Below the pieces are notes generated by a model, which was given only the letters and a program-made list of their open reading frames with translations, did no database searches and was not told where the DNA came from. The position numbers were made by a program, and so were the translations under genes. Below, piece after piece: positions 1 to 64,000 of a stretch of 64,000 nucleotides of DNA. The first letter of the stretch is position 1, and each line of letters begins with the position of its first letter. Origin of the DNA: Halarcobacter sp. (lineage in GTDB: Bacteria; Campylobacterota; Campylobacteria; Campylobacterales; Arcobacteraceae); assembly GCA_963676565.1 (NCBI GenBank), contig OY781089.1, forward strand, positions 2,272,001 to 2,336,000. The letters run 5' to 3'.

Positions 1-355
1 AGAATATATGAGATAATTCAGTAATTGAATTTTTATAAATAAGTCCCAACAATAACATTGATATTGATATAGCTGCAAAGAAATTAATTCTAATTGGGTG
101 AGTAAACTCTTTTTGAACCTCTTCTTTGTATGTAATAAGCTTTTTTAGATAAAAAAAAGTAATTACAAAAAATAAAGCTGTTGTAAAATATGTAAAAAAT
201 GAAACTATAACACCTGGAAAGAAAAGTTCATGGTGTAACTTTCCAAGAACTAGTGTTAAACCTGAAAATCCCATAACAATTGCAAACATCATAACTGGGA
301 AGTACTGTAATCTATCTGAGGGTATTGCTGTGATATGTTCTTTTTGACCCATCAT
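1..355 (-). CDS. SLAC1/TehA (TDT) family anion channel, 5' part; runs off the window
   Basis: Manual translation from ATG 355 (or 352): MMGQKEHITAIPSDRLQYFPVMMFAIVMGFSGLTLVL..., matching the TDT N-terminal F-x-x-V-M-G-x-x-G pattern; AAGGA upstream. Confidence 0.75.
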   Translation of the reverse strand, partial: MMGQKEHITAIPSDRLQYFPVMMFAIVMGFSGLTLVLGKLHHELFFPGVIVSFFTYFTTALFFVITFFYLKKLITYKEEVQKEFTHPIRINFFAAISISMLLLGLIYKNSITELSHIF

Positions 356-407
356 AAAATCCTTTAAGAAATCTTTTTTTATAATGGTTTGATCCAGAAG
401 GAGATTC

Positions 408-611
408 ATGGCTAAAAAAACAATTATTGACTTAAAAAATAAAAATTTCTCATTTGAGCAAAACAATCAAACAATTAAGTTACTATCTTTTAATAAATCA
501 AATATGACTTTGGACATTAGTATATATGAAAATGGTGAACATTTAAAAAATAGTAAAATCGTATTTGCTCATTTGCCAAAAAGTTTAAAAGCAAAAATCA
601 AACCATTATAA
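408..611 (+). CDS. small hypothetical protein (67 aa)
   Basis: Strong AAGGAG RBS, clean ORF. Confidence 0.7.
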   Translation: MAKKTIIDLKNKNFSFEQNNQTIKLLSFNKSNMTLDISIYENGEHLKNSKIVFAHLPKSLKAKIKPL

Positions 612-686
612 TGTTGAATTATAATTCAATTAAGTTTAAATTATTATTAAATTAACTTATTATAATATTATAATTAAAAGTTATAT

Positions 687-1199
687 TTAGATACATATAT
701 TATAAGTATCTAAATAGTTTATGGTATTAATTTGTTTATTTGATAACACTAATGCTAACTCTTTTATAACTCCTGCATGTGTACAAATCAATATTTTTTT
801 ATCCTTTGGCAGAGTGTTAATAAATGAAATCAACCTTTTTTGAAATCTTTTTTTAGATTCATCACAAATAAATGAATGCCATAAATCCTCAGAGTCAAGG
901 TATTTGCAATCATAGTTAGGTAACTTTGAAACTTCTTCAAAATCTTTACCCTCAATAAACTCTTTAAATTTCACTTCCCTTAATTCTTCACTAACTATAA
1001 AACTCTTTTGGGTTATTAATTTTAGAGTGTTTTGACATCTTATTAAATCAGAAGAAAAATATAAATCGTATTTTGATTCTGATAATTTTTTTATTTTTTC
1101 TTTTTCAACTAAAGAAGAATCTATATTAATATTTGAGTGTCCAATATATCTTTTTTGATATTCCAAAGGCAAAGGAGCATGTCGTAGAAGCGTAATCAT
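687..1199 (-). CDS. cobC: histidine phosphatase, probable alpha-ribazole/adenosylcobalamin-5'-phosphate phosphatase
   Basis: LLRHA, SSDLIRC and CTHAGVI motifs; last gene of the cob operon, overlapping cobS. Confidence 0.8.
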   Translation of the reverse strand: MITLLRHAPLPLEYQKRYIGHSNINIDSSLVEKEKIKKLSESKYDLYFSSDLIRCQNTLKLITQKSFIVSEELREVKFKEFIEGKDFEEVSKLPNYDCKYLDSEDLWHSFICDESKKRFQKRLISFINTLPKDKKILICTHAGVIKELALVLSNKQINTINYLDTYNICI

Positions 1200-1951
1200 A
1201 CAATAAATACTAAGAGTATAAAAACCATAAAAAGTTCATTTAATTCTAAAGTTGCACCAATAGTATCACCATTTAAAAACCCAAGTTTGTTTTTTAAAAA
1301 ATTTGAAACAATTAGTAAAAAAATAAATGAAAAAATAAAAAGCCATAAAAACTTTAAGCCAATAATAAAAATAGATAATATAGATACAAATAGCGTTGAA
1401 AATATTAGACAGTTTGTACTTAATGAACTTTTTAATGTTCCTACAAAAGATGATTTAAAATCAAAAAGTTTTATATTATACAAAACCATCAAACGACTTA
1501 ACATAAGTACAACAAGTAAATAAAACTCATAATGATTTAAAAATAAATATATTAAAAAAGAGACTTTCAATAATACAAAAGATATAGAGTATAAAACTCC
1601 CATTGCACCTACAGTTGGGTCTTTTATTACTTTATAGGCATCTTTATTTGAATGTTTTGCATAAATTGCATCTACAACATCAAGAATAGCTTCAGTATGT
1701 AAAAAACCATAAAGTATCATATAAACTATTGCTGCCATTATACTGCTTAACCAATGAAGATTAGAAGTTAAGTTTAATATAGTTAGTGTAATTAGTCCTA
1801 ATATAAAGCCAACAAAAGGGAAGAAAAAAAGCATATAATTTAAAATATCTTTTTTAGATAAATCGTCTTCTTTTTTAAAACTAATTGGCAAAATAGAAAA
1901 ATAGCTAAATGAAAACATCAAACCTAATTTAATATTTTTAAATTTATTCAT
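1196..1951 (-). CDS. cobS: adenosylcobinamide-GDP ribazoletransferase (cobalamin synthase)
   Basis: Polytopic membrane protein with GFLHTEA..D, KDPTVGAMG and GFLNGDTIGA motifs. Confidence 0.92.
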   Translation of the reverse strand: MNKFKNIKLGLMFSFSYFSILPISFKKEDDLSKKDILNYMLFFFPFVGFILGLITLTILNLTSNLHWLSSIMAAIVYMILYGFLHTEAILDVVDAIYAKHSNKDAYKVIKDPTVGAMGVLYSISFVLLKVSFLIYLFLNHYEFYLLVVLMLSRLMVLYNIKLFDFKSSFVGTLKSSLSTNCLIFSTLFVSILSIFIIGLKFLWLFIFSFIFLLIVSNFLKNKLGFLNGDTIGATLELNELFMVFILLVFIV

Positions 1952-3338
1952 TTATTTTTTCCATTACTAAATCTATGTTTAGTTTAGATTTAAAAGTGTT
2001 TATGAAATTATCTATCTGAGTATTTTTATATTCTTGAAAATTAAAAGATTTATACTTTGAATTTATTTGTGTAAATATTTTATTTCTTATATTATCATTA
2101 TCAAAAATACCATGAATAAAAGTACCTTTAATCTGCTTACTTTCAAATGATACTGGATACTTTTTACTTTGTCCATGATGAATTTCAAAGCCATTTATAT
2201 CACATTCAAAAACTTCATAAGTGCTCTTTTTCAATATTTTTTCTTTTTCAAAAATTATATCATCATCAATAAAACCAAATCCCTCTTCTTTTGTTGAATC
2301 ATTATTTTCAAGAGCATATTTATCAAAAAGAGTATTGAACATCATCTCATATCCACCACATAAACCTAAAATAGTTTTTCTAAACTCTTTTAAACTATCA
2401 AATAAACCATTTGATTTCATCCATAATAAATCTTTTATTACAAGTTTAGAACCTGGCATTATTATCATATCAAATTTTTCAAGCAGTATATTTGTTTCTA
2501 TAAACTGCAAATTAATTGATTCATCTGCAATCAATGGTTCAAAATCATTATAATTACTCATATATGGATATGAAATAACACCAACATTGATAATTGGATT
2601 CTTTTTTATTTGAACATAATTTTTTAAACTTTGAGAATCTTCAAAGCCTAAATTAAATGGAATATATGGTAAGACACCAAGAACTGGAATTTTAAAATCA
2701 TTTTCAATAATCTTGATACCTTCATCAAATAAAGTTATATCACCACGAAATTTATTTACAATAACTCCAATTACATTTTCTCTAAGCTTTTTGGGTAATA
2801 AATTGTAAACTCCATAAATGGAAGCAAAAACTCCACCTTTTTCAATATCTGCAACAAGTATAATCTTTGTGTTGTATTCCTCTGCAATAAATATATTTGA
2901 TAAGTCTTTATCCATAAGATTTAACTCTACAGGGCTTCCCGCACCTTCACAAACTAATACATCATATTTTGAGTCAAGATATTCAAAACATCTTTTAACT
3001 GCAGGTTTTAGTAAATCTAAATCTTTATAATAAGCTCTTACATCTTTTGATTCAATCACTTTACCTTCAACAATAACAGAGGCACTACTTCCTCGACCCG
3101 ATTTTAATAATACTGGGTTTAAATGGTATGATGTATCAACTTCTAATACCTTTGCTTGAAAATATTGTGCAACTGCAATTTCGCTACCATCATCACAAAC
3201 ATGAGCATTATTTGAGACATTTTGAGCTTTAAAAGGAACTACGGAATATCCTAAATCTTGTAAAATCTTTGCTATTACAAAAGTGATTGTTGATTTGCCT
3301 GCATCTGAAGAGGTTCCAAAAATTGAAATGTTTTTCAC
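1944..3338 (-). CDS. cobQ: cobyric acid synthase
   Basis: GTSSDAGKS, PFKAQN, EGAGSPVELNL; glutaminase domain GLCGGYEM and GTFIHG. Confidence 0.95.
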   Translation of the reverse strand: MKNISIFGTSSDAGKSTITFVIAKILQDLGYSVVPFKAQNVSNNAHVCDDGSEIAVAQYFQAKVLEVDTSYHLNPVLLKSGRGSSASVIVEGKVIESKDVRAYYKDLDLLKPAVKRCFEYLDSKYDVLVCEGAGSPVELNLMDKDLSNIFIAEEYNTKIILVADIEKGGVFASIYGVYNLLPKKLRENVIGVIVNKFRGDITLFDEGIKIIENDFKIPVLGVLPYIPFNLGFEDSQSLKNYVQIKKNPIINVGVISYPYMSNYNDFEPLIADESINLQFIETNILLEKFDMIIMPGSKLVIKDLLWMKSNGLFDSLKEFRKTILGLCGGYEMMFNTLFDKYALENNDSTKEEGFGFIDDDIIFEKEKILKKSTYEVFECDINGFEIHHGQSKKYPVSFESKQIKGTFIHGIFDNDNIRNKIFTQINSKYKSFNFQEYKNTQIDNFINTFKSKLNIDLVMEKINE

Positions 3339-3844
3339 TATTTAAGCCTTTGAGGAAGTCCAAGTTTAACTTCATAAACTTCATCACAAAAAGAGGCTAA
3401 TTTTTGACCTATAATACCACTTAAATCAACATATTTACGAGATACTTTATCCATAGGAATAACACCAGAATTCACATCATTTAATACAAAAACTATATTT
3501 GCATCAATTTTTGATAATTTCTCTAACTCATCTAATAAAACTTCTTCTTCATCTTCTAGTCTATTTAATATCCACATTGAGATACAATCAATTAGATATG
3601 TTTCATTATCTTTTATTACTTTAGATAATTCTTTTGTTTCTTCAATTGTGATAAATTTATCTTTTCTTTGATTTTGGTGTTTTGTAAGTCTTTTTATCAT
3701 CTCTTCATCACCATAACTATTATCATAGGTAGCTAGGTAAAAAGGTTTTTTATTTAGTGCTAATTGGCAAGTTTTGTTTTCAGCCAATAAACTTTTACCA
3801 CTTTTTTGACCACCAAAATATAGTATTTTTTTGTATTTATCCAA
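3338..3844 (-). CDS. cobU: adenosylcobinamide kinase / cobinamide-phosphate guanylyltransferase
   Basis: GGQKSGKS, YLAT, HQNQR, LIDC motifs. Confidence 0.92.
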   Translation of the reverse strand: MDKYKKILYFGGQKSGKSLLAENKTCQLALNKKPFYLATYDNSYGDEEMIKRLTKHQNQRKDKFITIEETKELSKVIKDNETYLIDCISMWILNRLEDEEEVLLDELEKLSKIDANIVFVLNDVNSGVIPMDKVSRKYVDLSGIIGQKLASFCDEVYEVKLGLPQRLK

Positions 3845-4901
3845 GAAAAGACTCTACTTTTTTTGTTATTTGTTCTTTTTTCAAACCATTTAATAAACCA
3901 TATATTAAACAAGCACCTGCTCCAACGCCCTCTTTTGCTTCACCTTCATCATAAAGTTTTAGTGCTGGATGTTCTGATAAAGAAAAATCAAAATCTGCAT
4001 AATATGAATTAATCTCAAAATCTAACATCTCTAATAATGCTTTTATATCACTATTTTTATCTTCATATACCCATTTCGTTGTCCATAAAGATAATCTACT
4101 TGTATCAAATTCTCCGCCCATAATCTTTAATATTTTATTTATAACTAAAAGGACACAAGCCATTTGTGTTCCACCTGCAAGAATTAATGGTTTTTGATTA
4201 TTTAAACCAAGAACAAAACCAGCATTAAAAATAAGCATGTTATCTGAAGTTTTACCTAAGATATCAAACAATTCATCTTTTTCATCTACATTTTTTAAAG
4301 CTTTTTCAATAGTTTGTGTTCTAACAGAATTTGGAACTGTTTTAAATGAACTACTAAAAAGATCTTGACAATTATATCCCAAGGATAAAGCTGTAGCTGC
4401 TGCCGTTGTTGTTCCACTTGGTACTGATTCAGCTAAAATTATATAATCATCTTTTGTCTTAAAACTTTTACCAAACTCAACACCTTTTTTAAATACATCC
4501 ATCGCATCAATATTTGCCCCAAAGTCAATACTATCTGAAGGTTTTATTGCAAACTCATTGGTTTTAAAGTACTTAACCTTAGGTTTTATCTCTAATCCCA
4601 AATCAAGAAGCTCTATATTTGAATATGGTTTTAAAAGATGAATCGCTCTTGTGATAAGCGCAGGAGTAGGAACTCCTTTTGGTGTTTCAGCTATATTTTC
4701 TAAACTTCTAACTTCTCCTGTGCATACAAATTCACTATCTAAAGTTGGTGTTAAATGGATAAGACCAGGAATTCCAGCTTGTGTAATTCCTTCAATATTT
4801 GCTGTTTTTGTATTACTTAAACTTAAAAGAAAACTTGCACTTTTACCCCTTAAGTATTCTATTAAATCTTTATTTCCTGTAATTGTATTAATCAAAACCA
4901 T
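3837..4901 (-). CDS. cobT: nicotinate-nucleotide:lower-base phosphoribosyltransferase, TIGR00303 (archaeal/cyanobacterial-like) type
   Basis: GITQAG, PTPALIT, AESVPSGTTTA, LAGGTQM, KEGVGAG motifs; cob operon context. Confidence 0.85.
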   Translation of the reverse strand: MVLINTITGNKDLIEYLRGKSASFLLSLSNTKTANIEGITQAGIPGLIHLTPTLDSEFVCTGEVRSLENIAETPKGVPTPALITRAIHLLKPYSNIELLDLGLEIKPKVKYFKTNEFAIKPSDSIDFGANIDAMDVFKKGVEFGKSFKTKDDYIILAESVPSGTTTAAATALSLGYNCQDLFSSSFKTVPNSVRTQTIEKALKNVDEKDELFDILGKTSDNMLIFNAGFVLGLNNQKPLILAGGTQMACVLLVINKILKIMGGEFDTSRLSLWTTKWVYEDKNSDIKALLEMLDFEINSYYADFDFSLSEHPALKLYDEGEAKEGVGAGACLIYGLLNGLKKEQITKKVESFLG

Positions 4902-4943
4902 TCCTATATAATCTATTTAAATTTGGCATATTTTAACCAAAAC

Positions 4944-5708
4944 TCATTGAAACTTTTTATTATAATCTATATCATCAAACTTGCGATTTTCAGTAAATCT
5001 TTTTGCACAATAATATAATGATGCATATTTTACATATTCTAAGAAATAATCTAACTGTAGATTCTCATCATAATAATTAATCAAAGTTTCTATTTCCTGC
5101 TTATTATTACACCATGAAAGAGCAACTACAGCTAAATCAAATAGAAAATCTCCACAACAAGAATCACTGAAATCAAAAACACAAACCAATTTATTATCTA
5201 GAAATAATGCATTATCAATAAATAAGTCACCATGAATAATTCCATCATTTTTTAATTCAATGTCTAAATTTAAATACCACTTTTTTAGATAATCACTATT
5301 TGTTTTTTCAATCAGATTTTCTAAGTATTTCTTTTCATATGAATAACTTGTTTTAAAAGATCTATTTTTAGTGATATTATGTAAATCTTTTAAAAAATTT
5401 GCTATTTGATACAAATGATCTTTATTTGGTACTTTTAAACTTACCCCAAAAAATCTGTTAAAAACAATAGCATCTTTACCTTTTATATTAAATTGTTGTA
5501 TAACTTTAGGTACTTTTAATTCTTGACAAAGATCTAATACTTTTTTTTCATGATTAGCTTTAAAGAACTTATCTTCATAAATTTTTAAAATATAGTTTTC
5601 ATTTAATATATAAACAGAATCGCTATTACCATTTAATGTTTCTTCTAATTTAGAAACTTCTAAATAAGCAGATAAATCATCTACTGTAACTTTTGTTTTA
5701 ACACCCAT
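4944..5708 (-). CDS. APH/type II homoserine-kinase-like phosphotransferase
   Basis: MGVKT N-terminus, YILKIYE, GIIHGDLFIDN, VFDFS, FDLAV. Confidence 0.8.
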   Translation of the reverse strand: MGVKTKVTVDDLSAYLEVSKLEETLNGNSDSVYILNENYILKIYEDKFFKANHEKKVLDLCQELKVPKVIQQFNIKGKDAIVFNRFFGVSLKVPNKDHLYQIANFLKDLHNITKNRSFKTSYSYEKKYLENLIEKTNSDYLKKWYLNLDIELKNDGIIHGDLFIDNALFLDNKLVCVFDFSDSCCGDFLFDLAVVALSWCNNKQEIETLINYYDENLQLDYFLEYVKYASLYYCAKRFTENRKFDDIDYNKKFQ

Positions 5709-5709
5709 A

Positions 5710-6330
5710 CTAAATTATTATGTCTTTTAATTCTTTTTTCTTTTCCCAGTTGAGTTTTAACAATTCTGGTTCTTCCAAAAACTCACTAACATATCCTAAT
5801 GTAAGATATGCAATTAACTTTTTTTCTTTTCCAATGTTTAATATCTTTTTTACTTTTTTAGGTTTTAATATTGATACCCAACCAAGACCTATATTATAAG
5901 CTCTTGCCATAAGCCACATATTTTGAATTGCACAAACAACAGAATACTCACCAACACTTTTTTGACTAGTTTGTCCTAAAATATCTTTATGATTTTTTTC
6001 ATAAAAGACTGCAATATTTATATAAGATTCTTTAATCCCTTCTAATTTTAGTTTAGGATAAAGCTCTTTGTCTTTAAATATTTTTTTTGCTTTATTATTC
6101 TCTTTATTAAAATTTTTATAGATCTTATTTTTTGTTTTTTCATCATCTATTATAATAAATTTCCACGGTTGGGAAAAACCTACAGAAGGCGCTGAATTTG
6201 CTGCATCTAATATATCTTCTAAAATCTTTTTATCTATAGCTTTTTTTAAAAACCTATTACCTCTAATATCTCTTCTATTTTTGATGATTTTTTTAAGAAT
6301 CTCAATATCTTTTGATTTAAATTCTTCCAA
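5710..6330 (-). CDS. bluB: 5,6-dimethylbenzimidazole synthase
   Basis: RRDIR, APSVGFSQPW, LKLEGI, YSVVCAIQNMWL, GWVS. TTG at 6330 has an AAGG RBS; the ORF track starts at 6375. Confidence 0.92.
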   Translation of the reverse strand: MEEFKSKDIEILKKIIKNRRDIRGNRFLKKAIDKKILEDILDAANSAPSVGFSQPWKFIIIDDEKTKNKIYKNFNKENNKAKKIFKDKELYPKLKLEGIKESYINIAVFYEKNHKDILGQTSQKSVGEYSVVCAIQNMWLMARAYNIGLGWVSILKPKKVKKILNIGKEKKLIAYLTLGYVSEFLEEPELLKLNWEKKKELKDIII

Positions 6331-6390
6331 AGAATACCTTAACTTTTTTATTATTGAATTTATAGTAACATCCATGAAAAAAGAGTCTTT

Positions 6391-7425
6391 TTGAATAGTT
6401 TAAAACAATTTTCCCATGGTGGGGATATAAAAGGTTTTTCAAGAAAAACAAATATCAAAGAAAAAGATATTATTGATTTATCATCAAATATAAATTTCTT
6501 GAAACCAAATATAAAATGTAATTTTAATAATTTGAATATATCTTCTTATCCGTCTTACAAAAAACTATATGAAATTTTAGCGAAAAAATATAGTGTAAAA
6601 GCTTCAGAACTTGAAATATTTAATGGTGGAAGTAGCGCTATATTCTCATTTTTCAGAGATACTAAATTAAAAGAATGTGTAATCTATTCTCCTGCGTATT
6701 TAGAATATAAAAAAGCAGCTAAGATATTCAATCTAAAAACAAGTTTTATAAATAGATTTGATAAAAATAACACTGAAATAAAAGAAAATTCTTTAATCAT
6801 ATTTGTTAACCCTTCAACCCCTGATGGAAAATTTTATAATCTAAAAAAACTTTTTAATGAATGGGTTGAAAAAAATTGTACTATATTTATAGATGAATCT
6901 TTTTTAGAATTCACTCAAAAAACTTCTATATCCAATAAGATAAATACTTATAAAAAGTTATACGTATTAAAATCATTGACAAAATTTTATAGCTCTGCTG
7001 GAATAAGATTGGGTATTTTATTATCAAATAAAAGAAATATCTCTAGATTAAAACAGAAAGAGCCTATTTGGAAAATTTCTGAATTTGACCAAACTTATAT
7101 AAAAGAAGTATTGAAAGAGAAAAAATTTATTAAAGAAACTATTGAAAAGACAAATGATTCAAAAAAATACACGATAAGAAATTTAAACAAAATTAATTTT
7201 ATTGAAAAAATATACCACTCTGATGCAAATTTTTTACTTATAAAACTAAAAAAAATAGATGTAAACTTCTTACAAAAAGAATTAGTTAATTATAAAATCA
7301 TGATAAGAGATTGTTCTAATTTTGATTTTCTTGATAATTACTATGCAAGAATTGCTATAAAAAAGAAAAGTAAAATGAAAATATTTATAAAAGCAATGAA
7401 AGATATAGAAGGGAAGATTTTATAA
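6391..7425 (+). CDS. cobD: L-threonine-O-3-phosphate decarboxylase (PLP, class I/II aminotransferase fold)
   Basis: HGG, DLSSNIN, NPSTPDG, DESF, SLTKFY..AGIRLG, IRDCSNF; coupled to cbiB. Confidence 0.85.
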   Translation: MNSLKQFSHGGDIKGFSRKTNIKEKDIIDLSSNINFLKPNIKCNFNNLNISSYPSYKKLYEILAKKYSVKASELEIFNGGSSAIFSFFRDTKLKECVIYSPAYLEYKKAAKIFNLKTSFINRFDKNNTEIKENSLIIFVNPSTPDGKFYNLKKLFNEWVEKNCTIFIDESFLEFTQKTSISNKINTYKKLYVLKSLTKFYSSAGIRLGILLSNKRNISRLKQKEPIWKISEFDQTYIKEVLKEKKFIKETIEKTNDSKKYTIRNLNKINFIEKIYHSDANFLLIKLKKIDVNFLQKELVNYKIMIRDCSNFDFLDNYYARIAIKKKSKMKIFIKAMKDIEGKIL

Positions 7426-8318
7426 TGAATTTTGCTTTATTATTTATTGCATATTTTATTGATTTTTTCTTTGGAGAATTTGATAGATTAAAATACTTAA
7501 AACACCCTATTATAATTATTGGAGATTACATAAAATGGTTTGAAAAACGATTTTATAAAGACTCAATATTTAGAGGATTTTTATTAACTTTTACACTTCT
7601 AATAATTATACTTTTAATCACTTCATTTATAGCATCATTTGATATTATATTTTTAAATGCTTTTCTTTGCTCCTTTGCAATTAGTTCAAAAATGCTTTTC
7701 GATAGTGTAAAAAAAATTGTCACTTCTGATAACCCAAAATATGATATTTCTATGTTAGTTAGTAGAGACACATCAAATTTATCTGATAGCGACATAAATA
7801 AAGCTGCAATTGAAACTTATGCAGAAAACTTAAGTGATGGAGTTGTTGCGCCAATGTTTTATATTCTTTTATTTGGTTTAGTTGGAGCATTTTTATATAA
7901 AGGTGTAAATACTTTAGATTCTATGGTGGGATATAGAAATGAAAGATATGAAAGATTTGGAAAATTTAGCGCAAAACTTGATGATATTTTAAACTATATT
8001 CCAGCTAGAATTACTGCAATTTTAATTGCCCTATTCTTTAAATCAAAAACTGCTTTTAGATACTTTATAAAACATGGTAAAAAACATGAAAGTTTAAATG
8101 CAGGATATCCTATATCTTCAATGGCTTTAGCTTTAAATATAAAACTTGGTGGGCCAACATCATATTTTGGAAAGATTAAAAATAAGCCATTTTTTGGAAT
8201 AGGAAAAAATACTATAGAAAAAGATGATATCCTAAAAGCTTTAGAATTTAAATCAAAGTTTGATTTATTTATGCTTTCTTTTTTTATTATCTATTTGATA
8301 AATGAGTTTTTTTTATGA
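7425..8318 (+). CDS. cbiB: adenosylcobinamide-phosphate synthase
   Basis: HPI..IG, VSRDT, AENLSDGVVAP, NTLDSMVGY, DD..NYIPAR. Confidence 0.93.
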   Translation: MNFALLFIAYFIDFFFGEFDRLKYLKHPIIIIGDYIKWFEKRFYKDSIFRGFLLTFTLLIIILLITSFIASFDIIFLNAFLCSFAISSKMLFDSVKKIVTSDNPKYDISMLVSRDTSNLSDSDINKAAIETYAENLSDGVVAPMFYILLFGLVGAFLYKGVNTLDSMVGYRNERYERFGKFSAKLDDILNYIPARITAILIALFFKSKTAFRYFIKHGKKHESLNAGYPISSMALALNIKLGGPTSYFGKIKNKPFFGIGKNTIEKDDILKALEFKSKFDLFMLSFFIIYLINEFFL

Positions 8319-8920
8319 ATTGGTTAGCCCATCTTTTTCTATCAGAAGGAAATACAGATTTTCAAGTTGGCAATATACTTGCCGACCCTTTAAAAGCTAA
8401 ACCATGGGACAACTCTAGCGAAAATATTAAAAAAGGGATGAAAACTCACCTTTTAATTGATTCTTTTTCTGATAAAGATGAGCATTTTAAAATAAGCAAA
8501 AATAGATTAAAGGAAAAAGGTTTATTAAGAGGTATTGTTATTGATTTTACCTATGACTATTTACTTACCAAAAATTGGGATAAATTTTCTACTATAGAAT
8601 TAGATAAATTTAAAAATGAGTTTTATAAAAGCAGCTTAAATCAAAACTATCCAGATTTTCCTTTACAAATTTTAAACAATATAAAAAATAGAAAGCTATT
8701 GGATTTTGATTCCTTTAACGATTTAGAAAAAGCACTAAAAAGAGTTGATATAAGAGTATCATCGCGGGTTTCAAAAAGAGATTCGGCTATAAGCTATTTA
8801 CCTCTTATTGAAAAAAACATAGCTGGATTGGAAAAAGATTTTTTAATCTTTTTTCCCAAACTTTGTAATGAAGTTAAAATAAAAGTTGATGAATCAAAGT
8901 TAAAACATTGGAAAATCTAA
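8315..8920 (+). CDS. ACP phosphodiesterase (AcpH/DUF479)-like protein
   Basis: MNWLAHLFLS, GN..AD..K, H..ID.F.D; ATGA overlap with cbiB. Confidence 0.8.
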   Translation: MNWLAHLFLSEGNTDFQVGNILADPLKAKPWDNSSENIKKGMKTHLLIDSFSDKDEHFKISKNRLKEKGLLRGIVIDFTYDYLLTKNWDKFSTIELDKFKNEFYKSSLNQNYPDFPLQILNNIKNRKLLDFDSFNDLEKALKRVDIRVSSRVSKRDSAISYLPLIEKNIAGLEKDFLIFFPKLCNEVKIKVDESKLKHWKI

Positions 8921-8922
8921 AT

Positions 8923-10185
8923 CTAGGGAACTAATCTATTCATTACTAGTTTTTTATTTCCCCTAAACATTGAGTGAAGATATGTTCCAAAAACTTTTTC
9001 TTTTTGAAAACACCCTTCTATCCCATTTATACTATCTTTTGATTTTGAAAGTTTATTAAAACCATTTTCAGGGTTTAAAGCTTTTGTATAATGAAAGGCA
9101 TGACCTTTTAAACCATCTTCACTAAAATAATATCCCATTCTTTGGAATCTATTCTCTTTAGAAAAAGAGATATCTAATATAGCGCTCATTTGTTTATCAT
9201 CTACACTATGTCCTAGATAAAGTAAGCCAGCACATTCACCATATACTCTTTTTGTTTTAGCATGTTTTATCAAAGATTGTTTAAATTTTTTAGATTTTTT
9301 TATTTTTTCATAGGCTTTTTTAGTTTCTACATATCCACCACAAATATAAACTATATCTGTATCATTAGGTATTACTTCATCTTTTGTAGAATCTACAATT
9401 TTCACTTCTTTAAAAACCTCTTTTAAAAAACATAAATTATCGTGATATAAAAAAGAAAAATTTGAATCATTTACAATTGTTAGTTTGGCATTTTGTTTTT
9501 TTATTTTTTTAAAAGGATAATCTAGGTTTTCTTTTTTAGGTATTGTAGTAATATTTTCTAAAGCTTTAATATCTATATTTCTTAATACTTCTTTTGAAAT
9601 AGCTTCTATTTTAGATAAATCATCTAAATCAAGACCTAAATGAGTATCATTTAATGCTTCAATATCTTTTTTAATCCAACCTAAAACCTTGATATCATCA
9701 AAGTCTTTTTCAATAATATTTTTTATAAGTAAATAATGACTTTGTGAAGCTATTTTATTTAAAACGATACCTTTAATTGTATTATCTTTTTTATAGGTTT
9801 TAAGACCTTTTAATAATGCAGAAACCGTAATATAACTTCCACTTCCGTCAAGTAAAACAACGGTAGGGATTTTTAATAGTTTAGATATATCATAAGCAGA
9901 TGATTTTTTATCACTTCCATCGTAAAACCCCATAACACCTTCACAAATAGAAATTTTTTTATTACTATAATGATTAAAAAGCCACTTTAGTTGTTTTTTA
10001 TTCATCATAAATCTATCAAGATTAATACTTGGTGTTCCACATACTATTTTGTGAAACTGAGGATCTATGTAATCAGGACCTATTTTAAAAGGTTGTACTG
10101 ATTTTCTATAGTGATATAAAAGTGCTGTAGTTAAAACTGTTTTCCCTTGGTTTGATGCAGTTGCACTAATACATATTGCTTTCAT
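8923..10185 (-). CDS. cbiA: cobyrinate a,c-diamide synthase (CbiA/CobB)
   Basis: SNQGKT, FKIGPDYIDP, EGVMGFYDG, YGECAGLLYL. Confidence 0.9.
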   Translation of the reverse strand: MKAICISATASNQGKTVLTTALLYHYRKSVQPFKIGPDYIDPQFHKIVCGTPSINLDRFMMNKKQLKWLFNHYSNKKISICEGVMGFYDGSDKKSSAYDISKLLKIPTVVLLDGSGSYITVSALLKGLKTYKKDNTIKGIVLNKIASQSHYLLIKNIIEKDFDDIKVLGWIKKDIEALNDTHLGLDLDDLSKIEAISKEVLRNIDIKALENITTIPKKENLDYPFKKIKKQNAKLTIVNDSNFSFLYHDNLCFLKEVFKEVKIVDSTKDEVIPNDTDIVYICGGYVETKKAYEKIKKSKKFKQSLIKHAKTKRVYGECAGLLYLGHSVDDKQMSAILDISFSKENRFQRMGYYFSEDGLKGHAFHYTKALNPENGFNKLSKSKDSINGIEGCFQKEKVFGTYLHSMFRGNKKLVMNRLVP

Positions 10186-10189
10186 TTTA

Positions 10190-11149
10190 TTAATCCTTTT
10201 TTGTTCTTTTTATTAATAAATACACAAAAAATGGTGCCCCAATAAAAGCAGTTACAACTCCAATAGGAAGGGATGAATCTGTACTTAAATTTCTAGAAAT
10301 CAAGTCACTAAGAACTAAAAAAACTCCCCCATAAAAAAATACAGGAAAAAACAATTTGTCGGCACTTTTTTTATAAATTAGTTTAATTATATGAGGAATC
10401 ACAAGACCAATGAAACCAATAGGACCCACAAAACTAATAGATACACCGACACATAAAGATACTAAAACTAATAGTATAATGTTTAATCTATTTACATTTA
10501 AGCCTTTTAAAAAGGCTGTATCATTAGAGATTAAAAGCAATTTTATATCATTTTTATAAAAATTTATTACAAAATAAAAAAATAAACTTATCAATACCAT
10601 AATAACTGAATTCATATATCCAACTGTATCAAGACTTCCTAAGGTAAAACGTACAATTGAGTAGTTTTCTTGAAGATTACTCATGTAAAAAACCAACATC
10701 AAAGCAGAACCATAAAAATATGATAATGCAATACCAGTAAGAAGTAATGAATTAGTTGAAACTGCAATTGATGATTTATTCATTTGTCTTGAGATATAGT
10801 ATAAAATCATAACTGTTAGTATTGAACCAAAAATTGCAGAAATTGAAATATTTATAAAAGGGAAAAAAACAATAGAAATAGCTGTAAAAAGTGTTGTACC
10901 ACTAGATATCCCTAATGTATAAGGAGTAATAAGTTGGTTTTTAAATACAATTTGAAAAACTAATCCACCTAACGCTAAGATTCCACCAACAAAAAAAGCT
11001 AAAATAATTCTAGGAATTCTTAAATCCCAAAATACTGTATATGTCATAGAATCTTTATAAAATATATTATTAAAATCAAGACTAACTTCACCTAAAAATG
11101 GTGATAATAAAAGCAAAACTATACTTAAAAAGTAAACAAGTTTTTTCAT
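10190..11149 (-). CDS. FecCD/BtuC-family ABC permease
   Basis: LRIPR, PYTLGISSG, GPIGFIGLVIPH, LPIGVVTA.IGAPFF. Confidence 0.9.
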   Translation of the reverse strand: MKKLVYFLSIVLLLLSPFLGEVSLDFNNIFYKDSMTYTVFWDLRIPRIILAFFVGGILALGGLVFQIVFKNQLITPYTLGISSGTTLFTAISIVFFPFINISISAIFGSILTVMILYYISRQMNKSSIAVSTNSLLLTGIALSYFYGSALMLVFYMSNLQENYSIVRFTLGSLDTVGYMNSVIMVLISLFFYFVINFYKNDIKLLLISNDTAFLKGLNVNRLNIILLVLVSLCVGVSISFVGPIGFIGLVIPHIIKLIYKKSADKLFFPVFFYGGVFLVLSDLISRNLSTDSSLPIGVVTAFIGAPFFVYLLIKRTKKD

Positions 11150-11844
11150 AGGTTTACCACCAAATGATTATTTACTTTTTGGATTGATTTATTATAAAAC
11201 TTTTCTAAATTATTGTTTTCAAAAAATTCTTCATTTGAACCAAAAAACTCAATTTTTCCATCTTTTAAAAAAAGTATTTTAAATTTTAAAGCATAAGCCA
11301 AATCCAGATTGTGGGTAATTATAATCTTTTGTTTTAACAAATCTGATTTAAAGATATCATATACATCTTTTAATCTATTGATGTCTAAATTGGCAGTTAA
11401 CTCATCAAAGATTGTAATTTTTGCATTATGTATTATTGCTGAAGATAAAAGAACTAGTTGTTTTTCCCCTGAACTAAAAGATTTACAAAATTTATCTTTT
11501 AATTTTTCCATTTTAAGCAAACTAATGATTTTTAAAACCTTTTCATTATCAACTTTAGAAACAAAAGATAATTCTAGAAACTCTTTAAAAGTGATATATT
11601 CATCAAATATTGTAAGCCCTGGAGGTATGTAATTAATAAATTCTGCTCTCTTTAAATCATCCATTTTAGATATCTCTTCATTATCTAAAAATACTTTATC
11701 ATTTGTAATTAGATTAGATAAAACTTTTGCTAAAGTAGATTTTCCTGCTCCATTTTGTCCTAAGATTATTAGATTTTCATTTTCTTCTAATTTAAATGAG
11801 ATCTCATCTAAAATTGAACTAGTGTAATTTTTTATTTCTAACAT
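11146..11844 (-). CDS. ABC ATPase (BtuD-like)
   Basis: GQNGAGKST, SSGEKQ, FDE, THNL. Confidence 0.88.
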   Translation of the reverse strand: MLEIKNYTSSILDEISFKLEENENLIILGQNGAGKSTLAKVLSNLITNDKVFLDNEEISKMDDLKRAEFINYIPPGLTIFDEYITFKEFLELSFVSKVDNEKVLKIISLLKMEKLKDKFCKSFSSGEKQLVLLSSAIIHNAKITIFDELTANLDINRLKDVYDIFKSDLLKQKIIITHNLDLAYALKFKILFLKDGKIEFFGSNEEFFENNNLEKFYNKSIQKVNNHLVVNL

Positions 11845-12652
11845 TCTGTAAAATCTTTTTAAAATCTTTTATAAAATATATAACCCTATCACTTGGAATT
11901 CCTGCATAAAGCTTATCTACTGCATAAATATTGTTATTTCTTGATGCATTTATAGGTAAATCTTTCCAAGAATCAACTAGTTTCTCTAACTCTTTTATTT
12001 TTCCATCATAAAAAGGAGCTAGTAAAACTATAATATCAGGATTCATCTTTATGATTTTTTCAATATTTACAACTGGTTGCATAGATGATTTAGAAAAATA
12101 GGCATTTTCATTTCCACTAGCTTTAATAATATCTTCGAAATATAAATAGTTTCCAGAAACATAAATTTGTCTATGTAAATCTTTTTTGGGACTTATGACT
12201 ACTAAAATTTTTTTATTTTCAACAATACCACTTAAACTAGTTAAAGAATCGTTTATATCATTGACGATTTTAGAAGCTATTTTATCTTTTTTAAAATAAC
12301 TTCCTAAATCTAAAATAGTATTTTTAATATCATCCAGTGAAGTGGTTTTATATATTTTTGTTTCTATTCCTAGTTTCTTTAAATTACCATTTAACTTTTC
12401 ATCATAATTTTGACCAATAACCACAGTTGGCTTTGTACTTAAAATCTTCTCTATTGAAATAGAAGCATAGCCACCAATCTTCATCACACTTTTTGTTTCC
12501 TCAGGATAGGAACAATGTTTTGTATTTGCAACAACACTATTTCCCATATCTAAAGCATATACTATTTCATTTATCGACGGAGCTAATGTTACAATTCTCT
12601 CTTGAGCGAATAAAGTTAACCCAAGTAATAAAAAAGAAACTATTTTTTTCAT
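11819..12652 (-). CDS. periplasmic binding protein (BtuF-like)
   Basis: Signal peptide, RIVTLAPSINEI, NPDII. Confidence 0.85.
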   Translation of the reverse strand: MKKIVSFLLLGLTLFAQERIVTLAPSINEIVYALDMGNSVVANTKHCSYPEETKSVMKIGGYASISIEKILSTKPTVVIGQNYDEKLNGNLKKLGIETKIYKTTSLDDIKNTILDLGSYFKKDKIASKIVNDINDSLTSLSGIVENKKILVVISPKKDLHRQIYVSGNYLYFEDIIKASGNENAYFSKSSMQPVVNIEKIIKMNPDIIVLLAPFYDGKIKELEKLVDSWKDLPINASRNNNIYAVDKLYAGIPSDRVIYFIKDFKKILQNVRNKKLH

Positions 12653-12653
12653 A

Positions 12654-14456
12654 TTAGAATGATGCCTTTATACCTACATAAAATGCTCTTGGACTTGTTG
12701 AATATCCATCAACAGTTTGATAATATTTATCTAATACATTATCGATTTTAAAATAGGCTTTAAAATTTTTGTTTATATCGTAGTTTACAACAGTATTCCA
12801 TAATGTATATTTACCTGTTTGTCTACCTGATTTATCATCACTATTATATCTTTTCCCTACATATTCACCATTTAGATTAAAATGAAAATTTTTAATTCCA
12901 TAATAATCAAGTGACATTTTAAGTGTATCAAAAGGGATTCTTCTTATATATTCGGCATCACTGTTTTTAGCAATAACTCTATCGTATGATAAACTTAATA
13001 TTGTATCAGTTTCTATTGCTTTATTATATGAAATTTCAAAACCTTTAAATGCATTTTCACCACTAAAGTTTGTATATGTTTTAGTTCCAAAATCATAAGC
13101 CAACATATCTTCAATAATCGAATTATATGCAGAGAACTTAATATCTTTATAACGTAAGTTAACATCATATGAAGTTGTACTTTCTGGGTTTAGATCTGTA
13201 TTTCCTGACGATCCATAAAGTTGATTCATTGTTGGTACATTATATCCTGTACTTGCATTTACACTAATATCTAAATCATTAGTAAAGAAATATTTTACAC
13301 CTAACTTTCCAGTTAGTTTATTTTCAAAATCACTATAATCATCATATCTTAAAGCTTGAGTAAAAACTAAATTAGAAAATCTATTTGTATTATTTGCAAA
13401 AAAACCTAAATTTTTATAATTATCATCAACAGGTTTACTTACATTAAACCTTTTAAAATCGGCTCCAAAAACTAAATAAGAGTCTTTATAATAATCAAGT
13501 CTACTTTTTTGTCCTAATTCATGGACATCAGCTTCATAATAATTATTGCTCGTAATTTTGTCATAGTTTCTATCAAAAAATGAATAATTATAATAAACAT
13601 CACTCTCATAATTTTCTGATTTAAAGTTATAACTTGTATTAATCAATTGAGTATCATAATCATATGTTCTTAATGAATCAGCACTCGAAGAATCTGTATT
13701 AACAAAAGAGCTTATTTTTGTATATGAAGTTTTTATTTTATGATTATCATCAATTTTATAGGCAAAATCAACCCCATATGTTTGATTTTCATAAGAGTCA
13801 TCTTCATAATTATCTAAATCTGTCCCATAATCAGAGTAAGCACTAAATGAATCACTTTTAACAAAATTATAATTTGTAGATATATCTATTTTTTCATTAT
13901 TGTAACCTAAGTTGAATCCAAATTTTCTTGTATTAAATGAGCCATACTCTGAATAAAAAGAGAAATTAGAACCTACTTTATTTTTCTTTGTAATAATATT
14001 TATTACACCACCTGTCGCATCTGCTCCCCAAACTCCACTTTGAGCACCTTTAAGAACTTCTATTCTTTCAATACCTTCCATCATAATATGATGAAGAGGT
14101 GAACCATCTTGAGTATTTGAAGGATCATTTAATCTAATACCATCAACTAAAATTAATAATCTAGTAGAATTAATTCCTCTAATATAAATAGTTTTTTTAG
14201 ATCCCAATCCCCCATTTGAATTGAAACTAATACCACTTAATGTAGAGATAGCATCTATAGCATCATTAAAGTGCCGTTCCTCTAATTCTTCTTTTGTAAT
14301 TACTTCAATAGCTGAGGTTACGTCTTGAATTGATTGCTCAGTTTTTGTTGGAGTTGAAACAGTTATACTTGAAATTTGTGCAACTTCATTTGAATATAAA
14401 TTTAATGCACCTATTAAACTTACACATAAACTTATTGATATTTTTTTATTTAGCAT
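12654..14456 (-). CDS. btuB: TonB-dependent receptor, BtuB-like
   Basis: Plug motifs IRG..LILVDG and IERIEVLKGAQSGVWGADA.GGVINIITK; C-terminal F; directly upstream of btuFDC-like genes and cbiA. Confidence 0.75.
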   Translation of the reverse strand: MLNKKISISLCVSLIGALNLYSNEVAQISSITVSTPTKTEQSIQDVTSAIEVITKEELEERHFNDAIDAISTLSGISFNSNGGLGSKKTIYIRGINSTRLLILVDGIRLNDPSNTQDGSPLHHIMMEGIERIEVLKGAQSGVWGADATGGVINIITKKNKVGSNFSFYSEYGSFNTRKFGFNLGYNNEKIDISTNYNFVKSDSFSAYSDYGTDLDNYEDDSYENQTYGVDFAYKIDDNHKIKTSYTKISSFVNTDSSSADSLRTYDYDTQLINTSYNFKSENYESDVYYNYSFFDRNYDKITSNNYYEADVHELGQKSRLDYYKDSYLVFGADFKRFNVSKPVDDNYKNLGFFANNTNRFSNLVFTQALRYDDYSDFENKLTGKLGVKYFFTNDLDISVNASTGYNVPTMNQLYGSSGNTDLNPESTTSYDVNLRYKDIKFSAYNSIIEDMLAYDFGTKTYTNFSGENAFKGFEISYNKAIETDTILSLSYDRVIAKNSDAEYIRRIPFDTLKMSLDYYGIKNFHFNLNGEYVGKRYNSDDKSGRQTGKYTLWNTVVNYDINKNFKAYFKIDNVLDKYYQTVDGYSTSPRAFYVGIKASF

Positions 14457-14487
14457 ATTAATAATTATTCCTATTGATTTATTTTTT

Positions 14488-16395
14488 CTAAAATTTATAC
14501 TTCAAACCAGCGTAATATGTTCTTTCAAAATTTACTGGATATATTTGGTCATCATTTATCCATAAACCATTATCTTCATCAAATATATTTTGAATCTTTC
14601 CAAAAACTTCTAAATTTTTATACTTATAAGTAACACTTAAATCTGTTGAGTTATATGCTTCTTGTTTTTGAGAAAAATTATTTCCAAAATCTTCTGCTGC
14701 ATAAGCTTCACTTCTATAAGTATGAGTTAAAACACCAGAAAATCTTTCTATTTCATAACCTATATTAACTGTAAGATTATGATTTGAAACACCAGGTAAA
14801 TCTTTTCCATCATAAATAGTTCCACTTTCAGTCTCTTCATCAATTTTTGCAATAATATACGAATAATTTAAAGATGTATATAAATTTTTATTAATTAAAT
14901 ATTTATCAAAAATTTCAATACCGTATTTGTGTGATTTATCAATATTTGTATTTTTTTGTGTTGCTCCAACACTATAAAAATAGATTTCGTTTTTTAATTT
15001 TGAATAAAATAAAGATATTTTTAATTTATTGTTATCTTGAATACCTGTATATCCAAAATTAAAGTTTTTAACTTTCGCAGGTTCAATATAACCATTAAAA
15101 GAGCCCCACCAAAAAAGTCTATCTAAATCTGGAGTCTGGTAAGATTTATTAAAATTAGCAAAAAAAGAATTGTTTTCATCTAATTTATAGTTAATTCCTA
15201 AATCTAATGCATTTAAATTAATATCTTTGTTAACACCACCTGCATCTAAAAGATCAAATTTAACTTTTTCATTTCTTAATCCTGAAGAAATAGACAATTG
15301 ATTTGAAACAAAATAATTACCTGTTAAAAATAAAGCTTGATTATCTTTTGTTACAGTGTTAGAAGAAGTTATTCTATCTCCCTCAAAAACATCAATTCCC
15401 ATACTTAAAGAATATATATTTTTATTAACATTAAGTTTTGAATTTAAAGTTTTATAATCATAGTTTGAAGTCCAACCAGAAGAATACATACTTTTTTTAT
15501 CTTCATTACTAAAATTTGTTTCAAAGGAATAATCCCTTAAAAAATCATATTTAAACCCAATATCTGTAACATAAGAACTAAAATATTGTTCCGTATCCCA
15601 ACCAATGGTAGTAGATTGATATGGATTTGACTTATATTGATTTAATGTTAAAGCACCTGCATATTTAATATTCATATCAGAAAAATTTCTTCCAATTTTA
15701 ATCTCTAAATTATCAGTAGGAAAGTAAATAAGGTTTATATTTCTATTTCTACTATAGTTGTCATCTTTTGTACCACTTTGTAAGGTTCTTGAACCATTAG
15801 TAGTTGTATAATCCATATAGGTATTTAAAATTATCTTATCATTATTAAACCCTAAACTTAATGCACCATTTTTTGTTCCATTATTACCAAAGTATGTTTT
15901 AATATAATTTTCATTTTTCCCATTTGTAATAATATTTATTGCACCTGAATTTGCTCCATCACCATATTGGACAGAACCACTACCCTTAACTATCTCAATT
16001 TTTTCAACTGATTCTATTGGAATAGAAGATAAAAGTTGTGTTGTCATATCAATATTATTTAACCTTCTCCCATTTACAGTAACAACTAAATTTTGGTAAC
16101 CATCTGTAATACCATATCCTCGTAAATCAATTTTTTGAGCAAAAGTATTTCCAGCACTAGGAGCTATAACAAGTGAAGTTTGTGAATTTAAAAACTCATA
16201 TATGTCTTTCGATTTTGAACTTTCAATATCTTCTTTAGTGTAAATTTCTGTTGAATACGTCGCATCTTTTTCATTTGTTTCAATTAATGAACTTGAAATA
16301 GTAACGCTTGAGATTTGATTTGTATCATTTGAGTAAAGATTTGTTGCGATTAAAAGCAAAGCAACTGCGCTTGTAGTTAATTTTTTATTTTCCAT
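14488..16395 (-). CDS. TonB-dependent receptor (probable corrinoid or cobalt uptake)
   Basis: IDLRG, IEIVKGSGSVQYG, C-terminal YAGLKYKF. Confidence 0.88.
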   Translation of the reverse strand: MENKKLTTSAVALLLIATNLYSNDTNQISSVTISSSLIETNEKDATYSTEIYTKEDIESSKSKDIYEFLNSQTSLVIAPSAGNTFAQKIDLRGYGITDGYQNLVVTVNGRRLNNIDMTTQLLSSIPIESVEKIEIVKGSGSVQYGDGANSGAINIITNGKNENYIKTYFGNNGTKNGALSLGFNNDKIILNTYMDYTTTNGSRTLQSGTKDDNYSRNRNINLIYFPTDNLEIKIGRNFSDMNIKYAGALTLNQYKSNPYQSTTIGWDTEQYFSSYVTDIGFKYDFLRDYSFETNFSNEDKKSMYSSGWTSNYDYKTLNSKLNVNKNIYSLSMGIDVFEGDRITSSNTVTKDNQALFLTGNYFVSNQLSISSGLRNEKVKFDLLDAGGVNKDINLNALDLGINYKLDENNSFFANFNKSYQTPDLDRLFWWGSFNGYIEPAKVKNFNFGYTGIQDNNKLKISLFYSKLKNEIYFYSVGATQKNTNIDKSHKYGIEIFDKYLINKNLYTSLNYSYIIAKIDEETESGTIYDGKDLPGVSNHNLTVNIGYEIERFSGVLTHTYRSEAYAAEDFGNNFSQKQEAYNSTDLSVTYKYKNLEVFGKIQNIFDEDNGLWINDDQIYPVNFERTYYAGLKYKF

Positions 16396-16418
16396 GTGTA
16401 ATATTTGTCCTATGTTTT

Positions 16419-16604
16419 TTATAAATTATTTGTTGAATATTGTTTAGCTGGTTTTAATTGCGATGATAATAACAGCTTAATGATTTTTGGCATATTTTGA
16501 TTTATTGTAGTTTCAATTGAACTAAATTGCGAGTGCATTTTTCCATTTACAGTTGCACATAAAATACCAAAAAATGAGAAGTAGTTTTTCTTTTTAGTAA
16601 TCAT
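16419..16604 (-). CDS. 61-aa leader/hypothetical ORF upstream of the corrinoid-uptake operon
   Basis: Strong AAGGAGG RBS, TATAAT at 16638-16643 (minus), ends 23 nt before the receptor start. Confidence 0.55.
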   Translation of the reverse strand: MITKKKNYFSFFGILCATVNGKMHSQFSSIETTINQNMPKIIKLLLSSQLKPAKQYSTNNL

Positions 16605-16684
16605 ATTTATCCCCTCCTTTACAAAAATTTTTTGCGGATTATACTAAAAAAGGGATAAAAGTATGAAATTAAGAATTTTTTAAA

Positions 16685-17395
16685 TTATATATGGCAGCTT
16701 AGAATTGATTTATTTGGATCAACAATATACTCATAACCTTGATACATAATATAAAAGCCAAATAAAATTACAAGAATTGAAGCAATATTTATAAATAGAC
16801 TTCTTAATGCCATTTGTTTAAATACTCCAACAAAGAAACCTAAAGAAAACATTGCAGGTAGAGTACTAAGACCAAAAATAAGCATTACAAAAGCTCCCCA
16901 AAGTGGGCTTCCTGTACTAGCTGCTGTAATTGCAAACACATATACAAAACCGCAAGGAAGTAGACCATTAAGCATTCCTAGTAGATAAAAACTAGTCAAA
17001 GTATTTGAACCAATTAAAGATCTAAATGTTTGTTGATAAATAGTAGATTTAGATACAGAATGCTCTAAGGAAGTTAAAAACTTTAGTTTACCACTTAAAG
17101 ATAAACCAACAAGTATCATTAAAACACCTGTTGTTAAAAGTAAAATACCACTTGTCATATTATCAAAAGTAACAACACCGCCTACAAACCCAAATATAAA
17201 TCCAAGTATTACATAAGTAGTTATTCTACCAAAAGAGTATAATACATGGGAGATTGATTGTTTGGTTTTAGTCCACGATGAATCAATTTTTGTACTAGAA
17301 TAAGCGACAACAATTCCTCCACACATGCCAATACAATGACCAAAAGAACCTAAAAAAGCAATTGAAATTATTGTTAGAATACTTACACTTTCCAT
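16685..17395 (-). CDS. DsbD_2 / TauE-SafE-like membrane protein
   Basis: GHCIGMCGG, GRITTY, LNGLLPCG.VY, FGL.TLP. Confidence 0.85.
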   Translation of the reverse strand: MESVSILTIISIAFLGSFGHCIGMCGGIVVAYSSTKIDSSWTKTKQSISHVLYSFGRITTYVILGFIFGFVGGVVTFDNMTSGILLLTTGVLMILVGLSLSGKLKFLTSLEHSVSKSTIYQQTFRSLIGSNTLTSFYLLGMLNGLLPCGFVYVFAITAASTGSPLWGAFVMLIFGLSTLPAMFSLGFFVGVFKQMALRSLFINIASILVILFGFYIMYQGYEYIVDPNKSILSCHI

Positions 17396-17898
17396 TATTT
17401 ACCTAATAGTTTATTTCTAATTAAAGGGTTTGTTAAATTTTCACCTCTATACATTTTGATTATCATTTCATCAAAGTTAATCATACCCTCTTTTTTATTT
17501 TTATAAGCACCAAATCCATATTCCATTGGAGTATTTGAAGTTTTATCATACCAAGCTTTTCTACCATCTATATATTCATTTGTATCATTTGAAAAAACCC
17601 AGATGACTGCATCTTTCTGAAACTCTATATTTTTATACCATAAAGCTAAACAACCTGGATCATCAAAAAACCATGTTCTTCCATCTGGAGCAACTGCTTG
17701 TGCTGAATGTTTATTTGAAGTAATTGTCATACCACATTGGGTATCTTGGAAATGATTTAGGGTAATATCTACTGGTTTGTGTTCATGATTTCCTTCATGG
17801 ATAACAACCATTTGTTTTTGATTTGACATTGATAAAAAAATACCAACAATAATAAATATTAATACAAATATAGTAATAATAGGTAAAAACTTCTTCAT
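17395..17898 (-). CDS. NosL-like membrane-anchored metal-binding protein
   Basis: N-terminal TM helix, DTQCGMTI, FDDPGCL, TPMEYG. Confidence 0.8.
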   Translation of the reverse strand: MKKFLPIITIFVLIFIIVGIFLSMSNQKQMVVIHEGNHEHKPVDITLNHFQDTQCGMTITSNKHSAQAVAPDGRTWFFDDPGCLALWYKNIEFQKDAVIWVFSNDTNEYIDGRKAWYDKTSNTPMEYGFGAYKNKKEGMINFDEMIIKMYRGENLTNPLIRNKLLGK

Positions 17899-17954
17899 TC
17901 AAATTCCTAAAAATAATTGAAATGATATATAAAGCCTCTTGATAACTAGCTAAA

Positions 17955-17983
17955 ATAAAAAAGCCCCATATAAAATGGGGCTT
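17955..17983 (-). terminator. Rho-independent terminator
   Basis: AAGCCCCAT-tttat-ATGGGGCTT followed by a T run on the minus strand. Confidence 0.8.
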
Positions 17984-18037
17984 CAAACACAAAGACTTTG
18001 AGAAAATTAAATTTAGTGTAGGAGGCTAATTTTCTAA
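17955..18037 (-). ncRNA. candidate ~80-nt small RNA with a CCUCCU loop
   Basis: -10 TACTAT (18044-18049), 9-bp stem AGAAAATTA/TAATTTTCT enclosing GCCTCCTACAC, then an intrinsic terminator; no credible ORF. Confidence 0.6.
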
Positions 18038-18043
18038 TATCTA

Positions 18044-18086
18044 ATAGTAACTCTAAAATGTTAATTTTTTGTTAAATCAAGGTTAA
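18044..18086 (-). promoter_or_regulatory. triple TTAAC direct repeat (11-bp period) plus -10 box
   Basis: Plus-strand GTTAA at 18060, 18071 and 18082; 10 nt to TACTAT on the minus strand. Confidence 0.6.
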
Positions 18087-18119
18087 AACAATATAATACA
18101 AAAAAATTTAGGATATAAA

Positions 18120-18887
18120 ATGTCTAATATATTTTCTTGTGGTGAAACAATTAAAGGGTTTAAAGTAAAAGTAGTAAATGAAAATGAAGTAAGAGCAGCT
18201 GCGGGAATTTTGTTTTTATTTGCCATTATCTCATTTTTAAACTCTTGGTTAGTTGGAGATTTTGTTTACACAAAAATTTTTGTTGTAATTTTTTTAGTTG
18301 AATTTGCGATAAGAGTTTTAATAAATCCTAAATTTGCACCAAGTTTAATTTTGAGTAAATTTATAACTAGAGGTCAAAAGCCATTATACACAGGAGCTAT
18401 ACAAAAAAGATGGGCTTGGAGTATAGGTCTAGTTTTAGCAGTTTTAATGCTTAATTTAATAGTTTTAAATGACATAAAAGGACCCTTAAATCTATTTACT
18501 TGTCTATTTTGTTTAATTCTTTTATTTTTTGAAGCAGCATTTGGTATCTGTATTGGTTGTAAGATTTATAAACTTTTCAATAATAACCCCCTTCAAGAAT
18601 GTCCAGATGGAAAATGTGAGATACATCCAATGGAAGAGATTCAAAAAATAAACTTTTTACAATTAATAATAGTAGCTATTTTCTTTGTTTTTATTTATAT
18701 TGTTAGTACAAATATTGTTGAATCAAAAATTGAACTAAATTTACAAAAAGAGCATTCAAAACAAGAAAATAAAATAGAGATATTAAAAGAGAAGACAGAA
18801 GTTGTAAATGATGAATGTCAACCACCACAATGGGCTATAGATATGGGACATGGAGAAAAGTGGAAATTACATCATGGTTGTAAATAA
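18120..18887 (+). CDS. DUF4395-family membrane protein with a Cys/His-rich C-terminal tail
   Basis: NENEVRAAAG, QKRWAW.IG, FEAAFGICIGC. Confidence 0.75.
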   Translation: MSNIFSCGETIKGFKVKVVNENEVRAAAGILFLFAIISFLNSWLVGDFVYTKIFVVIFLVEFAIRVLINPKFAPSLILSKFITRGQKPLYTGAIQKRWAWSIGLVLAVLMLNLIVLNDIKGPLNLFTCLFCLILLFFEAAFGICIGCKIYKLFNNNPLQECPDGKCEIHPMEEIQKINFLQLIIVAIFFVFIYIVSTNIVESKIELNLQKEHSKQENKIEILKEKTEVVNDECQPPQWAIDMGHGEKWKLHHGCK

Positions 18888-18940
18888 TTATGTACCTTTT
18901 AGTTTATTAAGCCTATAATACGCATTTTAAAAGGATTTAA

Positions 18941-19573
18941 ATGGCATTACTTATTTTTGATATGGATGGTACGATTTTAGATAGTGGAACTGCAATTGTA
19001 AACACTATAAATCACGTTAGAGAAGAATTGGGTTTTGAAAGACTAGAGAAAAATTATGCCCTTGAAAAAGTAAATGATCCAAATATAAATGCTTCAAAAT
19101 TTTTCTATGGTACAGATGATTTTACACTACAACAAAAAGAGTTATTTGAAGAGCATTACAATGCAAATTGTTTAAATGGTTTAGAGTTATATGATGGAAT
19201 GGCAAAACTAATTGATGATTTAAATCAAGAGTTTACTTTAACTGTTGCAACAAATGCAAATTCTACTTTTGCAAGAAAAATGCTTGATCATCTTGAAGTT
19301 GGTAAGTATTTTGAAACTATATTAGGTTTTGATTCTGTAAAACAAGCAAAACCTCACCCTGAAATGGTTTATAAAATCCTTGATACACATAATATGAAAA
19401 AAGAAAGAAGTCAATTAATTGGGGATTCACACAAAGATATAATGGCTGCAAATAATGCAGGAATTGATTCAGTTTTAGTAAACTGGGGTTTTTCAAATCA
19501 CGATAAAGATGCAATTTCAACGATTGAAGAATTAGAAAAAAAGATTTTTGAAAAGTTCAGTAAGCTTAACTAA
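18941..19573 (+). CDS. HAD-family hydrolase (phosphoglycolate phosphatase-like)
   Basis: FDMDGTILDS, KPHP, IGDS..D. Confidence 0.88.
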   Translation: MALLIFDMDGTILDSGTAIVNTINHVREELGFERLEKNYALEKVNDPNINASKFFYGTDDFTLQQKELFEEHYNANCLNGLELYDGMAKLIDDLNQEFTLTVATNANSTFARKMLDHLEVGKYFETILGFDSVKQAKPHPEMVYKILDTHNMKKERSQLIGDSHKDIMAANNAGIDSVLVNWGFSNHDKDAISTIEELEKKIFEKFSKLN

Positions 19574-19593
19574 TTCAAAAATCTTCAAATCTT

Positions 19594-21030
19594 TTAAATC
19601 AAGGCTTGCAGGGTTTTATACTCATTTAAAGCAAAATCATCGGTCATTCCTGAAATATAATCAAATATTAATCTAGCTCTGTAATACCACTCTTCAAGTT
19701 TGTATTTAACCATATCATCTTTTGAAAGTTTTTCAATACTATCTTTATAGGCAACTATATGTTTTGAAGACAACCTTCTAATCAATCTTTGTGAGATAAA
19801 ACAAGATATTCTTTCTCCATGAACAAGTTTTTCAAACTCTTGGGCTTCAAGTTCTAAAAGTGGTTTATAATTTTCACACAAAGTACTTAATATTTTTTGT
19901 CCCTTTAGCTCTAAAGTTTGGATATCTTTATTATTATAAATATGTTCTATTGAAATATTTTGTAATACTTTTACAGCTTTAGTATATTTACTGTTTTTAT
20001 CATATTCTAAAAGCGCTGCATCAAATCTTCCATTGAAAATATCATGATGGTTATCAACAAAAACTTGCGAGACGTGCTCAACTAAAGCATGAGTTAATTT
20101 AGCTCTTGTAAGAGTTAAAAATAGATTAAACTGATATGGTTCGCTCTCATTTTGTTTTGCTTTTTGATAATAATCCTCTACAAGTTCTAAAAGATAAGTT
20201 TCATTCATCTTTTCACACTCTTGTTTTATAAGTGAATACACCTTTTCAAAACTTAAAATCTTTTTATCAACTGCATCTTCCATATCTGCATTTAAATAAC
20301 TAATATCATCGGCTGCTTCCATTATATAAGTGATTGGAAATCTACATCCATCTTCAATATCTAAAGATTCTTTAATTTTTGAGACAATATCCCTTTCTGA
20401 ATAATAATACCCTGGTTTTTTTCTCATATAAGAATATTTTTCATTTTTTAAAGGTTTAGGTTCAAAGGCTCCCCTTGTATATTTAAGCATAGAAACAATT
20501 TGTGAATATGAAAGATTAAGTCTTTGAAGTTTTGTAATTATTCTAATCCCTTGAGCATTTCCATCAAAATTACAAAGGTCATTAATCAAAAGATTTTTTA
20601 ATTCTATGTTTTTTTCATCAACCTCAATTAGATTATCGAATATTTTTATACCCTTATTTTTCATCCAAGAGTTCAAGGCAACTTCTGCAAAATGTCCAAA
20701 GGGTGGATTTCCTATATCATGGATTAAACTTGTCATTTCAGAAGTTGAAATAAAAGCATCTCTTACTTCATCTAAATAAAACTTTCCTTCACATTTTTTT
20801 AAAATTGTTTTTGCAATAAATCTTGCTGTTTGAGATACTTCTAAAGAGTGAGTCAATCTACTTCTAACAGCTGCATTTAACTCTAAAGGAAATACTTGAG
20901 TTTTCTTTTGTAAACGTCTTAAAGATGGAGCAGAAAGAATTCTTCCCCTATCACTTTCAACTGAGATATCTAAATCTTTGATTGGATAAAATTCTCTATT
21001 TGTAGTTAGTTTTTTTCTATAGTCATACAT
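19594..21030 (-). CDS. dgt: deoxyguanosinetriphosphate triphosphohydrolase
   Basis: RRLQKKTQVF, RSRLTHSLEV, HDIGNPPFGH, EAADDISY, DYISGMTD. Confidence 0.92.
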   Translation of the reverse strand: MYDYRKKLTTNREFYPIKDLDISVESDRGRILSAPSLRRLQKKTQVFPLELNAAVRSRLTHSLEVSQTARFIAKTILKKCEGKFYLDEVRDAFISTSEMTSLIHDIGNPPFGHFAEVALNSWMKNKGIKIFDNLIEVDEKNIELKNLLINDLCNFDGNAQGIRIITKLQRLNLSYSQIVSMLKYTRGAFEPKPLKNEKYSYMRKKPGYYYSERDIVSKIKESLDIEDGCRFPITYIMEAADDISYLNADMEDAVDKKILSFEKVYSLIKQECEKMNETYLLELVEDYYQKAKQNESEPYQFNLFLTLTRAKLTHALVEHVSQVFVDNHHDIFNGRFDAALLEYDKNSKYTKAVKVLQNISIEHIYNNKDIQTLELKGQKILSTLCENYKPLLELEAQEFEKLVHGERISCFISQRLIRRLSSKHIVAYKDSIEKLSKDDMVKYKLEEWYYRARLIFDYISGMTDDFALNEYKTLQALI

Positions 21031-21101
21031 TTTTATTCTTTTATAAAATTTTTTTGTTATTGTATTGAAAGTAAAATAAAATACAAAATTAAAGGCTTGA
21101 A

Positions 21102-21272
21102 ATGTTTGATAAAATCAAAAATATTTTCAAAAAAGAAAAAACCTATGAGTGTATAGTCTTTGATGGCAAAAAAATGAGTTATCCTAATTTGACAAAAAAG
21201 CAAATTGAAGAGATTGAAAACGACCCTAAATATGAAGCTTGGAGTGTAACTCTAAAAAGAGAAGAGAATTAA
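21102..21272 (+). CDS. small hypothetical protein (56 aa, below the ORF-track cutoff)
   Basis: Manual translation MFDKIKNIFKKEKTYECIVFDGKKMSYPNLTKKQIEEIENDPKYEAWSVTLKREEN; AAAGG RBS; GAAGAG/CTCTTC hairpin at the stop. Confidence 0.6.
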   Translation: MFDKIKNIFKKEKTYECIVFDGKKMSYPNLTKKQIEEIENDPKYEAWSVTLKREEN

Positions 21273-21284
21273 CTCTTCCCTTAT

Positions 21285-21668
21285 TTACCAATTTTTCCCT
21301 TTTCCAGGTCCCATACCTTTGCCCATTCCTTGTCCATTCATCATATTGTTTTTTTGATTTACTCTATTTTGAAATCTAGCTTGTTGATGAATTTGAAGTT
21401 CATTTTTTGAAATAATGCCATCACCATTTGTATCAACATCAGAAAAAGAAGGTGAATTCTTAGCATTCATCATAAGTCTACCTTGTTCTGCTTTTTGAGT
21501 CATTCTTTTTTCTTTTACTGAATCAAATTCAGCAGGACTAATTTGACCATCTTTATTTGTATCATAAGCTGAAAAAGCTACAGGACCAAAACTTGGTAAA
21601 GTTTCAGCAAACATAAATGTTGCACCAAATACCAACAAACCACTTAGAATAATTTTTGAAGTTTTCAT
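21285..21668 (-). CDS. secreted EF-hand protein with a Gly/Met-rich tail
   Basis: Signal peptide; DTNKDGQISPAEF and DTNGDGIISKNEL loops; AAGGAGG RBS. Confidence 0.85.
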   Translation of the reverse strand: MKTSKIILSGLLVFGATFMFAETLPSFGPVAFSAYDTNKDGQISPAEFDSVKEKRMTQKAEQGRLMMNAKNSPSFSDVDTNGDGIISKNELQIHQQARFQNRVNQKNNMMNGQGMGKGMGPGKGKNW

Positions 21669-21714
21669 AACATCCTCCTTGTAGTAGTTACATATAAGAG
21701 CTTCCTTTAATATA

Positions 21715-21746
21715 ATTATATAATTAATTTTTTAACCCAGTATTAA
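21715..21746 (-). promoter_or_regulatory. TTAAT-N6-TTAAA-N10-TATAAT promoter of the EF-hand gene
   Basis: Same spacing as the other sites in the cluster. Confidence 0.5.
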
Positions 21747-21764
21747 TATAAACTTGTTAAAAAC

Positions 21765-22499
21765 TTAAATTAACCTGTATTCAATAGGAACTCTAATTGT
21801 TATTGTTTTTTGAACTTTAGGGAAATTTGCTGAGGCACTATATATTGCTTCTATTGTGGACTTTTGTAGTAGTTTGTGTCCCTTGAGTGTTTTAACTCTT
21901 TTTATTTCACCAGATTTCGTTAAACAAAACTCCACCAAAACTTTACCCTCAATTTTAAGTTTTCTAGCTCTTTTTGAGTACATTATATTTTTTTGTATCT
22001 CTTTTTTTATCATATGCAAATGATTTGTTAAAAAATCTTCTTCATAATTAACTACTTTTTTTATAGGAGTAGGATTAATTGGTTTTTTTATTTGTTTAGT
22101 TACTACTTTCTCAATAGGGGTATTTTTAGGCTTATTTATTTTTTTAGGTATATTCTTTACAATCTCTTTTTTTGTTTTTTTAACAATTTTTTTCTTTTCT
22201 ACTTTTTTTACTATTTTCTCTTTTACTTTTGCCTTTACGATTTTTTTGGGTTCAATTTTCCTAGGCTTTGTTATAACTTTTTTAACTTTTTTTTCAACTA
22301 CTAGCTCTTTTGCTTTTGTCTGATTTTCTTGAACTTTTTTTTCAGGTATTGGTTTAACTATTTGAACATAGTTTAATCTAATTTTCTTTTCATCTTTTTT
22401 TTCAGACTGAAATTTTTCAAAAGGATTTGCAAATAAAAAAAGTGTGGCTATACTTACATAAATCAAAACTGTAAGAAAAAAAGAGTTTAAATATCTCAT
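21765..22499 (-). CDS. tonB: energy transducer TonB
   Basis: N-terminal TM helix, Lys/Pro-rich linker, Y...AR..KIEGKV.VEF C-terminal domain. Confidence 0.88.
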   Translation of the reverse strand: MRYLNSFFLTVLIYVSIATLFLFANPFEKFQSEKKDEKKIRLNYVQIVKPIPEKKVQENQTKAKELVVEKKVKKVITKPRKIEPKKIVKAKVKEKIVKKVEKKKIVKKTKKEIVKNIPKKINKPKNTPIEKVVTKQIKKPINPTPIKKVVNYEEDFLTNHLHMIKKEIQKNIMYSKRARKLKIEGKVLVEFCLTKSGEIKRVKTLKGHKLLQKSTIEAIYSASANFPKVQKTITIRVPIEYRLI

Positions 22500-22879
22500 T
22501 GTTGTTTCACCGTAACTATTGATATATTTTCAAAACTATTTGATTTTAAAGCATCTAAAATAGATACAAAAACTTCGAATTTAGCATCTTTATCACTATT
22601 TATTAAAATTGGTCTATCTTTTTCTTCCTGTGAAATCTTACTTAATAATTCTTCAACTATTAACTCTTCTTTATCAAGATAAATTTGTCCAGAATCTTTT
22701 ATATAAATACTTAACTCTTTTTTTATTTTTTGATTATCAGCTGAAGTTGCTTTTGGAAGAGATACAGGTATAACACCTTTAGCAATAAAAGTGGATGTCA
22801 TTAAAACTATTGCTAAAAGTACTAAAAGAACATCAATAAAAGGTATTACATTTATTGAATCATATTTCTTGATTTTCAT
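22496..22879 (-). CDS. exbD: ExbD
   Basis: INVIPFIDVLLVLL, LP.A, SDKDAKF. Confidence 0.9.
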   Translation of the reverse strand: MKIKKYDSINVIPFIDVLLVLLAIVLMTSTFIAKGVIPVSLPKATSADNQKIKKELSIYIKDSGQIYLDKEELIVEELLSKISQEEKDRPILINSDKDAKFEVFVSILDALKSNSFENISIVTVKQQ

Positions 22880-23285
22880 ATCTGCTTTCCAAAACTTCTG
22901 CGTATCGACTTAAGATATTATAAAAAACCATTGATACAATTGCCACAACTAAACCAACTGCAGTGGCCTTAAGTGCTAGGGCTAATGAACTCATAATTTT
23001 AGTTGCAACAATATCCCCTTCACTCATAGTCATAAAAGTTAACATAATAGCTAATACAGTACCAAGAAGTCCTATATAAGGTGAGTTAGAAGCGATAGTT
23101 CCAATAAAAGTTAAATTTTTTGTAAGTGCTACATCTAGTTGTTTTTTATTTTTAAATTTGTTTACATCAAGTTTTCTATAAAAAAAGAGTCTTTCTATAA
23201 AAAACATTACAGCTATGAAACTCATAAATACAAGTAATGCAATTACACCATAGTCAACTAGGTGTTTTAATAGTTCAATATTCAT
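22860..23285 (-). CDS. exbB: ExbB
   Basis: IASNSPYIGLLGTV, ALKATAVGLVVAI. Confidence 0.9.
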   Translation of the reverse strand: MNIELLKHLVDYGVIALLVFMSFIAVMFFIERLFFYRKLDVNKFKNKKQLDVALTKNLTFIGTIASNSPYIGLLGTVLAIMLTFMTMSEGDIVATKIMSSLALALKATAVGLVVAIVSMVFYNILSRYAEVLESRYENQEI

Positions 23286-23309
23286 TTTCTTCTCCTGTAC
23301 AGCATTTTA

Positions 23310-23341
23310 ATTTTATGATAGATGTGTTAATTTTGAGTTAA
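23310..23341 (-). promoter_or_regulatory. TTAAC-N6-TTAAC-N10-TAAAAT promoter of exbBD-tonB
   Basis: GTTAA at 23326 and 23337 (plus strand); -10 at 23310-23315. Confidence 0.6.
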
Positions 23342-24142
23342 TTACTCTGAATAAAAGTAAGAATCTACTCCCATTATTGCAGCCCCATATGAAGTTGTAA
23401 TTTGAGGATATTTTGGAATAAAAATTCTTTTGCCTAATTCATTTTCTATTGCATTTACTAAACCTTCATTTAAAGCAGGTCCACCATCAAAATATACGCC
23501 CTCTTTTACACCAACTCTTTTTACTAATTTAACAATTCTTTTAGCAATAGAATAATGAACACCACATACAATATCTTCAACACTATGATTATTTCCAAGT
23601 AAGCCAATAATTTCACTTTCTGCAAAAACTGCACAAGTACTACTAACACTTAAAGGTGTGCCTTTGGCTTTGAAATGTATTTCCCCAAGTTTATCAACAT
23701 CAATTTCAAGCTTTAAGGCTACTACATCTAAAAACTTTCCTGTTCCAGCTGCACATCTATCATTCATAGCAAAATTTGTAACATTTCCATCATTATCCAA
23801 AGAGATTGCTTTACTATCTTGTCCACCAATATTTATAATAGTTTTTATCTCTCCATACTCTTTCCCTGCAGCCCTAGCACCTATTGCATTTGCTGTTATC
23901 TCACTAATATTCTCATCTGCTTCTTTATAAAGTTTTCTTCCATAACCAGTAGAAACAGTGTAAACGACATCTTCAGGTGATATTTCAAGCTCTTTTAGTA
24001 AAAGTTCTAAAGTTTCTTGAGCGTATTTATAAAACATACTTCCACTAGCACTAGTTTTTGAACCTATTAAATTTTTATTTTCATCAATTATAGAAATTTT
24101 TATTGATGTTGAACCTATGTCAATCCCTACAAAATATTTCAC
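23342..24142 (-). CDS. ASKHA-type ATP-dependent [4Fe-4S] activator (HgdC/BadF/DCCP-reductase family)
   Basis: GIDIGSTSIK, STGYGR, IGGQDSK, MNDRCAAGTGKF, SSTCAVFAESE. Confidence 0.92.
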   Translation of the reverse strand: MKYFVGIDIGSTSIKISIIDENKNLIGSKTSASGSMFYKYAQETLELLLKELEISPEDVVYTVSTGYGRKLYKEADENISEITANAIGARAAGKEYGEIKTIINIGGQDSKAISLDNDGNVTNFAMNDRCAAGTGKFLDVVALKLEIDVDKLGEIHFKAKGTPLSVSSTCAVFAESEIIGLLGNNHSVEDIVCGVHYSIAKRIVKLVKRVGVKEGVYFDGGPALNEGLVNAIENELGKRIFIPKYPQITTSYGAAIMGVDSYFYSE

Positions 24143-25416
24143 TTTTTTACCCTTTTTCTTGTTTTTAAAGACTCTATAAAGGCTTCAATTCTTGTTGTTA
24201 ATTGACCACCTTGACTTGGACTGTAATCACTTTCGATATATAAAATAGGAATACCTTCTTTTTCCATAGCTTCTAAAACACTTCTTTGTTCAGCTTCATA
24301 AACAGTACAACCAGCAAATGCTTGATAGACAACACCATCTGCACTATATGTTTTAACTAAGTCTATAATACGCCGTATTCTGTCATCATTTTTTGTAAAT
24401 ATTGGACATGTACAAGCTTTTAAATACTTATCAGCCATAGAATCAAGCATATCATTTACAAACCACTCATCAACGGCAACTCTATCATTAAACATTCTAT
24501 TTGAACTACAAGTCTCATCTGCAACAATTATCCCATCTGACTCTTCAATTACTATTGGAACTTTATAATTTGGAAAAATAGGAGGAGAACCTGTATAAAC
24601 TATTCTTGGACTAACTTTCCCATTAACAAAAAGGTTTTCATCTTCTCTTTGTTTACACTCTTTCAAAAGATTTTCAACGGCATTAATCCATGAATCAATT
24701 TTGTCAAAAAAGAAAGCATTTGTAACAAAAAACATATCATTTCCACTTATTACAATATTTTTCTTTTTTCTATATTCACAAAGTTTATGATAAAGAGATT
24801 GTGCATAACCAATCTTTGCAATACTTTGTTTTAAACTTTTTTTATTTAGTTTTTTACCAGTTCTTTTTGAAAGATCTATTGAAAATTCTCTGATACTTCT
24901 TCTAAAATACTCTCTACTTATTTCACTTTCTTTAATTCTTGGAAAATCAACATCTACAACTTCATACCCAAAACTTTCAATAGTAACCCCTGCTTTTGTT
25001 TTTTGATCACATGTTGTTGGAGAATATATTAAATGAGGTTTATCAGAAAAATTCCCAGAAGCAAAATGTCCTACTGTTGCACGAACTAAAGGGCATGACT
25101 TTTGTGGCATATAATCACTACCTATTTCATCATCACTATAAAAGCCATTACATAATCTAATAGGAACAGCATCTAAAGCATATATAATCTCACTTGGAAT
25201 TTGAATACACATAATACCTACTTTTAATTTTCCTTCATGAAGTGACTTTTGTTTACAAAATACATTTTCAAATAACCTATAAAAATAATCCATAGCTTTA
25301 ATAGGGTTTTTAAAATCATCTTTTAGAGTATTTATAATTTTGATTGCTTCCATTGCTTTGTGTCTATTTTGTTTTTCCAATGGAGATTCAATTTCATGTT
25401 TTAATTTACTTGTCAT
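24139..25416 (-). CDS. 2-hydroxyacyl-CoA dehydratase-family Fe-S protein, double-cubane cluster protein (DCCP)-like
   Basis: Single ~420-aa subunit with Cys in GIMC, RLC, KSCP, TTCD, DETC, CTCP, GCTVY; C-terminal IESDYS..GQLTTRIEAFIE. Confidence 0.8.
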   Translation of the reverse strand: MTSKLKHEIESPLEKQNRHKAMEAIKIINTLKDDFKNPIKAMDYFYRLFENVFCKQKSLHEGKLKVGIMCIQIPSEIIYALDAVPIRLCNGFYSDDEIGSDYMPQKSCPLVRATVGHFASGNFSDKPHLIYSPTTCDQKTKAGVTIESFGYEVVDVDFPRIKESEISREYFRRSIREFSIDLSKRTGKKLNKKSLKQSIAKIGYAQSLYHKLCEYRKKKNIVISGNDMFFVTNAFFFDKIDSWINAVENLLKECKQREDENLFVNGKVSPRIVYTGSPPIFPNYKVPIVIEESDGIIVADETCSSNRMFNDRVAVDEWFVNDMLDSMADKYLKACTCPIFTKNDDRIRRIIDLVKTYSADGVVYQAFAGCTVYEAEQRSVLEAMEKEGIPILYIESDYSPSQGGQLTTRIEAFIESLKTRKRVKK

Positions 25417-26392
25417 TACTTTCCTTTATATTAGCAATACCCATTCTTTTTTCAAAACCTTCTTTTGTAGACGTAAAAGCTTTTATATTTAAAATATCAA
25501 AGTGTAAAACATCATCTTCAGGACATGCAGCAACGCATTTTAGACATAAAATACAATCATCCCTTAATATATTTATATCTGTTACATTATCAGCTATATC
25601 TTTTATTTGCATATCACAAACAGTATAACAATCACCACATCTAGTACATTTACTACCATCTTTTCTAAACTGAACAATTGAGATTTTTGAAAAGATATAA
25701 TGTAAAGCACTCATAGGACAGAAGAAACAAAAAAATCTTTTTTTAATAAAACTTCCAACAAAAAATAATCCAGCAAAAAATATCCCTAATGATGTTAAAA
25801 GTATTGCTGTTTTACTTGAAAAGTCAATTACCCATTGGGAAAAATCACCACTAAACATAGGTGTAATTATTCTTGCTGGACATATTTTACAAAAAGCTGC
25901 AGACCATTCTGAACCCATTAATCCCACACCCATAAGTAAAGGAAAAACTAAAACTATAAACAAAAATACATATTTTATTTTTGATAGCTTTTCAAATTGA
26001 TTTTGTGAATAGCTTGAATATCTAATACCAATTGATTTTCTAAGTTTTGTCATCCAATCTTGTAGTGTTCCAAAGGGACAAACATACCCACACCAAGCCT
26101 TATTTAAAAAAATAAACCAAAATAAGAAAACAAGAATTCCACTAATTACTGCAATTGAAGCACCACCAAGCAATACTTGAGTTGGCATTGACAATTGGTG
26201 TTGTAAAGGTATTAAATAACAAGCTCCAGCAGTTGTATCATTATAAGGACATGTAAAAATAGGTAGTTTAGAACCAAAATCTATTGCAAAATAACCACCA
26301 TAAATAAATAATACAAAAGTTAATACTTGAATGATATTTCTAAATCTGATTAGATTTACATTATTAACTGTTTTTTTTAACCTACTCAACAT
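25406..26392 (-). CDS. NapH/MauN-like membrane 4Fe-4S protein
   Basis: WCGYVCPFG, FCKICP, FCFFCP, CTRCGDCYTVC, CILCLKCVAACP. Confidence 0.85.
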   Translation of the reverse strand: MLSRLKKTVNNVNLIRFRNIIQVLTFVLFIYGGYFAIDFGSKLPIFTCPYNDTTAGACYLIPLQHQLSMPTQVLLGGASIAVISGILVFLFWFIFLNKAWCGYVCPFGTLQDWMTKLRKSIGIRYSSYSQNQFEKLSKIKYVFLFIVLVFPLLMGVGLMGSEWSAAFCKICPARIITPMFSGDFSQWVIDFSSKTAILLTSLGIFFAGLFFVGSFIKKRFFCFFCPMSALHYIFSKISIVQFRKDGSKCTRCGDCYTVCDMQIKDIADNVTDINILRDDCILCLKCVAACPEDDVLHFDILNIKAFTSTKEGFEKRMGIANIKESNDK

Positions 26393-29105
26393 ATCTTGGC
26401 TCTTTAAAAGGATTTGTACGATTTTTTCTAAATCTGTATATTATAAATCCTGCTAATATCATTGTTAAAATTAAAATTGTCAAAGCAAATGCGTAAGATT
26501 CATAATCACTTTTATTTGGATAATAGTATGCTGGATAAGTTAATATGAATTTGTCATTTCCAATATCATGTTCTAAAGTAAGTAAAAATTCCTGTTTAAA
26601 TCTTTTATTATACTCCTCCCAATTTGGGAAATAATCTCTTATAAGAGTTATTTTTGCTATACCATTTTCATCAGTTTTAAAACTTTTTACCCATCCACTT
26701 TGAAGTTTTATTTTAAGTAATGCATTTTTTAATGGTTTATTGTCAAATATAGCTTTGAATCTTAGGGTATCCCCCATACTTATTCTATAAAAAAAGCTAT
26801 CTTCATTTGCATCTTTAATTCTTATCAAGTCAATTCTTGAAACATTTTGATTTAACTCTTTTTTTATATCTTCACTATAGACATCTTCAGTTCCATGCTT
26901 TCCCACTAAAAACTCTAGTTTAGCTACTTTATAATAGTTATTGTCATTTAGTTTTGTTTTCTCTATTGCAAAAAGGTTATAATAACCATTGCCTGGAACT
27001 TCAAATTTGTAAAGGGTTTTGCCCCTTGATTTCTCTTCAATAATATCTTTTTCAGTTTGATTTTTATCAAACACATAAAAGCTAATATTTTTTGTAGGAT
27101 AAAGAGCTTTTTTACCTCTGTTTTCATAGGCTAGATATAGTTTTTTTGTTGGGATAACTTTTTTTGCTGATGGCTTACCTCCACCACCATGCATATGTCC
27201 ACCATACGATTTCTTTTTTGCAGTTGGATCTGTTAGAGACAAGTAAAACTCTTGTTTTGGATTTATAGAAGCTTTTTTACCCCAAGATTTTTTTGGTTTA
27301 AAATCTTCCATAGCTATTTGCATAGCTTTTTGGAAATCAACAACTTTACCACCATATTTTTTACTAAAAACGAAGGCATCTTTTTTGTTTGCAAAGGCAT
27401 ATTTACTAACCCTTGACATAGTACCTTTTTGTCTACTTCCAACTACATAAAAAGCACTTTTTGCATCAATAAACTTTAAAGTAGTTATATCAACTACTTT
27501 TATATCTTTTAAAGCTAGTTTTTTAATCTTTAAATCTTCAGTTAAACAATGAATAGAACAATATTGTCTTGGTTTACCATTAAGTGTAGCACTATGATTT
27601 GTTTTATAAAACATAGGCAAATTCATACCACAAACAACACCGCTAGTTTTATCTTTCCCTTCTTGAACCAAAGTTGCCTTTTTAAAAGGAACACTTTGAA
27701 ACATTTTCTTAGATGAAGAAGAACCATGTGAGTGCCCTCCTCTTTGTTTTGCACCATATTTTGAAAATATATATCCAGTATAAATATTAAGTCCAATATA
27801 AAATAAAATTACAAATGAAGCAAAGAAAAATCCAAATAGCTTTCTTAATTTTGTACTATCAATAAGTTTTATTCTTTTGTAAAGAATAATAAAAGCCCAA
27901 ATTACACCAATCCATTTAAATAGTTTAAAATAATGTAACCAAGCATCACCTCTTTTAGCTAATGGTGCAACATCAAAACTCATTCCAAAAGCTTGAGCAA
28001 AACCTTCAACAATTTTTGTATAATCTTTGATAAAAAACATCTCTAAAGTATGTCCTAAAGATGCAAAGATAAAAAGTGGAATAAAAGCAACACCAAGACT
28101 TGTAAAAATTGAATTAAATTCTTTTTTCAAAACCTTTGAAGCTAAATAAAGCCCTAAAAAAGCTATAGAGACAGTAACTAACAATGCATAAATAAAAGCA
28201 AAGCCACCTGCATATTCAGAAAGATTAAAAAACTCTGCTGTTCTATTCCAAATAAATTCATCAGCAATATTACTTCTATTTAAACCATGGGCAAATCCCA
28301 TAGATACAGGGATAGAAGCAAGGATTAAAATATATGTCCAAATTTCTGCATTTAAAAGTTTTAGCTTAGAGCCTAACTGTTCGGCAGGTTTAGTAAACTT
28401 GAATTTTACAGCTTCACAAGAAGTCGCACAATCCATACATAAAGTACAATCATCTGTTTGATTTTTTTTAGCAAAAGTAAAAGGTTTTAGATTATACTCA
28501 CATGCACTTGCACACTCAAATGTTTTACAATCTTTACAATGGTCTGTATATGTCTCTAATTTGGTAAAAGATAGTTTGTCATATGCTCTTGTAAGTGTAC
28601 CAATTGGACAAATATATTTACAATAACTCATATCTTTATAAATATAATACACAATAAAAGAAAGTAGTGTTAGTACAGAAAACATCAAAGCTGTATTAAA
28701 AGGAGACTTCCAAAAGCCATCAAAAGTATAATAAACTCCCCACCAACCAATCACTAATATGAAAATACCGATATATCTATTTTGCATCCATTTTGGCATC
28801 TTCTTTTTTAAACCTAATTTTGTAATATATTTTCCCATAAAACCATGGGGACAAACGCAACAAAAAATTCTTCCAAAAGATGGTAAAGTAACAACCATAA
28901 ATAAAGCCCAAAAAAGACCCCAAAAAAGTGCACCAGTAAATATATTATCTCTGCCAGGATGAACAAATCCAAAATAAATAGCATAAAAAAATAGTGCTGT
29001 AACAGTTAATCTAAGAATTAATAAAAAACTCTTATTTTTAAATAAAAAACCTAATATTGGTTTACCATAAATATCATTTTTATCACGTTTGATAAAATCT
29101 ATCAT
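26382..29105 (-). CDS. fusion of membrane polyferredoxin, NosL-like domain, periplasmic beta domain and C-terminal TM helix
   Basis: CCVCPHG, CKYICPIG, CKDCKTFEC, CTLCMDCATSC; NosL-like VVCGM..YCSIHC..GTMS; His/Gly linkers GGHSHG and GGHMHGGGG; FKTDENG. Confidence 0.8.
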   Translation of the reverse strand: MIDFIKRDKNDIYGKPILGFLFKNKSFLLILRLTVTALFFYAIYFGFVHPGRDNIFTGALFWGLFWALFMVVTLPSFGRIFCCVCPHGFMGKYITKLGLKKKMPKWMQNRYIGIFILVIGWWGVYYTFDGFWKSPFNTALMFSVLTLLSFIVYYIYKDMSYCKYICPIGTLTRAYDKLSFTKLETYTDHCKDCKTFECASACEYNLKPFTFAKKNQTDDCTLCMDCATSCEAVKFKFTKPAEQLGSKLKLLNAEIWTYILILASIPVSMGFAHGLNRSNIADEFIWNRTAEFFNLSEYAGGFAFIYALLVTVSIAFLGLYLASKVLKKEFNSIFTSLGVAFIPLFIFASLGHTLEMFFIKDYTKIVEGFAQAFGMSFDVAPLAKRGDAWLHYFKLFKWIGVIWAFIILYKRIKLIDSTKLRKLFGFFFASFVILFYIGLNIYTGYIFSKYGAKQRGGHSHGSSSSKKMFQSVPFKKATLVQEGKDKTSGVVCGMNLPMFYKTNHSATLNGKPRQYCSIHCLTEDLKIKKLALKDIKVVDITTLKFIDAKSAFYVVGSRQKGTMSRVSKYAFANKKDAFVFSKKYGGKVVDFQKAMQIAMEDFKPKKSWGKKASINPKQEFYLSLTDPTAKKKSYGGHMHGGGGKPSAKKVIPTKKLYLAYENRGKKALYPTKNISFYVFDKNQTEKDIIEEKSRGKTLYKFEVPGNGYYNLFAIEKTKLNDNNYYKVAKLEFLVGKHGTEDVYSEDIKKELNQNVSRIDLIRIKDANEDSFFYRISMGDTLRFKAIFDNKPLKNALLKIKLQSGWVKSFKTDENGIAKITLIRDYFPNWEEYNKRFKQEFLLTLEHDIGNDKFILTYPAYYYPNKSDYESYAFALTILILTMILAGFIIYRFRKNRTNPFKEPRYVE

Positions 29106-29114
29106 CTATATACC

Positions 29115-29771
29115 TTATAATGAAATTTTTCCAGCAACAACCATTGAACCAACAAAAATTAGTAATAGTGAAGCAAAAATCTGAATATACTTTGTGTATA
29201 CCTTGAATTGTTCTATTAATCCTTGAAATATTCTTCCAACAATTAATGTATAAAAAATAAAAGGAACTAACACGGCACCTAAGCCAAATAAAAGACCATT
29301 TAGAAATGAAAATAAATATGTTGTAGTGTTTGCACTTATTGTAATCAAAGTTAAGACGGGAACACATGGATTTAAAGAGACTAATGCCCCTATTCCAAAA
29401 ATTCCGAAAGTTCCCTTTGGTTTTTTTGAAGTTGGTACTTTTGATTTGCATTTTGTTTCAACAATTAATGTTGTATAAAGCAATCCTAGTCCAATAAGAA
29501 CAGTAAAACTTCCTAGAATCAATTGAAAAATAGTATTATCATTAAGAATTGATTTTATAAATAATGAACTAGAAAAAGCAATTAAAGATATAAAGATATA
29601 AGTAACTACTCTTCCTAAACTAAATGGTAATACTACTTTTAAAGATGAAACACTTTTTGTAGAATTAGATATTAAAAGTGGAGCCAAAAAAGGCATACAT
29701 GAAAACATGCATGCAGTAGCTCCATATGATAATCCTATCAAAAAAAGTGAGAAAAAAGTTAAACTCTCCAC
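29115..29771 (-). CDS. DsbD_2/CcdA-like membrane protein
   Basis: ACMFSCMP, FSLGRVVTY, LNPCVP, LFGLG. Confidence 0.8.
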   Translation of the reverse strand: MESLTFFSLFLIGLSYGATACMFSCMPFLAPLLISNSTKSVSSLKVVLPFSLGRVVTYIFISLIAFSSSLFIKSILNDNTIFQLILGSFTVLIGLGLLYTTLIVETKCKSKVPTSKKPKGTFGIFGIGALVSLNPCVPVLTLITISANTTTYLFSFLNGLLFGLGAVLVPFIFYTLIVGRIFQGLIEQFKVYTKYIQIFASLLLIFVGSMVVAGKISL

Positions 29772-29786
29772 TATCTTTTTTCTTTA

Positions 29787-31880
29787 TTAAAATTTATATC
29801 TAAGACCTGCATAAAATGCTCTTGGAGGGGCAACTCTTATTGTTGCATCACTCATATCACTTCCATAAGATACATTCACAAATTGATAATAGTTTTTATT
29901 AAATAAATTTGTAATTTTTCCAAAAAGCTCTAAATTATTAGAGATTTTATATTTACCTCTTAGATTAACTACAGCATAACCTGATTGTTTGTATAAGTTA
30001 GCTTCATCTGCATAATAACTACTTTTAGCAGTTATTTCTGGAGACAATACGAACTTTTGATTAACATTCCAATCTAATCCAATATTTATTGTGTGTTTTG
30101 AAGTTCTAGGTACAGTATTGCCATCTAACTCAATTTCAGGTGCGCCACCATCATTTGGATTAATTGAATAATCTTTTAATTTAGCCATTAAATACGTATA
30201 TGCAATATTATATGAAAAAGCATCATTTACTTTTGTATTAACGGCTAATTCAATACCCCTACTTCTCATATCTCCAACATTATCTATTGCTAAATATTCA
30301 TCGTCATCTGTTGACCATAAATAACTTCCAGCTTTTTTACCAATATAATCAACTCTATCTAATTGATAAATTGATAAATCATAGTTTGTATTGTTAAATC
30401 TACCTTTTATTCCAATCTCATAATTGTACGTTTTTTCACTATCTAATTCTGTTGGAATATCAAGGCTTGGATCATCTTGTAAAAGACTTAGATTTCCACT
30501 AATTTGACCAGCAGTAGGTGCTCTAAAACCACTTGAGTAACTAGTATATAAATAATGTTCATCTGCAAAGTTATAATTTAGACCTATATTAAATGAACTT
30601 TCATTATAGCTTGGATCTACATTTAAAGAACTATCCATATGATTCTTATAATCATATGTCAAGTGATCGTATCTATAATTCCCTACAATATTAAGTTTTT
30701 CTGTTAATTTTGATTGTAGTTCTAAATAAACAGCTGCAATATTTTCATCTGTATTACTATCTGATAAAAGAGTCCCAGCAGTAGTAATACCTGTCCATGG
30801 TGATCCATAGGTAACCCTTTGTACAGATTCATTATCCTGTGAGTTTTTTTCTAAGTTTATACCCACCATTGCAGCTATGCTTCCAAAAGATTTTCTATAT
30901 TCTGATTTAAATGTATTTTGAATCCATTTTTCATCATTATTTTTTAAATGAAAAGTGTCAGTACTATCTCTAGATGATCTGCTTGTTGTATCATCTTGAT
31001 ATCTAGAAACAGTTGCCATAAAATTTGAAGTATCATCAATATCATTTGAATAAGTTAAAAATGTTTTAATTAATGTTGTATCATAGAATCCAGCATAAGA
31101 TACCTCATTAAAACTTTTAGGATCATTTATAGCTGCATCAATCCCATGAACACTAGTTCCATCTCCAGACTTTCTTTTTGTATAATCAAGTCCAAAAGTT
31201 AAGTCGCTATTATCATTTAAATAATATTGATATTTTCCATTAACTGACTTGTGATTTAAGTATGCTTCATCCCAATAACCATCTGTATCTCTATATGTAG
31301 CTTGTAGTTGCAGTGAACTATCATCAAAACTTTGATTCGTTCCAATTAAAAATCTGTTAAATCCAAAACTACCTAATTCAGTTTCAAGTTTTGATTCACT
31401 AAGACCTTTTGGTCTTTTTGTTGTAATTACTATAGCACCAGAAATTGCATCATTCCCATAAAGATAACTAGCACTACCTTTAATAACTTTTATTGATTCA
31501 ATATTGTCTAAATCAAGATTTGCCTTTCCAGTAGTTTCTTGAACAGGTACACCATCAATAACAATTGCAACACCAGGTCTTTCACCCATATACATTTGAT
31601 TATCAATACCTCTGATATGTATTTTAACTTTATCATTACCCACATTTGAGGCAGTAATTCCAGGAATCGTATTCAAAATATCTTCAACATTAGTTGGATC
31701 AATTTTTTCTATTTGTTTATTATCAATAATAAAAGTGTTAGATGAACTATTCAATTTTTCTTCATATTTGTCATCAATTGTTGAGGATACAACACTTATA
31801 GACTCTAACTCAACAGCATTCAAACTATTAATCAATATTAATGAAGCTACTAGACTCATAGATATTCTTACTTTAGGCAT
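29787..31880 (-). CDS. TonB-dependent receptor
   Basis: Signal peptide, IHIRG..VIDGVP, IKVIKGSASYLYG, C-terminal YAGLRYKF. Confidence 0.92.
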   Translation of the reverse strand: MPKVRISMSLVASLILINSLNAVELESISVVSSTIDDKYEEKLNSSSNTFIIDNKQIEKIDPTNVEDILNTIPGITASNVGNDKVKIHIRGIDNQMYMGERPGVAIVIDGVPVQETTGKANLDLDNIESIKVIKGSASYLYGNDAISGAIVITTKRPKGLSESKLETELGSFGFNRFLIGTNQSFDDSSLQLQATYRDTDGYWDEAYLNHKSVNGKYQYYLNDNSDLTFGLDYTKRKSGDGTSVHGIDAAINDPKSFNEVSYAGFYDTTLIKTFLTYSNDIDDTSNFMATVSRYQDDTTSRSSRDSTDTFHLKNNDEKWIQNTFKSEYRKSFGSIAAMVGINLEKNSQDNESVQRVTYGSPWTGITTAGTLLSDSNTDENIAAVYLELQSKLTEKLNIVGNYRYDHLTYDYKNHMDSSLNVDPSYNESSFNIGLNYNFADEHYLYTSYSSGFRAPTAGQISGNLSLLQDDPSLDIPTELDSEKTYNYEIGIKGRFNNTNYDLSIYQLDRVDYIGKKAGSYLWSTDDDEYLAIDNVGDMRSRGIELAVNTKVNDAFSYNIAYTYLMAKLKDYSINPNDGGAPEIELDGNTVPRTSKHTINIGLDWNVNQKFVLSPEITAKSSYYADEANLYKQSGYAVVNLRGKYKISNNLELFGKITNLFNKNYYQFVNVSYGSDMSDATIRVAPPRAFYAGLRYKF

Positions 31881-32006
31881 TTCTTCTCCATATTTTAATT
31901 ACCACTTTAAAATATGAAAGAATATTTCAGTATAATAGAAGTGGTGTTAATTCACTATCTTCCATCTATCTAGGTCGCCAAACTTTATTTAGATGGGAGA
32001 TTTATT
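31881..32006 (-). promoter_or_regulatory. structured ~125-nt 5' leader of the TonB receptor operon
   Basis: Stems ATCTCCCATCTA/TAGATGGAAGAT, ACCACTT/AAGTGGT and TGAAA/TTTCA between the promoter and the GGAG RBS. Confidence 0.5.
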
Positions 32007-32012
32007 GTTGTA

Positions 32013-32044
32013 ATATTAATTAGAGTCTGTTAATTAAGTGTTAA
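32013..32044 (-). promoter_or_regulatory. TTAAC-N6-TTAAC-N10-TAATAT promoter
   Basis: GTTAA at 32029 and 32040 (plus strand); -10 at 32013-32018. Confidence 0.6.
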
Positions 32045-32089
32045 TCTTTTGATAAGTCTTATATTTTTTTTAAGTATTTAAGTTAATTA

Positions 32090-32953
32090 TTAGTTTATGA
32101 TGTTTTTAAAGTTTAGAATAAATTTATTTCCATTGGTTAATGGCTCAATTTTTATGGCTATTTTATTTTTGTCACAAAACTCTTTTACCATAGAAAGTCC
32201 TAATCCAAATCCATGTTTAGAAGAATCTTCTTGAAAAAATTTATCAAAAATGATAAATAAATTCTTTGTATCAATCTCTTTTCCCGTATTATAAATAGAA
32301 AAAAGATTATTACTATATGTGATTTGTATTAAACCATTTTCTTCAAGATTATATTTTAAAGCATTTGAGATAAGATTATCAAGCATTTTAGAAAAACCAT
32401 TTAAATCAGTTTTTAATTGACAATCTTCAATTTTAACTTCTATTTTTATATCTTTTTTCAAATCTTCGAACTTATCTAAACTTTTGTAAGTAATCTCTTT
32501 TAGATTAAAAGTAGAAACATCAATCTTATCAATCTCTTTTTTTATTTGATATTCCATATCTTCATAAAGTTTTAATAATTCATTTGAAGCTTTTTTTATT
32601 CTACTTAATCTTTTTAAAGCTTTTTCATCTGTAATTTTTTTCTCTAACATTTGTGTATTTAAATTGATTGTTGAAACTGGGATGTTTAATTCATGTAATG
32701 TCTCTTTTACAGTCTTTTGTAGGTTTTCATCACTTTTAAAAAGTGGTTCAAAAATAGATTTACTTAATAAAAGATATAAACCTAGACCAAAAATTAATAC
32801 TGTTAATGTAATAAGCATAAATGTATCTTGATTAAAACCAATATAAGAGTTTAAATAAAAGTTTAAAAGCAATGATAAAAGTAAAACGAATACAACAATT
32901 ATTGAATTAGTGATTAAAAAGTTTCTTTTTTTATAATTCAATTTTATATCCAA
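32090..32953 (-). CDS. sensor histidine kinase with two closely spaced TM helices
   Basis: HELNIP, NLISNALKY, GFGLGL. Confidence 0.9.
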   Translation of the reverse strand: MDIKLNYKKRNFLITNSIIVVFVLLLSLLLNFYLNSYIGFNQDTFMLITLTVLIFGLGLYLLLSKSIFEPLFKSDENLQKTVKETLHELNIPVSTINLNTQMLEKKITDEKALKRLSRIKKASNELLKLYEDMEYQIKKEIDKIDVSTFNLKEITYKSLDKFEDLKKDIKIEVKIEDCQLKTDLNGFSKMLDNLISNALKYNLEENGLIQITYSNNLFSIYNTGKEIDTKNLFIIFDKFFQEDSSKHGFGLGLSMVKEFCDKNKIAIKIEPLTNGNKFILNFKNIIN

Positions 32954-33590
32954 TACCTTTTATATTTTTGATTGAGTCTTTTCCAAGAAGTTTTTTAATA
33001 TTGTTAATATAAACTCTGATTGAACCTTCACTATACCCTTCTGAACATCCCCAAAGTCTATCAATAATCATCTCTTTAGTAATAATTTTTTCTTTTTTTT
33101 CTAAAAATAGCTCAAGTAAATCAATAACCTTTCCTGCAAGATTTATATCATTACCATTTGATAAAACTCTCCTATTCATTGGGTCAAAGGTCAAATCTTC
33201 AGTTAATTTAATATCTTCAAATGATTTCCCACTTCTTTTTAATAAAGATTGGATTCGAAGAAGAAGTTCATCAAGGTCAATTGGCTTTTTTAAATAATCA
33301 TCACAGCCAGTTAAAAACCCTTGGGTTAATTTATCTTTATCTTTATATGAAGTTAGATAGATTGCAGGGGTATTATCTCCAGAGTTTCTCAACTCTTTTA
33401 ATAAACTAATTCCATCTAAAAGAGGAACATTGATATCAAAAAGATATAAATCAAAATTATTCTCATATGTAATACTTAAAACCTCTTCACCATTTGATGC
33501 AGTTTTTATTTCAAAACCTTCATCTTCTAAGAAATCTTCAAGTGTTTCAAGAAATAGTTCATCATCTTCTAAAACAAGTATTTTGTGCAA
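32931..33590 (-). CDS. OmpR-family response regulator
   Basis: LEDD, FDINVP, DDYLKKP, winged helix IRVYI..IKK..GIGY. Confidence 0.92.
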   Translation of the reverse strand: MHKILVLEDDELFLETLEDFLEDEGFEIKTASNGEEVLSITYENNFDLYLFDINVPLLDGISLLKELRNSGDNTPAIYLTSYKDKDKLTQGFLTGCDDYLKKPIDLDELLLRIQSLLKRSGKSFEDIKLTEDLTFDPMNRRVLSNGNDINLAGKVIDLLELFLEKKEKIITKEMIIDRLWGCSEGYSEGSIRVYINNIKKLLGKDSIKNIKGIGYKIEL

Positions 33591-33603
33591 GGAGTCTCCA
33601 AAA

Positions 33604-33724
33604 AATATTTATTTTATTATATTCTTACTAAGTTAAAATACTATTAATTTGTGACTTAAGTTAATATTTATTTTATTATATTCTTACTAAGTTAAAATAC
33701 TATTAATTTGTGACTTAAGTTAAT
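33604..33724. repeat. perfect 59-bp tandem duplication of the response-regulator promoter
   Basis: Unit 33604-33662 repeated at 33663-33721; each copy carries TTAAT-N6-TTAAC-N10-TATAAT on the minus strand. Confidence 0.92.
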
Positions 33725-33779
33725 TTTTTACTTTATTTATTTATCATTATTTTTAAAGTAATAAAATATAGGCAAAGAG

Positions 33780-35549
33780 ATGATAAAAAGAATTTTTATA
33801 TTATGTGTATTAATAATCACTGCATTTTATGTTATATCCGAAGATAATATAAAAACAATTTTAGCTGGTATTGCAATTTTCCTAATTGGAATGCACTTTA
33901 TGGAGGATGGTTTTAAACTTTTTTCAGGGGGAACATTAGAAAATGTTTTAAAAAAATTCACTTCAAGTTCATTTAAATCTGTATTAACAGGTTTTGTTAC
34001 AACATCTATTGTTCAAAGTTCCTCTTTAATATCTGTAATTGTAATATCTTTTTTATCTGTTGAACTAATTTCTCTTACAAAAGCAATAGCAATAGTTTTT
34101 GGTGCAAATTTAGGAAGTACAACAACTGCATGGATTGTTTCAGCATTTGGATTAAAGTTAAAAATTTCACTATACGCTATGCCAATGATTATATTTGGTG
34201 TAATTTTTAGATTTTCTAAATCCTCTACATATGTTGGTTTAGGAAATATTTTATTAGGTTTAGGTTTTATTTTTTTAGGAATCTCTTACATGAAAGAGGG
34301 ATTTGACACATTAAGTGCTTCTATTGATTTGGCAAAATATTCTGTTGGTGGATATTTAGGAATTTTTATTTATATTTTAATTGGAGCTGTTTCAACTGTA
34401 ATTATTCAATCTAGTAGTGCAACAATGGCTATTATTATTACAGCACTTGCAGGGGGAAATATTCTTTATATCGACGCTCTAGCCCTTGCAATAGGTGCAA
34501 ATATAGGTACTACTGTTACAGCTATACTTGGTTCTTTAACCTCTAATCAAAATGGTAAACGTCTTGCATTTGGGCATTTTATATTTAATATCTCAACGGG
34601 ATTAATAGCAGTTGCATTAATATATATATTAAAAGATTTAGTAGACTTTTTGTCCCTTTATATAGGAATAGAAAAAGATAATTACTCTATGAAACTGGCA
34701 TTATTTCATACAATATTTAATCTTTTAGGGATAATAATTCTTTACCCATTTATACAAATAATTGTAAATCTTTCGAAAAAGTTTATTAGTGATGAAAAAT
34801 ATAAAAAACCTTCAAAACCAATCTATCTTGATAAAGCTAATATCAAAATACCATACAATGCAATGGTTTCAATTCAAAAAGAGTTACATCATCTATATGA
34901 TAATGCTCAAAAAGCTATACTTCATGCAATCTCTATTCACTCAACTGAATTAAAAACAAAAGAAGACCTTGATAAAATAATAAACACAGAAGTTAAAAAA
35001 ATTGATACTGATTTAGATTCATTTTACCAAAATAATTTAAAGCTTCTTTATAGTGAGATTATTGAATTTGCCTTACTTTCTCAACAAAATATGAACAAAG
35101 AACAAAATGAGTACGTAGCCCAATTGAAACTTGCTTCAAATATAATTGTAAAAATTTTAAAAGATACAAGAGATATACAAAAAAATATGAATTTTTATTT
35201 AAATAGTAAAAATGAGTACATAAAAAAAGAATATCTTGAAATAAAAAGGGAATTAGCTAGTACAATTCTTTTAGTTAATACAGTAAAAGATCCAACAATA
35301 AACGAATTGGATACATCTATTATGATTCAGGAGCAAAAAGATATAACTGAAACTTTTAATACGTCAATAAACAATCAAATAGATGAACTAATTAGAAATG
35401 AAAAAATTACATCAAAAATGGCAACTTCATTAATAAATGATTCAACAACAACTTATAATATTTGTACAAATCTACTAAGAATTGCAAATATCATATTTAT
35501 TAGAGATGAAAGTTTAAGAAAGTTAGGGGAGATAGAAAATGAAAATTAA
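33780..35549 (+). CDS. Na/Pi cotransporter family protein
   Basis: Two QSSS repeats, GANLGSTTTA and GANIGTTVTA, PhoU-like tail. Confidence 0.9.
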   Translation: MIKRIFILCVLIITAFYVISEDNIKTILAGIAIFLIGMHFMEDGFKLFSGGTLENVLKKFTSSSFKSVLTGFVTTSIVQSSSLISVIVISFLSVELISLTKAIAIVFGANLGSTTTAWIVSAFGLKLKISLYAMPMIIFGVIFRFSKSSTYVGLGNILLGLGFIFLGISYMKEGFDTLSASIDLAKYSVGGYLGIFIYILIGAVSTVIIQSSSATMAIIITALAGGNILYIDALALAIGANIGTTVTAILGSLTSNQNGKRLAFGHFIFNISTGLIAVALIYILKDLVDFLSLYIGIEKDNYSMKLALFHTIFNLLGIIILYPFIQIIVNLSKKFISDEKYKKPSKPIYLDKANIKIPYNAMVSIQKELHHLYDNAQKAILHAISIHSTELKTKEDLDKIINTEVKKIDTDLDSFYQNNLKLLYSEIIEFALLSQQNMNKEQNEYVAQLKLASNIIVKILKDTRDIQKNMNFYLNSKNEYIKKEYLEIKRELASTILLVNTVKDPTINELDTSIMIQEQKDITETFNTSINNQIDELIRNEKITSKMATSLINDSTTTYNICTNLLRIANIIFIRDESLRKLGEIENEN

Positions 35550-35772
35550 AGAGTTATTTGAAAACTTTGAAAATGTTTTTTCTTGGAATAAAAGTGAAAT
35601 AAAAGAGAATAAAAGTGAAATTGATGACTTAATGAAAAATCTTACACAAAAAAGAAAAAAACTAGAGAAAAAAATCAAAAAAGAAGAAAATCAAGAAGAA
35701 AAAACTGAGTTAAATAAAAAATTAAAAGCTATAAAAAAACTAATAAAAAAAGCTAAAAAGAGTTTATACTAA
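35539..35772 (+). CDS. small Lys/Glu-rich coiled-coil hypothetical protein
   Basis: Overlaps the cotransporter stop; GGAG RBS. Confidence 0.65.
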   Translation: MKIKELFENFENVFSWNKSEIKENKSEIDDLMKNLTQKRKKLEKKIKKEENQEEKTELNKKLKAIKKLIKKAKKSLY

Positions 35773-35775
35773 TAA

Positions 35776-36240
35776 TTAGTTAAACTCTTTAAAGTTTTGT
35801 CTTAATGCTTCATATGCAACAATTGATACAGAGTTTGCTATGTTTAAACTTCTTGCATCATTTGTCATTGGGATTGTAATACACCCTTGTTTATTTTTAT
35901 TCATAATAGATTCAGGGAGCCCTGCATCTTCTCTTCCAAAATAAAAATAGTCACCTTTTTTATATTCCATATCAAAATAAACTTGTTTTGTTTTTGTAGT
36001 TGCAAAAAAATGTCTATCTGTCATGGGATTCTTTTCCCAAAAATCTTCAATATTTTCATATTCTCTAACATCTAAATCAAACCAATAATCAAGACCCGCT
36101 CTTCTAACCTCTTTTTCTGTAATCTCACCAAAGCCATATGGTTTGATTAAATGAAGTGTACAGTCAAGTGCAAAAGCCAATCTTCCTATAGTCCCAACAT
36201 TTCCAGGGATTCTTGGTTCATGAAGTACTAAATTAAACAT
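35776..36240 (-). CDS. trmL: tRNA (cytidine/uridine-34-2'-O)-methyltransferase
   Basis: PRIPGNVG.IGR, RRAGLDYW, FGREDAGLP, RSLNIAN. Confidence 0.92.
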   Translation of the reverse strand: MFNLVLHEPRIPGNVGTIGRLAFALDCTLHLIKPYGFGEITEKEVRRAGLDYWFDLDVREYENIEDFWEKNPMTDRHFFATTKTKQVYFDMEYKKGDYFYFGREDAGLPESIMNKNKQGCITIPMTNDARSLNIANSVSIVAYEALRQNFKEFN

Positions 36241-37073
36241 TATAAGACTACCGTTTTATTTCCATATACAAATACTTTATCTTCTAAAAGAAGTTGTAAA
36301 GCATTTGATAATACAACCTTTTCAACATTTCTACCTGCTCTTCTCATATCTTGCCAAGAATATGTATGGTCAACTCTAACTACATCTTGAAAAATAATTG
36401 GCCCTTCATCTAAATCATCAGTTACATAGTGTGCTGTAGCACCAATAATCTTTACACCTCTATGGTGTGCTTGTTTATATGGGTTTGCTCCAATAAAAGC
36501 AGGTAAGAAAGAGTGGTGAATATTTAAAACTTTTTTAGGGTATGTTTCAACAAACTTTGGAGTTAAGATTCTCATATATTTAGCTAAAACTATTAGTTCA
36601 GGATTATATTCATTGATTTTTTCAATAACTAAATCCTCATGATCTTCTCTAGCCATATCTTCAGCACTTATACAGTGAAAAGGTATATTGAATTTTTCAA
36701 CTAAATCTTGAAGATAATCATGGTTTGCAATAACTGCTTGAATATTTGCATCAAGCTCACCATCAATATATCTAATTAATAGGTCACCTAAAACATGAGA
36801 CTCTTTTGTAGCTAAAATCACAATGTTTTTCTTTGATTTTTTGTTAAGTTTTAATGTTGATTCTTTTGGTAAAACCTCTGTTAATTCTTTAAGTAAAATA
36901 TTTTCATTTAATTCACCAGAGATAACTGTTCTCATAAAGAACTTGTTAGTTTCTTTATCAACATATTCAGCATTTTGTTCAATATTTAAATTGTTTGCAA
37001 AAAGAACTTTTGAGACATTGTAAACAAGTCCTTTTGCATCAAAAGTATCAATTAAGAGTATATATTCTTTCAT
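36240..37073 (-). CDS. purU: formyltetrahydrofolate deformylase
   Basis: ACT domain, VLAKYMRIL, NIHHSFLPAFIGANPY, RGVKIIGATAH. Confidence 0.95.
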   Translation of the reverse strand: MKEYILLIDTFDAKGLVYNVSKVLFANNLNIEQNAEYVDKETNKFFMRTVISGELNENILLKELTEVLPKESTLKLNKKSKKNIVILATKESHVLGDLLIRYIDGELDANIQAVIANHDYLQDLVEKFNIPFHCISAEDMAREDHEDLVIEKINEYNPELIVLAKYMRILTPKFVETYPKKVLNIHHSFLPAFIGANPYKQAHHRGVKIIGATAHYVTDDLDEGPIIFQDVVRVDHTYSWQDMRRAGRNVEKVVLSNALQLLLEDKVFVYGNKTVVL

Positions 37074-37123
37074 AGTATTATTCCATCCTAAAATTAAGAA
37101 TGGAATAATACCAAAATAAAGAT

Positions 37124-38386
37124 TTAAATCATTTTAGATAGCTGTTCTCTATATGCCTCATGGTCATAATTTTTTTCTCTAGCAACGCCAGACTCAACTG
37201 CAGCACGTGCTACTGCACTTGAAATTTCAACAATAAGTCTTTTATCAAATGGTTTTGGAAGAATATACTCTTTTGAATAAGTAATATGATCACCAAAAAT
37301 CTTTTTAATATCATCAGTAACTGGTTTTTTAGCTAAATCTGCAATTGCATATGCAGCAGCTTTTTTCATAGCCATATTTATTTTTTTAGCTTGAACATCT
37401 AATGCACCTCTAAAAATGAATGGGAATCCAATTACATTGTTTACTTGGTTATTAAAATCACTTCTTCCTGTACCAATTAAAGCTTTATCTCTAATTGCTA
37501 AAATCTCATCTGGAAATAATTCAGGAGTTGGATTAGCCAATGTAAATACAATAGGTTCATCTGCCATTACAGCAATATGTTCTTGTGTAAAAGTTCCAGG
37601 TCTAGATAATCCAAGTACCATGTCTGCTTCCCTAAAAGCATCCATCTTTGTCATTGCTTCTTTTACTGAAAATTCTTTTTTGAATTCATTTAAATCATCT
37701 CTACCATCATGACATACACCTTTAGAGTCAATCATAATTATATTTTTGATTCCAATAGCTTTATACATTCTTGAACAAGAAATCGCTGCTGCACCTGCTC
37801 CAACAACAACAACTTTTAACTCTTCAAGATTTTTTCCTAAAATATCACAAGCATTAATAACACCAGCAGATGTAATAATCGCTGTACCATGTTGGTCATC
37901 ATGCATAACTGGAATGTCAAGCTCTTCAATTAATCTTTTTTCGATTTCAAAACACTCAGGTGATTTTATATCTTCAAGATTAATTCCACCAAATGTTGGA
38001 GCAATAGCTTTACATACATCAATAAATTTTTCTGGATTCTCTTCATCTACTTCAATATCAAAAGAATCAATCGCTGAGAACTTTTTAAATAATACTGATT
38101 TCCCTTCCATCACTGGTTTTGCAGCTAATGCTCCAATATTACCAAGTCCTAATACAGCTGTACCATTTGTAATTACTGCAACAAGATTTCTTTTTGCAGT
38201 ATATTTAAATGCATTTTCTGGGTTTTCTTCAATTTCTAAGCATGGAAATGCAACACCTGGAGTGTAAGCTTTTGATAAATCATCTTGAGTTTCTAATTCA
38301 GTTGTAGTTTCAATAGCTAATTTTCCAGCTTTTGGGTATTGGTGATAATCCAATGCTTCTTCTCTAGTAACAGGTTGTTTACTCAT
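37124..38386 (-). CDS. NAD(P)-dependent malic enzyme (no PTA domain)
   Basis: AYTPGVA, KPVMEGK, NLEDI, HDDQHGTA, GAGAA, NQVNN. Confidence 0.92.
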   Translation of the reverse strand: MSKQPVTREEALDYHQYPKAGKLAIETTTELETQDDLSKAYTPGVAFPCLEIEENPENAFKYTAKRNLVAVITNGTAVLGLGNIGALAAKPVMEGKSVLFKKFSAIDSFDIEVDEENPEKFIDVCKAIAPTFGGINLEDIKSPECFEIEKRLIEELDIPVMHDDQHGTAIITSAGVINACDILGKNLEELKVVVVGAGAAAISCSRMYKAIGIKNIIMIDSKGVCHDGRDDLNEFKKEFSVKEAMTKMDAFREADMVLGLSRPGTFTQEHIAVMADEPIVFTLANPTPELFPDEILAIRDKALIGTGRSDFNNQVNNVIGFPFIFRGALDVQAKKINMAMKKAAAYAIADLAKKPVTDDIKKIFGDHITYSKEYILPKPFDKRLIVEISSAVARAAVESGVAREKNYDHEAYREQLSKMI

Positions 38387-38539
38387 TTTCTATCCTCTCT
38401 CTTTGTTTAGGGGTTACCGAATTGTAACTCATTAAAACTTACAAAAAAGAAGAAAATCATAATTTAAGCTTATGAACTTTAATATTTCTTTAAGAGACAT
38501 AATATTTACATGAAATATACATAATTTTTACATAAGTGC

Positions 38540-39208
38540 CTATATTGTGACAATTCCAGCAAATCTACCACACTTTTTATCCACCCTATATGAGTAATAT
38601 GGCTCATTTGAGCACCTTGTGCAAGTATTAGATATAGTTATATTACTGATATTTAAGCTATTAAGTAAACTCTCATTTATACCTTGAAGGTCAATAAATC
38701 TTCCCTTTACAAACTCTTTTCCAAAACTTTTTTCAACTATGGTAACCAGTTCATCATTTACTTCATAACAACATTTTTGTATTGATGGACCCATATGTAC
38801 TTCTATATCAGAATAGTTGCACTTAAATTCATTAACCATTTTTTCAACTGTAATTTCGGAAATTCTTAAAAAAGTTGAATTTCTACCTGCATGAACAGCA
38901 GCCACAACATCCTTTTTTCTATCAATAAAAATAATTGGTATACAATCTGCTACCATAACCATCAAAACAACATCTTTATCTTTTGTAATTATCCCATCAC
39001 AATCATCTATTATATTTGGTGAGTATTTATCTACAACTTTGACATTATTCCCATGAACTTGATTCATTGAAATAAGTTTTTTATCCTCTAAATTATATTT
39101 TTTTAGGAGGTTTTTTCTATTTTTATCAACATTTTCTTTAATATCAGGAACATGGAAAGCAAGATTTCCATCATCAATATTTGTAAAAGTAAAGAATATT
39201 TTATCCAT
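38540..39208 (-). CDS. pgeF: YfiH/PgeF purine nucleoside phosphorylase (peptidoglycan editing factor)
   Basis: NQVHG, ADCIPI, HAGR, GPSI..CCYEV, YSYR. Confidence 0.9.
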   Translation of the reverse strand: MDKIFFTFTNIDDGNLAFHVPDIKENVDKNRKNLLKKYNLEDKKLISMNQVHGNNVKVVDKYSPNIIDDCDGIITKDKDVVLMVMVADCIPIIFIDRKKDVVAAVHAGRNSTFLRISEITVEKMVNEFKCNYSDIEVHMGPSIQKCCYEVNDELVTIVEKSFGKEFVKGRFIDLQGINESLLNSLNISNITISNTCTRCSNEPYYSYRVDKKCGRFAGIVTI

Positions 39209-39379
39209 ATAAAATCCAATTAATTTTTATAGTTATTGTACTTATTATAATTTAATTTACTCTTATTGTTTTTTTGATAAAACCGCCACAATTAAAGGAT
39301 TATAATGACAAACAAATTTGCAATTTTTGGAAACCCAGTAGCACATTCAAAATCACCACAAATGCATAATGCAGGATTT
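39202..39379. repeat. 178-bp direct repeat, copy 1 (pgeF/aroE intergenic region plus aroE 5' end)
   Basis: Matches 41039-41216 with about 5 mismatches by eye. Confidence 0.93.
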
Positions 39380-39382
39380 TAA
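39305..39382 (+). pseudogene. duplicated 25-codon aroE 5' fragment
   Basis: MTNKFAIFGNPVAHSKSPQMHNAGF then TAA; identical to the start of aroE. Confidence 0.85.
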
Positions 39383-39945
39383 AGTAAGTTTATCAGAATT
39401 TGAAATAATATTTTCTTCAATAAGTTTATTGTAAAAATTATTCATTGATACTTCTTGTGCTGTAAACCCTAATATAGATAAATGATAATCAGAAAGTAAA
39501 TCTTGTGCAGAATTAACAGTAAAATCAAACTCTGTCCCTCTTATATTAAAACTTAATTCTCCAGTTTCATTATTTTTTAATACTAATGCATCAAATCCAC
39601 TTATAGTTCCTATACCATAATCAGATGCTGAGGCTAGGATTGTGTGTCCATTAGTTTTTACAGTTTTAGTACTTCCATCATCTTGGATAACTTCTTTAGT
39701 TAAAAACTCATATTGAATCTCGTCTTTTTCATTTTTAATAACTTCCCCTGTTGTTTCATTTCTTTGTTCTGTAACCCCTACAAAATTTTTTGCTTGTGCT
39801 AAAGTTATTTTTATTTCACCACCTGAATCAACTCTTGTAAGTTCTTCTATATATTTATTAGCATCATTGTTCATTTCAACATTTAAATCACCATAACTTA
39901 CATTAAACTTTATTGCATTATCTAAATATGTTTGGCTAATGACAT
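39380..39945 (-). pseudogene. truncated, frameshifted lipase (class 3-like) or secreted toxin N-terminus
   Basis: SGFDALVL..FNIRGTEF..DL..D; cut at DKLTL, just before an expected GHSLG, by the repeat. The RBS-linked ATG at 39945 is out of frame with the body. Confidence 0.65.
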
Positions 39946-39946
39946 T

Positions 39947-40747
39947 TTATTTTCCTTTTGTTGTTTTATTTTGTTTATAAGGGTTTGGAATAACAAGCTC
40001 TTTTAAGGCTTTAATTCCAATTTCTTTGGGACATCCACTACCTCTAAACTCATAAGGACTCATAGTATTTACATACCAACCTCCACCATAAGAATAATGC
40101 CTATCTATCGCTAATGTTTCATTATTTTTCTTATTAAACACTTTGTGTATACTTAGTGAAATGCGAAATAAATCTGATATTCTATGGTTATAGCTTTGAT
40201 CAAAAGCACTTATATAAGTGCCATATGGACTCTTAGGTACTTTGATAATATTTTTTAAATTATATTTTTTTATGATTTCATCAGTATTCTTGCATGAACT
40301 TTTGTAGTTTTGATGATTAGGTGATAGATTATTATATTTATCACTACAATAGTTCAAATAAACTTCTTTAAACCCACCCTTAGAACAAAGACCTTTTTTA
40401 ATTAAATCTGTACAAATACCTCTTTTAACCAATTTATTTTTGGCAAAAAAATCAAATTCTTCACCTGAATATGAATTATTAAAGATATTCAACCCTTCGT
40501 AAAACCAAAAATCCTTCTGCTCTTGTAAATTAGTAACAGTTTTATAAATTTTAACTCCACCTTCTGTAAAACAAAGATATTTAAAATAAGCATATCCAGC
40601 AATATGATCCCAAAATGGTAAAGTTACAAGTAAAATAAAAAATACTCTTTTTTTTATCTTACTTATAGCCCTATAAAATTTATCAAATAACCATTTTATT
40701 ATTAGCATATATATAATAATCGGCAAAAATATCATTAATACACCCAT
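39947..40747 (-). CDS. membrane-anchored, Cys-containing hypothetical protein
   Basis: Two N-terminal TM helices, PFWD...YLC..EGG, C-terminal GGW..C; abuts the lipase-like pseudogene. Confidence 0.7.
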   Translation of the reverse strand: MGVLMIFLPIIIYMLIIKWLFDKFYRAISKIKKRVFFILLVTLPFWDHIAGYAYFKYLCFTEGGVKIYKTVTNLQEQKDFWFYEGLNIFNNSYSGEEFDFFAKNKLVKRGICTDLIKKGLCSKGGFKEVYLNYCSDKYNNLSPNHQNYKSSCKNTDEIIKKYNLKNIIKVPKSPYGTYISAFDQSYNHRISDLFRISLSIHKVFNKKNNETLAIDRHYSYGGGWYVNTMSPYEFRGSGCPKEIGIKALKELVIPNPYKQNKTTKGK

Positions 40748-40818
40748 TATGCAACCTTTCTATTTGTAATTTTAACTTAGAACTCTTTAATTTCTGTGTC
40801 TCATTTACTGTAGTCAGA

Positions 40819-40920
40819 TCAATATTTATCATTTGTATGATTAAAGACATCACATCTATTTACTCCTCTATTTATAACATGATGATATCCTGTAAAATCT
40901 ACTCTTAATCTTGTGGGCAT
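40819..40920 (-). pseudogene. N-terminal stub of a RAYT/Y1 (IS200-superfamily HUH) transposase
   Basis: Manual translation MPTRLRVDFTGYHHVINRGVNRCDVFNHTNDKY*, matching MPR..R....G..HV..RG..R..IF....D; AAAGG RBS. Confidence 0.7.
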
Positions 40921-41038
40921 CTTTTTACCTTTCTTTTTATCTACAAATTAAAACTTCTCAGATAGAAACTTTAATTTATTGATTTATATTTTTTATCTCA
41001 AAAGTGGAGATTCATCCTCTGGGGTGTAACTGTAACTG

Positions 41039-41216
41039 TATCCATATGAAATCCAATTAATTTTTATACCTATTGTACTTATTATAATTTAATATACTCT
41101 TATTGTTTTTTTGATAAAATCGCCACAATTAAAGGATTATAATGACAAACAAATTTGCAATTTTTGGAAACCCAGTAGCACATTCAAAATCACCACAAAT
41201 GCATAATGCAGGATTT
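41039..41216. repeat. 178-bp direct repeat, copy 2
   Basis: Matches 39202-39379. Confidence 0.93.
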
Positions 41217-41933
41217 AAACAACTAAATTTCGACGGTGAATATGTAAAGCATTTAATCGAAGATGCAAGTACCCTTAAAAATACTTTTTTACAAGAAAAA
41301 TACTTAGGTGCTAATATTACAGTTCCCCATAAAGAAGTAGCTTTTAAAGATGCTGATGAAGTTAGAGGTATCGCAAATAAGATTAAAGCAGTAAATACTT
41401 ATATAAATGAAAATGGCAAAATTGTTGCATATAATACTGATGCTCCAGGATTTTTAAAAGCAATTGAAACCTTTGGAGTAATTAAAAAAGTACTGCTTCT
41501 TGGTGCAGGAGGAACAGCAAAGGCTATTAGTCTTGCTTTAAAAGAAAAAAATATTGATGTAACTGTATTAAATAGAAGTGAAGGGAAACTAGACTTTTTC
41601 AAACAATACAATATAAAATGCTCAACTTGGGAAAACTTTGAAGATAAGGATTTTGACCTAATTGTAAACTCTACAAGTGCTGGTTTAAAAGATGACTATT
41701 TACCTTGTCCTAAAGAAATTTTAGAAGAAGTTTTAAAAAATGCTTTATATGCTTTTGACTGTGTTTATGGGAAAGTAACACCTTTCTTAGCACTTGCAAA
41801 AGAAAAAGGTTTGCAGATAAAAGATGGAGAAGACATGCTTCTTTATCAAGGTGTATTAGCCTTTGAATACTTTACTAAACAAGAGGCAAATCAAGAAACT
41901 ATTGAAACTATGAGAAAAGCACTAAAAGAATAA
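41142..41933 (+). CDS. aroE: shikimate dehydrogenase
   Basis: GNPVAHSKSP.MH, NITVPHK, AVNT, NTD, GAGGTA, ML.YQG. Confidence 0.95.
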   Translation: MTNKFAIFGNPVAHSKSPQMHNAGFKQLNFDGEYVKHLIEDASTLKNTFLQEKYLGANITVPHKEVAFKDADEVRGIANKIKAVNTYINENGKIVAYNTDAPGFLKAIETFGVIKKVLLLGAGGTAKAISLALKEKNIDVTVLNRSEGKLDFFKQYNIKCSTWENFEDKDFDLIVNSTSAGLKDDYLPCPKEILEEVLKNALYAFDCVYGKVTPFLALAKEKGLQIKDGEDMLLYQGVLAFEYFTKQEANQETIETMRKALKE

Positions 41934-41944
41934 AAGGAAGAATA

Positions 41945-42589
41945 TTGAAAAAAAGAAATCATATAAAAAAGATATCAAATTACACTATAGTTGGTGGTCT
42001 TGGAGCAATTTTAATTGCTGGATTAGCAGGATGTGAAGATAAATCTGCAAATAACCAAAATCAAGCTCAGAACAATGCCTTTACAAGTGCTTCTCAAAAA
42101 CAAGAAGCTTTTGTAATTATTGAAAAACTACAAGGTGGTGGATACACTATTGCTGATGAATTTCCTGCTTCTAAAACTACAATTGTTTTAAGAGAACTTG
42201 ATGGAAGTGAAAGAATTCTTTCACAAGCAGAGATTGATGCTTTAATAAAAGAAGAAGCTGTTAAAATAGATAATGGAACTTCAGGACTTACAAACCCAGA
42301 GATGTCAAATGGAATGGGACTTGGTGGAGTTTTATTATCTTCTATAGCTGGAGCGATGCTTGGATCATGGATTGGTAATAAACTATTTAACAATCAAAAC
42401 TATCAAAATCAAAGAAAAGCTCAATATAAATCTCCTCAAACATATAGTAGATCACAAAGTTCATTTACAAAAGCTGCTAAATCTAGTACTTCAAGTTCTA
42501 GTAGTAAAAAAAGTGGATTTTTTGGGAGTAAATCAGGAACATCAAAATCTGGTTCATTCTTTGGTAAAAGTTCAGGGTTTGGTGGATAA
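41945..42589 (+). CDS. UPF0323-type lipoprotein
   Basis: LAGC lipobox, Ser/Gly-rich tail ending SGFGG; upstream of a Gsp-synthase-like gene. Confidence 0.75.
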   Translation: MKKRNHIKKISNYTIVGGLGAILIAGLAGCEDKSANNQNQAQNNAFTSASQKQEAFVIIEKLQGGGYTIADEFPASKTTIVLRELDGSERILSQAEIDALIKEEAVKIDNGTSGLTNPEMSNGMGLGGVLLSSIAGAMLGSWIGNKLFNNQNYQNQRKAQYKSPQTYSRSQSSFTKAAKSSTSSSSSKKSGFFGSKSGTSKSGSFFGKSSGFGG

Positions 42590-42594
42590 AAAAG

Positions 42595-43773
42595 ATGAAT
42601 TTAGAAAAACTTCAACCCTTAACAGACGAATACTTAGAATCAATAGGTTTTGTTTGGCATACCGATGAAGATGACTCTTCGTATGTAGCAGATGAGATTG
42701 TACAAATCACAGAAGATGAGGCAAATGCTTTTTATGAAGCTACTAATGAGCTTTATGATATGTTTTGTGAAGCTGGTGAATATGTGATTGAAAATAACCT
42801 ATTCCATGAAATCAATATCCCTTTTAACCTTGTTGAGCTAATAAAAGAATCATGGGAGAATGATGTTCATTGGCATCTTTATTCAAGATTTGATTTAGCT
42901 GGTGGTATTGATGGAAAACCTATAAAATTGATTGAGTTTAATGCTGATACACCAACTTCATTATTTGAAACTGCAATTATTCAATGGGCACTTTTAAAGA
43001 AAAATGGACTTGATGATGCAAGTCAGTTTAATAATCTTGTAGAAGCATTAAAGGACAATTTTAAAAGAATTATAACCTTAGATTCTGATATAGAAAAATT
43101 TGATGAATATTATTCAAAACTAGGTTGGAAAATATTATTTTCTTCAATCTCTAGTTCGAGTGAAGATATAAACACAACTAAACTTCTTCAACATCTTGCT
43201 AGTGAAGCTGGTTTTAATACTGATTTTGAATATATTGAAAATGTTCAATTTAACGATGAAGGTATTTACAAAGAAGATGAACTTTTTGAATTTTGGTTTA
43301 AACTTATTCCATGGGAAGATATTGCAATCGAAGAGAGTGAACTTGCATTAATGTTAACAGAGATTGTAAAAGAGAAAAAAGCTATTATTTTCAATCCTGC
43401 TTATACATTGATGTTTCAATCAAAAGGTTTTATGAAAATCCTATGGGATTTATATCCAAACCACCCTCTTCTTTTAGAAACTTCATTTGAACCATTAGAA
43501 GGAAAAAAACAAGTTGAAAAAAGATGTTTTGGAAGAGAAGGTGCAAACACAAAAATCATAAATGAAGATGGTTCAATTGATTGTGAAACTCAAGGTGATT
43601 ATGAAGGTCATAAAGCAATATTTCAAGAATATATAGAACTTCCAACTGATGAAAATGGAAACTCATATCAAGCTGGAGTATTTTATGCTTATGAGGCATC
43701 TGCTTTAGGTTTTAGAAGAGGTGAAAAAATTTTAAATAATATGTCAAAATTTGTAGGTCATATAATAAGATAA
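42595..43773 (+). CDS. glutathionylspermidine synthase family ATP-grasp protein
   Basis: SRFDL, IEFNADTPTSL.E, FKLIPWE, GREGAN. Confidence 0.9.
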   Translation: MNLEKLQPLTDEYLESIGFVWHTDEDDSSYVADEIVQITEDEANAFYEATNELYDMFCEAGEYVIENNLFHEINIPFNLVELIKESWENDVHWHLYSRFDLAGGIDGKPIKLIEFNADTPTSLFETAIIQWALLKKNGLDDASQFNNLVEALKDNFKRIITLDSDIEKFDEYYSKLGWKILFSSISSSSEDINTTKLLQHLASEAGFNTDFEYIENVQFNDEGIYKEDELFEFWFKLIPWEDIAIEESELALMLTEIVKEKKAIIFNPAYTLMFQSKGFMKILWDLYPNHPLLLETSFEPLEGKKQVEKRCFGREGANTKIINEDGSIDCETQGDYEGHKAIFQEYIELPTDENGNSYQAGVFYAYEASALGFRRGEKILNNMSKFVGHIIR

Positions 43774-43783
43774 GCTTTAAAGC

Positions 43784-44698
43784 TTATCTTTTTGAATGGT
43801 GAGTTTTTTTCTCCTCATACATTCTTAAATCAGCAGTTGATATTAGTTTTTCAATATCCTTTCCATCTTCAGGAAAAATAGAAATACCAATACTACATTT
43901 AATAAAAAAACTATTATATTTAAACTCTATCTTTTTTGAAATTATTTGTGCTATTTCATTTTTTATACTCTCATGAACTTGCTCTTCATTTTGAGAGATA
44001 GTAAAGATTAAAAACTCATCTCCACCAAATCGACTTATAACATCAGATGCTCTAAAATTTTCTTTTAATCTATTTGCAATAACTTTTAAAACTTCATCAC
44101 CTGCATCATGTCCATAATTGTCATTTATATCTTTAAAATCGTCTAAATCAATAAAATATAGAACTGCTTCTTTACATTCTCTTTTACAAAGTTCAAGTAG
44201 TTTTTTTGATTGTTCAAAGAACATCCTTCTATTATAAAGCTTTGTTAAGGTATCAAAGTCAGCATGTTTTTGTAAATCTTCTTCTAGTTTTTTCTTGTTT
44301 GTAATATCTCTACATATTGCAAAAACTCCAACTATATTACCCTCTTCATCAAAAATTGGACTTTTTGTTGTACTTACATAACATACTTTTCCATCTCTTA
44401 TATAAGGTTCTTCTCTTGCAGTAAGATTCTTCCCTTTTTCCAAAACTTTTTTTTCCTCAGTATAATAGATTTTTGCAAACTCTTCTGGAAATAATTCAAA
44501 ATCTGTTTTACCTGCTAGTTGGGATCCCTCTTCAAAACCACAGTTTTTTGCAACTGTATCGCTGGCATATAAAAATTTATGTTCTTTATCTTTTATGAAA
44601 ATATAATCTGGAGTAGTTTTAAGTAAATAGAAAAAAAGAGACTCAATTTCTTTGAGTTTTTCTATATTATTTAATGATAGTTCATCGAAAAACTTCAT
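43784..44698 (-). CDS. PAS-GGDEF diguanylate cyclase
   Basis: PAS/PAC region (GKTDFEL, RDIT), DLDDFK.IND.YGH..GD, RFGGDEF; start at MKFF with AAGGA RBS. Confidence 0.88.
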   Translation of the reverse strand: MKFFDELSLNNIEKLKEIESLFFYLLKTTPDYIFIKDKEHKFLYASDTVAKNCGFEEGSQLAGKTDFELFPEEFAKIYYTEEKKVLEKGKNLTAREEPYIRDGKVCYVSTTKSPIFDEEGNIVGVFAICRDITNKKKLEEDLQKHADFDTLTKLYNRRMFFEQSKKLLELCKRECKEAVLYFIDLDDFKDINDNYGHDAGDEVLKVIANRLKENFRASDVISRFGGDEFLIFTISQNEEQVHESIKNEIAQIISKKIEFKYNSFFIKCSIGISIFPEDGKDIEKLISTADLRMYEEKKTHHSKR

Positions 44699-44762
44699 AA
44701 TATATTCCTTCTTTACTAAAACTAGTACATATAAGAAATTATAACACAAAATTATTAATATT

Positions 44763-45737
44763 TTAAATTTTATTTAACTCTATATATTTATCTATTAAAG
44801 AAAGTTTATCTTTATTTATAAACTCTAAATCAAGTTTTGTAAGATAGAGATTATCAAAATTAAAGTTTTGTAACTTTACAAAATCTTTTTCAGTTGTAAT
44901 AAAGCTATACCCTTCATACTTTGATTTTATATCATTTATTTCGCTATTAGTAAAATTATGATGATCTTCAAAAGCTATCATTTTTGTATTTTCAGGTAGA
45001 AATTCTAAAACTCTTTTTGGCTTAGAAATTGCTGTTAAAAGTACAAGTTTAAAAGGTAGTTCATTTACGACTTTATCATCTTTATAAATTGTGACAACTC
45101 TTTTAAAATCAATACTTTCTTGAAGTTCTAAATTTGCTAAAGAGTATGCCATTTTAGGTTCTCTATAACCACCACTTGGCAAACACAAAAGATTTGTTGG
45201 TTCATCTTTAGGTCTTATTAAAATATCAAATTTTTTTATATCGTATTTAGAAAAACCATCATCTAAAAATATTAACTTACAGTTTAATTCTTTTGCTTTT
45301 AAAATAGCTTTCTTTCTATCCTCACTAACAATTATTGTAGCATTTGGCAATGATTTTGCTAGAAGCATTGCCTCATCTCCACTTGTATTAGTATCAGTTA
45401 ATATTTTCCCATTCTTTGAAACTACAAATAAACCCTTTGATTTTCTTCCATAACCCCTTAAAATAACTGAAACATCTTCATAATTTTTGGCAAGTTTTAT
45501 TGTTAATGGTGTTTTTCCACTTCCTCCAACAATAATATTTCCAATAGAAATAATTGGAATTTTAAAATCAATTGGAGTTGCCTTAACTCTTTTAAAAGCA
45601 ATAATTAACATATAAACTAAGGTAAAGGGGAGTAAAAGTATTGAGATGAATCTTTGGAAAAGGTTTGGGAAGAAGAGATAATCTTCTACCCATAAAAAAA
45701 GCTTTTGCTTCAAATATTTATACCCATTCAGAAGCAA
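44763..45737 (-). CDS. lpxK: tetraacyldisaccharide 4'-kinase
   Basis: SIGNIIVGGSGKTP, LRGYGR, GDEA, LDDG, TTEKD; the true start may be slightly downstream. Confidence 0.9.
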   Translation of the reverse strand: MLLNGYKYLKQKLFLWVEDYLFFPNLFQRFISILLLPFTLVYMLIIAFKRVKATPIDFKIPIISIGNIIVGGSGKTPLTIKLAKNYEDVSVILRGYGRKSKGLFVVSKNGKILTDTNTSGDEAMLLAKSLPNATIIVSEDRKKAILKAKELNCKLIFLDDGFSKYDIKKFDILIRPKDEPTNLLCLPSGGYREPKMAYSLANLELQESIDFKRVVTIYKDDKVVNELPFKLVLLTAISKPKRVLEFLPENTKMIAFEDHHNFTNSEINDIKSKYEGYSFITTEKDFVKLQNFNFDNLYLTKLDLEFINKDKLSLIDKYIELNKI

Positions 45738-46866
45738 TTTCTATAATTTGATCACAAATATAATTCGCATCTTCATCTGTCATTCCTGGATACATTGGGA
45801 TTGACAAGATTTGTTGATATGAAGTTAAAGCCGAACTAAATGTTGTAATTTTAATAGAATATTTATTTTTATAATATGTTAATAGGTGTAATGGAATATA
45901 GTTAAGTCCTGTTGAAACACCTCTTTCTTTCAATGCTCTTGCAAAAGCATCTCTATTTCTTGAGATTTTAATGATAAATTGTGTGAAGATATGCTCTTCT
46001 TTATGAGGAGGAATTGTAACATGTCTAATACCACTTAATCTATCTTTATAAATCTTTGCAATCTCTTTTCTTCTTTTAATAAATTTATTAGTTTTTTTCA
46101 ATTGTGCCAAAGAAAAAGCTGCATCTAACTCAGACATATCATATTTATGTCCAATATCAACAACATCATAAATATAGTCTAAGTTACCAAAATCATCATA
46201 TGTAGTTGTAATTGCATGGGTTCTTAAAAGTTTTGCTCTTTCAGCAATCTCTTCGTTATTTGTAACAATTACCCCTGCTCTACTCACTGAATATTTACCA
46301 TTTGATGGGTTTGTTGAGAAAATTGTCATATCAGCTCTTAAGCTTCCAACAGTTTCATCATTGTAAGTTACACCTAATGCTGATGTAGCATCTTCAATTA
46401 ATATAATTCCATATTTCTCAGCAATATCATAAAGTCTATCTAAATCAGGAGTTTGTCCTGCAACAAAAGTGATAATTGCCCCTCTTAATTTTTTTGATTT
46501 ATTCTCTTCCAATGCTTTTTCAAATTTATTTAAATCAATATTCATATCTTCAGGATTTATATCAATAAAAATTGGCTCAGCATCAAAATGTCTTACAACT
46601 TCAGGAACATTAACAAAAGAATTAACTGACATTAAAATTTTATCACCTCTTTTTAATTTTATTGCACTTAAAGCAAGGTGAATTGCACCTGTTGCATTAC
46701 AAGTTGCAATTGCATGTTTTGCTCCTACAAAGTTTGCTATATTTTCTTCAAATTCTATAACTTTGTTTTCATCTCTATTCATTTCAAGAACATCTTTTAA
46801 TTGTCCTAATTCTTCATCTCCCAATGATGTTTGATAAAAAGGTATTTCTTTCATTCTTTGCTCCAT
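45718..46866 (-). CDS. DegT/DnrJ/EryC1/StrS-family PLP protein
   Basis: FEE..A.FVG, ALS..K.GD, IEDA, LSIPMYP. Confidence 0.85.
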   Translation of the reverse strand: MEQRMKEIPFYQTSLGDEELGQLKDVLEMNRDENKVIEFEENIANFVGAKHAIATCNATGAIHLALSAIKLKRGDKILMSVNSFVNVPEVVRHFDAEPIFIDINPEDMNIDLNKFEKALEENKSKKLRGAIITFVAGQTPDLDRLYDIAEKYGIILIEDATSALGVTYNDETVGSLRADMTIFSTNPSNGKYSVSRAGVIVTNNEEIAERAKLLRTHAITTTYDDFGNLDYIYDVVDIGHKYDMSELDAAFSLAQLKKTNKFIKRRKEIAKIYKDRLSGIRHVTIPPHKEEHIFTQFIIKISRNRDAFARALKERGVSTGLNYIPLHLLTYYKNKYSIKITTFSSALTSYQQILSIPMYPGMTDEDANYICDQIIEIASEWV

Positions 46867-46991
46867 TTAGTATTTGCTAGGCTAAAGTATTTTTCTTTGC
46901 CTCTTTTAAAAATAATTTATTGTAAAGTACACAATTATGTAACAATCTATTTATTTCTTCTTCCTAGTTGCCCTAATAATTTTATTATAAA

Positions 46992-47213
46992 TTAATTTTC
47001 CTTTGTTTTTTCATAAATCTCATCTAAATAATCAAAAGTAGTTTCTCTTATTTGGCTTTTTTTAAAAATTAAGTCATTTTTTATAGCTTCTAATTCATAT
47101 TCTTGAAAATATTCTAAAAAAATTGGATTAATATCAATTTTTTCATTTTGATTAGTTGCAATTAATTTTTTTATATCTTCTATTAATTCTTCTTTTTTCA
47201 TTTTATCCTGCAA
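46992..47213 (-). CDS. small hypothetical protein
   Basis: Overlaps the upstream BFD-like gene; operon context. Confidence 0.6.
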   Translation of the reverse strand: MQDKMKKEELIEDIKKLIATNQNEKIDINPIFLEYFQEYELEAIKNDLIFKKSQIRETTFDYLDEIYEKTKEN

Positions 47214-47430
47214 ATTTATTTAATATTTGAGTTAAATATAGTTCCATCTTTTCTGAACCTATATCCTTCTCTTCACTTTGACAACATTTACAACAAGTCC
47301 CTGCATCAGTAATCTCTCCAAGTTTGTCTAAAGTTGAAGCATCTCTTTCTTTTATTGCATGCATAATTTCACCCAAAGTAACATGTTTACACTTACATAC
47401 TTCATAGGAATGATGAAATTTTCTAGCCAT
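47203..47430 (-). CDS. BFD-like [2Fe-2S] protein
   Basis: VCKCKHV...AGTCCKCC. Confidence 0.82.
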   Translation of the reverse strand: MARKFHHSYEVCKCKHVTLGEIMHAIKERDASTLDKLGEITDAGTCCKCCQSEEKDIGSEKMELYLTQILNKFAG

Positions 47431-47653
47431 TTAAAACCTCTTTTAAAATATCTTTACAATAAATCTTTTTCTTTATTTTGCCAAAATCCCCTTCAGGGAA
47501 AATGCAATGCCTACAATCTGTACCAGCAGTTGTAATATCTTGAATAGCGCCTAATGTTTTAGCATCTTTTTCTAAGATTGCATCTTTTATTGTTTTTAAA
47601 GAAACCTTTCTACAGTTACAAACTTCATATTTCTCATCGAATTCTTCAAGCAA
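47423..47653 (-). CDS. BFD-like [2Fe-2S] protein
   Basis: VCNCRKV...AGTDCRHC. Confidence 0.82.
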   Translation of the reverse strand: MLEEFDEKYEVCNCRKVSLKTIKDAILEKDAKTLGAIQDITTAGTDCRHCIFPEGDFGKIKKKIYCKDILKEVLNG

Positions 47654-48409
47654 TTATATCTTTCTCTCTTTCTTTATTAATTCATAAGCTTCATTAATCT
47701 CTTGAAGTTTTTTTGTAGCCTGGTCTATAATATCTTGCCCTGCACCACTTCCAGAAACAATATCAGGATGATGTTTTTTTACAAGAGTTCTATAGTTTTT
47801 CTTCAATGTTGCATTATCATCATTTGAATTTGATTCTAAAACCTCATATGCTTTTTCTAAAGATAAAGCTTGACTTGCTTTTTGACTAGCATAAAAGTTT
47901 TCAAATTTTTTAACAAGATTTTCAAAGTCTTGCTTTTTGATCTTTAAAGCATTTGAAATATCTTCACAAATCATCAATTCAGTTTTAGAGAATTCTTTAT
48001 CGATAAATGCAATATTTAATAAGTATTCTATAATTCCTACTCTTTTTTCGTAGTGTTTTTTTGTTATTTTATAAAGTTTTTCAGTAAGCTCTATTGTATT
48101 TTCAAAACTTTCTTTCTCTTGTTTATAAATATCTTTTAATTTTTCTCTAATCTCATCTTGATTTTCAAAATGTCTTGAGATATCAGAAAAAGTATGTTTT
48201 AACATCTCTGCTTCTAGCTCGCAAACTTGTCCATCTGCCTTTGCAACTTTTGCCATTAAAGCAACAAGTAAACCTGCTTCATGATTTAACAAATCGCCAT
48301 CAAATCTCTCTTTTATATCAAGTTTAATATTTTCAAACTTTTCAGTTTTATAACCTCTTGCAATAAAATATAAAATAATTCCAATTACAAGTAAAACTAT
48401 AATCTTCAT
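47654..48409 (-). CDS. djlA: DjlA-like co-chaperone (TM, TerB-like and J domains)
   Basis: AKVAKADG.V; J domain with HHPD and EINEAY. Confidence 0.8.
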   Translation of the reverse strand: MKIIVLLVIGIILYFIARGYKTEKFENIKLDIKERFDGDLLNHEAGLLVALMAKVAKADGQVCELEAEMLKHTFSDISRHFENQDEIREKLKDIYKQEKESFENTIELTEKLYKITKKHYEKRVGIIEYLLNIAFIDKEFSKTELMICEDISNALKIKKQDFENLVKKFENFYASQKASQALSLEKAYEVLESNSNDDNATLKKNYRTLVKKHHPDIVSGSGAGQDIIDQATKKLQEINEAYELIKKERKI

Positions 48410-48566
48410 TTCAATCCTTTATTTATAATAAATATAAATTTTGGCAAATTTTAACAAAAAACAATTGAATTTTTGGATTAGATTATTTTTTGTATTATTT
48501 AAGTAGATTTTGTCTAGAATAAATCCGAAATAATATACTATACTTAACTTTACAATAGGTCAATAG

Positions 48567-50819
48567 ATGATTCAATCAAAAAAAATGAAAAAACTTAGAT
48601 TATTATTTGTATTTTTACTTTTAATTTTTCTAATTTTATCTTATGTAGTTACAAATTATTCAACAAAAAAATTTGTAAACAATGAATTAAACAATAAAAG
48701 TGATTCCTATTTAAAAGTTTATAAAACTGTTTACAACCAATATAAAGAGATGTCAGAAGTTTTTTGTAGTGGCTTAGTTACAATGAATCAATTAGATGAA
48801 AAATTATTAACCTATCCACAAAGTTCAGAAAATGCTCAAAAAAGCATTAGAGATAAGCTATATAAAAATATACAAAAAAGATATAAAACATTAGAAGAGA
48901 AGCATATTACAAGTATTAATATAGTTTTACCAGATAATACTTTTTTATTAGTAATGAAAAATCCTAAGAGATATAATTTTCAAGCAAGTGAATTAAGAAC
49001 AGATATTAGATATGTAAATAAAACAAATAAACCCTTAGATAGTTTTAGTATTGGAATAAAAGGTAGTGGTTTTAGGTTTTTATACCCAATTTTTCACAAA
49101 GAGAAATATGTTGGATTACTATCTTTTACCTTCGATGCTTCAGCAATAACATCAAGTATAATGAAACAGTATTATGTATTAAGTAATTTTTTTATTAAAG
49201 AGAGTTATTTTACAAATGATTTTTTAAATACTTCAAAGTTATATCAACCATCACATTTTAAAGGCTATTTGAATAATACAAAAGTTTTAAAAGAGCTAAA
49301 AAGTACCACAAGAAAAGATATAAATAATTTAATTTCAACTAAATCTAGTCAAGATAAAATTTATAAAAACTTTTCATCTTTAAATGTAGAAACTATTTAT
49401 GATAAAGAAGCAAATCTTACTGTTACAACTATTCCTATAATAAATAAAATTGATAATACTATTCAAGCTATTCTTACTATTGGAGCAAAAGCAGATTATA
49501 TTACTTCATATCTTTGGATAATGTATTTAATTAATGTCTTGATAATCTTAATAATATGTTTATTATTATATTTATTTTATAAAATCATTAATGAAAAAGA
49601 AGCATTAAAACTTGAAGTTAAGAAAAAGACTTATCAACTTCAAGAAATAAATGATAACTTAGAACATAAAATAGAAAAAAATACCCAAGAATTAAAAGAA
49701 AGAAATAATGAACTTCTTCAGCAAAAGAACTTTTTAAATGCACTAATTGAAACATCGCCTGTACCTTTTTTTATTAAAAATATTGAAGGAAACTATATAA
49801 ATGTAAACAAAGTTTGGTCTGAATTTACAGGTTTTTCAAAAGAAGAAATCTTAAATAAAAGTGTTTATGATGTTGCACCAAAACATATTGCTGATGTTTA
49901 CTATAGTCAAGATTTAAAAGTTTTTAACCTTGAAGAGAATCCTCAAGTTTATGAATCACAGGTTGTAAATAAAAATACTAAAAATATATATGATGTAATT
50001 TTTTATAAATCTGCATTTTTCAATGATGAAGGTGAAGTTGCAGGACTGATTGGAACACTACTTGATTTAACAAAAATCAAAAATCTTGAAGAGGAAAAAA
50101 TAAAAAAAGAAAAATTGATCTTAGAGCAAAGTAAATTTGTACAAATGGGTGATATGATAGGAAATATTGCCCATCAATGGAGACAACCATTAAGTTTGAT
50201 TTCTACTGTTACTTCAGGATTAAAACTTGACTTTGAACTTAATAAAATAGAAAAAGAAAACTCAATAAAAAACTTGCAAACTGTATTAGATACAGTTATT
50301 TACTTATCAGATACAATAAATCAATTTAGCAATTTTATTAAAGAGGATAGAACTTTAACAAAAGTAAAAGTACAAGATAGAATTTTAGAAGTTCTTAAAA
50401 TACTTGAAGCTTCACTAAAAAACAATCATATTAATATAAATTTACAATTAAATGAGGAAACTCCTTTATATGTTGAATTAGTAATAGGACAGTTATCACA
50501 AGTTTTAATTAACATTATCACAAATACTAAAGATGCTTACATTATTAATAAAATAACTACAAATAGAAAAATTGATATTAAAAGTTTTAAAAAAGATAAT
50601 TTTGCTTGTATTACTGTTGAAGATTATGCCGGTGGTATAAAAGAAGATATATTATCACAAATATTTGATCCATATTTTACAACTAAACATCAATATCATG
50701 GAACTGGTTTAGGGCTTTATATTTGTAAAGATATTATAGAAAAGCACTTAAAGGGTAAAATTTATGCGCAAAATACAAATAAAGGTGTTAAATTTACAAT
50801 TAAACTTCACTTAGTTTAA
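48567..50819 (+). CDS. Cache/PAS sensor histidine kinase
   Basis: Two TM helices, PAS, IAHQWRQPL, GTGLGL. Confidence 0.9.
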   Translation: MIQSKKMKKLRLLFVFLLLIFLILSYVVTNYSTKKFVNNELNNKSDSYLKVYKTVYNQYKEMSEVFCSGLVTMNQLDEKLLTYPQSSENAQKSIRDKLYKNIQKRYKTLEEKHITSINIVLPDNTFLLVMKNPKRYNFQASELRTDIRYVNKTNKPLDSFSIGIKGSGFRFLYPIFHKEKYVGLLSFTFDASAITSSIMKQYYVLSNFFIKESYFTNDFLNTSKLYQPSHFKGYLNNTKVLKELKSTTRKDINNLISTKSSQDKIYKNFSSLNVETIYDKEANLTVTTIPIINKIDNTIQAILTIGAKADYITSYLWIMYLINVLIILIICLLLYLFYKIINEKEALKLEVKKKTYQLQEINDNLEHKIEKNTQELKERNNELLQQKNFLNALIETSPVPFFIKNIEGNYINVNKVWSEFTGFSKEEILNKSVYDVAPKHIADVYYSQDLKVFNLEENPQVYESQVVNKNTKNIYDVIFYKSAFFNDEGEVAGLIGTLLDLTKIKNLEEEKIKKEKLILEQSKFVQMGDMIGNIAHQWRQPLSLISTVTSGLKLDFELNKIEKENSIKNLQTVLDTVIYLSDTINQFSNFIKEDRTLTKVKVQDRILEVLKILEASLKNNHININLQLNEETPLYVELVIGQLSQVLINIITNTKDAYIINKITTNRKIDIKSFKKDNFACITVEDYAGGIKEDILSQIFDPYFTTKHQYHGTGLGLYICKDIIEKHLKGKIYAQNTNKGVKFTIKLHLV

Positions 50820-50935
50820 AATTAACTTAATTTTTTTTAATAATCTTAATTAATTGCTTTAAAGGTCAAAATCTCAATCATCTTTTAACAAAGTTTTGGT
50901 AAAATCATCCCTTATTAATAGAATGGAGAAGTATA

Positions 50936-51436
50936 ATGTTCGGAATGGGCTTTATGGAAATATTCTTAATTGCAATTGTTGCAATTATAGCACTAGGACC
51001 AGAGAAATTACCAACAGCTATGGTAGATATAGCTAAATTTTTGAAAAAATTTAAATCAGGTTTAGATGATGCAAAATCAACTTTAGATAATGAACTTAAT
51101 ATTGCAGAGATGAAAGAAGAAGCTGCAAAATATAAAGCACAAATTGAAGAAGCAAAAAATACTCTAAATGTAAAACAAAATCTTAATTTAGGTCTTAATG
51201 AAATTATAAATGAAGATGATAAGCCTTCAAAAGATAATGGAACTAAAAAAGATAAGAGTGAAAAAGAGGAAAAAGTTTCTTTAAAGGAACCAAAAACTAA
51301 AAATGAATCATCATCAAAAGAAAAACCTAAAAAGAAAGAAAAAGAAGAAGTTGAAAAAACTGCTTTAAATGATGATTCAACTGATAAATTTAAAGTAGAA
51401 CTTGAAGAATTTGATGGAACTGAGGAAATTAAATAA
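50936..51436 (+). CDS. tatB: Tat translocase subunit TatB
   Basis: MFGMGFMEI..IA.VAII.LGPEKLP; upstream of tatC. Confidence 0.9.
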   Translation: MFGMGFMEIFLIAIVAIIALGPEKLPTAMVDIAKFLKKFKSGLDDAKSTLDNELNIAEMKEEAAKYKAQIEEAKNTLNVKQNLNLGLNEIINEDDKPSKDNGTKKDKSEKEEKVSLKEPKTKNESSSKEKPKKKEKEEVEKTALNDDSTDKFKVELEEFDGTEEIK

Positions 51437-52170
51437 TGTTAGAAGATTTAAAACCCCATATAGCAGACCTTAGAAAAAGATTAATAAATTCTACACTTTG
51501 TTTAATAGTCGCATTTTTTGCATGTTTTTTCTTTTATGAACCAATTTTAGAATGGATGATGGTTCCAGTAGAAGCTGCCCTTCCAGCAAATACTCAAATG
51601 ATTGCTGTTGAAATTCAAGAAACTTTCTTCACAGCTTTAAAAGTTGCATTTTTCTCTGGATTCATTCTTTCATTACCAGTAATATTTTGGCAAATGTGGC
51701 TTTTCTTAGCACCAGGGTTATACGACCATGAGAAAAAATTGGTTTTTCCATTTGTTTTCTTTGCAACATTAATGTTTCTAACTGGTGCTGCCTTTGCGTA
51801 TTATGTTGTTGTACCATTTGGTTTTGAGTTTTTAATTAATTTTGGTTCTGCTGTGGTTACAGTATTACCAAGTATTGGTAAATATGTAGGGTTCTTTACA
51901 AAGCTATTATTTGGTTTTGGTATTGCCTTTGAGTTACCAGTTATTACTTTCTTTTTAGCAAAAATAGGTTTAGTTGATGACCAAATGTTAAAAGACTATT
52001 TTAAATATGCAGTTGTTATTATATTTATTGTTGCATCTTTATTAACGCCACCTGATGTATTAACTCAATTTTTAATGGCTGGTCCATTAATTTTCCTTTA
52101 TATCGTATCTATTTATATTGCAAAAGTTTTCAACCCAGCAGTTAAAGATGATCAAGATGAAGAGGAATAA
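51436..52170 (+). CDS. tatC: Tat translocase subunit TatC
   Basis: HIADLRKRL, FLAPGLY..E, FELP, LTPPD. Confidence 0.95.
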   Translation: MLEDLKPHIADLRKRLINSTLCLIVAFFACFFFYEPILEWMMVPVEAALPANTQMIAVEIQETFFTALKVAFFSGFILSLPVIFWQMWLFLAPGLYDHEKKLVFPFVFFATLMFLTGAAFAYYVVVPFGFEFLINFGSAVVTVLPSIGKYVGFFTKLLFGFGIAFELPVITFFLAKIGLVDDQMLKDYFKYAVVIIFIVASLLTPPDVLTQFLMAGPLIFLYIVSIYIAKVFNPAVKDDQDEEE

Positions 52171-53197
52171 CAATATTTTAGACCCACTTAAAACTTCAAG
52201 CTATGATTACTCTTTACCTAAAGAGCTCATAGCTACACATCCTGTCCATCCCGCTGATAGTGCTAGACTATTAGTTTATAATAGAAAAACAGACTCTATA
52301 ACCCACACAACTTTTAAAAATCTTATGGAGTATTTACCTGAAGATATTTCTGTTTTTTTAAATGATACAAAGGTTATAAAAGCAAGGATTTATGGTTCAA
52401 AAGAATCTGGTGGAAAGGTTGAATTATTATTTAATAAACCTTTATTTATGGATAGATATTTAGTGATGATTAGAGGAAAAGTAAAAGTTGGAAATAAACT
52501 TTTCTTTGATAAAAATCTATGTGCTGAAGTTTTAGAAGTGAACGATGATGGAAGTAGAGTTGTAAACTTTTTTCAAGGTGAAAATAAATTAGATTTTCTT
52601 TCTTTAGTGGAGATTTTAAATGAGATTGGACACCTACCCCTTCCTCCTTATATGAATAGAGAAGATGAAGAGAAAGATAATCAAGATTACCAAACACTCT
52701 TTGCTAAAAACTATGGAGCTGTAGCTGCTCCAACTGCATCTTTACATTTTACGCAAGAATTATTAGAAAAAATCAATAATAAGTATCCAGTTAACTATTT
52801 AACACTTCATGTAGGAGCTGGAACTTTTAAACCTGTTGATGCAGAAGATATTCTATCACATCCTATGCATAGTGAATATTTTGAGATAGGGATTGAAGCA
52901 AAAAAAGCTTTAGATGAAGCAAACAAAACTTTAGCAGTAGGAACAACAGTTACAAGAACTGTTGAATACTATGCTAGAACAAATAAAATTCAAGGGGAAT
53001 GTGATTTATTTTTAAATCCATCAAATACACCTATTAAAGTTGATCATTTACTTACAAATTTTCACTTACCAAAATCAACTTTAATTATGTTAATTGCGTC
53101 ATTTATAGGCTTAGAAAAAACCCTTGAAGTTTATGAAGAAGCCTTAAGAGAAAAATATAGATTTTATTCATATGGCGACGGAATGTTAATAATTTAA
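52118..53197 (+). CDS. queA: S-adenosylmethionine:tRNA ribosyltransferase-isomerase
   Basis: NDTKVIKAR, PLPPY, AAPTASLHF, TLHVGAGTF, TNFHLPKS, FYSYGD; the true start is probably near the tatC stop. Confidence 0.93.
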   Translation: MQKFSTQQLKMIKMKRNNNILDPLKTSSYDYSLPKELIATHPVHPADSARLLVYNRKTDSITHTTFKNLMEYLPEDISVFLNDTKVIKARIYGSKESGGKVELLFNKPLFMDRYLVMIRGKVKVGNKLFFDKNLCAEVLEVNDDGSRVVNFFQGENKLDFLSLVEILNEIGHLPLPPYMNREDEEKDNQDYQTLFAKNYGAVAAPTASLHFTQELLEKINNKYPVNYLTLHVGAGTFKPVDAEDILSHPMHSEYFEIGIEAKKALDEANKTLAVGTTVTRTVEYYARTNKIQGECDLFLNPSNTPIKVDHLLTNFHLPKSTLIMLIASFIGLEKTLEVYEEALREKYRFYSYGDGMLII

Positions 53198-53215
53198 TTT
53201 TGGAGATATTATAAA

Positions 53216-53956
53216 ATGCCTTTTTATGTACTATTTGATACTGAAACAACAGGAAATACTGAAGAAGATAGAGTTATTCAATTTGGAGCTATGATTTTTA
53301 ATCACAAGGGGGAGATTGAATGTTATGATGAACTATGCTCAAGTGATGTAGAAATTAAACTTGAAGCAATGGAAGTTCATAATATTACCCCAGATTTAAT
53401 TGAAAATAAACCAAAAGCTGTAGAAACTTCTTTTTATAAAAGATTAGAAGAATTAAACTCTGCAGAAAACTATATAATTGCACACAATATAAATTTTGAT
53501 ATGGGAATGATTGAAAAAGAGGGATTTGTAAACTCTTATCAGACTATTGATACTTTAAGATGTGCTAAACATCTTTTCCCTGAAATGCCTTACCACAGAT
53601 TACAATATCTAAGATATGCACTTGAATTATATAAACAAGAGCAAAATGAAGCTGCAAAACACAATATTACGATAAAAGCACATGATGCCATCGGTGATGT
53701 TTTAGTTATGAAATTATTTTTATCTAAACTAGTTGGAAAATGTAGAGAAATTTACCCAGATTATAATCCTATGGAAAAACTTGTAGACCTCACGAGAACC
53801 CCTGTTATGGTTAAAACTTTTAGATTTGGTAAATATAAAGGTAAAGATATTGCTGAAGTAGCTCTTGAAGATCCTAGTTATTTAAATTGGATGAGAAGTT
53901 CAATGGAAAACCTTGATGAAGATTTAAAATATACACTTGATAAAGTTTTAGGTTAA
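53216..53956 (+). CDS. DEDDh 3'-5' exonuclease
   Basis: DTETTG, AHN..FD, AHDA.GD; C-terminal FGKYKG domain. Confidence 0.88.
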   Translation: MPFYVLFDTETTGNTEEDRVIQFGAMIFNHKGEIECYDELCSSDVEIKLEAMEVHNITPDLIENKPKAVETSFYKRLEELNSAENYIIAHNINFDMGMIEKEGFVNSYQTIDTLRCAKHLFPEMPYHRLQYLRYALELYKQEQNEAAKHNITIKAHDAIGDVLVMKLFLSKLVGKCREIYPDYNPMEKLVDLTRTPVMVKTFRFGKYKGKDIAEVALEDPSYLNWMRSSMENLDEDLKYTLDKVLG

Positions 53957-54031
53957 TAACAGCTTTTATTCATATAAATTTCATTTTATTTCACTATAAT
54001 TACATATAAATTTTTTAGATGAGGATTAGTT

Positions 54032-55366
54032 GTGAATAAATTTTCACGTATAGGTTTTATTCTCACAGCTGCAGGTTCAGCTGTTGGGTTGGGTAATATA
54101 TGGAGATTTCCCTATATTACAGGAGAATATGGTGGTGGTGCTTTTATCTTAATCTATTTACTTGCCATATTATTTATTGGTTTAACTGTTTTTCTTGCTG
54201 AAGCAGTTATTGGACAAAATGGACAATCTGATGTTTCTACTTCTTTTGTTGCACTTTCAAAAACAAAAAATAAAAACTGGAAATATGCCGGTTTTATGGT
54301 AGCTACAGGATTAATTATCTTATCATTTTATTCTGTTGTTTTAGGTTGGATTTTAGATTACGTGATTAAATCTTTTTATTCACTTCCTTCTGAAGCTAGT
54401 ATTGCAGGTGCAAACTTTGAAAACTTAATTTCAAATGATATTAGCTCTTTAGTTTTTTACCATACGCTTATAGCAGTAACTGTTATTTTTATTGTTTTAA
54501 AGGGTATAAAAGATGGGATAGAAAAAATAAATCTTATTTTAATGCCATTATTAGGATTAATTTTATTTGGTTTATTAATTTATGCCTTTACTCTAGATTC
54601 TTTTTCTCAAGCTGTATCTTTTATGTTTAGTCCTGATTTTTCAAAAATTGATAGTAATGCTCTGCTTGCAGCTTTAGGACAAGCATTTTTTACTCTATCC
54701 CTTGGAGTTGGAACAATTTTAACCTATTCTGCTTCTTTACCTAAAGATGCGAATATTGTTAAATCATCATTTATAGTAGCCTCTGTTGATACAATAATTG
54801 CTTTAATCGCAGGATTAATAATCTTCACATTTCTTTTTACAGCTGGAGCAAAAAGTGCAGCGGGACCTGGACTTGTATTTATTTCACTTCCTGTAATTTT
54901 TTCTTCTTGGGGAGTATTAGGAAATATTATTGCAGTTTCATTTTTTATTGCTTTAGTATTTGCAGGTATTACTTCTGCTGTATCTATGATAGAACCATCA
55001 CTTAGATTTTTTATTGAAAGATTTAAAATATCTAGAGCAAAAGCAACAATACTTTGTGGAACAATTTTTTATCTTCTAGGTATTATTGCCCTACTTTCAA
55101 TGTCAAAATCTTTTGGTGCAGAACTTACTTTCTTTGGTAAAAATGCCTTTGATATTATGGATTTTACAAGTTCATCAATTATGATGCCTATTGCTGCAAT
55201 TATGATTTGTATCTTCTTGGGTTATTTTGTTGAAAAAAAGATTTTGGAAGAGAAATTCACAAAACATACAAGTCTAACAATATTTAGTATCTGGTACTTT
55301 CTTATTAGATATATAGTTCCCGTTGCAATTATCATATTATTCTTAAATAAATTAGGAGCTATCTAA
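54032..55366 (+). CDS. sodium-dependent transporter (NSS/SNF family)
   Basis: AGSAVGLGNIWRFPY, GQAFFTLSLG, GPGLVF. Confidence 0.92.
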   Translation: MNKFSRIGFILTAAGSAVGLGNIWRFPYITGEYGGGAFILIYLLAILFIGLTVFLAEAVIGQNGQSDVSTSFVALSKTKNKNWKYAGFMVATGLIILSFYSVVLGWILDYVIKSFYSLPSEASIAGANFENLISNDISSLVFYHTLIAVTVIFIVLKGIKDGIEKINLILMPLLGLILFGLLIYAFTLDSFSQAVSFMFSPDFSKIDSNALLAALGQAFFTLSLGVGTILTYSASLPKDANIVKSSFIVASVDTIIALIAGLIIFTFLFTAGAKSAAGPGLVFISLPVIFSSWGVLGNIIAVSFFIALVFAGITSAVSMIEPSLRFFIERFKISRAKATILCGTIFYLLGIIALLSMSKSFGAELTFFGKNAFDIMDFTSSSIMMPIAAIMICIFLGYFVEKKILEEKFTKHTSLTIFSIWYFLIRYIVPVAIIILFLNKLGAI

Positions 55367-56710
55367 ATGAAAACAAACAGTTTTTCAAGAATCGGATTTA
55401 TATTAGCAGCAGCTGGTTCTGCTGTAGGTCTTGGTAACATATGGAAATTTCCATATGTTACAGGAGAAAATGGTGGTGGAGCCTTTGTAATTTTATATAT
55501 ACTAGCAATTACCTTTATTGGACTTTCAATTTTTATTGCAGAATCATATATTGGAAAGGAAGCAAAAGCAAATGCTGCTGCTTCATATGAAGTTATTTCT
55601 AAGACAAAAAATAAAAATTGGAGATGGGCAGGTTTTCAAATCTTTGCAGGTATTATAATTTTATCTTTCTATGCATTTATTATTGGCTGGATTCTTGAGT
55701 ATCTAATTATAAGTGTTACAGGACTTCCAACTACAATAAAAGAAGCCGAAGATACTTTTACAAATCTTATTACGCAAAAAATCGGTACTCAAATATTATT
55801 TCATACCTTAGTTGTTGCAACTATGGTTTTTATTGCTTTGAAGGGTATTAAAGCTGGTATTGAAAAACTTAATTTAATACTTATGCCTTTACTTGCTTTA
55901 ATTTTATTTGGATTATTAATCTATTCTATGAGTCTTGATTCATTTGGTAAAGCAATAAACTTTATGTTTATGCCTGATTGGTCAAAGGTTACTGTTGATT
56001 CTATCTTAGCAGCTATTGGACAAGCATTTTTTACACTATCTCTTGGTATGGGTATTATAATAACTTATTCTGCATCAATGGGAAAAGATACAAACTTTAT
56101 TAAATCATCTGTTTTTGTAGCTGTTGTTGATACTGCTGTTGCATTAGTTGCAGGAATTATTATCTTCTCATTTTTATTTGCTGCTGGAGCTAAAAGTACT
56201 GCTGGTCCAGGACTTGTATTTATCTCTTTACCTTTAATCTTTTCTGAGTGGGGAGTTTTTGGACAGGTTATTGCAGTTGCTTTTTTCTGTGCCTTATTAT
56301 TTGCAGGGATTACGTCAGCTGTTTCTCTAGTTGAGCCATCAGTAAGATATCTAATTGAAAAATTCCAAATGAGTAGAATCAAAGCTGTGTTTTTTACAGC
56401 AACATTTCTTTGGATTCTAGGAATTTTTGCATTATTATCTATGAGTGCTGATTATGGTGAAATATTAACCTTCTTTGGTAAAAGCTTATTTGATCATATG
56501 GATTATCTAACCTCTTCTGTTGCTCTTCCAATCTCTGGTTTTGTAACTTGTATCTTCTTAGGATATTTTGTTGATAAAAATATTTTAAAAACTAAATTTA
56601 CTTCAGTTACTAGTGTAGTTGTATTTAATATTTGGTATACATTAATTAGATATATAGTTCCAATTGCAATTGCTTTACTATTTTTTAATAAACTAGGATT
56701 AATTGGTTAA
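55367..56710 (+). CDS. sodium-dependent transporter (NSS/SNF family), tandem paralog
   Basis: AGSAVGLGNIWKFPY, GQAFFTLSLG, GPGLVF. Confidence 0.92.
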   Translation: MKTNSFSRIGFILAAAGSAVGLGNIWKFPYVTGENGGGAFVILYILAITFIGLSIFIAESYIGKEAKANAAASYEVISKTKNKNWRWAGFQIFAGIIILSFYAFIIGWILEYLIISVTGLPTTIKEAEDTFTNLITQKIGTQILFHTLVVATMVFIALKGIKAGIEKLNLILMPLLALILFGLLIYSMSLDSFGKAINFMFMPDWSKVTVDSILAAIGQAFFTLSLGMGIIITYSASMGKDTNFIKSSVFVAVVDTAVALVAGIIIFSFLFAAGAKSTAGPGLVFISLPLIFSEWGVFGQVIAVAFFCALLFAGITSAVSLVEPSVRYLIEKFQMSRIKAVFFTATFLWILGIFALLSMSADYGEILTFFGKSLFDHMDYLTSSVALPISGFVTCIFLGYFVDKNILKTKFTSVTSVVVFNIWYTLIRYIVPIAIALLFFNKLGLIG

Positions 56711-56720
56711 TATAAAACCA

Positions 56721-56756
56721 TTATCAACTGTGAACTTAAAAGTTTACAGTTGATAA
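56721..56756. terminator. bidirectional hairpin terminator
   Basis: TTATCAACTGTGAACT-taaa-AGTTTACAGTTGATAA between convergent genes. Confidence 0.7.
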
Positions 56757-56761
56757 AACAT

Positions 56762-56959
56762 TTAAAACAAAGCTTTATCTAATCTATAAAGCAACTTATT
56801 TGACTGTTTTTCAATCTTTTCCTGTGTATCTTTTATATCAATAAACATCAAAGCAATAAATAAAACTGCTAATGCACTACCAACTGACCAAAAAACTAAA
56901 CTACCATATAAAAAGTAAAGAATAGTACCTAAAGTGATTGTAAATAAAAAGTTTCCCAT
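56762..56959 (-). CDS. small membrane protein (two TM helices)
   Basis: AAGGA RBS, hydrophobic N-terminal half. Confidence 0.65.
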   Translation of the reverse strand: MGNFLFTITLGTILYFLYGSLVFWSVGSALAVLFIALMFIDIKDTQEKIEKQSNKLLYRLDKALF

Positions 56960-57115
56960 GATGTTTCCTTTTTTTGATTTTAAACATTATGAGGTATAAA
57001 GTAGACAAGATAATGTCCGAAAAATTATAAATTTTTATTTTTTTCCTTTACATTTGATTAATTTTATGTTACTATAAATGAATAAAAGTAATAAAATATA
57101 GTGAAAGGATAGAAA

Positions 57116-57238
57116 ATGAACTATTATTCAATACAACTAAATGGCAATTATATTACTAGTAAAAAAGACTCTAGTAAAATTCTTATTAGCTCAATAGCAA
57201 TAATAAGTGTTATTGTTTTAGTGGTGTCAACATTCTAA
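57116..57238 (+). CDS. 40-aa small protein with a C-terminal TM helix
   Basis: AAAGGA RBS; MNYYSIQLNGNYITSKKDSSKILISSIAIISVIVLVVSTF. Confidence 0.55.
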   Translation: MNYYSIQLNGNYITSKKDSSKILISSIAIISVIVLVVSTF

Positions 57239-57244
57239 GGAATA

Positions 57245-57412
57245 TAAGAGGAGCCATTGGGAAAGTTGAAGCTCCTCTTACAAGTAAAGTAAGTATTATG
57301 ACGCGAATCACACTGAGTATTTTTATTTGGTTTCAATAGGAAATATAGGGACGAGAAACGAACAAATACTTCAGCATCAAATAGTATTAAATATTGGTGA
57401 CTACTTAGTTAC
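57245..57412. ncRNA. candidate structured RNA (10-bp hairpin plus long imperfect rod)
   Basis: TAAGAGGAGC/GCTCCTCTTA; nested TAAGTA/TACTTA, TCAC/GTGA, CTGAGTATTT/AAATACTTCAG, GTTTC/GAAAC. Confidence 0.4.
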
Positions 57413-57427
57413 AAAAAAGAATAAATG

Positions 57428-58111
57428 TTATTCTCTTCTTAAAATTTTATCATTTAGAAAGTTTGCTAAGAAGTTTACTTTAAACTCCTCTTTCATTTTT
57501 TTAAGATTCGCTACTTCTCTTGACCAAGTGATTAAATCTATATTAGGGTTATCTTGTTTATATTTAGTAAATTGTTCAAAATAATAATCGCTTCTACCTG
57601 CTTTTGAGTACTTAACATGTCCAAATGGTAAAAATTTTAATTGATTTGTATCTTTTATATCTCTTTTTTCAATAAAGTATTGGTACAAAGTACAAAAAAT
57701 TCCTGTTCTATCAGCACCTGCTTTACAATGAATCAATGTAGGATTTTCCATCTCTTCTTCCATAATTCTTTTATACTCCAAAAGTTCTTTAGTTGTAGGC
57801 ATCTCCCTTGAACGAATATTTACATTAATAAGTTTTAACCCCAGTTTTCTACACTTTTCCTCTTCAAATAAAAAATATGCACTTTTTCTATTTTCTGATT
57901 TTAAATTAATAACAGTTTTTATTCCATATTTATTTTTTAACTCTTCAAGTTTCTTCATAGTAGGTTGCCCTGAACGATATACGCCATTAGAAACTTTATG
58001 AAAATTAAACCTAAAGTAGTTTGTAAAATTATGGTCTTCAAAAAACATTGAATAAAACCATGCTATCTTTCTATCATATCTATCTTCTAAATCAAATCTA
58101 AGAGTTTGCAT
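57428..58111 (-). CDS. dual-specificity/tyrosine phosphatase family protein
   Basis: YRSGQP, GIKTVINL, HCKAGADRTG. Confidence 0.88.
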   Translation of the reverse strand: MQTLRFDLEDRYDRKIAWFYSMFFEDHNFTNYFRFNFHKVSNGVYRSGQPTMKKLEELKNKYGIKTVINLKSENRKSAYFLFEEEKCRKLGLKLINVNIRSREMPTTKELLEYKRIMEEEMENPTLIHCKAGADRTGIFCTLYQYFIEKRDIKDTNQLKFLPFGHVKYSKAGRSDYYFEQFTKYKQDNPNIDLITWSREVANLKKMKEEFKVNFLANFLNDKILRRE

Positions 58112-58233
58112 ATAATTCCTTCTTAACTAAATCTTTATATTTTAGATTTATATGATTTCATTTTAGCGACAGTAATTAAGAATTTCTAAAAGTATTTCTT
58201 GGCTAAACTTTAAAAAAATAAAATAGGTTTAAT

Positions 58234-59781
58234 TTGAGCAGGTATTTAAAACATAAATATTACAACTTTACAATTCTTTTAATTTTTTCTTTTTTTGCTC
58301 TTCTTTTACCAATTGCAAATATTCCTTTATTTGATTTAGATGAAGGAGCTTTTAGTGAAGCTACAAGGGAGATGTTATTAAATAAAAACTTTCTTACCAC
58401 ATATTTAAATGGTGAATTAAGATTTGACAAACCAATACTTATATATTGGTTTCAAGCATTAAGTGTTTCTATTTTTGGATTAAATGAATTTGCATTAAGA
58501 ATTCCAAGTGTATTATCCTCACTTATATGGTTAAGTGCAATATATATTTTTACTAATAAATATTTTAGTGAAAAAATTGCGTTATTTGCAAGTATAATTT
58601 TTTTATCTACACTACAAACAAATATTATTACAAAAGCTGCAACAGCGGATGCTTTGTTAAATATGTTTATAGTTTTAAATATGTTTAGTTTTTATAACTA
58701 TTTTAAAACAAAAAAAATCAACTTTTTATACTTTACCTTTGCCTTTATTGCTTTAGGAGTTTTAACAAAAGGTCCTGTGGCAATTTTGATTCCACTAGCT
58801 TGTACCTTTTTCTTCTTTTTACTTAAAAGAGAACTTTTATTTTGGATAAAATCTGTATTCAATATAAAAGGGATATTGATTTTTTTAATTATTGCTTTAC
58901 CTTGGTATATCTTAGAATATCTTGAACAAGGGCAACTTTTTATTGATGGTTTTTTTCTAAAACATAATCTTTCTAGATTTAACTCCACTTTTGAAGGGCA
59001 TTCAGGCTCATACTTTTATTTTGTACCTGTATTAATTTTTGGATTATTACCATTTTCAAGTTTAGTTATAAAAACACTTACAAAAATAAAAACTTTTTTC
59101 ACTAATGATTTAAATCTTTTTCTTTTTATTTGGTTTATTTTTGTTTTTATATTCTTTTCATTTTCAAACACTAAACTTCCACACTATATAGTTTATGGTT
59201 ATACACCACTTTTTATTTTAATGGCAATGACATTTAATAAATACTTAGAACAACAAGACAAACAAGTTTTTCTAGTACTATTTTTACCACTTTTATTTTT
59301 CTTAATGCTTTTTCTGTTTTTACCTAACTTGTTACAAATAATTCCTATAAAAGATAAATTTGTTAATTCAATACAAAATGAGATTATTGAAGTTTTAGAT
59401 ATATACTTTCAAACAAAACTATTCATTCTAATTATTGTGACTTTTTTTATTTATAAAATAAAACATTTTAAACTTGAAGATAAATTCTTACTAATAAGTT
59501 TTATTTTTATAATTTCAATAAATTATATAGTTATACCAACTGTAGCAAAAATCCAGCAAGAGCCAATAAAAAATTTAGCTTTATATGCAAAAGAAAAAAA
59601 ATTAAAAATTAATATGTATAAAATGAATAATCCAAGTTTTAATGTATACTCCAAAAGTTTAGTAAGAAGAGGTGCCCCTAAAAAAGGTGAATATATTTTA
59701 ACCAAAAAGATTTATTTAAAAGATTTTAATATTTATACAGTAGTAAAAGAAGAAATGGGGATTGTACTGATTAAATATTAG
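58234..59781 (+). CDS. ArnT/PMT-family (GT-C) glycosyltransferase
   Basis: DLDEG.F.EA.REM, RFDKP..IYW, LTKGPV, TKLPHY. Confidence 0.88.
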   Translation: MSRYLKHKYYNFTILLIFSFFALLLPIANIPLFDLDEGAFSEATREMLLNKNFLTTYLNGELRFDKPILIYWFQALSVSIFGLNEFALRIPSVLSSLIWLSAIYIFTNKYFSEKIALFASIIFLSTLQTNIITKAATADALLNMFIVLNMFSFYNYFKTKKINFLYFTFAFIALGVLTKGPVAILIPLACTFFFFLLKRELLFWIKSVFNIKGILIFLIIALPWYILEYLEQGQLFIDGFFLKHNLSRFNSTFEGHSGSYFYFVPVLIFGLLPFSSLVIKTLTKIKTFFTNDLNLFLFIWFIFVFIFFSFSNTKLPHYIVYGYTPLFILMAMTFNKYLEQQDKQVFLVLFLPLLFFLMLFLFLPNLLQIIPIKDKFVNSIQNEIIEVLDIYFQTKLFILIIVTFFIYKIKHFKLEDKFLLISFIFIISINYIVIPTVAKIQQEPIKNLALYAKEKKLKINMYKMNNPSFNVYSKSLVRRGAPKKGEYILTKKIYLKDFNIYTVVKEEMGIVLIKY

Positions 59782-59879
59782 TACATTTTTTGTACATAAC
59801 TGTATATATTATATTACTATAAATATTTCTTGGGTAAAATTCATTGAACGAATGTTCAGACAATATTTGGAGATGCAAA

Positions 59880-60080
59880 ATGCCATATGTAAAATTACTA
59901 AAAGAACTTAATATATCATGTTTTTCATTTGATGAAAAACAAAGAATTATCAAAAAAGTATCAACTGAAAAAACATCTTATACTTCTACAGCAGAAAATA
60001 TAAAATTAATTAGAGGATTAAAAGAAAATAATCTTAAATTTAAAGAAACAAAAGAAGGTCATTTAAAAATAGAAGATTAA
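59880..60080 (+). CDS. small hypothetical protein
   Basis: GGAG RBS before the ATG of MPYVKLL...; the ORF track starts at 59844. Confidence 0.55.
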   Translation: MPYVKLLKELNISCFSFDEKQRIIKKVSTEKTSYTSTAENIKLIRGLKENNLKFKETKEGHLKIED

Positions 60081-60086
60081 ACTCTT

Positions 60087-60353
60087 CTATTTTTCAAACT
60101 CTTTCCTCTTAGCAAATCCAACTCCAGGTTTAGTTTTTATAGCTAAGTCAAGTTGGTCTATAAATAACCTATAATCAATGCCTATTATATTCATTTTTGC
60201 AAAGCAAGTAGCAACAACTGCTATTGCATTTGGAATTTGATCTTTTTTCTTATAAGATTGAACATTTTTTTCACTAACTTTAATTAACTTACAAAATTTG
60301 GGTATAGAAATCTCTGCATCAAGTAAACACTTTTTAAATTCTATAAATGTCAT
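60087..60353 (-). CDS. small HTH/XRE-like protein
   Basis: F..FKK.L....ISIPKF.KLIKVSEKNVQSYKK HTH-like pattern. Confidence 0.6.
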   Translation of the reverse strand: MTFIEFKKCLLDAEISIPKFCKLIKVSEKNVQSYKKKDQIPNAIAVVATCFAKMNIIGIDYRLFIDQLDLAIKTKPGVGFAKRKEFEK

Positions 60354-60477
60354 AAATATCCTTCATATTTAAAAAATAATTATAATTTTAACATTATTTT
60401 ATTTATAATTAAGTTAAAACATATATAATAGTCATAATATATTACTTAATGTAATAAAAAACAAAAAAGGAAGCTAA

Positions 60478-60666
60478 ATGGCAAAAGAATTAAAGAAAAA
60501 AGTGATTGCAAAAGTTGCAAAAAAAGCAGTTAAGAAAGCTGATATCAAAAAGAAAAAGGCACCTGTGGCAATTAAGGCAGTTAAAAAAGCAGTAGCTAAA
60601 AAAGCACCAACTAAAGTAAAGGATGCTAAGAAATTAGCTAAAAAAGCAGTTAAAAAAGCTGCATAA
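60478..60666 (+). CDS. histone H1-like Lys/Ala-rich basic protein
   Basis: AAGGA RBS, repeated AKKAVKKA, own terminator. Confidence 0.75.
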   Translation: MAKELKKKVIAKVAKKAVKKADIKKKKAPVAIKAVKKAVAKKAPTKVKDAKKLAKKAVKKAA

Positions 60667-60670
60667 TCAT

Positions 60671-60698
60671 AATATAGGAAGTTAAAACTTCCTATATT
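60671..60698 (+). terminator. intrinsic terminator
   Basis: AATATAGGAAGT-taaa-ACTTCCTATATT. Confidence 0.75.
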
Positions 60699-60761
60699 AA
60701 TCTCTACTTCCAAAACCACCAAACTAATCTTGATTTTAATTTAAATACAATACACTTTCGT

Positions 60762-61688
60762 ATGAAAAAACATGACTATGATAAAATACTTTTTAGGCTA
60801 AATAGTATTTGGCAAAGACTAAGAGAGGGTGAAGTTCTTTCAGTAAAAGATTTAGCCCAAGAGTTTAATGTATCCACAAAAACAATTCAAAGAGATTTTA
60901 ACGAGCGACTTATTCAAAAACTTCCAATAGAGAAAATTGGACATAAATGGAAAGTAAAAGATGGTCATAGCATAGACAAGAACCTTTCTTTTGAAGAAGA
61001 CTTGATTTTAGATGTATTAAAAGAGTTTGCAAGTTCTATAGGAAGCGGATTTGGAAGTAAGGCGAATTCACTATTTTCAAAGTTGCAAAATACCCATGAA
61101 AACCCAATATATAGTAAAATAGAGATAGAAGATATTTCTGAAAAAACTCAACTTATAAAGCAACTCCAAGAAGCAATAATCTCCTTAAAGCAAATAAATT
61201 TCCAATTTAAAAATAAATATAGAACTTTAGAACCATATAAAATCACAACCTTTGATGGGTATTGGTATCTTTTTGGAAAAGATTTAAAAGACAATAAACT
61301 TAAAACATTTTATATCAAAGATATAAATAATTTAGTTGTAGAAGATATTAGTTTCAAAAAAAATCTTAAGGCACTTAAAAAGCTTGATTTAGCAATTAAT
61401 ATTTGGTTTGAACCAAATAATGATATTTTTGAAGTAAGATTACTTGCAAAAGAAGATATAGCAAAATACTTTAAAAGAAGACCCCTTTCAAAGTCTCAAT
61501 TAATTATAAAAGAACATAAAGATAAATCAATTGAGATTTTATTAACTGCTACATCAAAAAAAGAGTTGATTTATGAATTAAAAAAATGGCAACCAAATTT
61601 GTTAGTTATTGAACCAACAAATTTAGCTAAAGAGATGTTAGAGATTTCAAAAAGCTATTACGATGAGCAATTAGCTTTAATAGGTTAA
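60762..61688 (+). CDS. HTH-WYL transcriptional regulator
   Basis: LAQEFNVSTKTIQRD, LEPYKI, GYWYLFG, KTFY. Confidence 0.9.
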   Translation: MKKHDYDKILFRLNSIWQRLREGEVLSVKDLAQEFNVSTKTIQRDFNERLIQKLPIEKIGHKWKVKDGHSIDKNLSFEEDLILDVLKEFASSIGSGFGSKANSLFSKLQNTHENPIYSKIEIEDISEKTQLIKQLQEAIISLKQINFQFKNKYRTLEPYKITTFDGYWYLFGKDLKDNKLKTFYIKDINNLVVEDISFKKNLKALKKLDLAINIWFEPNNDIFEVRLLAKEDIAKYFKRRPLSKSQLIIKEHKDKSIEILLTATSKKELIYELKKWQPNLLVIEPTNLAKEMLEISKSYYDEQLALIG

Positions 61689-61689
61689 A

Positions 61690-62976
61690 TCACCCTCTTC
61701 TAAAACTTCTATTTGAATCTCTTTTTGTAGTTTTTTTAGACTTGGTATTAGTTCTAGTTGGCTCTTTACTTGAAGGTGACCTTTTACCTTTTTTCTCACT
61801 AAGTTTTTTCTTAGTTTGAACTTTCTGTCTAGGTTGTCTATCTTTTAATGGGAAGTTTTCGTGAACTTCTCTTTTTACATTTAATTTTAAATCCCTTTCA
61901 ATTTTTGTAAAGGCATTATAATCTTCAACAGTAAGTATAGTAATAACTTCTCCAGTATTTCCTGCACGACCAGTTCTTCCAACTCTGTGAGTAAAATCAT
62001 CTGTTGTTTCAGGTAGTGTATAGTTTATTACTAAAGGAAGTTTTTCAATATCAAGTCCACGTCCAGCAATATCAGTAGCAACTAAAACTTTTACCTTCTT
62101 ATTTCTAAAATCTTTAATTGCTTGAACTCTATCTTTATATTCAATTCCACCATGCACCGTTGCAACTTTTACACCTTGTTCTTTGAAATATTGTAAAGCA
62201 GCATCAACACCATCTTTTTTATTTACAAAAAGAAGAATTTGATCATATTTAGATTCTTTTATAAGTGTGGTTACTAACTCTTTTTTCTTTTTCTTATCAA
62301 TTTTATAAGCTTTGTGAGAGATTAAACTTACAGTATCTCTTCTATCATGAACTTGAACTGTTACAGGGTCTTTTAAAAACTCTTTTGCAAGTTTTCTAAT
62401 ATTTTGAGAGATAGTTGCAGAGCACATAATAATTTGTTTATAAGGAGAGCATGAAGAGAAGATAGTTTCAATCTCTTCTAAAAAGCCTAATTCAAGCATA
62501 GTATCAGCTTCATCTAAAACTATAAAGTTTACAGAACTTAAATCTATAATCCCCTCTCTTGACAAATCAAGTAGTCTCCCAGGTGTTGCTACAACAATAT
62601 CAATTCCACCATCTAAAATTTCTGCTTGTTTAACTCTACTTGTTCCACCCATGATTTTCGTGTGTTTTACTTTTAAAAACTGTCCATAATCATTTAAAGC
62701 CTTTGAAACTTGTTCAACTAACTCTCTAGTTGGAACTACTATCAAACCTCTTAATACCCTATTTTGCAAGCTTAAATTATTGTTTATTTTTTCAAGCATA
62801 GGAAGTACATAAGCAGCTGTTTTTCCTGTTCCTGATTTAGAAGCTGCTATTACATCAATCTTTTTATTTACGATTGGTATTATTTTTTTTTGAACTTTTG
62901 TAGGATTTTTGTATCCTTTTGTCTCTATTGCTTTTAAAATAGAATCATTTAGTTTTAACTCTTTAAACCCTTGTAT
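61690..62976 (-). CDS. DEAD-box RNA helicase (non-canonical start, probably ATA)
   Basis: The frame extends 5' of the ORF-track start to include the Q motif and SKSGTGKT; PTREL, TPGRL, DEAD, SAT, HRVGRTGRAG. Confidence 0.9.
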   Translation of the reverse strand: MQGFKELKLNDSILKAIETKGYKNPTKVQKKIIPIVNKKIDVIAASKSGTGKTAAYVLPMLEKINNNLSLQNRVLRGLIVVPTRELVEQVSKALNDYGQFLKVKHTKIMGGTSRVKQAEILDGGIDIVVATPGRLLDLSREGIIDLSSVNFIVLDEADTMLELGFLEEIETIFSSCSPYKQIIMCSATISQNIRKLAKEFLKDPVTVQVHDRRDTVSLISHKAYKIDKKKKKELVTTLIKESKYDQILLFVNKKDGVDAALQYFKEQGVKVATVHGGIEYKDRVQAIKDFRNKKVKVLVATDIAGRGLDIEKLPLVINYTLPETTDDFTHRVGRTGRAGNTGEVITILTVEDYNAFTKIERDLKLNVKREVHENFPLKDRQPRQKVQTKKKLSEKKGKRSPSSKEPTRTNTKSKKTTKRDSNRSFRRG

Positions 62977-62996
62977 AACAAATCCTTTTTATTTTG

Positions 62997-63338
62997 TTAG
63001 TAAACACTTGACATAATTTCATCGTCAAGATATTCATCTATTTTTTTGATTAAATCATCATAAGAGATATCACCATCTTTATTAAAAACAACAATCTCTT
63101 CTCCAAAATCATCTTTAATAAAATGCTCACCTTTTTTAACTTTTTTGTATAAAGATTTTATCTCACTTGGTGACTCAGCATCATTGTATAAAAACCAGTT
63201 GGCAGTTGTTTTTTCAAGTCTAATCAAACCATACGTTTGTTCATCGTCTATATAGTCTTGAATTGTTCCATTCTCAAATTTTGCACCAACAACCATATCA
63301 AATTCGTTTAAAATCATCTCCATAAATAAAGCCTTCAA
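62997..63338 (-). CDS. acidic hypothetical protein
   Basis: 113-aa ORF; the start may be an internal Met. Confidence 0.6.
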   Translation of the reverse strand: MKALFMEMILNEFDMVVGAKFENGTIQDYIDDEQTYGLIRLEKTTANWFLYNDAESPSEIKSLYKKVKKGEHFIKDDFGEEIVVFNKDGDISYDDLIKKIDEYLDDEIMSSVY

Positions 63339-63499
63339 ATATTTTATAATTTCGCAATCATACCTAGATTTTCATTAAAATAATTGTAGGTCAAGGAGTA
63401 AGCTTAATCTTAACTGAAATAATTAGATTCATATTATAAATATTACTTTATTCCTATTCGTTAGAATAATAATTATAACTTAAATAAAAGGAGTCAGTT

Positions 63500-63835
63500 A
63501 TGAAACTTTATGGAGTAAGAATAGACTTTAATAACATCAAGTCATGCGGGATACTTCCAGATATGTGTTTAGATTTTGATCATAGATCTGATGAATTATC
63601 TGAAAATGAAAAACTGCTTGCATATTGGAATAATCACATAAATGATTTACTTGAAGAGACAAAAAATTTAGTTGTTATTAATGATGAAACTACATCAATG
63701 GTATATTCAGCTGATAACAATGCAATTGAGTTAATTAAAAAACATTTTAAAGAGATGCAATTAGAGACAATAGAGTATGAAAATATTAATAAATGTGACT
63801 ATTGTGTGCAACATGATTATTTGCAAAACTCATAA
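63500..63835 (+). CDS. hypothetical protein with a C-terminal CxxC
   Basis: AAGGAG RBS; SCG..PDMC and CDYC. Confidence 0.65.
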   Translation: MKLYGVRIDFNNIKSCGILPDMCLDFDHRSDELSENEKLLAYWNNHINDLLEETKNLVVINDETTSMVYSADNNAIELIKKHFKEMQLETIEYENINKCDYCVQHDYLQNS

Positions 63836-63841
63836 AGGTTT

Positions 63842-64000
63842 TTATAAATATAAATAAATATTAAATAATACCATTAAAATATTCAACACAATAAAGGCTC
63901 TATTATAAAAAATAGAGCCAATTGATAAAAAGATATAAGATATGAAAAACCATAGTGGTGTTTCAACATCAAATACCAAAATCTTGTACTCTAAAAAATC
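63842..64000 (-). CDS. 3' end of a membrane protein entering from outside the window
   Basis: Open hydrophobic frame ...PLWFFISYIFLSIGSIFYNRAFIVLNILMVLFNIYLYL*. Confidence 0.45.
   Translation of the reverse strand, partial: DFLEYKILVFDVETPLWFFISYIFLSIGSIFYNRAFIVLNILMVLFNIYLYL

What the first reader, a model, noticed from the sequence alone, without database searches (positions are those of the whole stretch)
21285..33590. Candidate undescribed system: TonB-dependent import coupled to an ATP-driven, DCCP-like low-potential reductase
Seen: six closely spaced or overlapping minus-strand genes (TonB receptor, DsbD_2-like Cys membrane protein, 907-aa polyferredoxin-NosL fusion, NapH-like 4Fe-4S protein, one HgdB/FldC-family subunit, HgdC-family ATPase), then exbB-exbD-tonB and a secreted EF-hand protein, with a two-component pair upstream. 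Known: true 2-hydroxyacyl-CoA dehydratases are usually two-subunit and sit with CoA-transferase and acyl-CoA dehydrogenase genes, which are absent here. The single-subunit double-cubane cluster protein (DCCP) of Carboxydothermus hydrogenoformans works with an ATPase reductase and reduces small molecules in vitro. The Cys spacing here (GIMC, RLC, SCP, TTCD, ETC, CTCP, GC..Y) resembles my recollection of DCCP. Inference: a scarce outer-membrane substrate (metal chelate or cofactor) is imported and reductively processed, with electrons carried by two membrane Fe-S proteins. This would give a DCCP-like pair a physiological context in a probable microaerophile.
Basis: partly seen in the sequence, partly recalled or inferred. 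Interest (0 to 1): 0.85.

Follow-up and report, generated by a model that had tools for sequence, protein, structure and literature searches.

The report
TonB-linked double-cubane reductase operon
A tightly packed operon, kept together in many sulfur-cycle bacteria, joins an outer-membrane importer and periplasmic metal-binding domains to membrane iron-sulfur proteins and an ATP-powered "double-cubane" reductase whose natural job is unknown, giving that enzyme a testable role, most likely reductive harvesting of a metal.

Summary
All genes named are at the stated coordinates, overlapping or 9-56 nt apart. The 425-aa HGD-D protein is DCCP-like. Its best solved relatives are 7YYL/6ENO (E 1e-53, against 1e-16 for HadC). 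All seven motif cysteines are present and invariant in 24 relatives. It scores 316 bits against the NF040772 cut-off of 350, so it is a sister clade.

The linkage is conserved both ways.
- Starting from the DCCP-like protein, 19 of 19 orthologous loci in 17 other Campylobacterota genomes carry the NapH-like gene and a TonB receptor.
- Starting from the NapH-like protein, 64 of 64 metagenome loci with enough DNA carry the DCCP-like gene, some at 45-67% G+C.

The fusion's C-terminus has the Zcp/DUF4198 periplasmic metal-binding fold. A complex model places the NapH-like ferredoxin domain on the DCCP-like protein (0.68, best control 0.00).

Best reading: an ATP-driven reductase wired through membrane Fe-S proteins to TonB-dependent reductive metal acquisition. 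The metal, the direction of electron flow and expression remain unshown.

My four searches naming the gene set or DCCP found no paper describing this arrangement. Earlier notes of this scan report it on other genomes.

The parts
32931..33590 (-). OmpR-family response regulator, likely lineage-specific regulator of the operon
   Evidence: Response_reg and Trans_reg_C. Orthologous RRs (41-67% identity) lie beside the cluster in some loci, for example L015, L079, L124 and L153. RR was seen in 18 of 116 loci.
32090..32953 (-). Histidine kinase with two membrane helices and only about a 14-residue outer loop (no periplasmic sensor domain)
   Evidence: HisKA and HATPase_c. Hydropathy scan gives helices at 12-30 and 45-63.
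31881..32089 (-). Promoter region with three ATTAACA(C/G) repeats at 32045-32038, 32034-32027 (11 bp apart) and 31951-31944; candidate response-regulator sites
   Evidence: Read from the sequence. TTAACAC-type words also lie upstream of the receptor gene in L153 and L156. No Rfam match. Function is inferred.
29787..31880 (-). TonB-dependent outer-membrane receptor, 697 aa, no cysteine
   Evidence: Plug and beta-barrel domains. TIGR01783 siderophore subfamily scores 215 bits against a cut-off of 223.5. Nearest solved relatives are YncD and PqqU, E 4e-25 and 2e-24.
29115..29771 (-). Six-helix DsbD_2/CcdA-like membrane protein with invariant C21 and C25 (helix 1) and C136 (helix 4, NPCxP)
   Evidence: PF13386, 63 bits. 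Invariant cysteines in 13 sequences. The profile's only solved relative is CcdA 5VKV, E 4.7e-4.
26382..29105 (-). 907-aa fusion. It comprises a NapH-like membrane polyferredoxin (2 CxxxCP motifs and 2 [4Fe-4S] motifs), a further helical membrane domain (invariant H273, H352), a His-rich linker, a NosL/TRASH-like domain (C492, C516, C520), a GHMHGG motif, a DUF4198-like beta-sandwich and a C-terminal anchor.
   Evidence: Pfam. Alignment A1 of 13 sequences. AF2 model, mean pLDDT 63.8. Foldseek matches Zcp 9MHL (E 8e-9, TMt 0.62) and the Ni-bound DUF4198 protein 9GCB. NosL 7OG7, E 2.5e-5.
25406..26392 (-). NapH-like four-helix polyferredoxin. All 16 cysteines are invariant, including four (C48, C58, C168, C171) plus H65 on the predicted periplasmic face.
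   Evidence: Fer4_5 and dicluster domains. NapH models below cut-off. Invariance in 32 sequences. The two outer-face cysteine pairs are absent from this genome's NosH and from the fusion's NapH-like part. Topology by hydropathy and the positive-inside rule is inferred.
24139..25416 (-). DCCP-like (double-cubane-type) catalytic protein, 425 aa, single subunit
   Evidence: HGD-D, 304 bits. NF040772, 316.4 bits against a cut-off of 350. 7YYL and 6ENO at E 7e-54 and 2e-53, against HadC at 1e-16. Seven-Cys motif.
23342..24142 (-). HgdC/HadI-type ATPase with bridging [4Fe-4S] cysteines (C130, C170): the electron-energising partner
   Evidence: BcrAD_BadFG, 186 bits. TIGR00241, 226.6 bits against a cut-off of 125.4. 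HadI 4EHT at E 1e-64 and DCCP-R 7YYL_E at E 4.5e-36, with both Cys motifs aligned to HadI.
22860..23285 (-). ExbB
   Evidence: MotA_ExbB. ExbB was seen in 41 of 116 loci.
22496..22879 (-). ExbD
   Evidence: ExbD. Seen in 39 of 116 loci.
21765..22499 (-). TonB
   Evidence: TonB_C. The TonB-like cluster was seen in 46 of 116 loci.
21285..21668 (-). Secreted EF-hand protein with a Met/Gly-rich tail; membership doubtful
   Evidence: EF-hand families. No BLAST relative at 1e-8 in any of the 116 loci. One unrelated EF-hand gene lies beside the cluster in L148.

Best explanation
This is one conserved envelope-spanning system. A TonB/ExbBD-energised receptor brings a scarce metal species into the periplasm. 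There a membrane-anchored DUF4198-type domain captures it; here that domain is fused to a NosL-like domain and preceded by a His/Met motif.

In the cytoplasm the HgdC-type ATPase uses ATP to push low-potential electrons into the double-cubane-type cluster of the DCCP-like protein. That protein sits on the ferredoxin domain of the NapH-like membrane protein. The NapH-like protein has cysteine sites on both membrane faces. Together with the polyferredoxin fusion it links this reductase to the periplasmic metal site, so the metal is reduced and freed from its carrier. The Cys-lined DsbD_2/CcdA-like protein either takes the ion inward or supplies thiol reductant. In many lineages an RND pump is added, possibly to return the emptied carrier.

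Shown: gene content, DCCP-like identity, invariant synteny, and the fold of the periplasmic domain. Modelled: the DCCP-NapH contact. Inferred: the metal (my odds: Cu about 35%, Fe about 25%, Ni/Co about 15%, other about 25%), outward electron flow, and the roles of DsbD_2 and RND.
For: Gene content and tight spacing.

DCCP-like identity.

Synteny from three starting points:
- The fusion as query gave 17 genome loci. The full order receptor-DsbD_2-fusion-NapH-DCCP-ATPase is present in L001, L003, L005, L006, L008, L009 and L013.
- The DCCP-like protein as query over 401 Campylobacterota genomes gave orthologues at 56-76% identity in 17 genomes besides G000, then a gap to 33% or less. In the 19 loci, NapH-like is adjacent in 19/19, a receptor is present in 19/19, DsbD_2 in 18/19, the ATPase in 17/19, and a fusion or DUF4198-like anchored protein in 19/19.
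- The NapH-like alignment as query gave 80 metagenome loci. DCCP-like lies downstream in 64/64, the ATPase in 59/59 and a fusion or DUF4198-like gene upstream in 67/67 of those with enough DNA. In the 31 loci with 6 kb on both sides, DsbD_2 is present in 31/31 and a receptor in 27/31.

Clustering of all 1350 ORFs shows no other family in more than 18 of the 116 loci.

The periplasmic domain has the fold of Zcp, solved with Zn, Cu or Co, and of a Ni-bound DUF4198 protein. Zcp binds metal through H29, H31 and H142 (PMC12663993, passages read). Here a conserved [H/M]x[H/M] motif and one invariant His are present.

DUF4198 proteins occur with TonB receptors and membrane reductases in iron-regulated clusters, and NapH-like proteins are proposed transmembrane electron carriers (bioRxiv 10.1101/2021.01.07.425746, passages read).

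Complex model of DCCP-like with NapH-like: score 0.68 against a best control of 0.00. The mark was reached by 116 of 157 solved complexes and 2 of 215 mismatched pairs. The runs agree in at least 90% of contacts and the partner's pLDDT is at least 77. My own alignments were used, so the counts hold only roughly. The interface joins NapH residues 246-258 and 285-291 (cluster cysteines C249, C252, C255, C286, C290) to DCCP-like residues 310-334, next to cluster ligand C337. It does not use the C-terminal helix, which binds the ATPase in 7YYL (PMC9351452, passages read).

No solved structure covers the NapH-like membrane part. In that one search I found no solved look-alike, so a pass from memory seems unlikely.

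The four outer-face cysteines are invariant and specific to this NapH-like family.
Against: - There are no expression or co-transcription data (searches gave nothing usable).
- No metal is identified. By eye I saw no Fur-, Zur- or NikR-type box; no systematic scan was made. No riboswitch was found in the window or in 27 loci.
- The receptor is nearest to YncD/PqqU and siderophore types. The copper-receptor model matches only 30 bits.
- NosZ, a large copper sink, is present in only 10 of the 18 carrier genomes, against 149 of 401 overall.
- The NosL domain is missing from 4 of 11 full-length fusions.
- The DUF4198 match is by fold. Pfam scores stay under the cut-off, a sequence profile finds no Zcp, and the AF2 model is mediocre overall (pLDDT 63.8).
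- No membrane-embedded cofactor is demonstrated, so transmembrane electron transfer is conjecture, and the model cannot tell the direction of flow.
- A DCCP acting as an electron relay has no precedent. Solved DCCP reduces small molecules at the cluster (PMC7317905).
Confidence: 0.5

Rival explanations
1. Mer-like logic with a cytoplasmic reaction. The imported species is a soft metal or metalloid such as selenium. It is bound by the periplasmic Cys/His/Met domains and handed through the Cys-lined DsbD_2-like protein into the cytoplasm. There it is reduced at the double-cubane cluster itself. The NapH-like protein only anchors the enzyme at the entry point or feeds it electrons.
For: Solved DCCP reduces small molecules at its cluster (PMC7317905).

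In this same genome the canonical DCCP (454 bits) and its ATPase lie beside a Sec-containing selD and are followed by MerT-like and HMA genes. That is a transporter-plus-reductase layout.

A preprint reports 955 of 970 strong DCCPs in SelD-containing assemblies (bioRxiv 10.1101/2022.07.06.499078, passages read).

The DsbD_2-like protein has three invariant cysteines. UreH-family permeases are putative Ni or Co importers (PMC2667541). That PF13386 covers UreH is recalled, not tested.
Against: The NapH-like protein has invariant cysteine sites on the predicted outer face, and this needs explaining.

The modelled interface puts a NapH [4Fe-4S] motif beside a cluster ligand of the DCCP-like protein, as for electron exchange.

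The only solved relative of the DsbD_2-like protein is the thiol-disulfide carrier CcdA.

Minimal variants hold a receptor and a short polyferredoxin without any DCCP in the DNA held (L004, L012, L014).
Confidence: 0.22
2. Inward electron supply. The NapH-like protein and the fusion are quinol- or periplasm-facing dehydrogenases that feed electrons to the ATPase and the DCCP-like protein. This is a membrane-bound substitute for ferredoxin or flavodoxin. The DCCP-like enzyme then reduces an unknown cytoplasmic substrate, and the TonB genes import that substrate or a cofactor.
For: NapH is regarded as a quinol-binding subunit (bioRxiv 10.1101/2021.01.07.425746).

Archerase ATPases need an electron donor, normally ferredoxin or flavodoxin (PMC7317905).

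The complex model supports contact but not direction.
Against: The modelled contact is with the DCCP-like protein, not the ATPase. ATPase-NapH binding was not tested.

The constant presence of a periplasmic metal-binding domain and a receptor is left unexplained.

No cytoplasmic substrate-handling enzyme or inner-membrane importer for a large molecule recurs in the 116 loci.
Confidence: 0.15
3. The 425-aa protein is a subunit of a true 2-hydroxyacyl-CoA dehydratase or benzoyl-CoA reductase, and its position next to transport genes is incidental.
For: Pfam files it under HGD-D. The ATPase is closest to HadI (E 1e-64).
Against: - There is only one HGD-D gene and no second subunit.
- No CoA-transferase or acyl-CoA dehydrogenase occurs in the 61 window ORFs scanned.
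- HadC and BzdN match at E 1e-16 and 3e-19, against 1e-53 for DCCP.
- Seven-Cys motif is present instead of three.
- The neighbours are invariant in every locus with enough DNA.
Confidence: 0.02

Closest known systems
DCCP / DCCP-R of Carboxydothermus hydrogenoformans (PDB 6ENO, 7YYL)
   Same: Both have a single HGD-D-type subunit, all seven motif cysteines, an N-terminal extension of similar length and an adjacent archerase-type ATPase. DCCP is the best solved relative.
   Different: - It scores below the NF040772 cut-off (316 against 350). Identity is about 31% to the canonical DCCP of the same genome and 33% or less to those of the sampled genomes.
- Two motif spacings differ by one and two residues.
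- The ATPase is nearer to HadI than to DCCP-R.
- It is always encoded after a NapH-like membrane protein that is modelled to bind it.
- It sits in a TonB and periplasmic-metal context, whereas DCCP_Ch has no known physiological context.
NapH / NosH / NosR-type membrane polyferredoxins
   Same: Four membrane helices, CxxxCP motifs and two C-terminal [4Fe-4S] motifs.
   Different: - Scores lie far below the NapH cut-offs (80.6 against 234).
- It has extra invariant cysteine pairs and a His on the predicted outer face, which this genome's NosH lacks.
- No NapG, NapA or NosZ partner lies in the cluster.
- It lacks the FMN-binding domain of NosR.
PepSY-like / DUF4198 / TonB-receptor clusters and periplasmic ferric-siderophore reduction (FpvGHJK and FoxB are recalled, not read)
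   Same: Both combine an outer-membrane receptor, an inner-membrane electron carrier and a periplasmic DUF4198 metal-binding protein, which is the logic of reductive metal release in the periplasm.
   Different: The electron carrier here is Fe-S based (NapH-like), not PepSY or haem. No ApbE or flavinylated partner is present. An ATP-driven DCCP-type reductase is attached, which no such system has. Iron regulation is not shown here.
Zcp of Neisseria gonorrhoeae (DUF4198; PDB 9MHL and others)
   Same: Same fold (Foldseek E 8e-9, TMt 0.62), an N-terminal HxH-like motif and a later invariant His.
   Different: Here the domain is tethered by a C-terminal membrane helix and mostly fused to a polyferredoxin. 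His and Met interchange in the motif. There is no detectable sequence match. Zcp is a soluble zinc buffer with no redox partner.
CcdA / DsbD thiol-disulfide carriers and UreH-type Ni/Co permeases
   Same: Six helices, with a Cys in helix 1 and in a PCxP-like motif of helix 4. CcdA is the only solved relative. It belongs to Pfam DsbD_2.
   Different: It has a third invariant Cys (CxxxC in helix 1). No thioredoxin-like partner is in the cluster. No NCBIfam model matches. Transport versus reductant relay is undecided.

Membership tests
Double-cubane cluster protein (DCCP; NF040772 / cluster IV of IPR010327) | Seven-Cys motif CX19CX18-19CX29CX166-170CX32-34CX32C | tested here: met
   C70, C89, C108, C136, C303, C337 and C370 are all present and invariant in 24 sequences. 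The spacings are 18/18/27/166/33/32, so two gaps are one and two residues short of the published ranges.
Double-cubane cluster protein (DCCP; NF040772 / cluster IV of IPR010327) | Score over the curated equivalog cut-off of NF040772 | tested here: not met
   316.4 bits against a cut-off of 350. The other DCCP of the same genome scores 454.2.
Double-cubane cluster protein (DCCP; NF040772 / cluster IV of IPR010327) | Closer to solved DCCP than to dehydratase or benzoyl-CoA reductase subunits | tested here: met
   7YYL_C at 7e-54 and 6ENO_A at 2e-53, against BzdN 3e-19, HadC 1e-16 and MbdN 5e-10.
Double-cubane cluster protein (DCCP; NF040772 / cluster IV of IPR010327) | Single catalytic subunit encoded next to an archerase-type ATPase | tested here: met
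   There is one HGD-D gene, overlapping by 4 nt a gene that scores 226.6 bits on TIGR00241 (cut-off 125.4).
Double-cubane cluster protein (DCCP; NF040772 / cluster IV of IPR010327) | [quoted passage not shown] | not testable with these tools
   This needs purified protein, with EPR or Mossbauer spectroscopy or a structure, and activity assays.
2-hydroxyacyl-CoA dehydratase / benzoyl-CoA reductase | Two homologous HGD-D subunits, each with three Cys ligands | tested here: not met
   Only one HGD-D ORF lies in the cluster, and the only other one in the genome is the canonical DCCP.
2-hydroxyacyl-CoA dehydratase / benzoyl-CoA reductase | Neighbouring CoA-transferase or acyl-CoA metabolism genes | tested here: not met
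   None occurs among the 61 window ORFs scanned. None recurs in the 116 loci.
Archerase ATPase (HgdC / HadI / DCCP-R) | ASKHA fold family above cut-off and the two cluster-bridging cysteines | tested here: met
   TIGR00241 is above cut-off. C130 and C170 lie in motifs aligned to the same motifs of HadI 4EHT.
NapH quinol dehydrogenase subunit | Score over the NapH/MauN family cut-offs and a Nap context | tested here: not met
   NF007013 scores 80.6 against 234 and TIGR02163 scores 76.2 against 213. No nap genes lie in the cluster.
DUF4198 periplasmic metal-binding proteins (Zcp type) | Pfam PF10670 over the gathering score | tested here: not met
   19.5 bits against 34 in the window. Relatives reach at most 29.8 bits.
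DUF4198 periplasmic metal-binding proteins (Zcp type) | The fold, and a three-residue His site with an N-terminal HxH | tested here: inconclusive
   The fold match is clear (E 8e-9, TMt 0.62). An [H/M]x[H/M] motif and an invariant His exist. No residue-level superposition was available.
NosL copper chaperone | NosL domain over cut-off, in a nos context | tested here: inconclusive
   The domain is met (59.8 bits against 24; 7OG7 at E 2.5e-5). However, it is fused here and lies outside the genome's nos cluster. It is absent from 4 of 11 full-length fusions.

The most novel reading that the evidence does not exclude
Here the double-cubane protein is not a small-molecule reductase. It is an ATP-charged electron injector. 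It docks on a NapH-like membrane protein that carries cysteine-bound sites on both faces of the membrane. It thereby delivers very-low-potential electrons to the periplasm. There a tethered DUF4198/NosL module uses them to strip a metal (Cu, Fe, Co or Ni) from otherwise inert carriers imported by a TonB-dependent receptor, and the emptied carrier is pumped back out by the RND protein. This would be the first physiological role for a DCCP and the first ATP-driven periplasmic reductase.
Probability: 0.3. Interest if true: 0.9.

Novelty: new variant of a known kind. Interest (0 to 1): 0.72.

Why it matters
The authors who discovered double-cubane cluster proteins describe them as defined by their cofactor, with no known physiological function (PMC7317905). 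This operon gives a distinct DCCP clade a fixed set of partners: a membrane Fe-S protein modelled to bind it, a periplasmic metal-binding domain, a Cys-lined membrane protein and a TonB-dependent receptor. It occurs in cultivable sulfur-cycle bacteria and in higher-G+C lineages. The open question therefore becomes testable with knock-outs, metal-limitation growth and a defined three-protein electron-transfer assay.

If the reductive-acquisition reading is right, it would also show how bacteria of sulfidic, metal-poor habitats pay ATP to obtain a trace metal.

Tried and rejected
- **RNA evidence.** No RNA holder was listed for the stretch. Four RNA runs of a species label that holds a near-identical stretch gave 0, 1, 0 and 2 partly fitting reads. 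This is no test of expression.
- **Riboswitches.** There was no Rfam match in 21000-34000 at E up to 1, none in the whole window at gathering scores, and no cobalamin or other metal riboswitch in 27 related loci. The only matches there were RNase P, one c-di-GMP-I riboswitch and a tRNA.
- **Copper via NosZ.** Carriers with NosZ number 10 of 18, against 149 of 401 in the sample. This is too weak to support or exclude copper, and related genomes are not independent.
- **Sequence link of the C-terminal domain to Zcp.** The profile search found nothing relevant.
- **EF-hand protein as a member.** No BLAST relative occurs in any locus.
- **Two-component pair as a constant member.** It is present in only a minority of loci.
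- **Promoter and terminator scan.** Counts were no higher than in shuffles (77 against a mean of 80 for promoters; 5 against 3.2 for terminators).
- **Literature.** 'double-cubane' with 'TonB' gave 0 papers. NosL/NapH/TonB/Campylobacterota gave 4 papers, none relevant by title or abstract. Dehydratase with genus names and TonB listed no paper holding the dehydratase term. Pfam names in pairs gave 8 papers, none on this cluster. YjiM/YjiL gave no functional study in the listing. Supplements of the preprints were not open to me and may list such clusters.
- **True dehydratase.** Rejected; see the membership test.

Full report
**The observation**

Pfam assigns them as follows:
- a response regulator and a histidine kinase
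- a TonB-dependent receptor (Plug and barrel)
- a DsbD_2 membrane protein
- a 907-aa protein with Fer4_5, NosL and a weak DUF4198 match
- a NapH-like protein (Fer4_5 and dicluster domains)
- an HGD-D protein
- a BcrAD_BadFG ATPase
- ExbB, ExbD and TonB
- an EF-hand protein

From the receptor to the ATPase, the genes overlap by 4-11 nt or lie 9-15 nt apart. G+C is about 28% throughout. No CoA-transferase or acyl-CoA dehydrogenase domain appears in the 61 window ORFs scanned.

**The HGD-D protein is DCCP-like**

Against all solved chains, its best matches are the double-cubane cluster protein of C. hydrogenoformans (7YYL_C at 7e-54, 6ENO_A at 2e-53). BzdN (3e-19) and HadC (1e-16) fall far behind.

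NCBIfam's double_cubane model is the top hit at 316.4 bits, under its cut-off of 350.

The published seven-Cys motif (PMC7317905, passages read) is complete: C70, C89, C108, C136, C303, C337 and C370. Two spacings are one and two residues short. All seven are invariant in 24 aligned sequences, which include the canonical DCCP of the same genome.

The ATPase passes TIGR00241. It aligns best with HadI (1e-64) and less well with DCCP-R (4.5e-36), and both cluster-cysteine motifs are kept.

I therefore file the pair as a sister clade of DCCP/DCCP-R, not as a proven member.

**The genes belong together**

*Query 1: the 907-aa fusion against one genome per species.* This gave 17 loci, all titled as Campylobacterota MAGs: Arcobacteraceae, Sulfurimonas, Nitratifractor, Sulfurospirillum, Helicobacteraceae and Sulfurovum. 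BLAST of their ORFs gave the following:
- Seven loci have the full order receptor, DsbD_2, fusion, NapH-like, DCCP-like, ATPase.
- One (L015) has the receptor after the ATPase.
- Six are cut by contig ends.
- Three (L004, L012, L014) are minimal variants, with a short 482-aa polyferredoxin beside a receptor, TonB or RND gene and no DCCP in the DNA held.

*Query 2: the DCCP-like protein over 401 sampled Campylobacterota genomes.* This gave a bimodal result. Nineteen matches at 56-76% identity lie in 17 genomes besides G000. Nothing follows until 33% or less, where the canonical DCCPs and other HGD-D proteins sit. In the 19 loci:
- The NapH-like gene is adjacent in 19.
- A receptor is present in 19.
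- DsbD_2 is present in 18.
- The ATPase is present in 17. The two without it are second copies, in genomes whose first copy has one.
- A fusion or a separate DUF4198-like anchored protein is present in 19.

*Query 3: the NapH-like alignment against metagenome contigs.* This gave 285 relatives, of which the best 80 were kept. Among loci with enough flanking DNA:
- The DCCP-like gene follows in 64 of 64.
- The ATPase follows in 59 of 59.
- A fusion or DUF4198-like gene precedes in 67 of 67.
- Among the 31 loci with 6 kb on both sides, DsbD_2 is in 31, a receptor in 27, ExbB in 20 and an RND pump in 15.

Fifteen of the 80 loci have 45-67% G+C. The five-gene core therefore probably exists outside the low-G+C Campylobacterota, although I could not name those organisms.

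Contigs from similar samples may be redundant. L005 and L115, for example, share an identical RND gene.

Clustering all 1350 ORFs of the 116 loci shows no further family in more than 18 loci. The system is therefore made only of these parts.

**Anatomy of the parts**

*The fusion.* Its first 450 residues are highly conserved. Two CxxxCP motifs (C82/C85, C162/C166), eight cysteines of two [4Fe-4S] motifs, and H87, H273 and H352 are invariant in 13 sequences.

The NosL/TRASH-like domain (C492, C516, C520) is present in 7 of 11 full-length forms. It is absent from the three Sulfurimonas forms and the A. butzleri form.

The constant periplasmic part is the C-terminal beta-sandwich with its membrane anchor. 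The AF2 model has mean pLDDT 63.8, but this domain and the second membrane domain score 75-92. In that model the domain matches Zcp with zinc, copper or cobalt bound (E 8e-9, TMt 0.62) and a nickel-bound DUF4198 protein. Zcp is a periplasmic metal-capture protein with a three-His site that includes H29 and H31 (PMC12663993).

Here the domain is preceded by a conserved G-[H/M]-M-[H/M]-G motif and contains one invariant His. Interchange of His and Met is, from general knowledge of CusF/CopC-type sites, typical of copper sites. This is a lead, not a test.

In some lineages the domain is a separate 308-361-aa anchored protein, one type of which carries an HHINCC motif.

*The NapH-like protein.* It has 16 cysteines, all invariant in 32 sequences. 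By hydropathy and the positive-inside rule, C48, C58, H65, C168 and C171 lie on the outer face. These insertions are absent from this genome's NosH and from the fusion's NapH-like part.

*The DsbD_2-like protein.* It has invariant C21 and C25 in helix 1 and C136 in an NPCxP motif of helix 4. Its only solved relative is CcdA.

*The receptor.* It contains no cysteine. It is nearest to the siderophore subfamily (215 bits against 223.5) and to YncD/PqqU.

**A modelled contact**

The NapH-like gene always directly precedes the DCCP-like gene, even in copies without their own ATPase. I therefore spent the one complex job on that pair, each given as an alignment.

The verdict was 'supports binding'. 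The score was 0.68 against a best control of 0.00. The mark was reached by 116 of 157 solved complexes and 2 of 215 mismatched pairs. The runs agree in at least 90% of contacts, and the partner's pLDDT is at least 77. The counts hold only roughly, because my own alignments were used.

The interface joins NapH-like residues 246-258 and 285-291, which hold C249, C252, C255, C286 and C290, to DCCP-like residues 310-334 next to the ligand C337. [quoted passage not shown] That helix is not in the modelled interface, so both partners could bind at once.

No solved structure covers the NapH-like membrane part. In that one search I found no solved look-alike, so a pass from memory seems unlikely. This remains a model, not a measurement, and it says nothing about the direction of electron flow.

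**Mechanism**

The best-supported reading is reductive metal acquisition.
- The receptor imports a scarce metal species.
- The tethered DUF4198-type domain, with NosL in many forms, captures it.
- The ATPase and the DCCP-like protein generate low-potential electrons.
- The NapH-like protein and the fusion connect them to the periplasm.
- The DsbD_2-like protein moves either the ion or thiol reductant.
- The RND pump, where present, may return the carrier.

The nearest analogues are the PepSY-like/DUF4198/TonB clusters proposed for periplasmic iron reduction, and the proposal that NapH-like proteins carry electrons across the membrane (bioRxiv 10.1101/2021.01.07.425746).

**Attempts to name the metal**

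These failed.
- NosZ is present in 10 of 18 carrier genomes, against 149 of 401 overall.
- No riboswitch was found in the window or in 27 loci.
- The kinase has no periplasmic sensor domain.
- Regulation differs by lineage. Here there are ATTAACA repeats 11 bp apart, with similar words in L153 and L156. In a 38-42% G+C lineage there is a TGGC-N8-TGC sigma-54-like element with an upstream palindrome. Both were read by eye.

Copper is favoured by the NosL domain, by the His/Met motif, and by a copper-type receptor with two NosL lipoproteins next to the cluster in L008/L009. Iron is favoured by the known contexts of DUF4198. Cobalt or nickel is favoured weakly by the UreH link (PMC2667541) and by cobalamin genes nearby.

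**Rivals**

- A Mer-like scheme, in which the species is carried into the cytoplasm and reduced at the cluster, fits the canonical DCCP locus of this genome. That locus lies beside selD, MerT-like and HMA genes.
- An inward electron supply from quinol is also possible.
- A true dehydratase is excluded by the membership tests.

**Novelty**

My literature searches found no description of the cluster.

Earlier notes of this scan report the same kind of operon on six other genomes with similar readings. My tests here are independent of them, but the idea is not new to the scan.

I rate it a new variant of known kinds: DCCP/DCCP-R, and reductive TonB-dependent metal uptake. The combination itself is undescribed.

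Noticed in passing
Own genome G000:C1 about 1958700-1964100 (locus L035 7624-13027), outside the window: The genome's canonical DCCP (454 bits on NF040772) and its ATPase are transcribed divergently from a selD with an in-frame TGA. They are followed by transglutaminase-like, MerT-like and HMA-domain genes. This layout fits the reported DCCP-SelD co-occurrence and suggests a selenium or soft-metal role for canonical DCCPs.
   Followed up: partly
Own genome: L032 (C1:1458001-1477000), L033 (3073001-3091000), L034 (2851001-2867000): The genome holds 12 NosL-domain matches. Besides a nos cluster (NosZ, NosD, NosG/H-like, NosF, NosY, NosL), a module occurs three times. It consists of a double-NosL protein, a roughly 100-aa ORF, an FtsX permease, an ABC ATPase and a roughly 320-aa protein without a Pfam match.
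   Followed up: partly
window 690-17898: This stretch holds a cobalamin salvage and lower-ligand cluster: CobS, CobQ, CobU, a nitroreductase-family gene, CbiB and CbiA. It also holds a BtuFCD-like ABC importer and two TonB-dependent receptors (12657-14456, 14491-16395). Upstream of these lie a canonical DsbD_2 protein (16688-17395, 165 bits) and a 167-aa ORF without a family. The same pair of genes sits directly upstream of the cluster in L015. No cobalamin riboswitch reaches Rfam's gathering score anywhere in the window.
   Followed up: partly
The genome search, genus g14 (about 30 genomes): An HGD-D-family match of about 30% identity carries one in-frame TAG at a similar relative position in some 30 genomes of one genus. 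This could be two adjacent genes, a shared break or a read-through. I did not examine it.
   Followed up: no
L148 12900-13574 (-) and window 21285-21668 (-): A secreted EF-hand protein lies at the edge of the cluster both in the window and in a distant 42% G+C metagenome locus. The two show no BLAST similarity to each other.
   Followed up: no
L144, L146, L148, L150, L152, L155, about 40-70 nt upstream of the DUF4198-like gene: A conserved TGGCTTAAAT-N-ATGCTT element resembling a sigma-54 promoter is present. In several of these loci a GTCATATCCC...GGGATATGAC palindrome lies further upstream, suggesting control by an enhancer-binding protein in that lineage.
   Followed up: no
Own genome G000:C1:1992297-1993211 and 1958723-1959640: There are two selD copies, each with one in-frame TGA (selenocysteine-type SelD).
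   Followed up: no
window 38543-39208 (-) and 47657-48409 (-): A Cu-oxidase_4 (laccase-like/YfiH) gene and a TerB-DnaJ fusion lie elsewhere in the window. No link to the cluster was seen.
   Followed up: no
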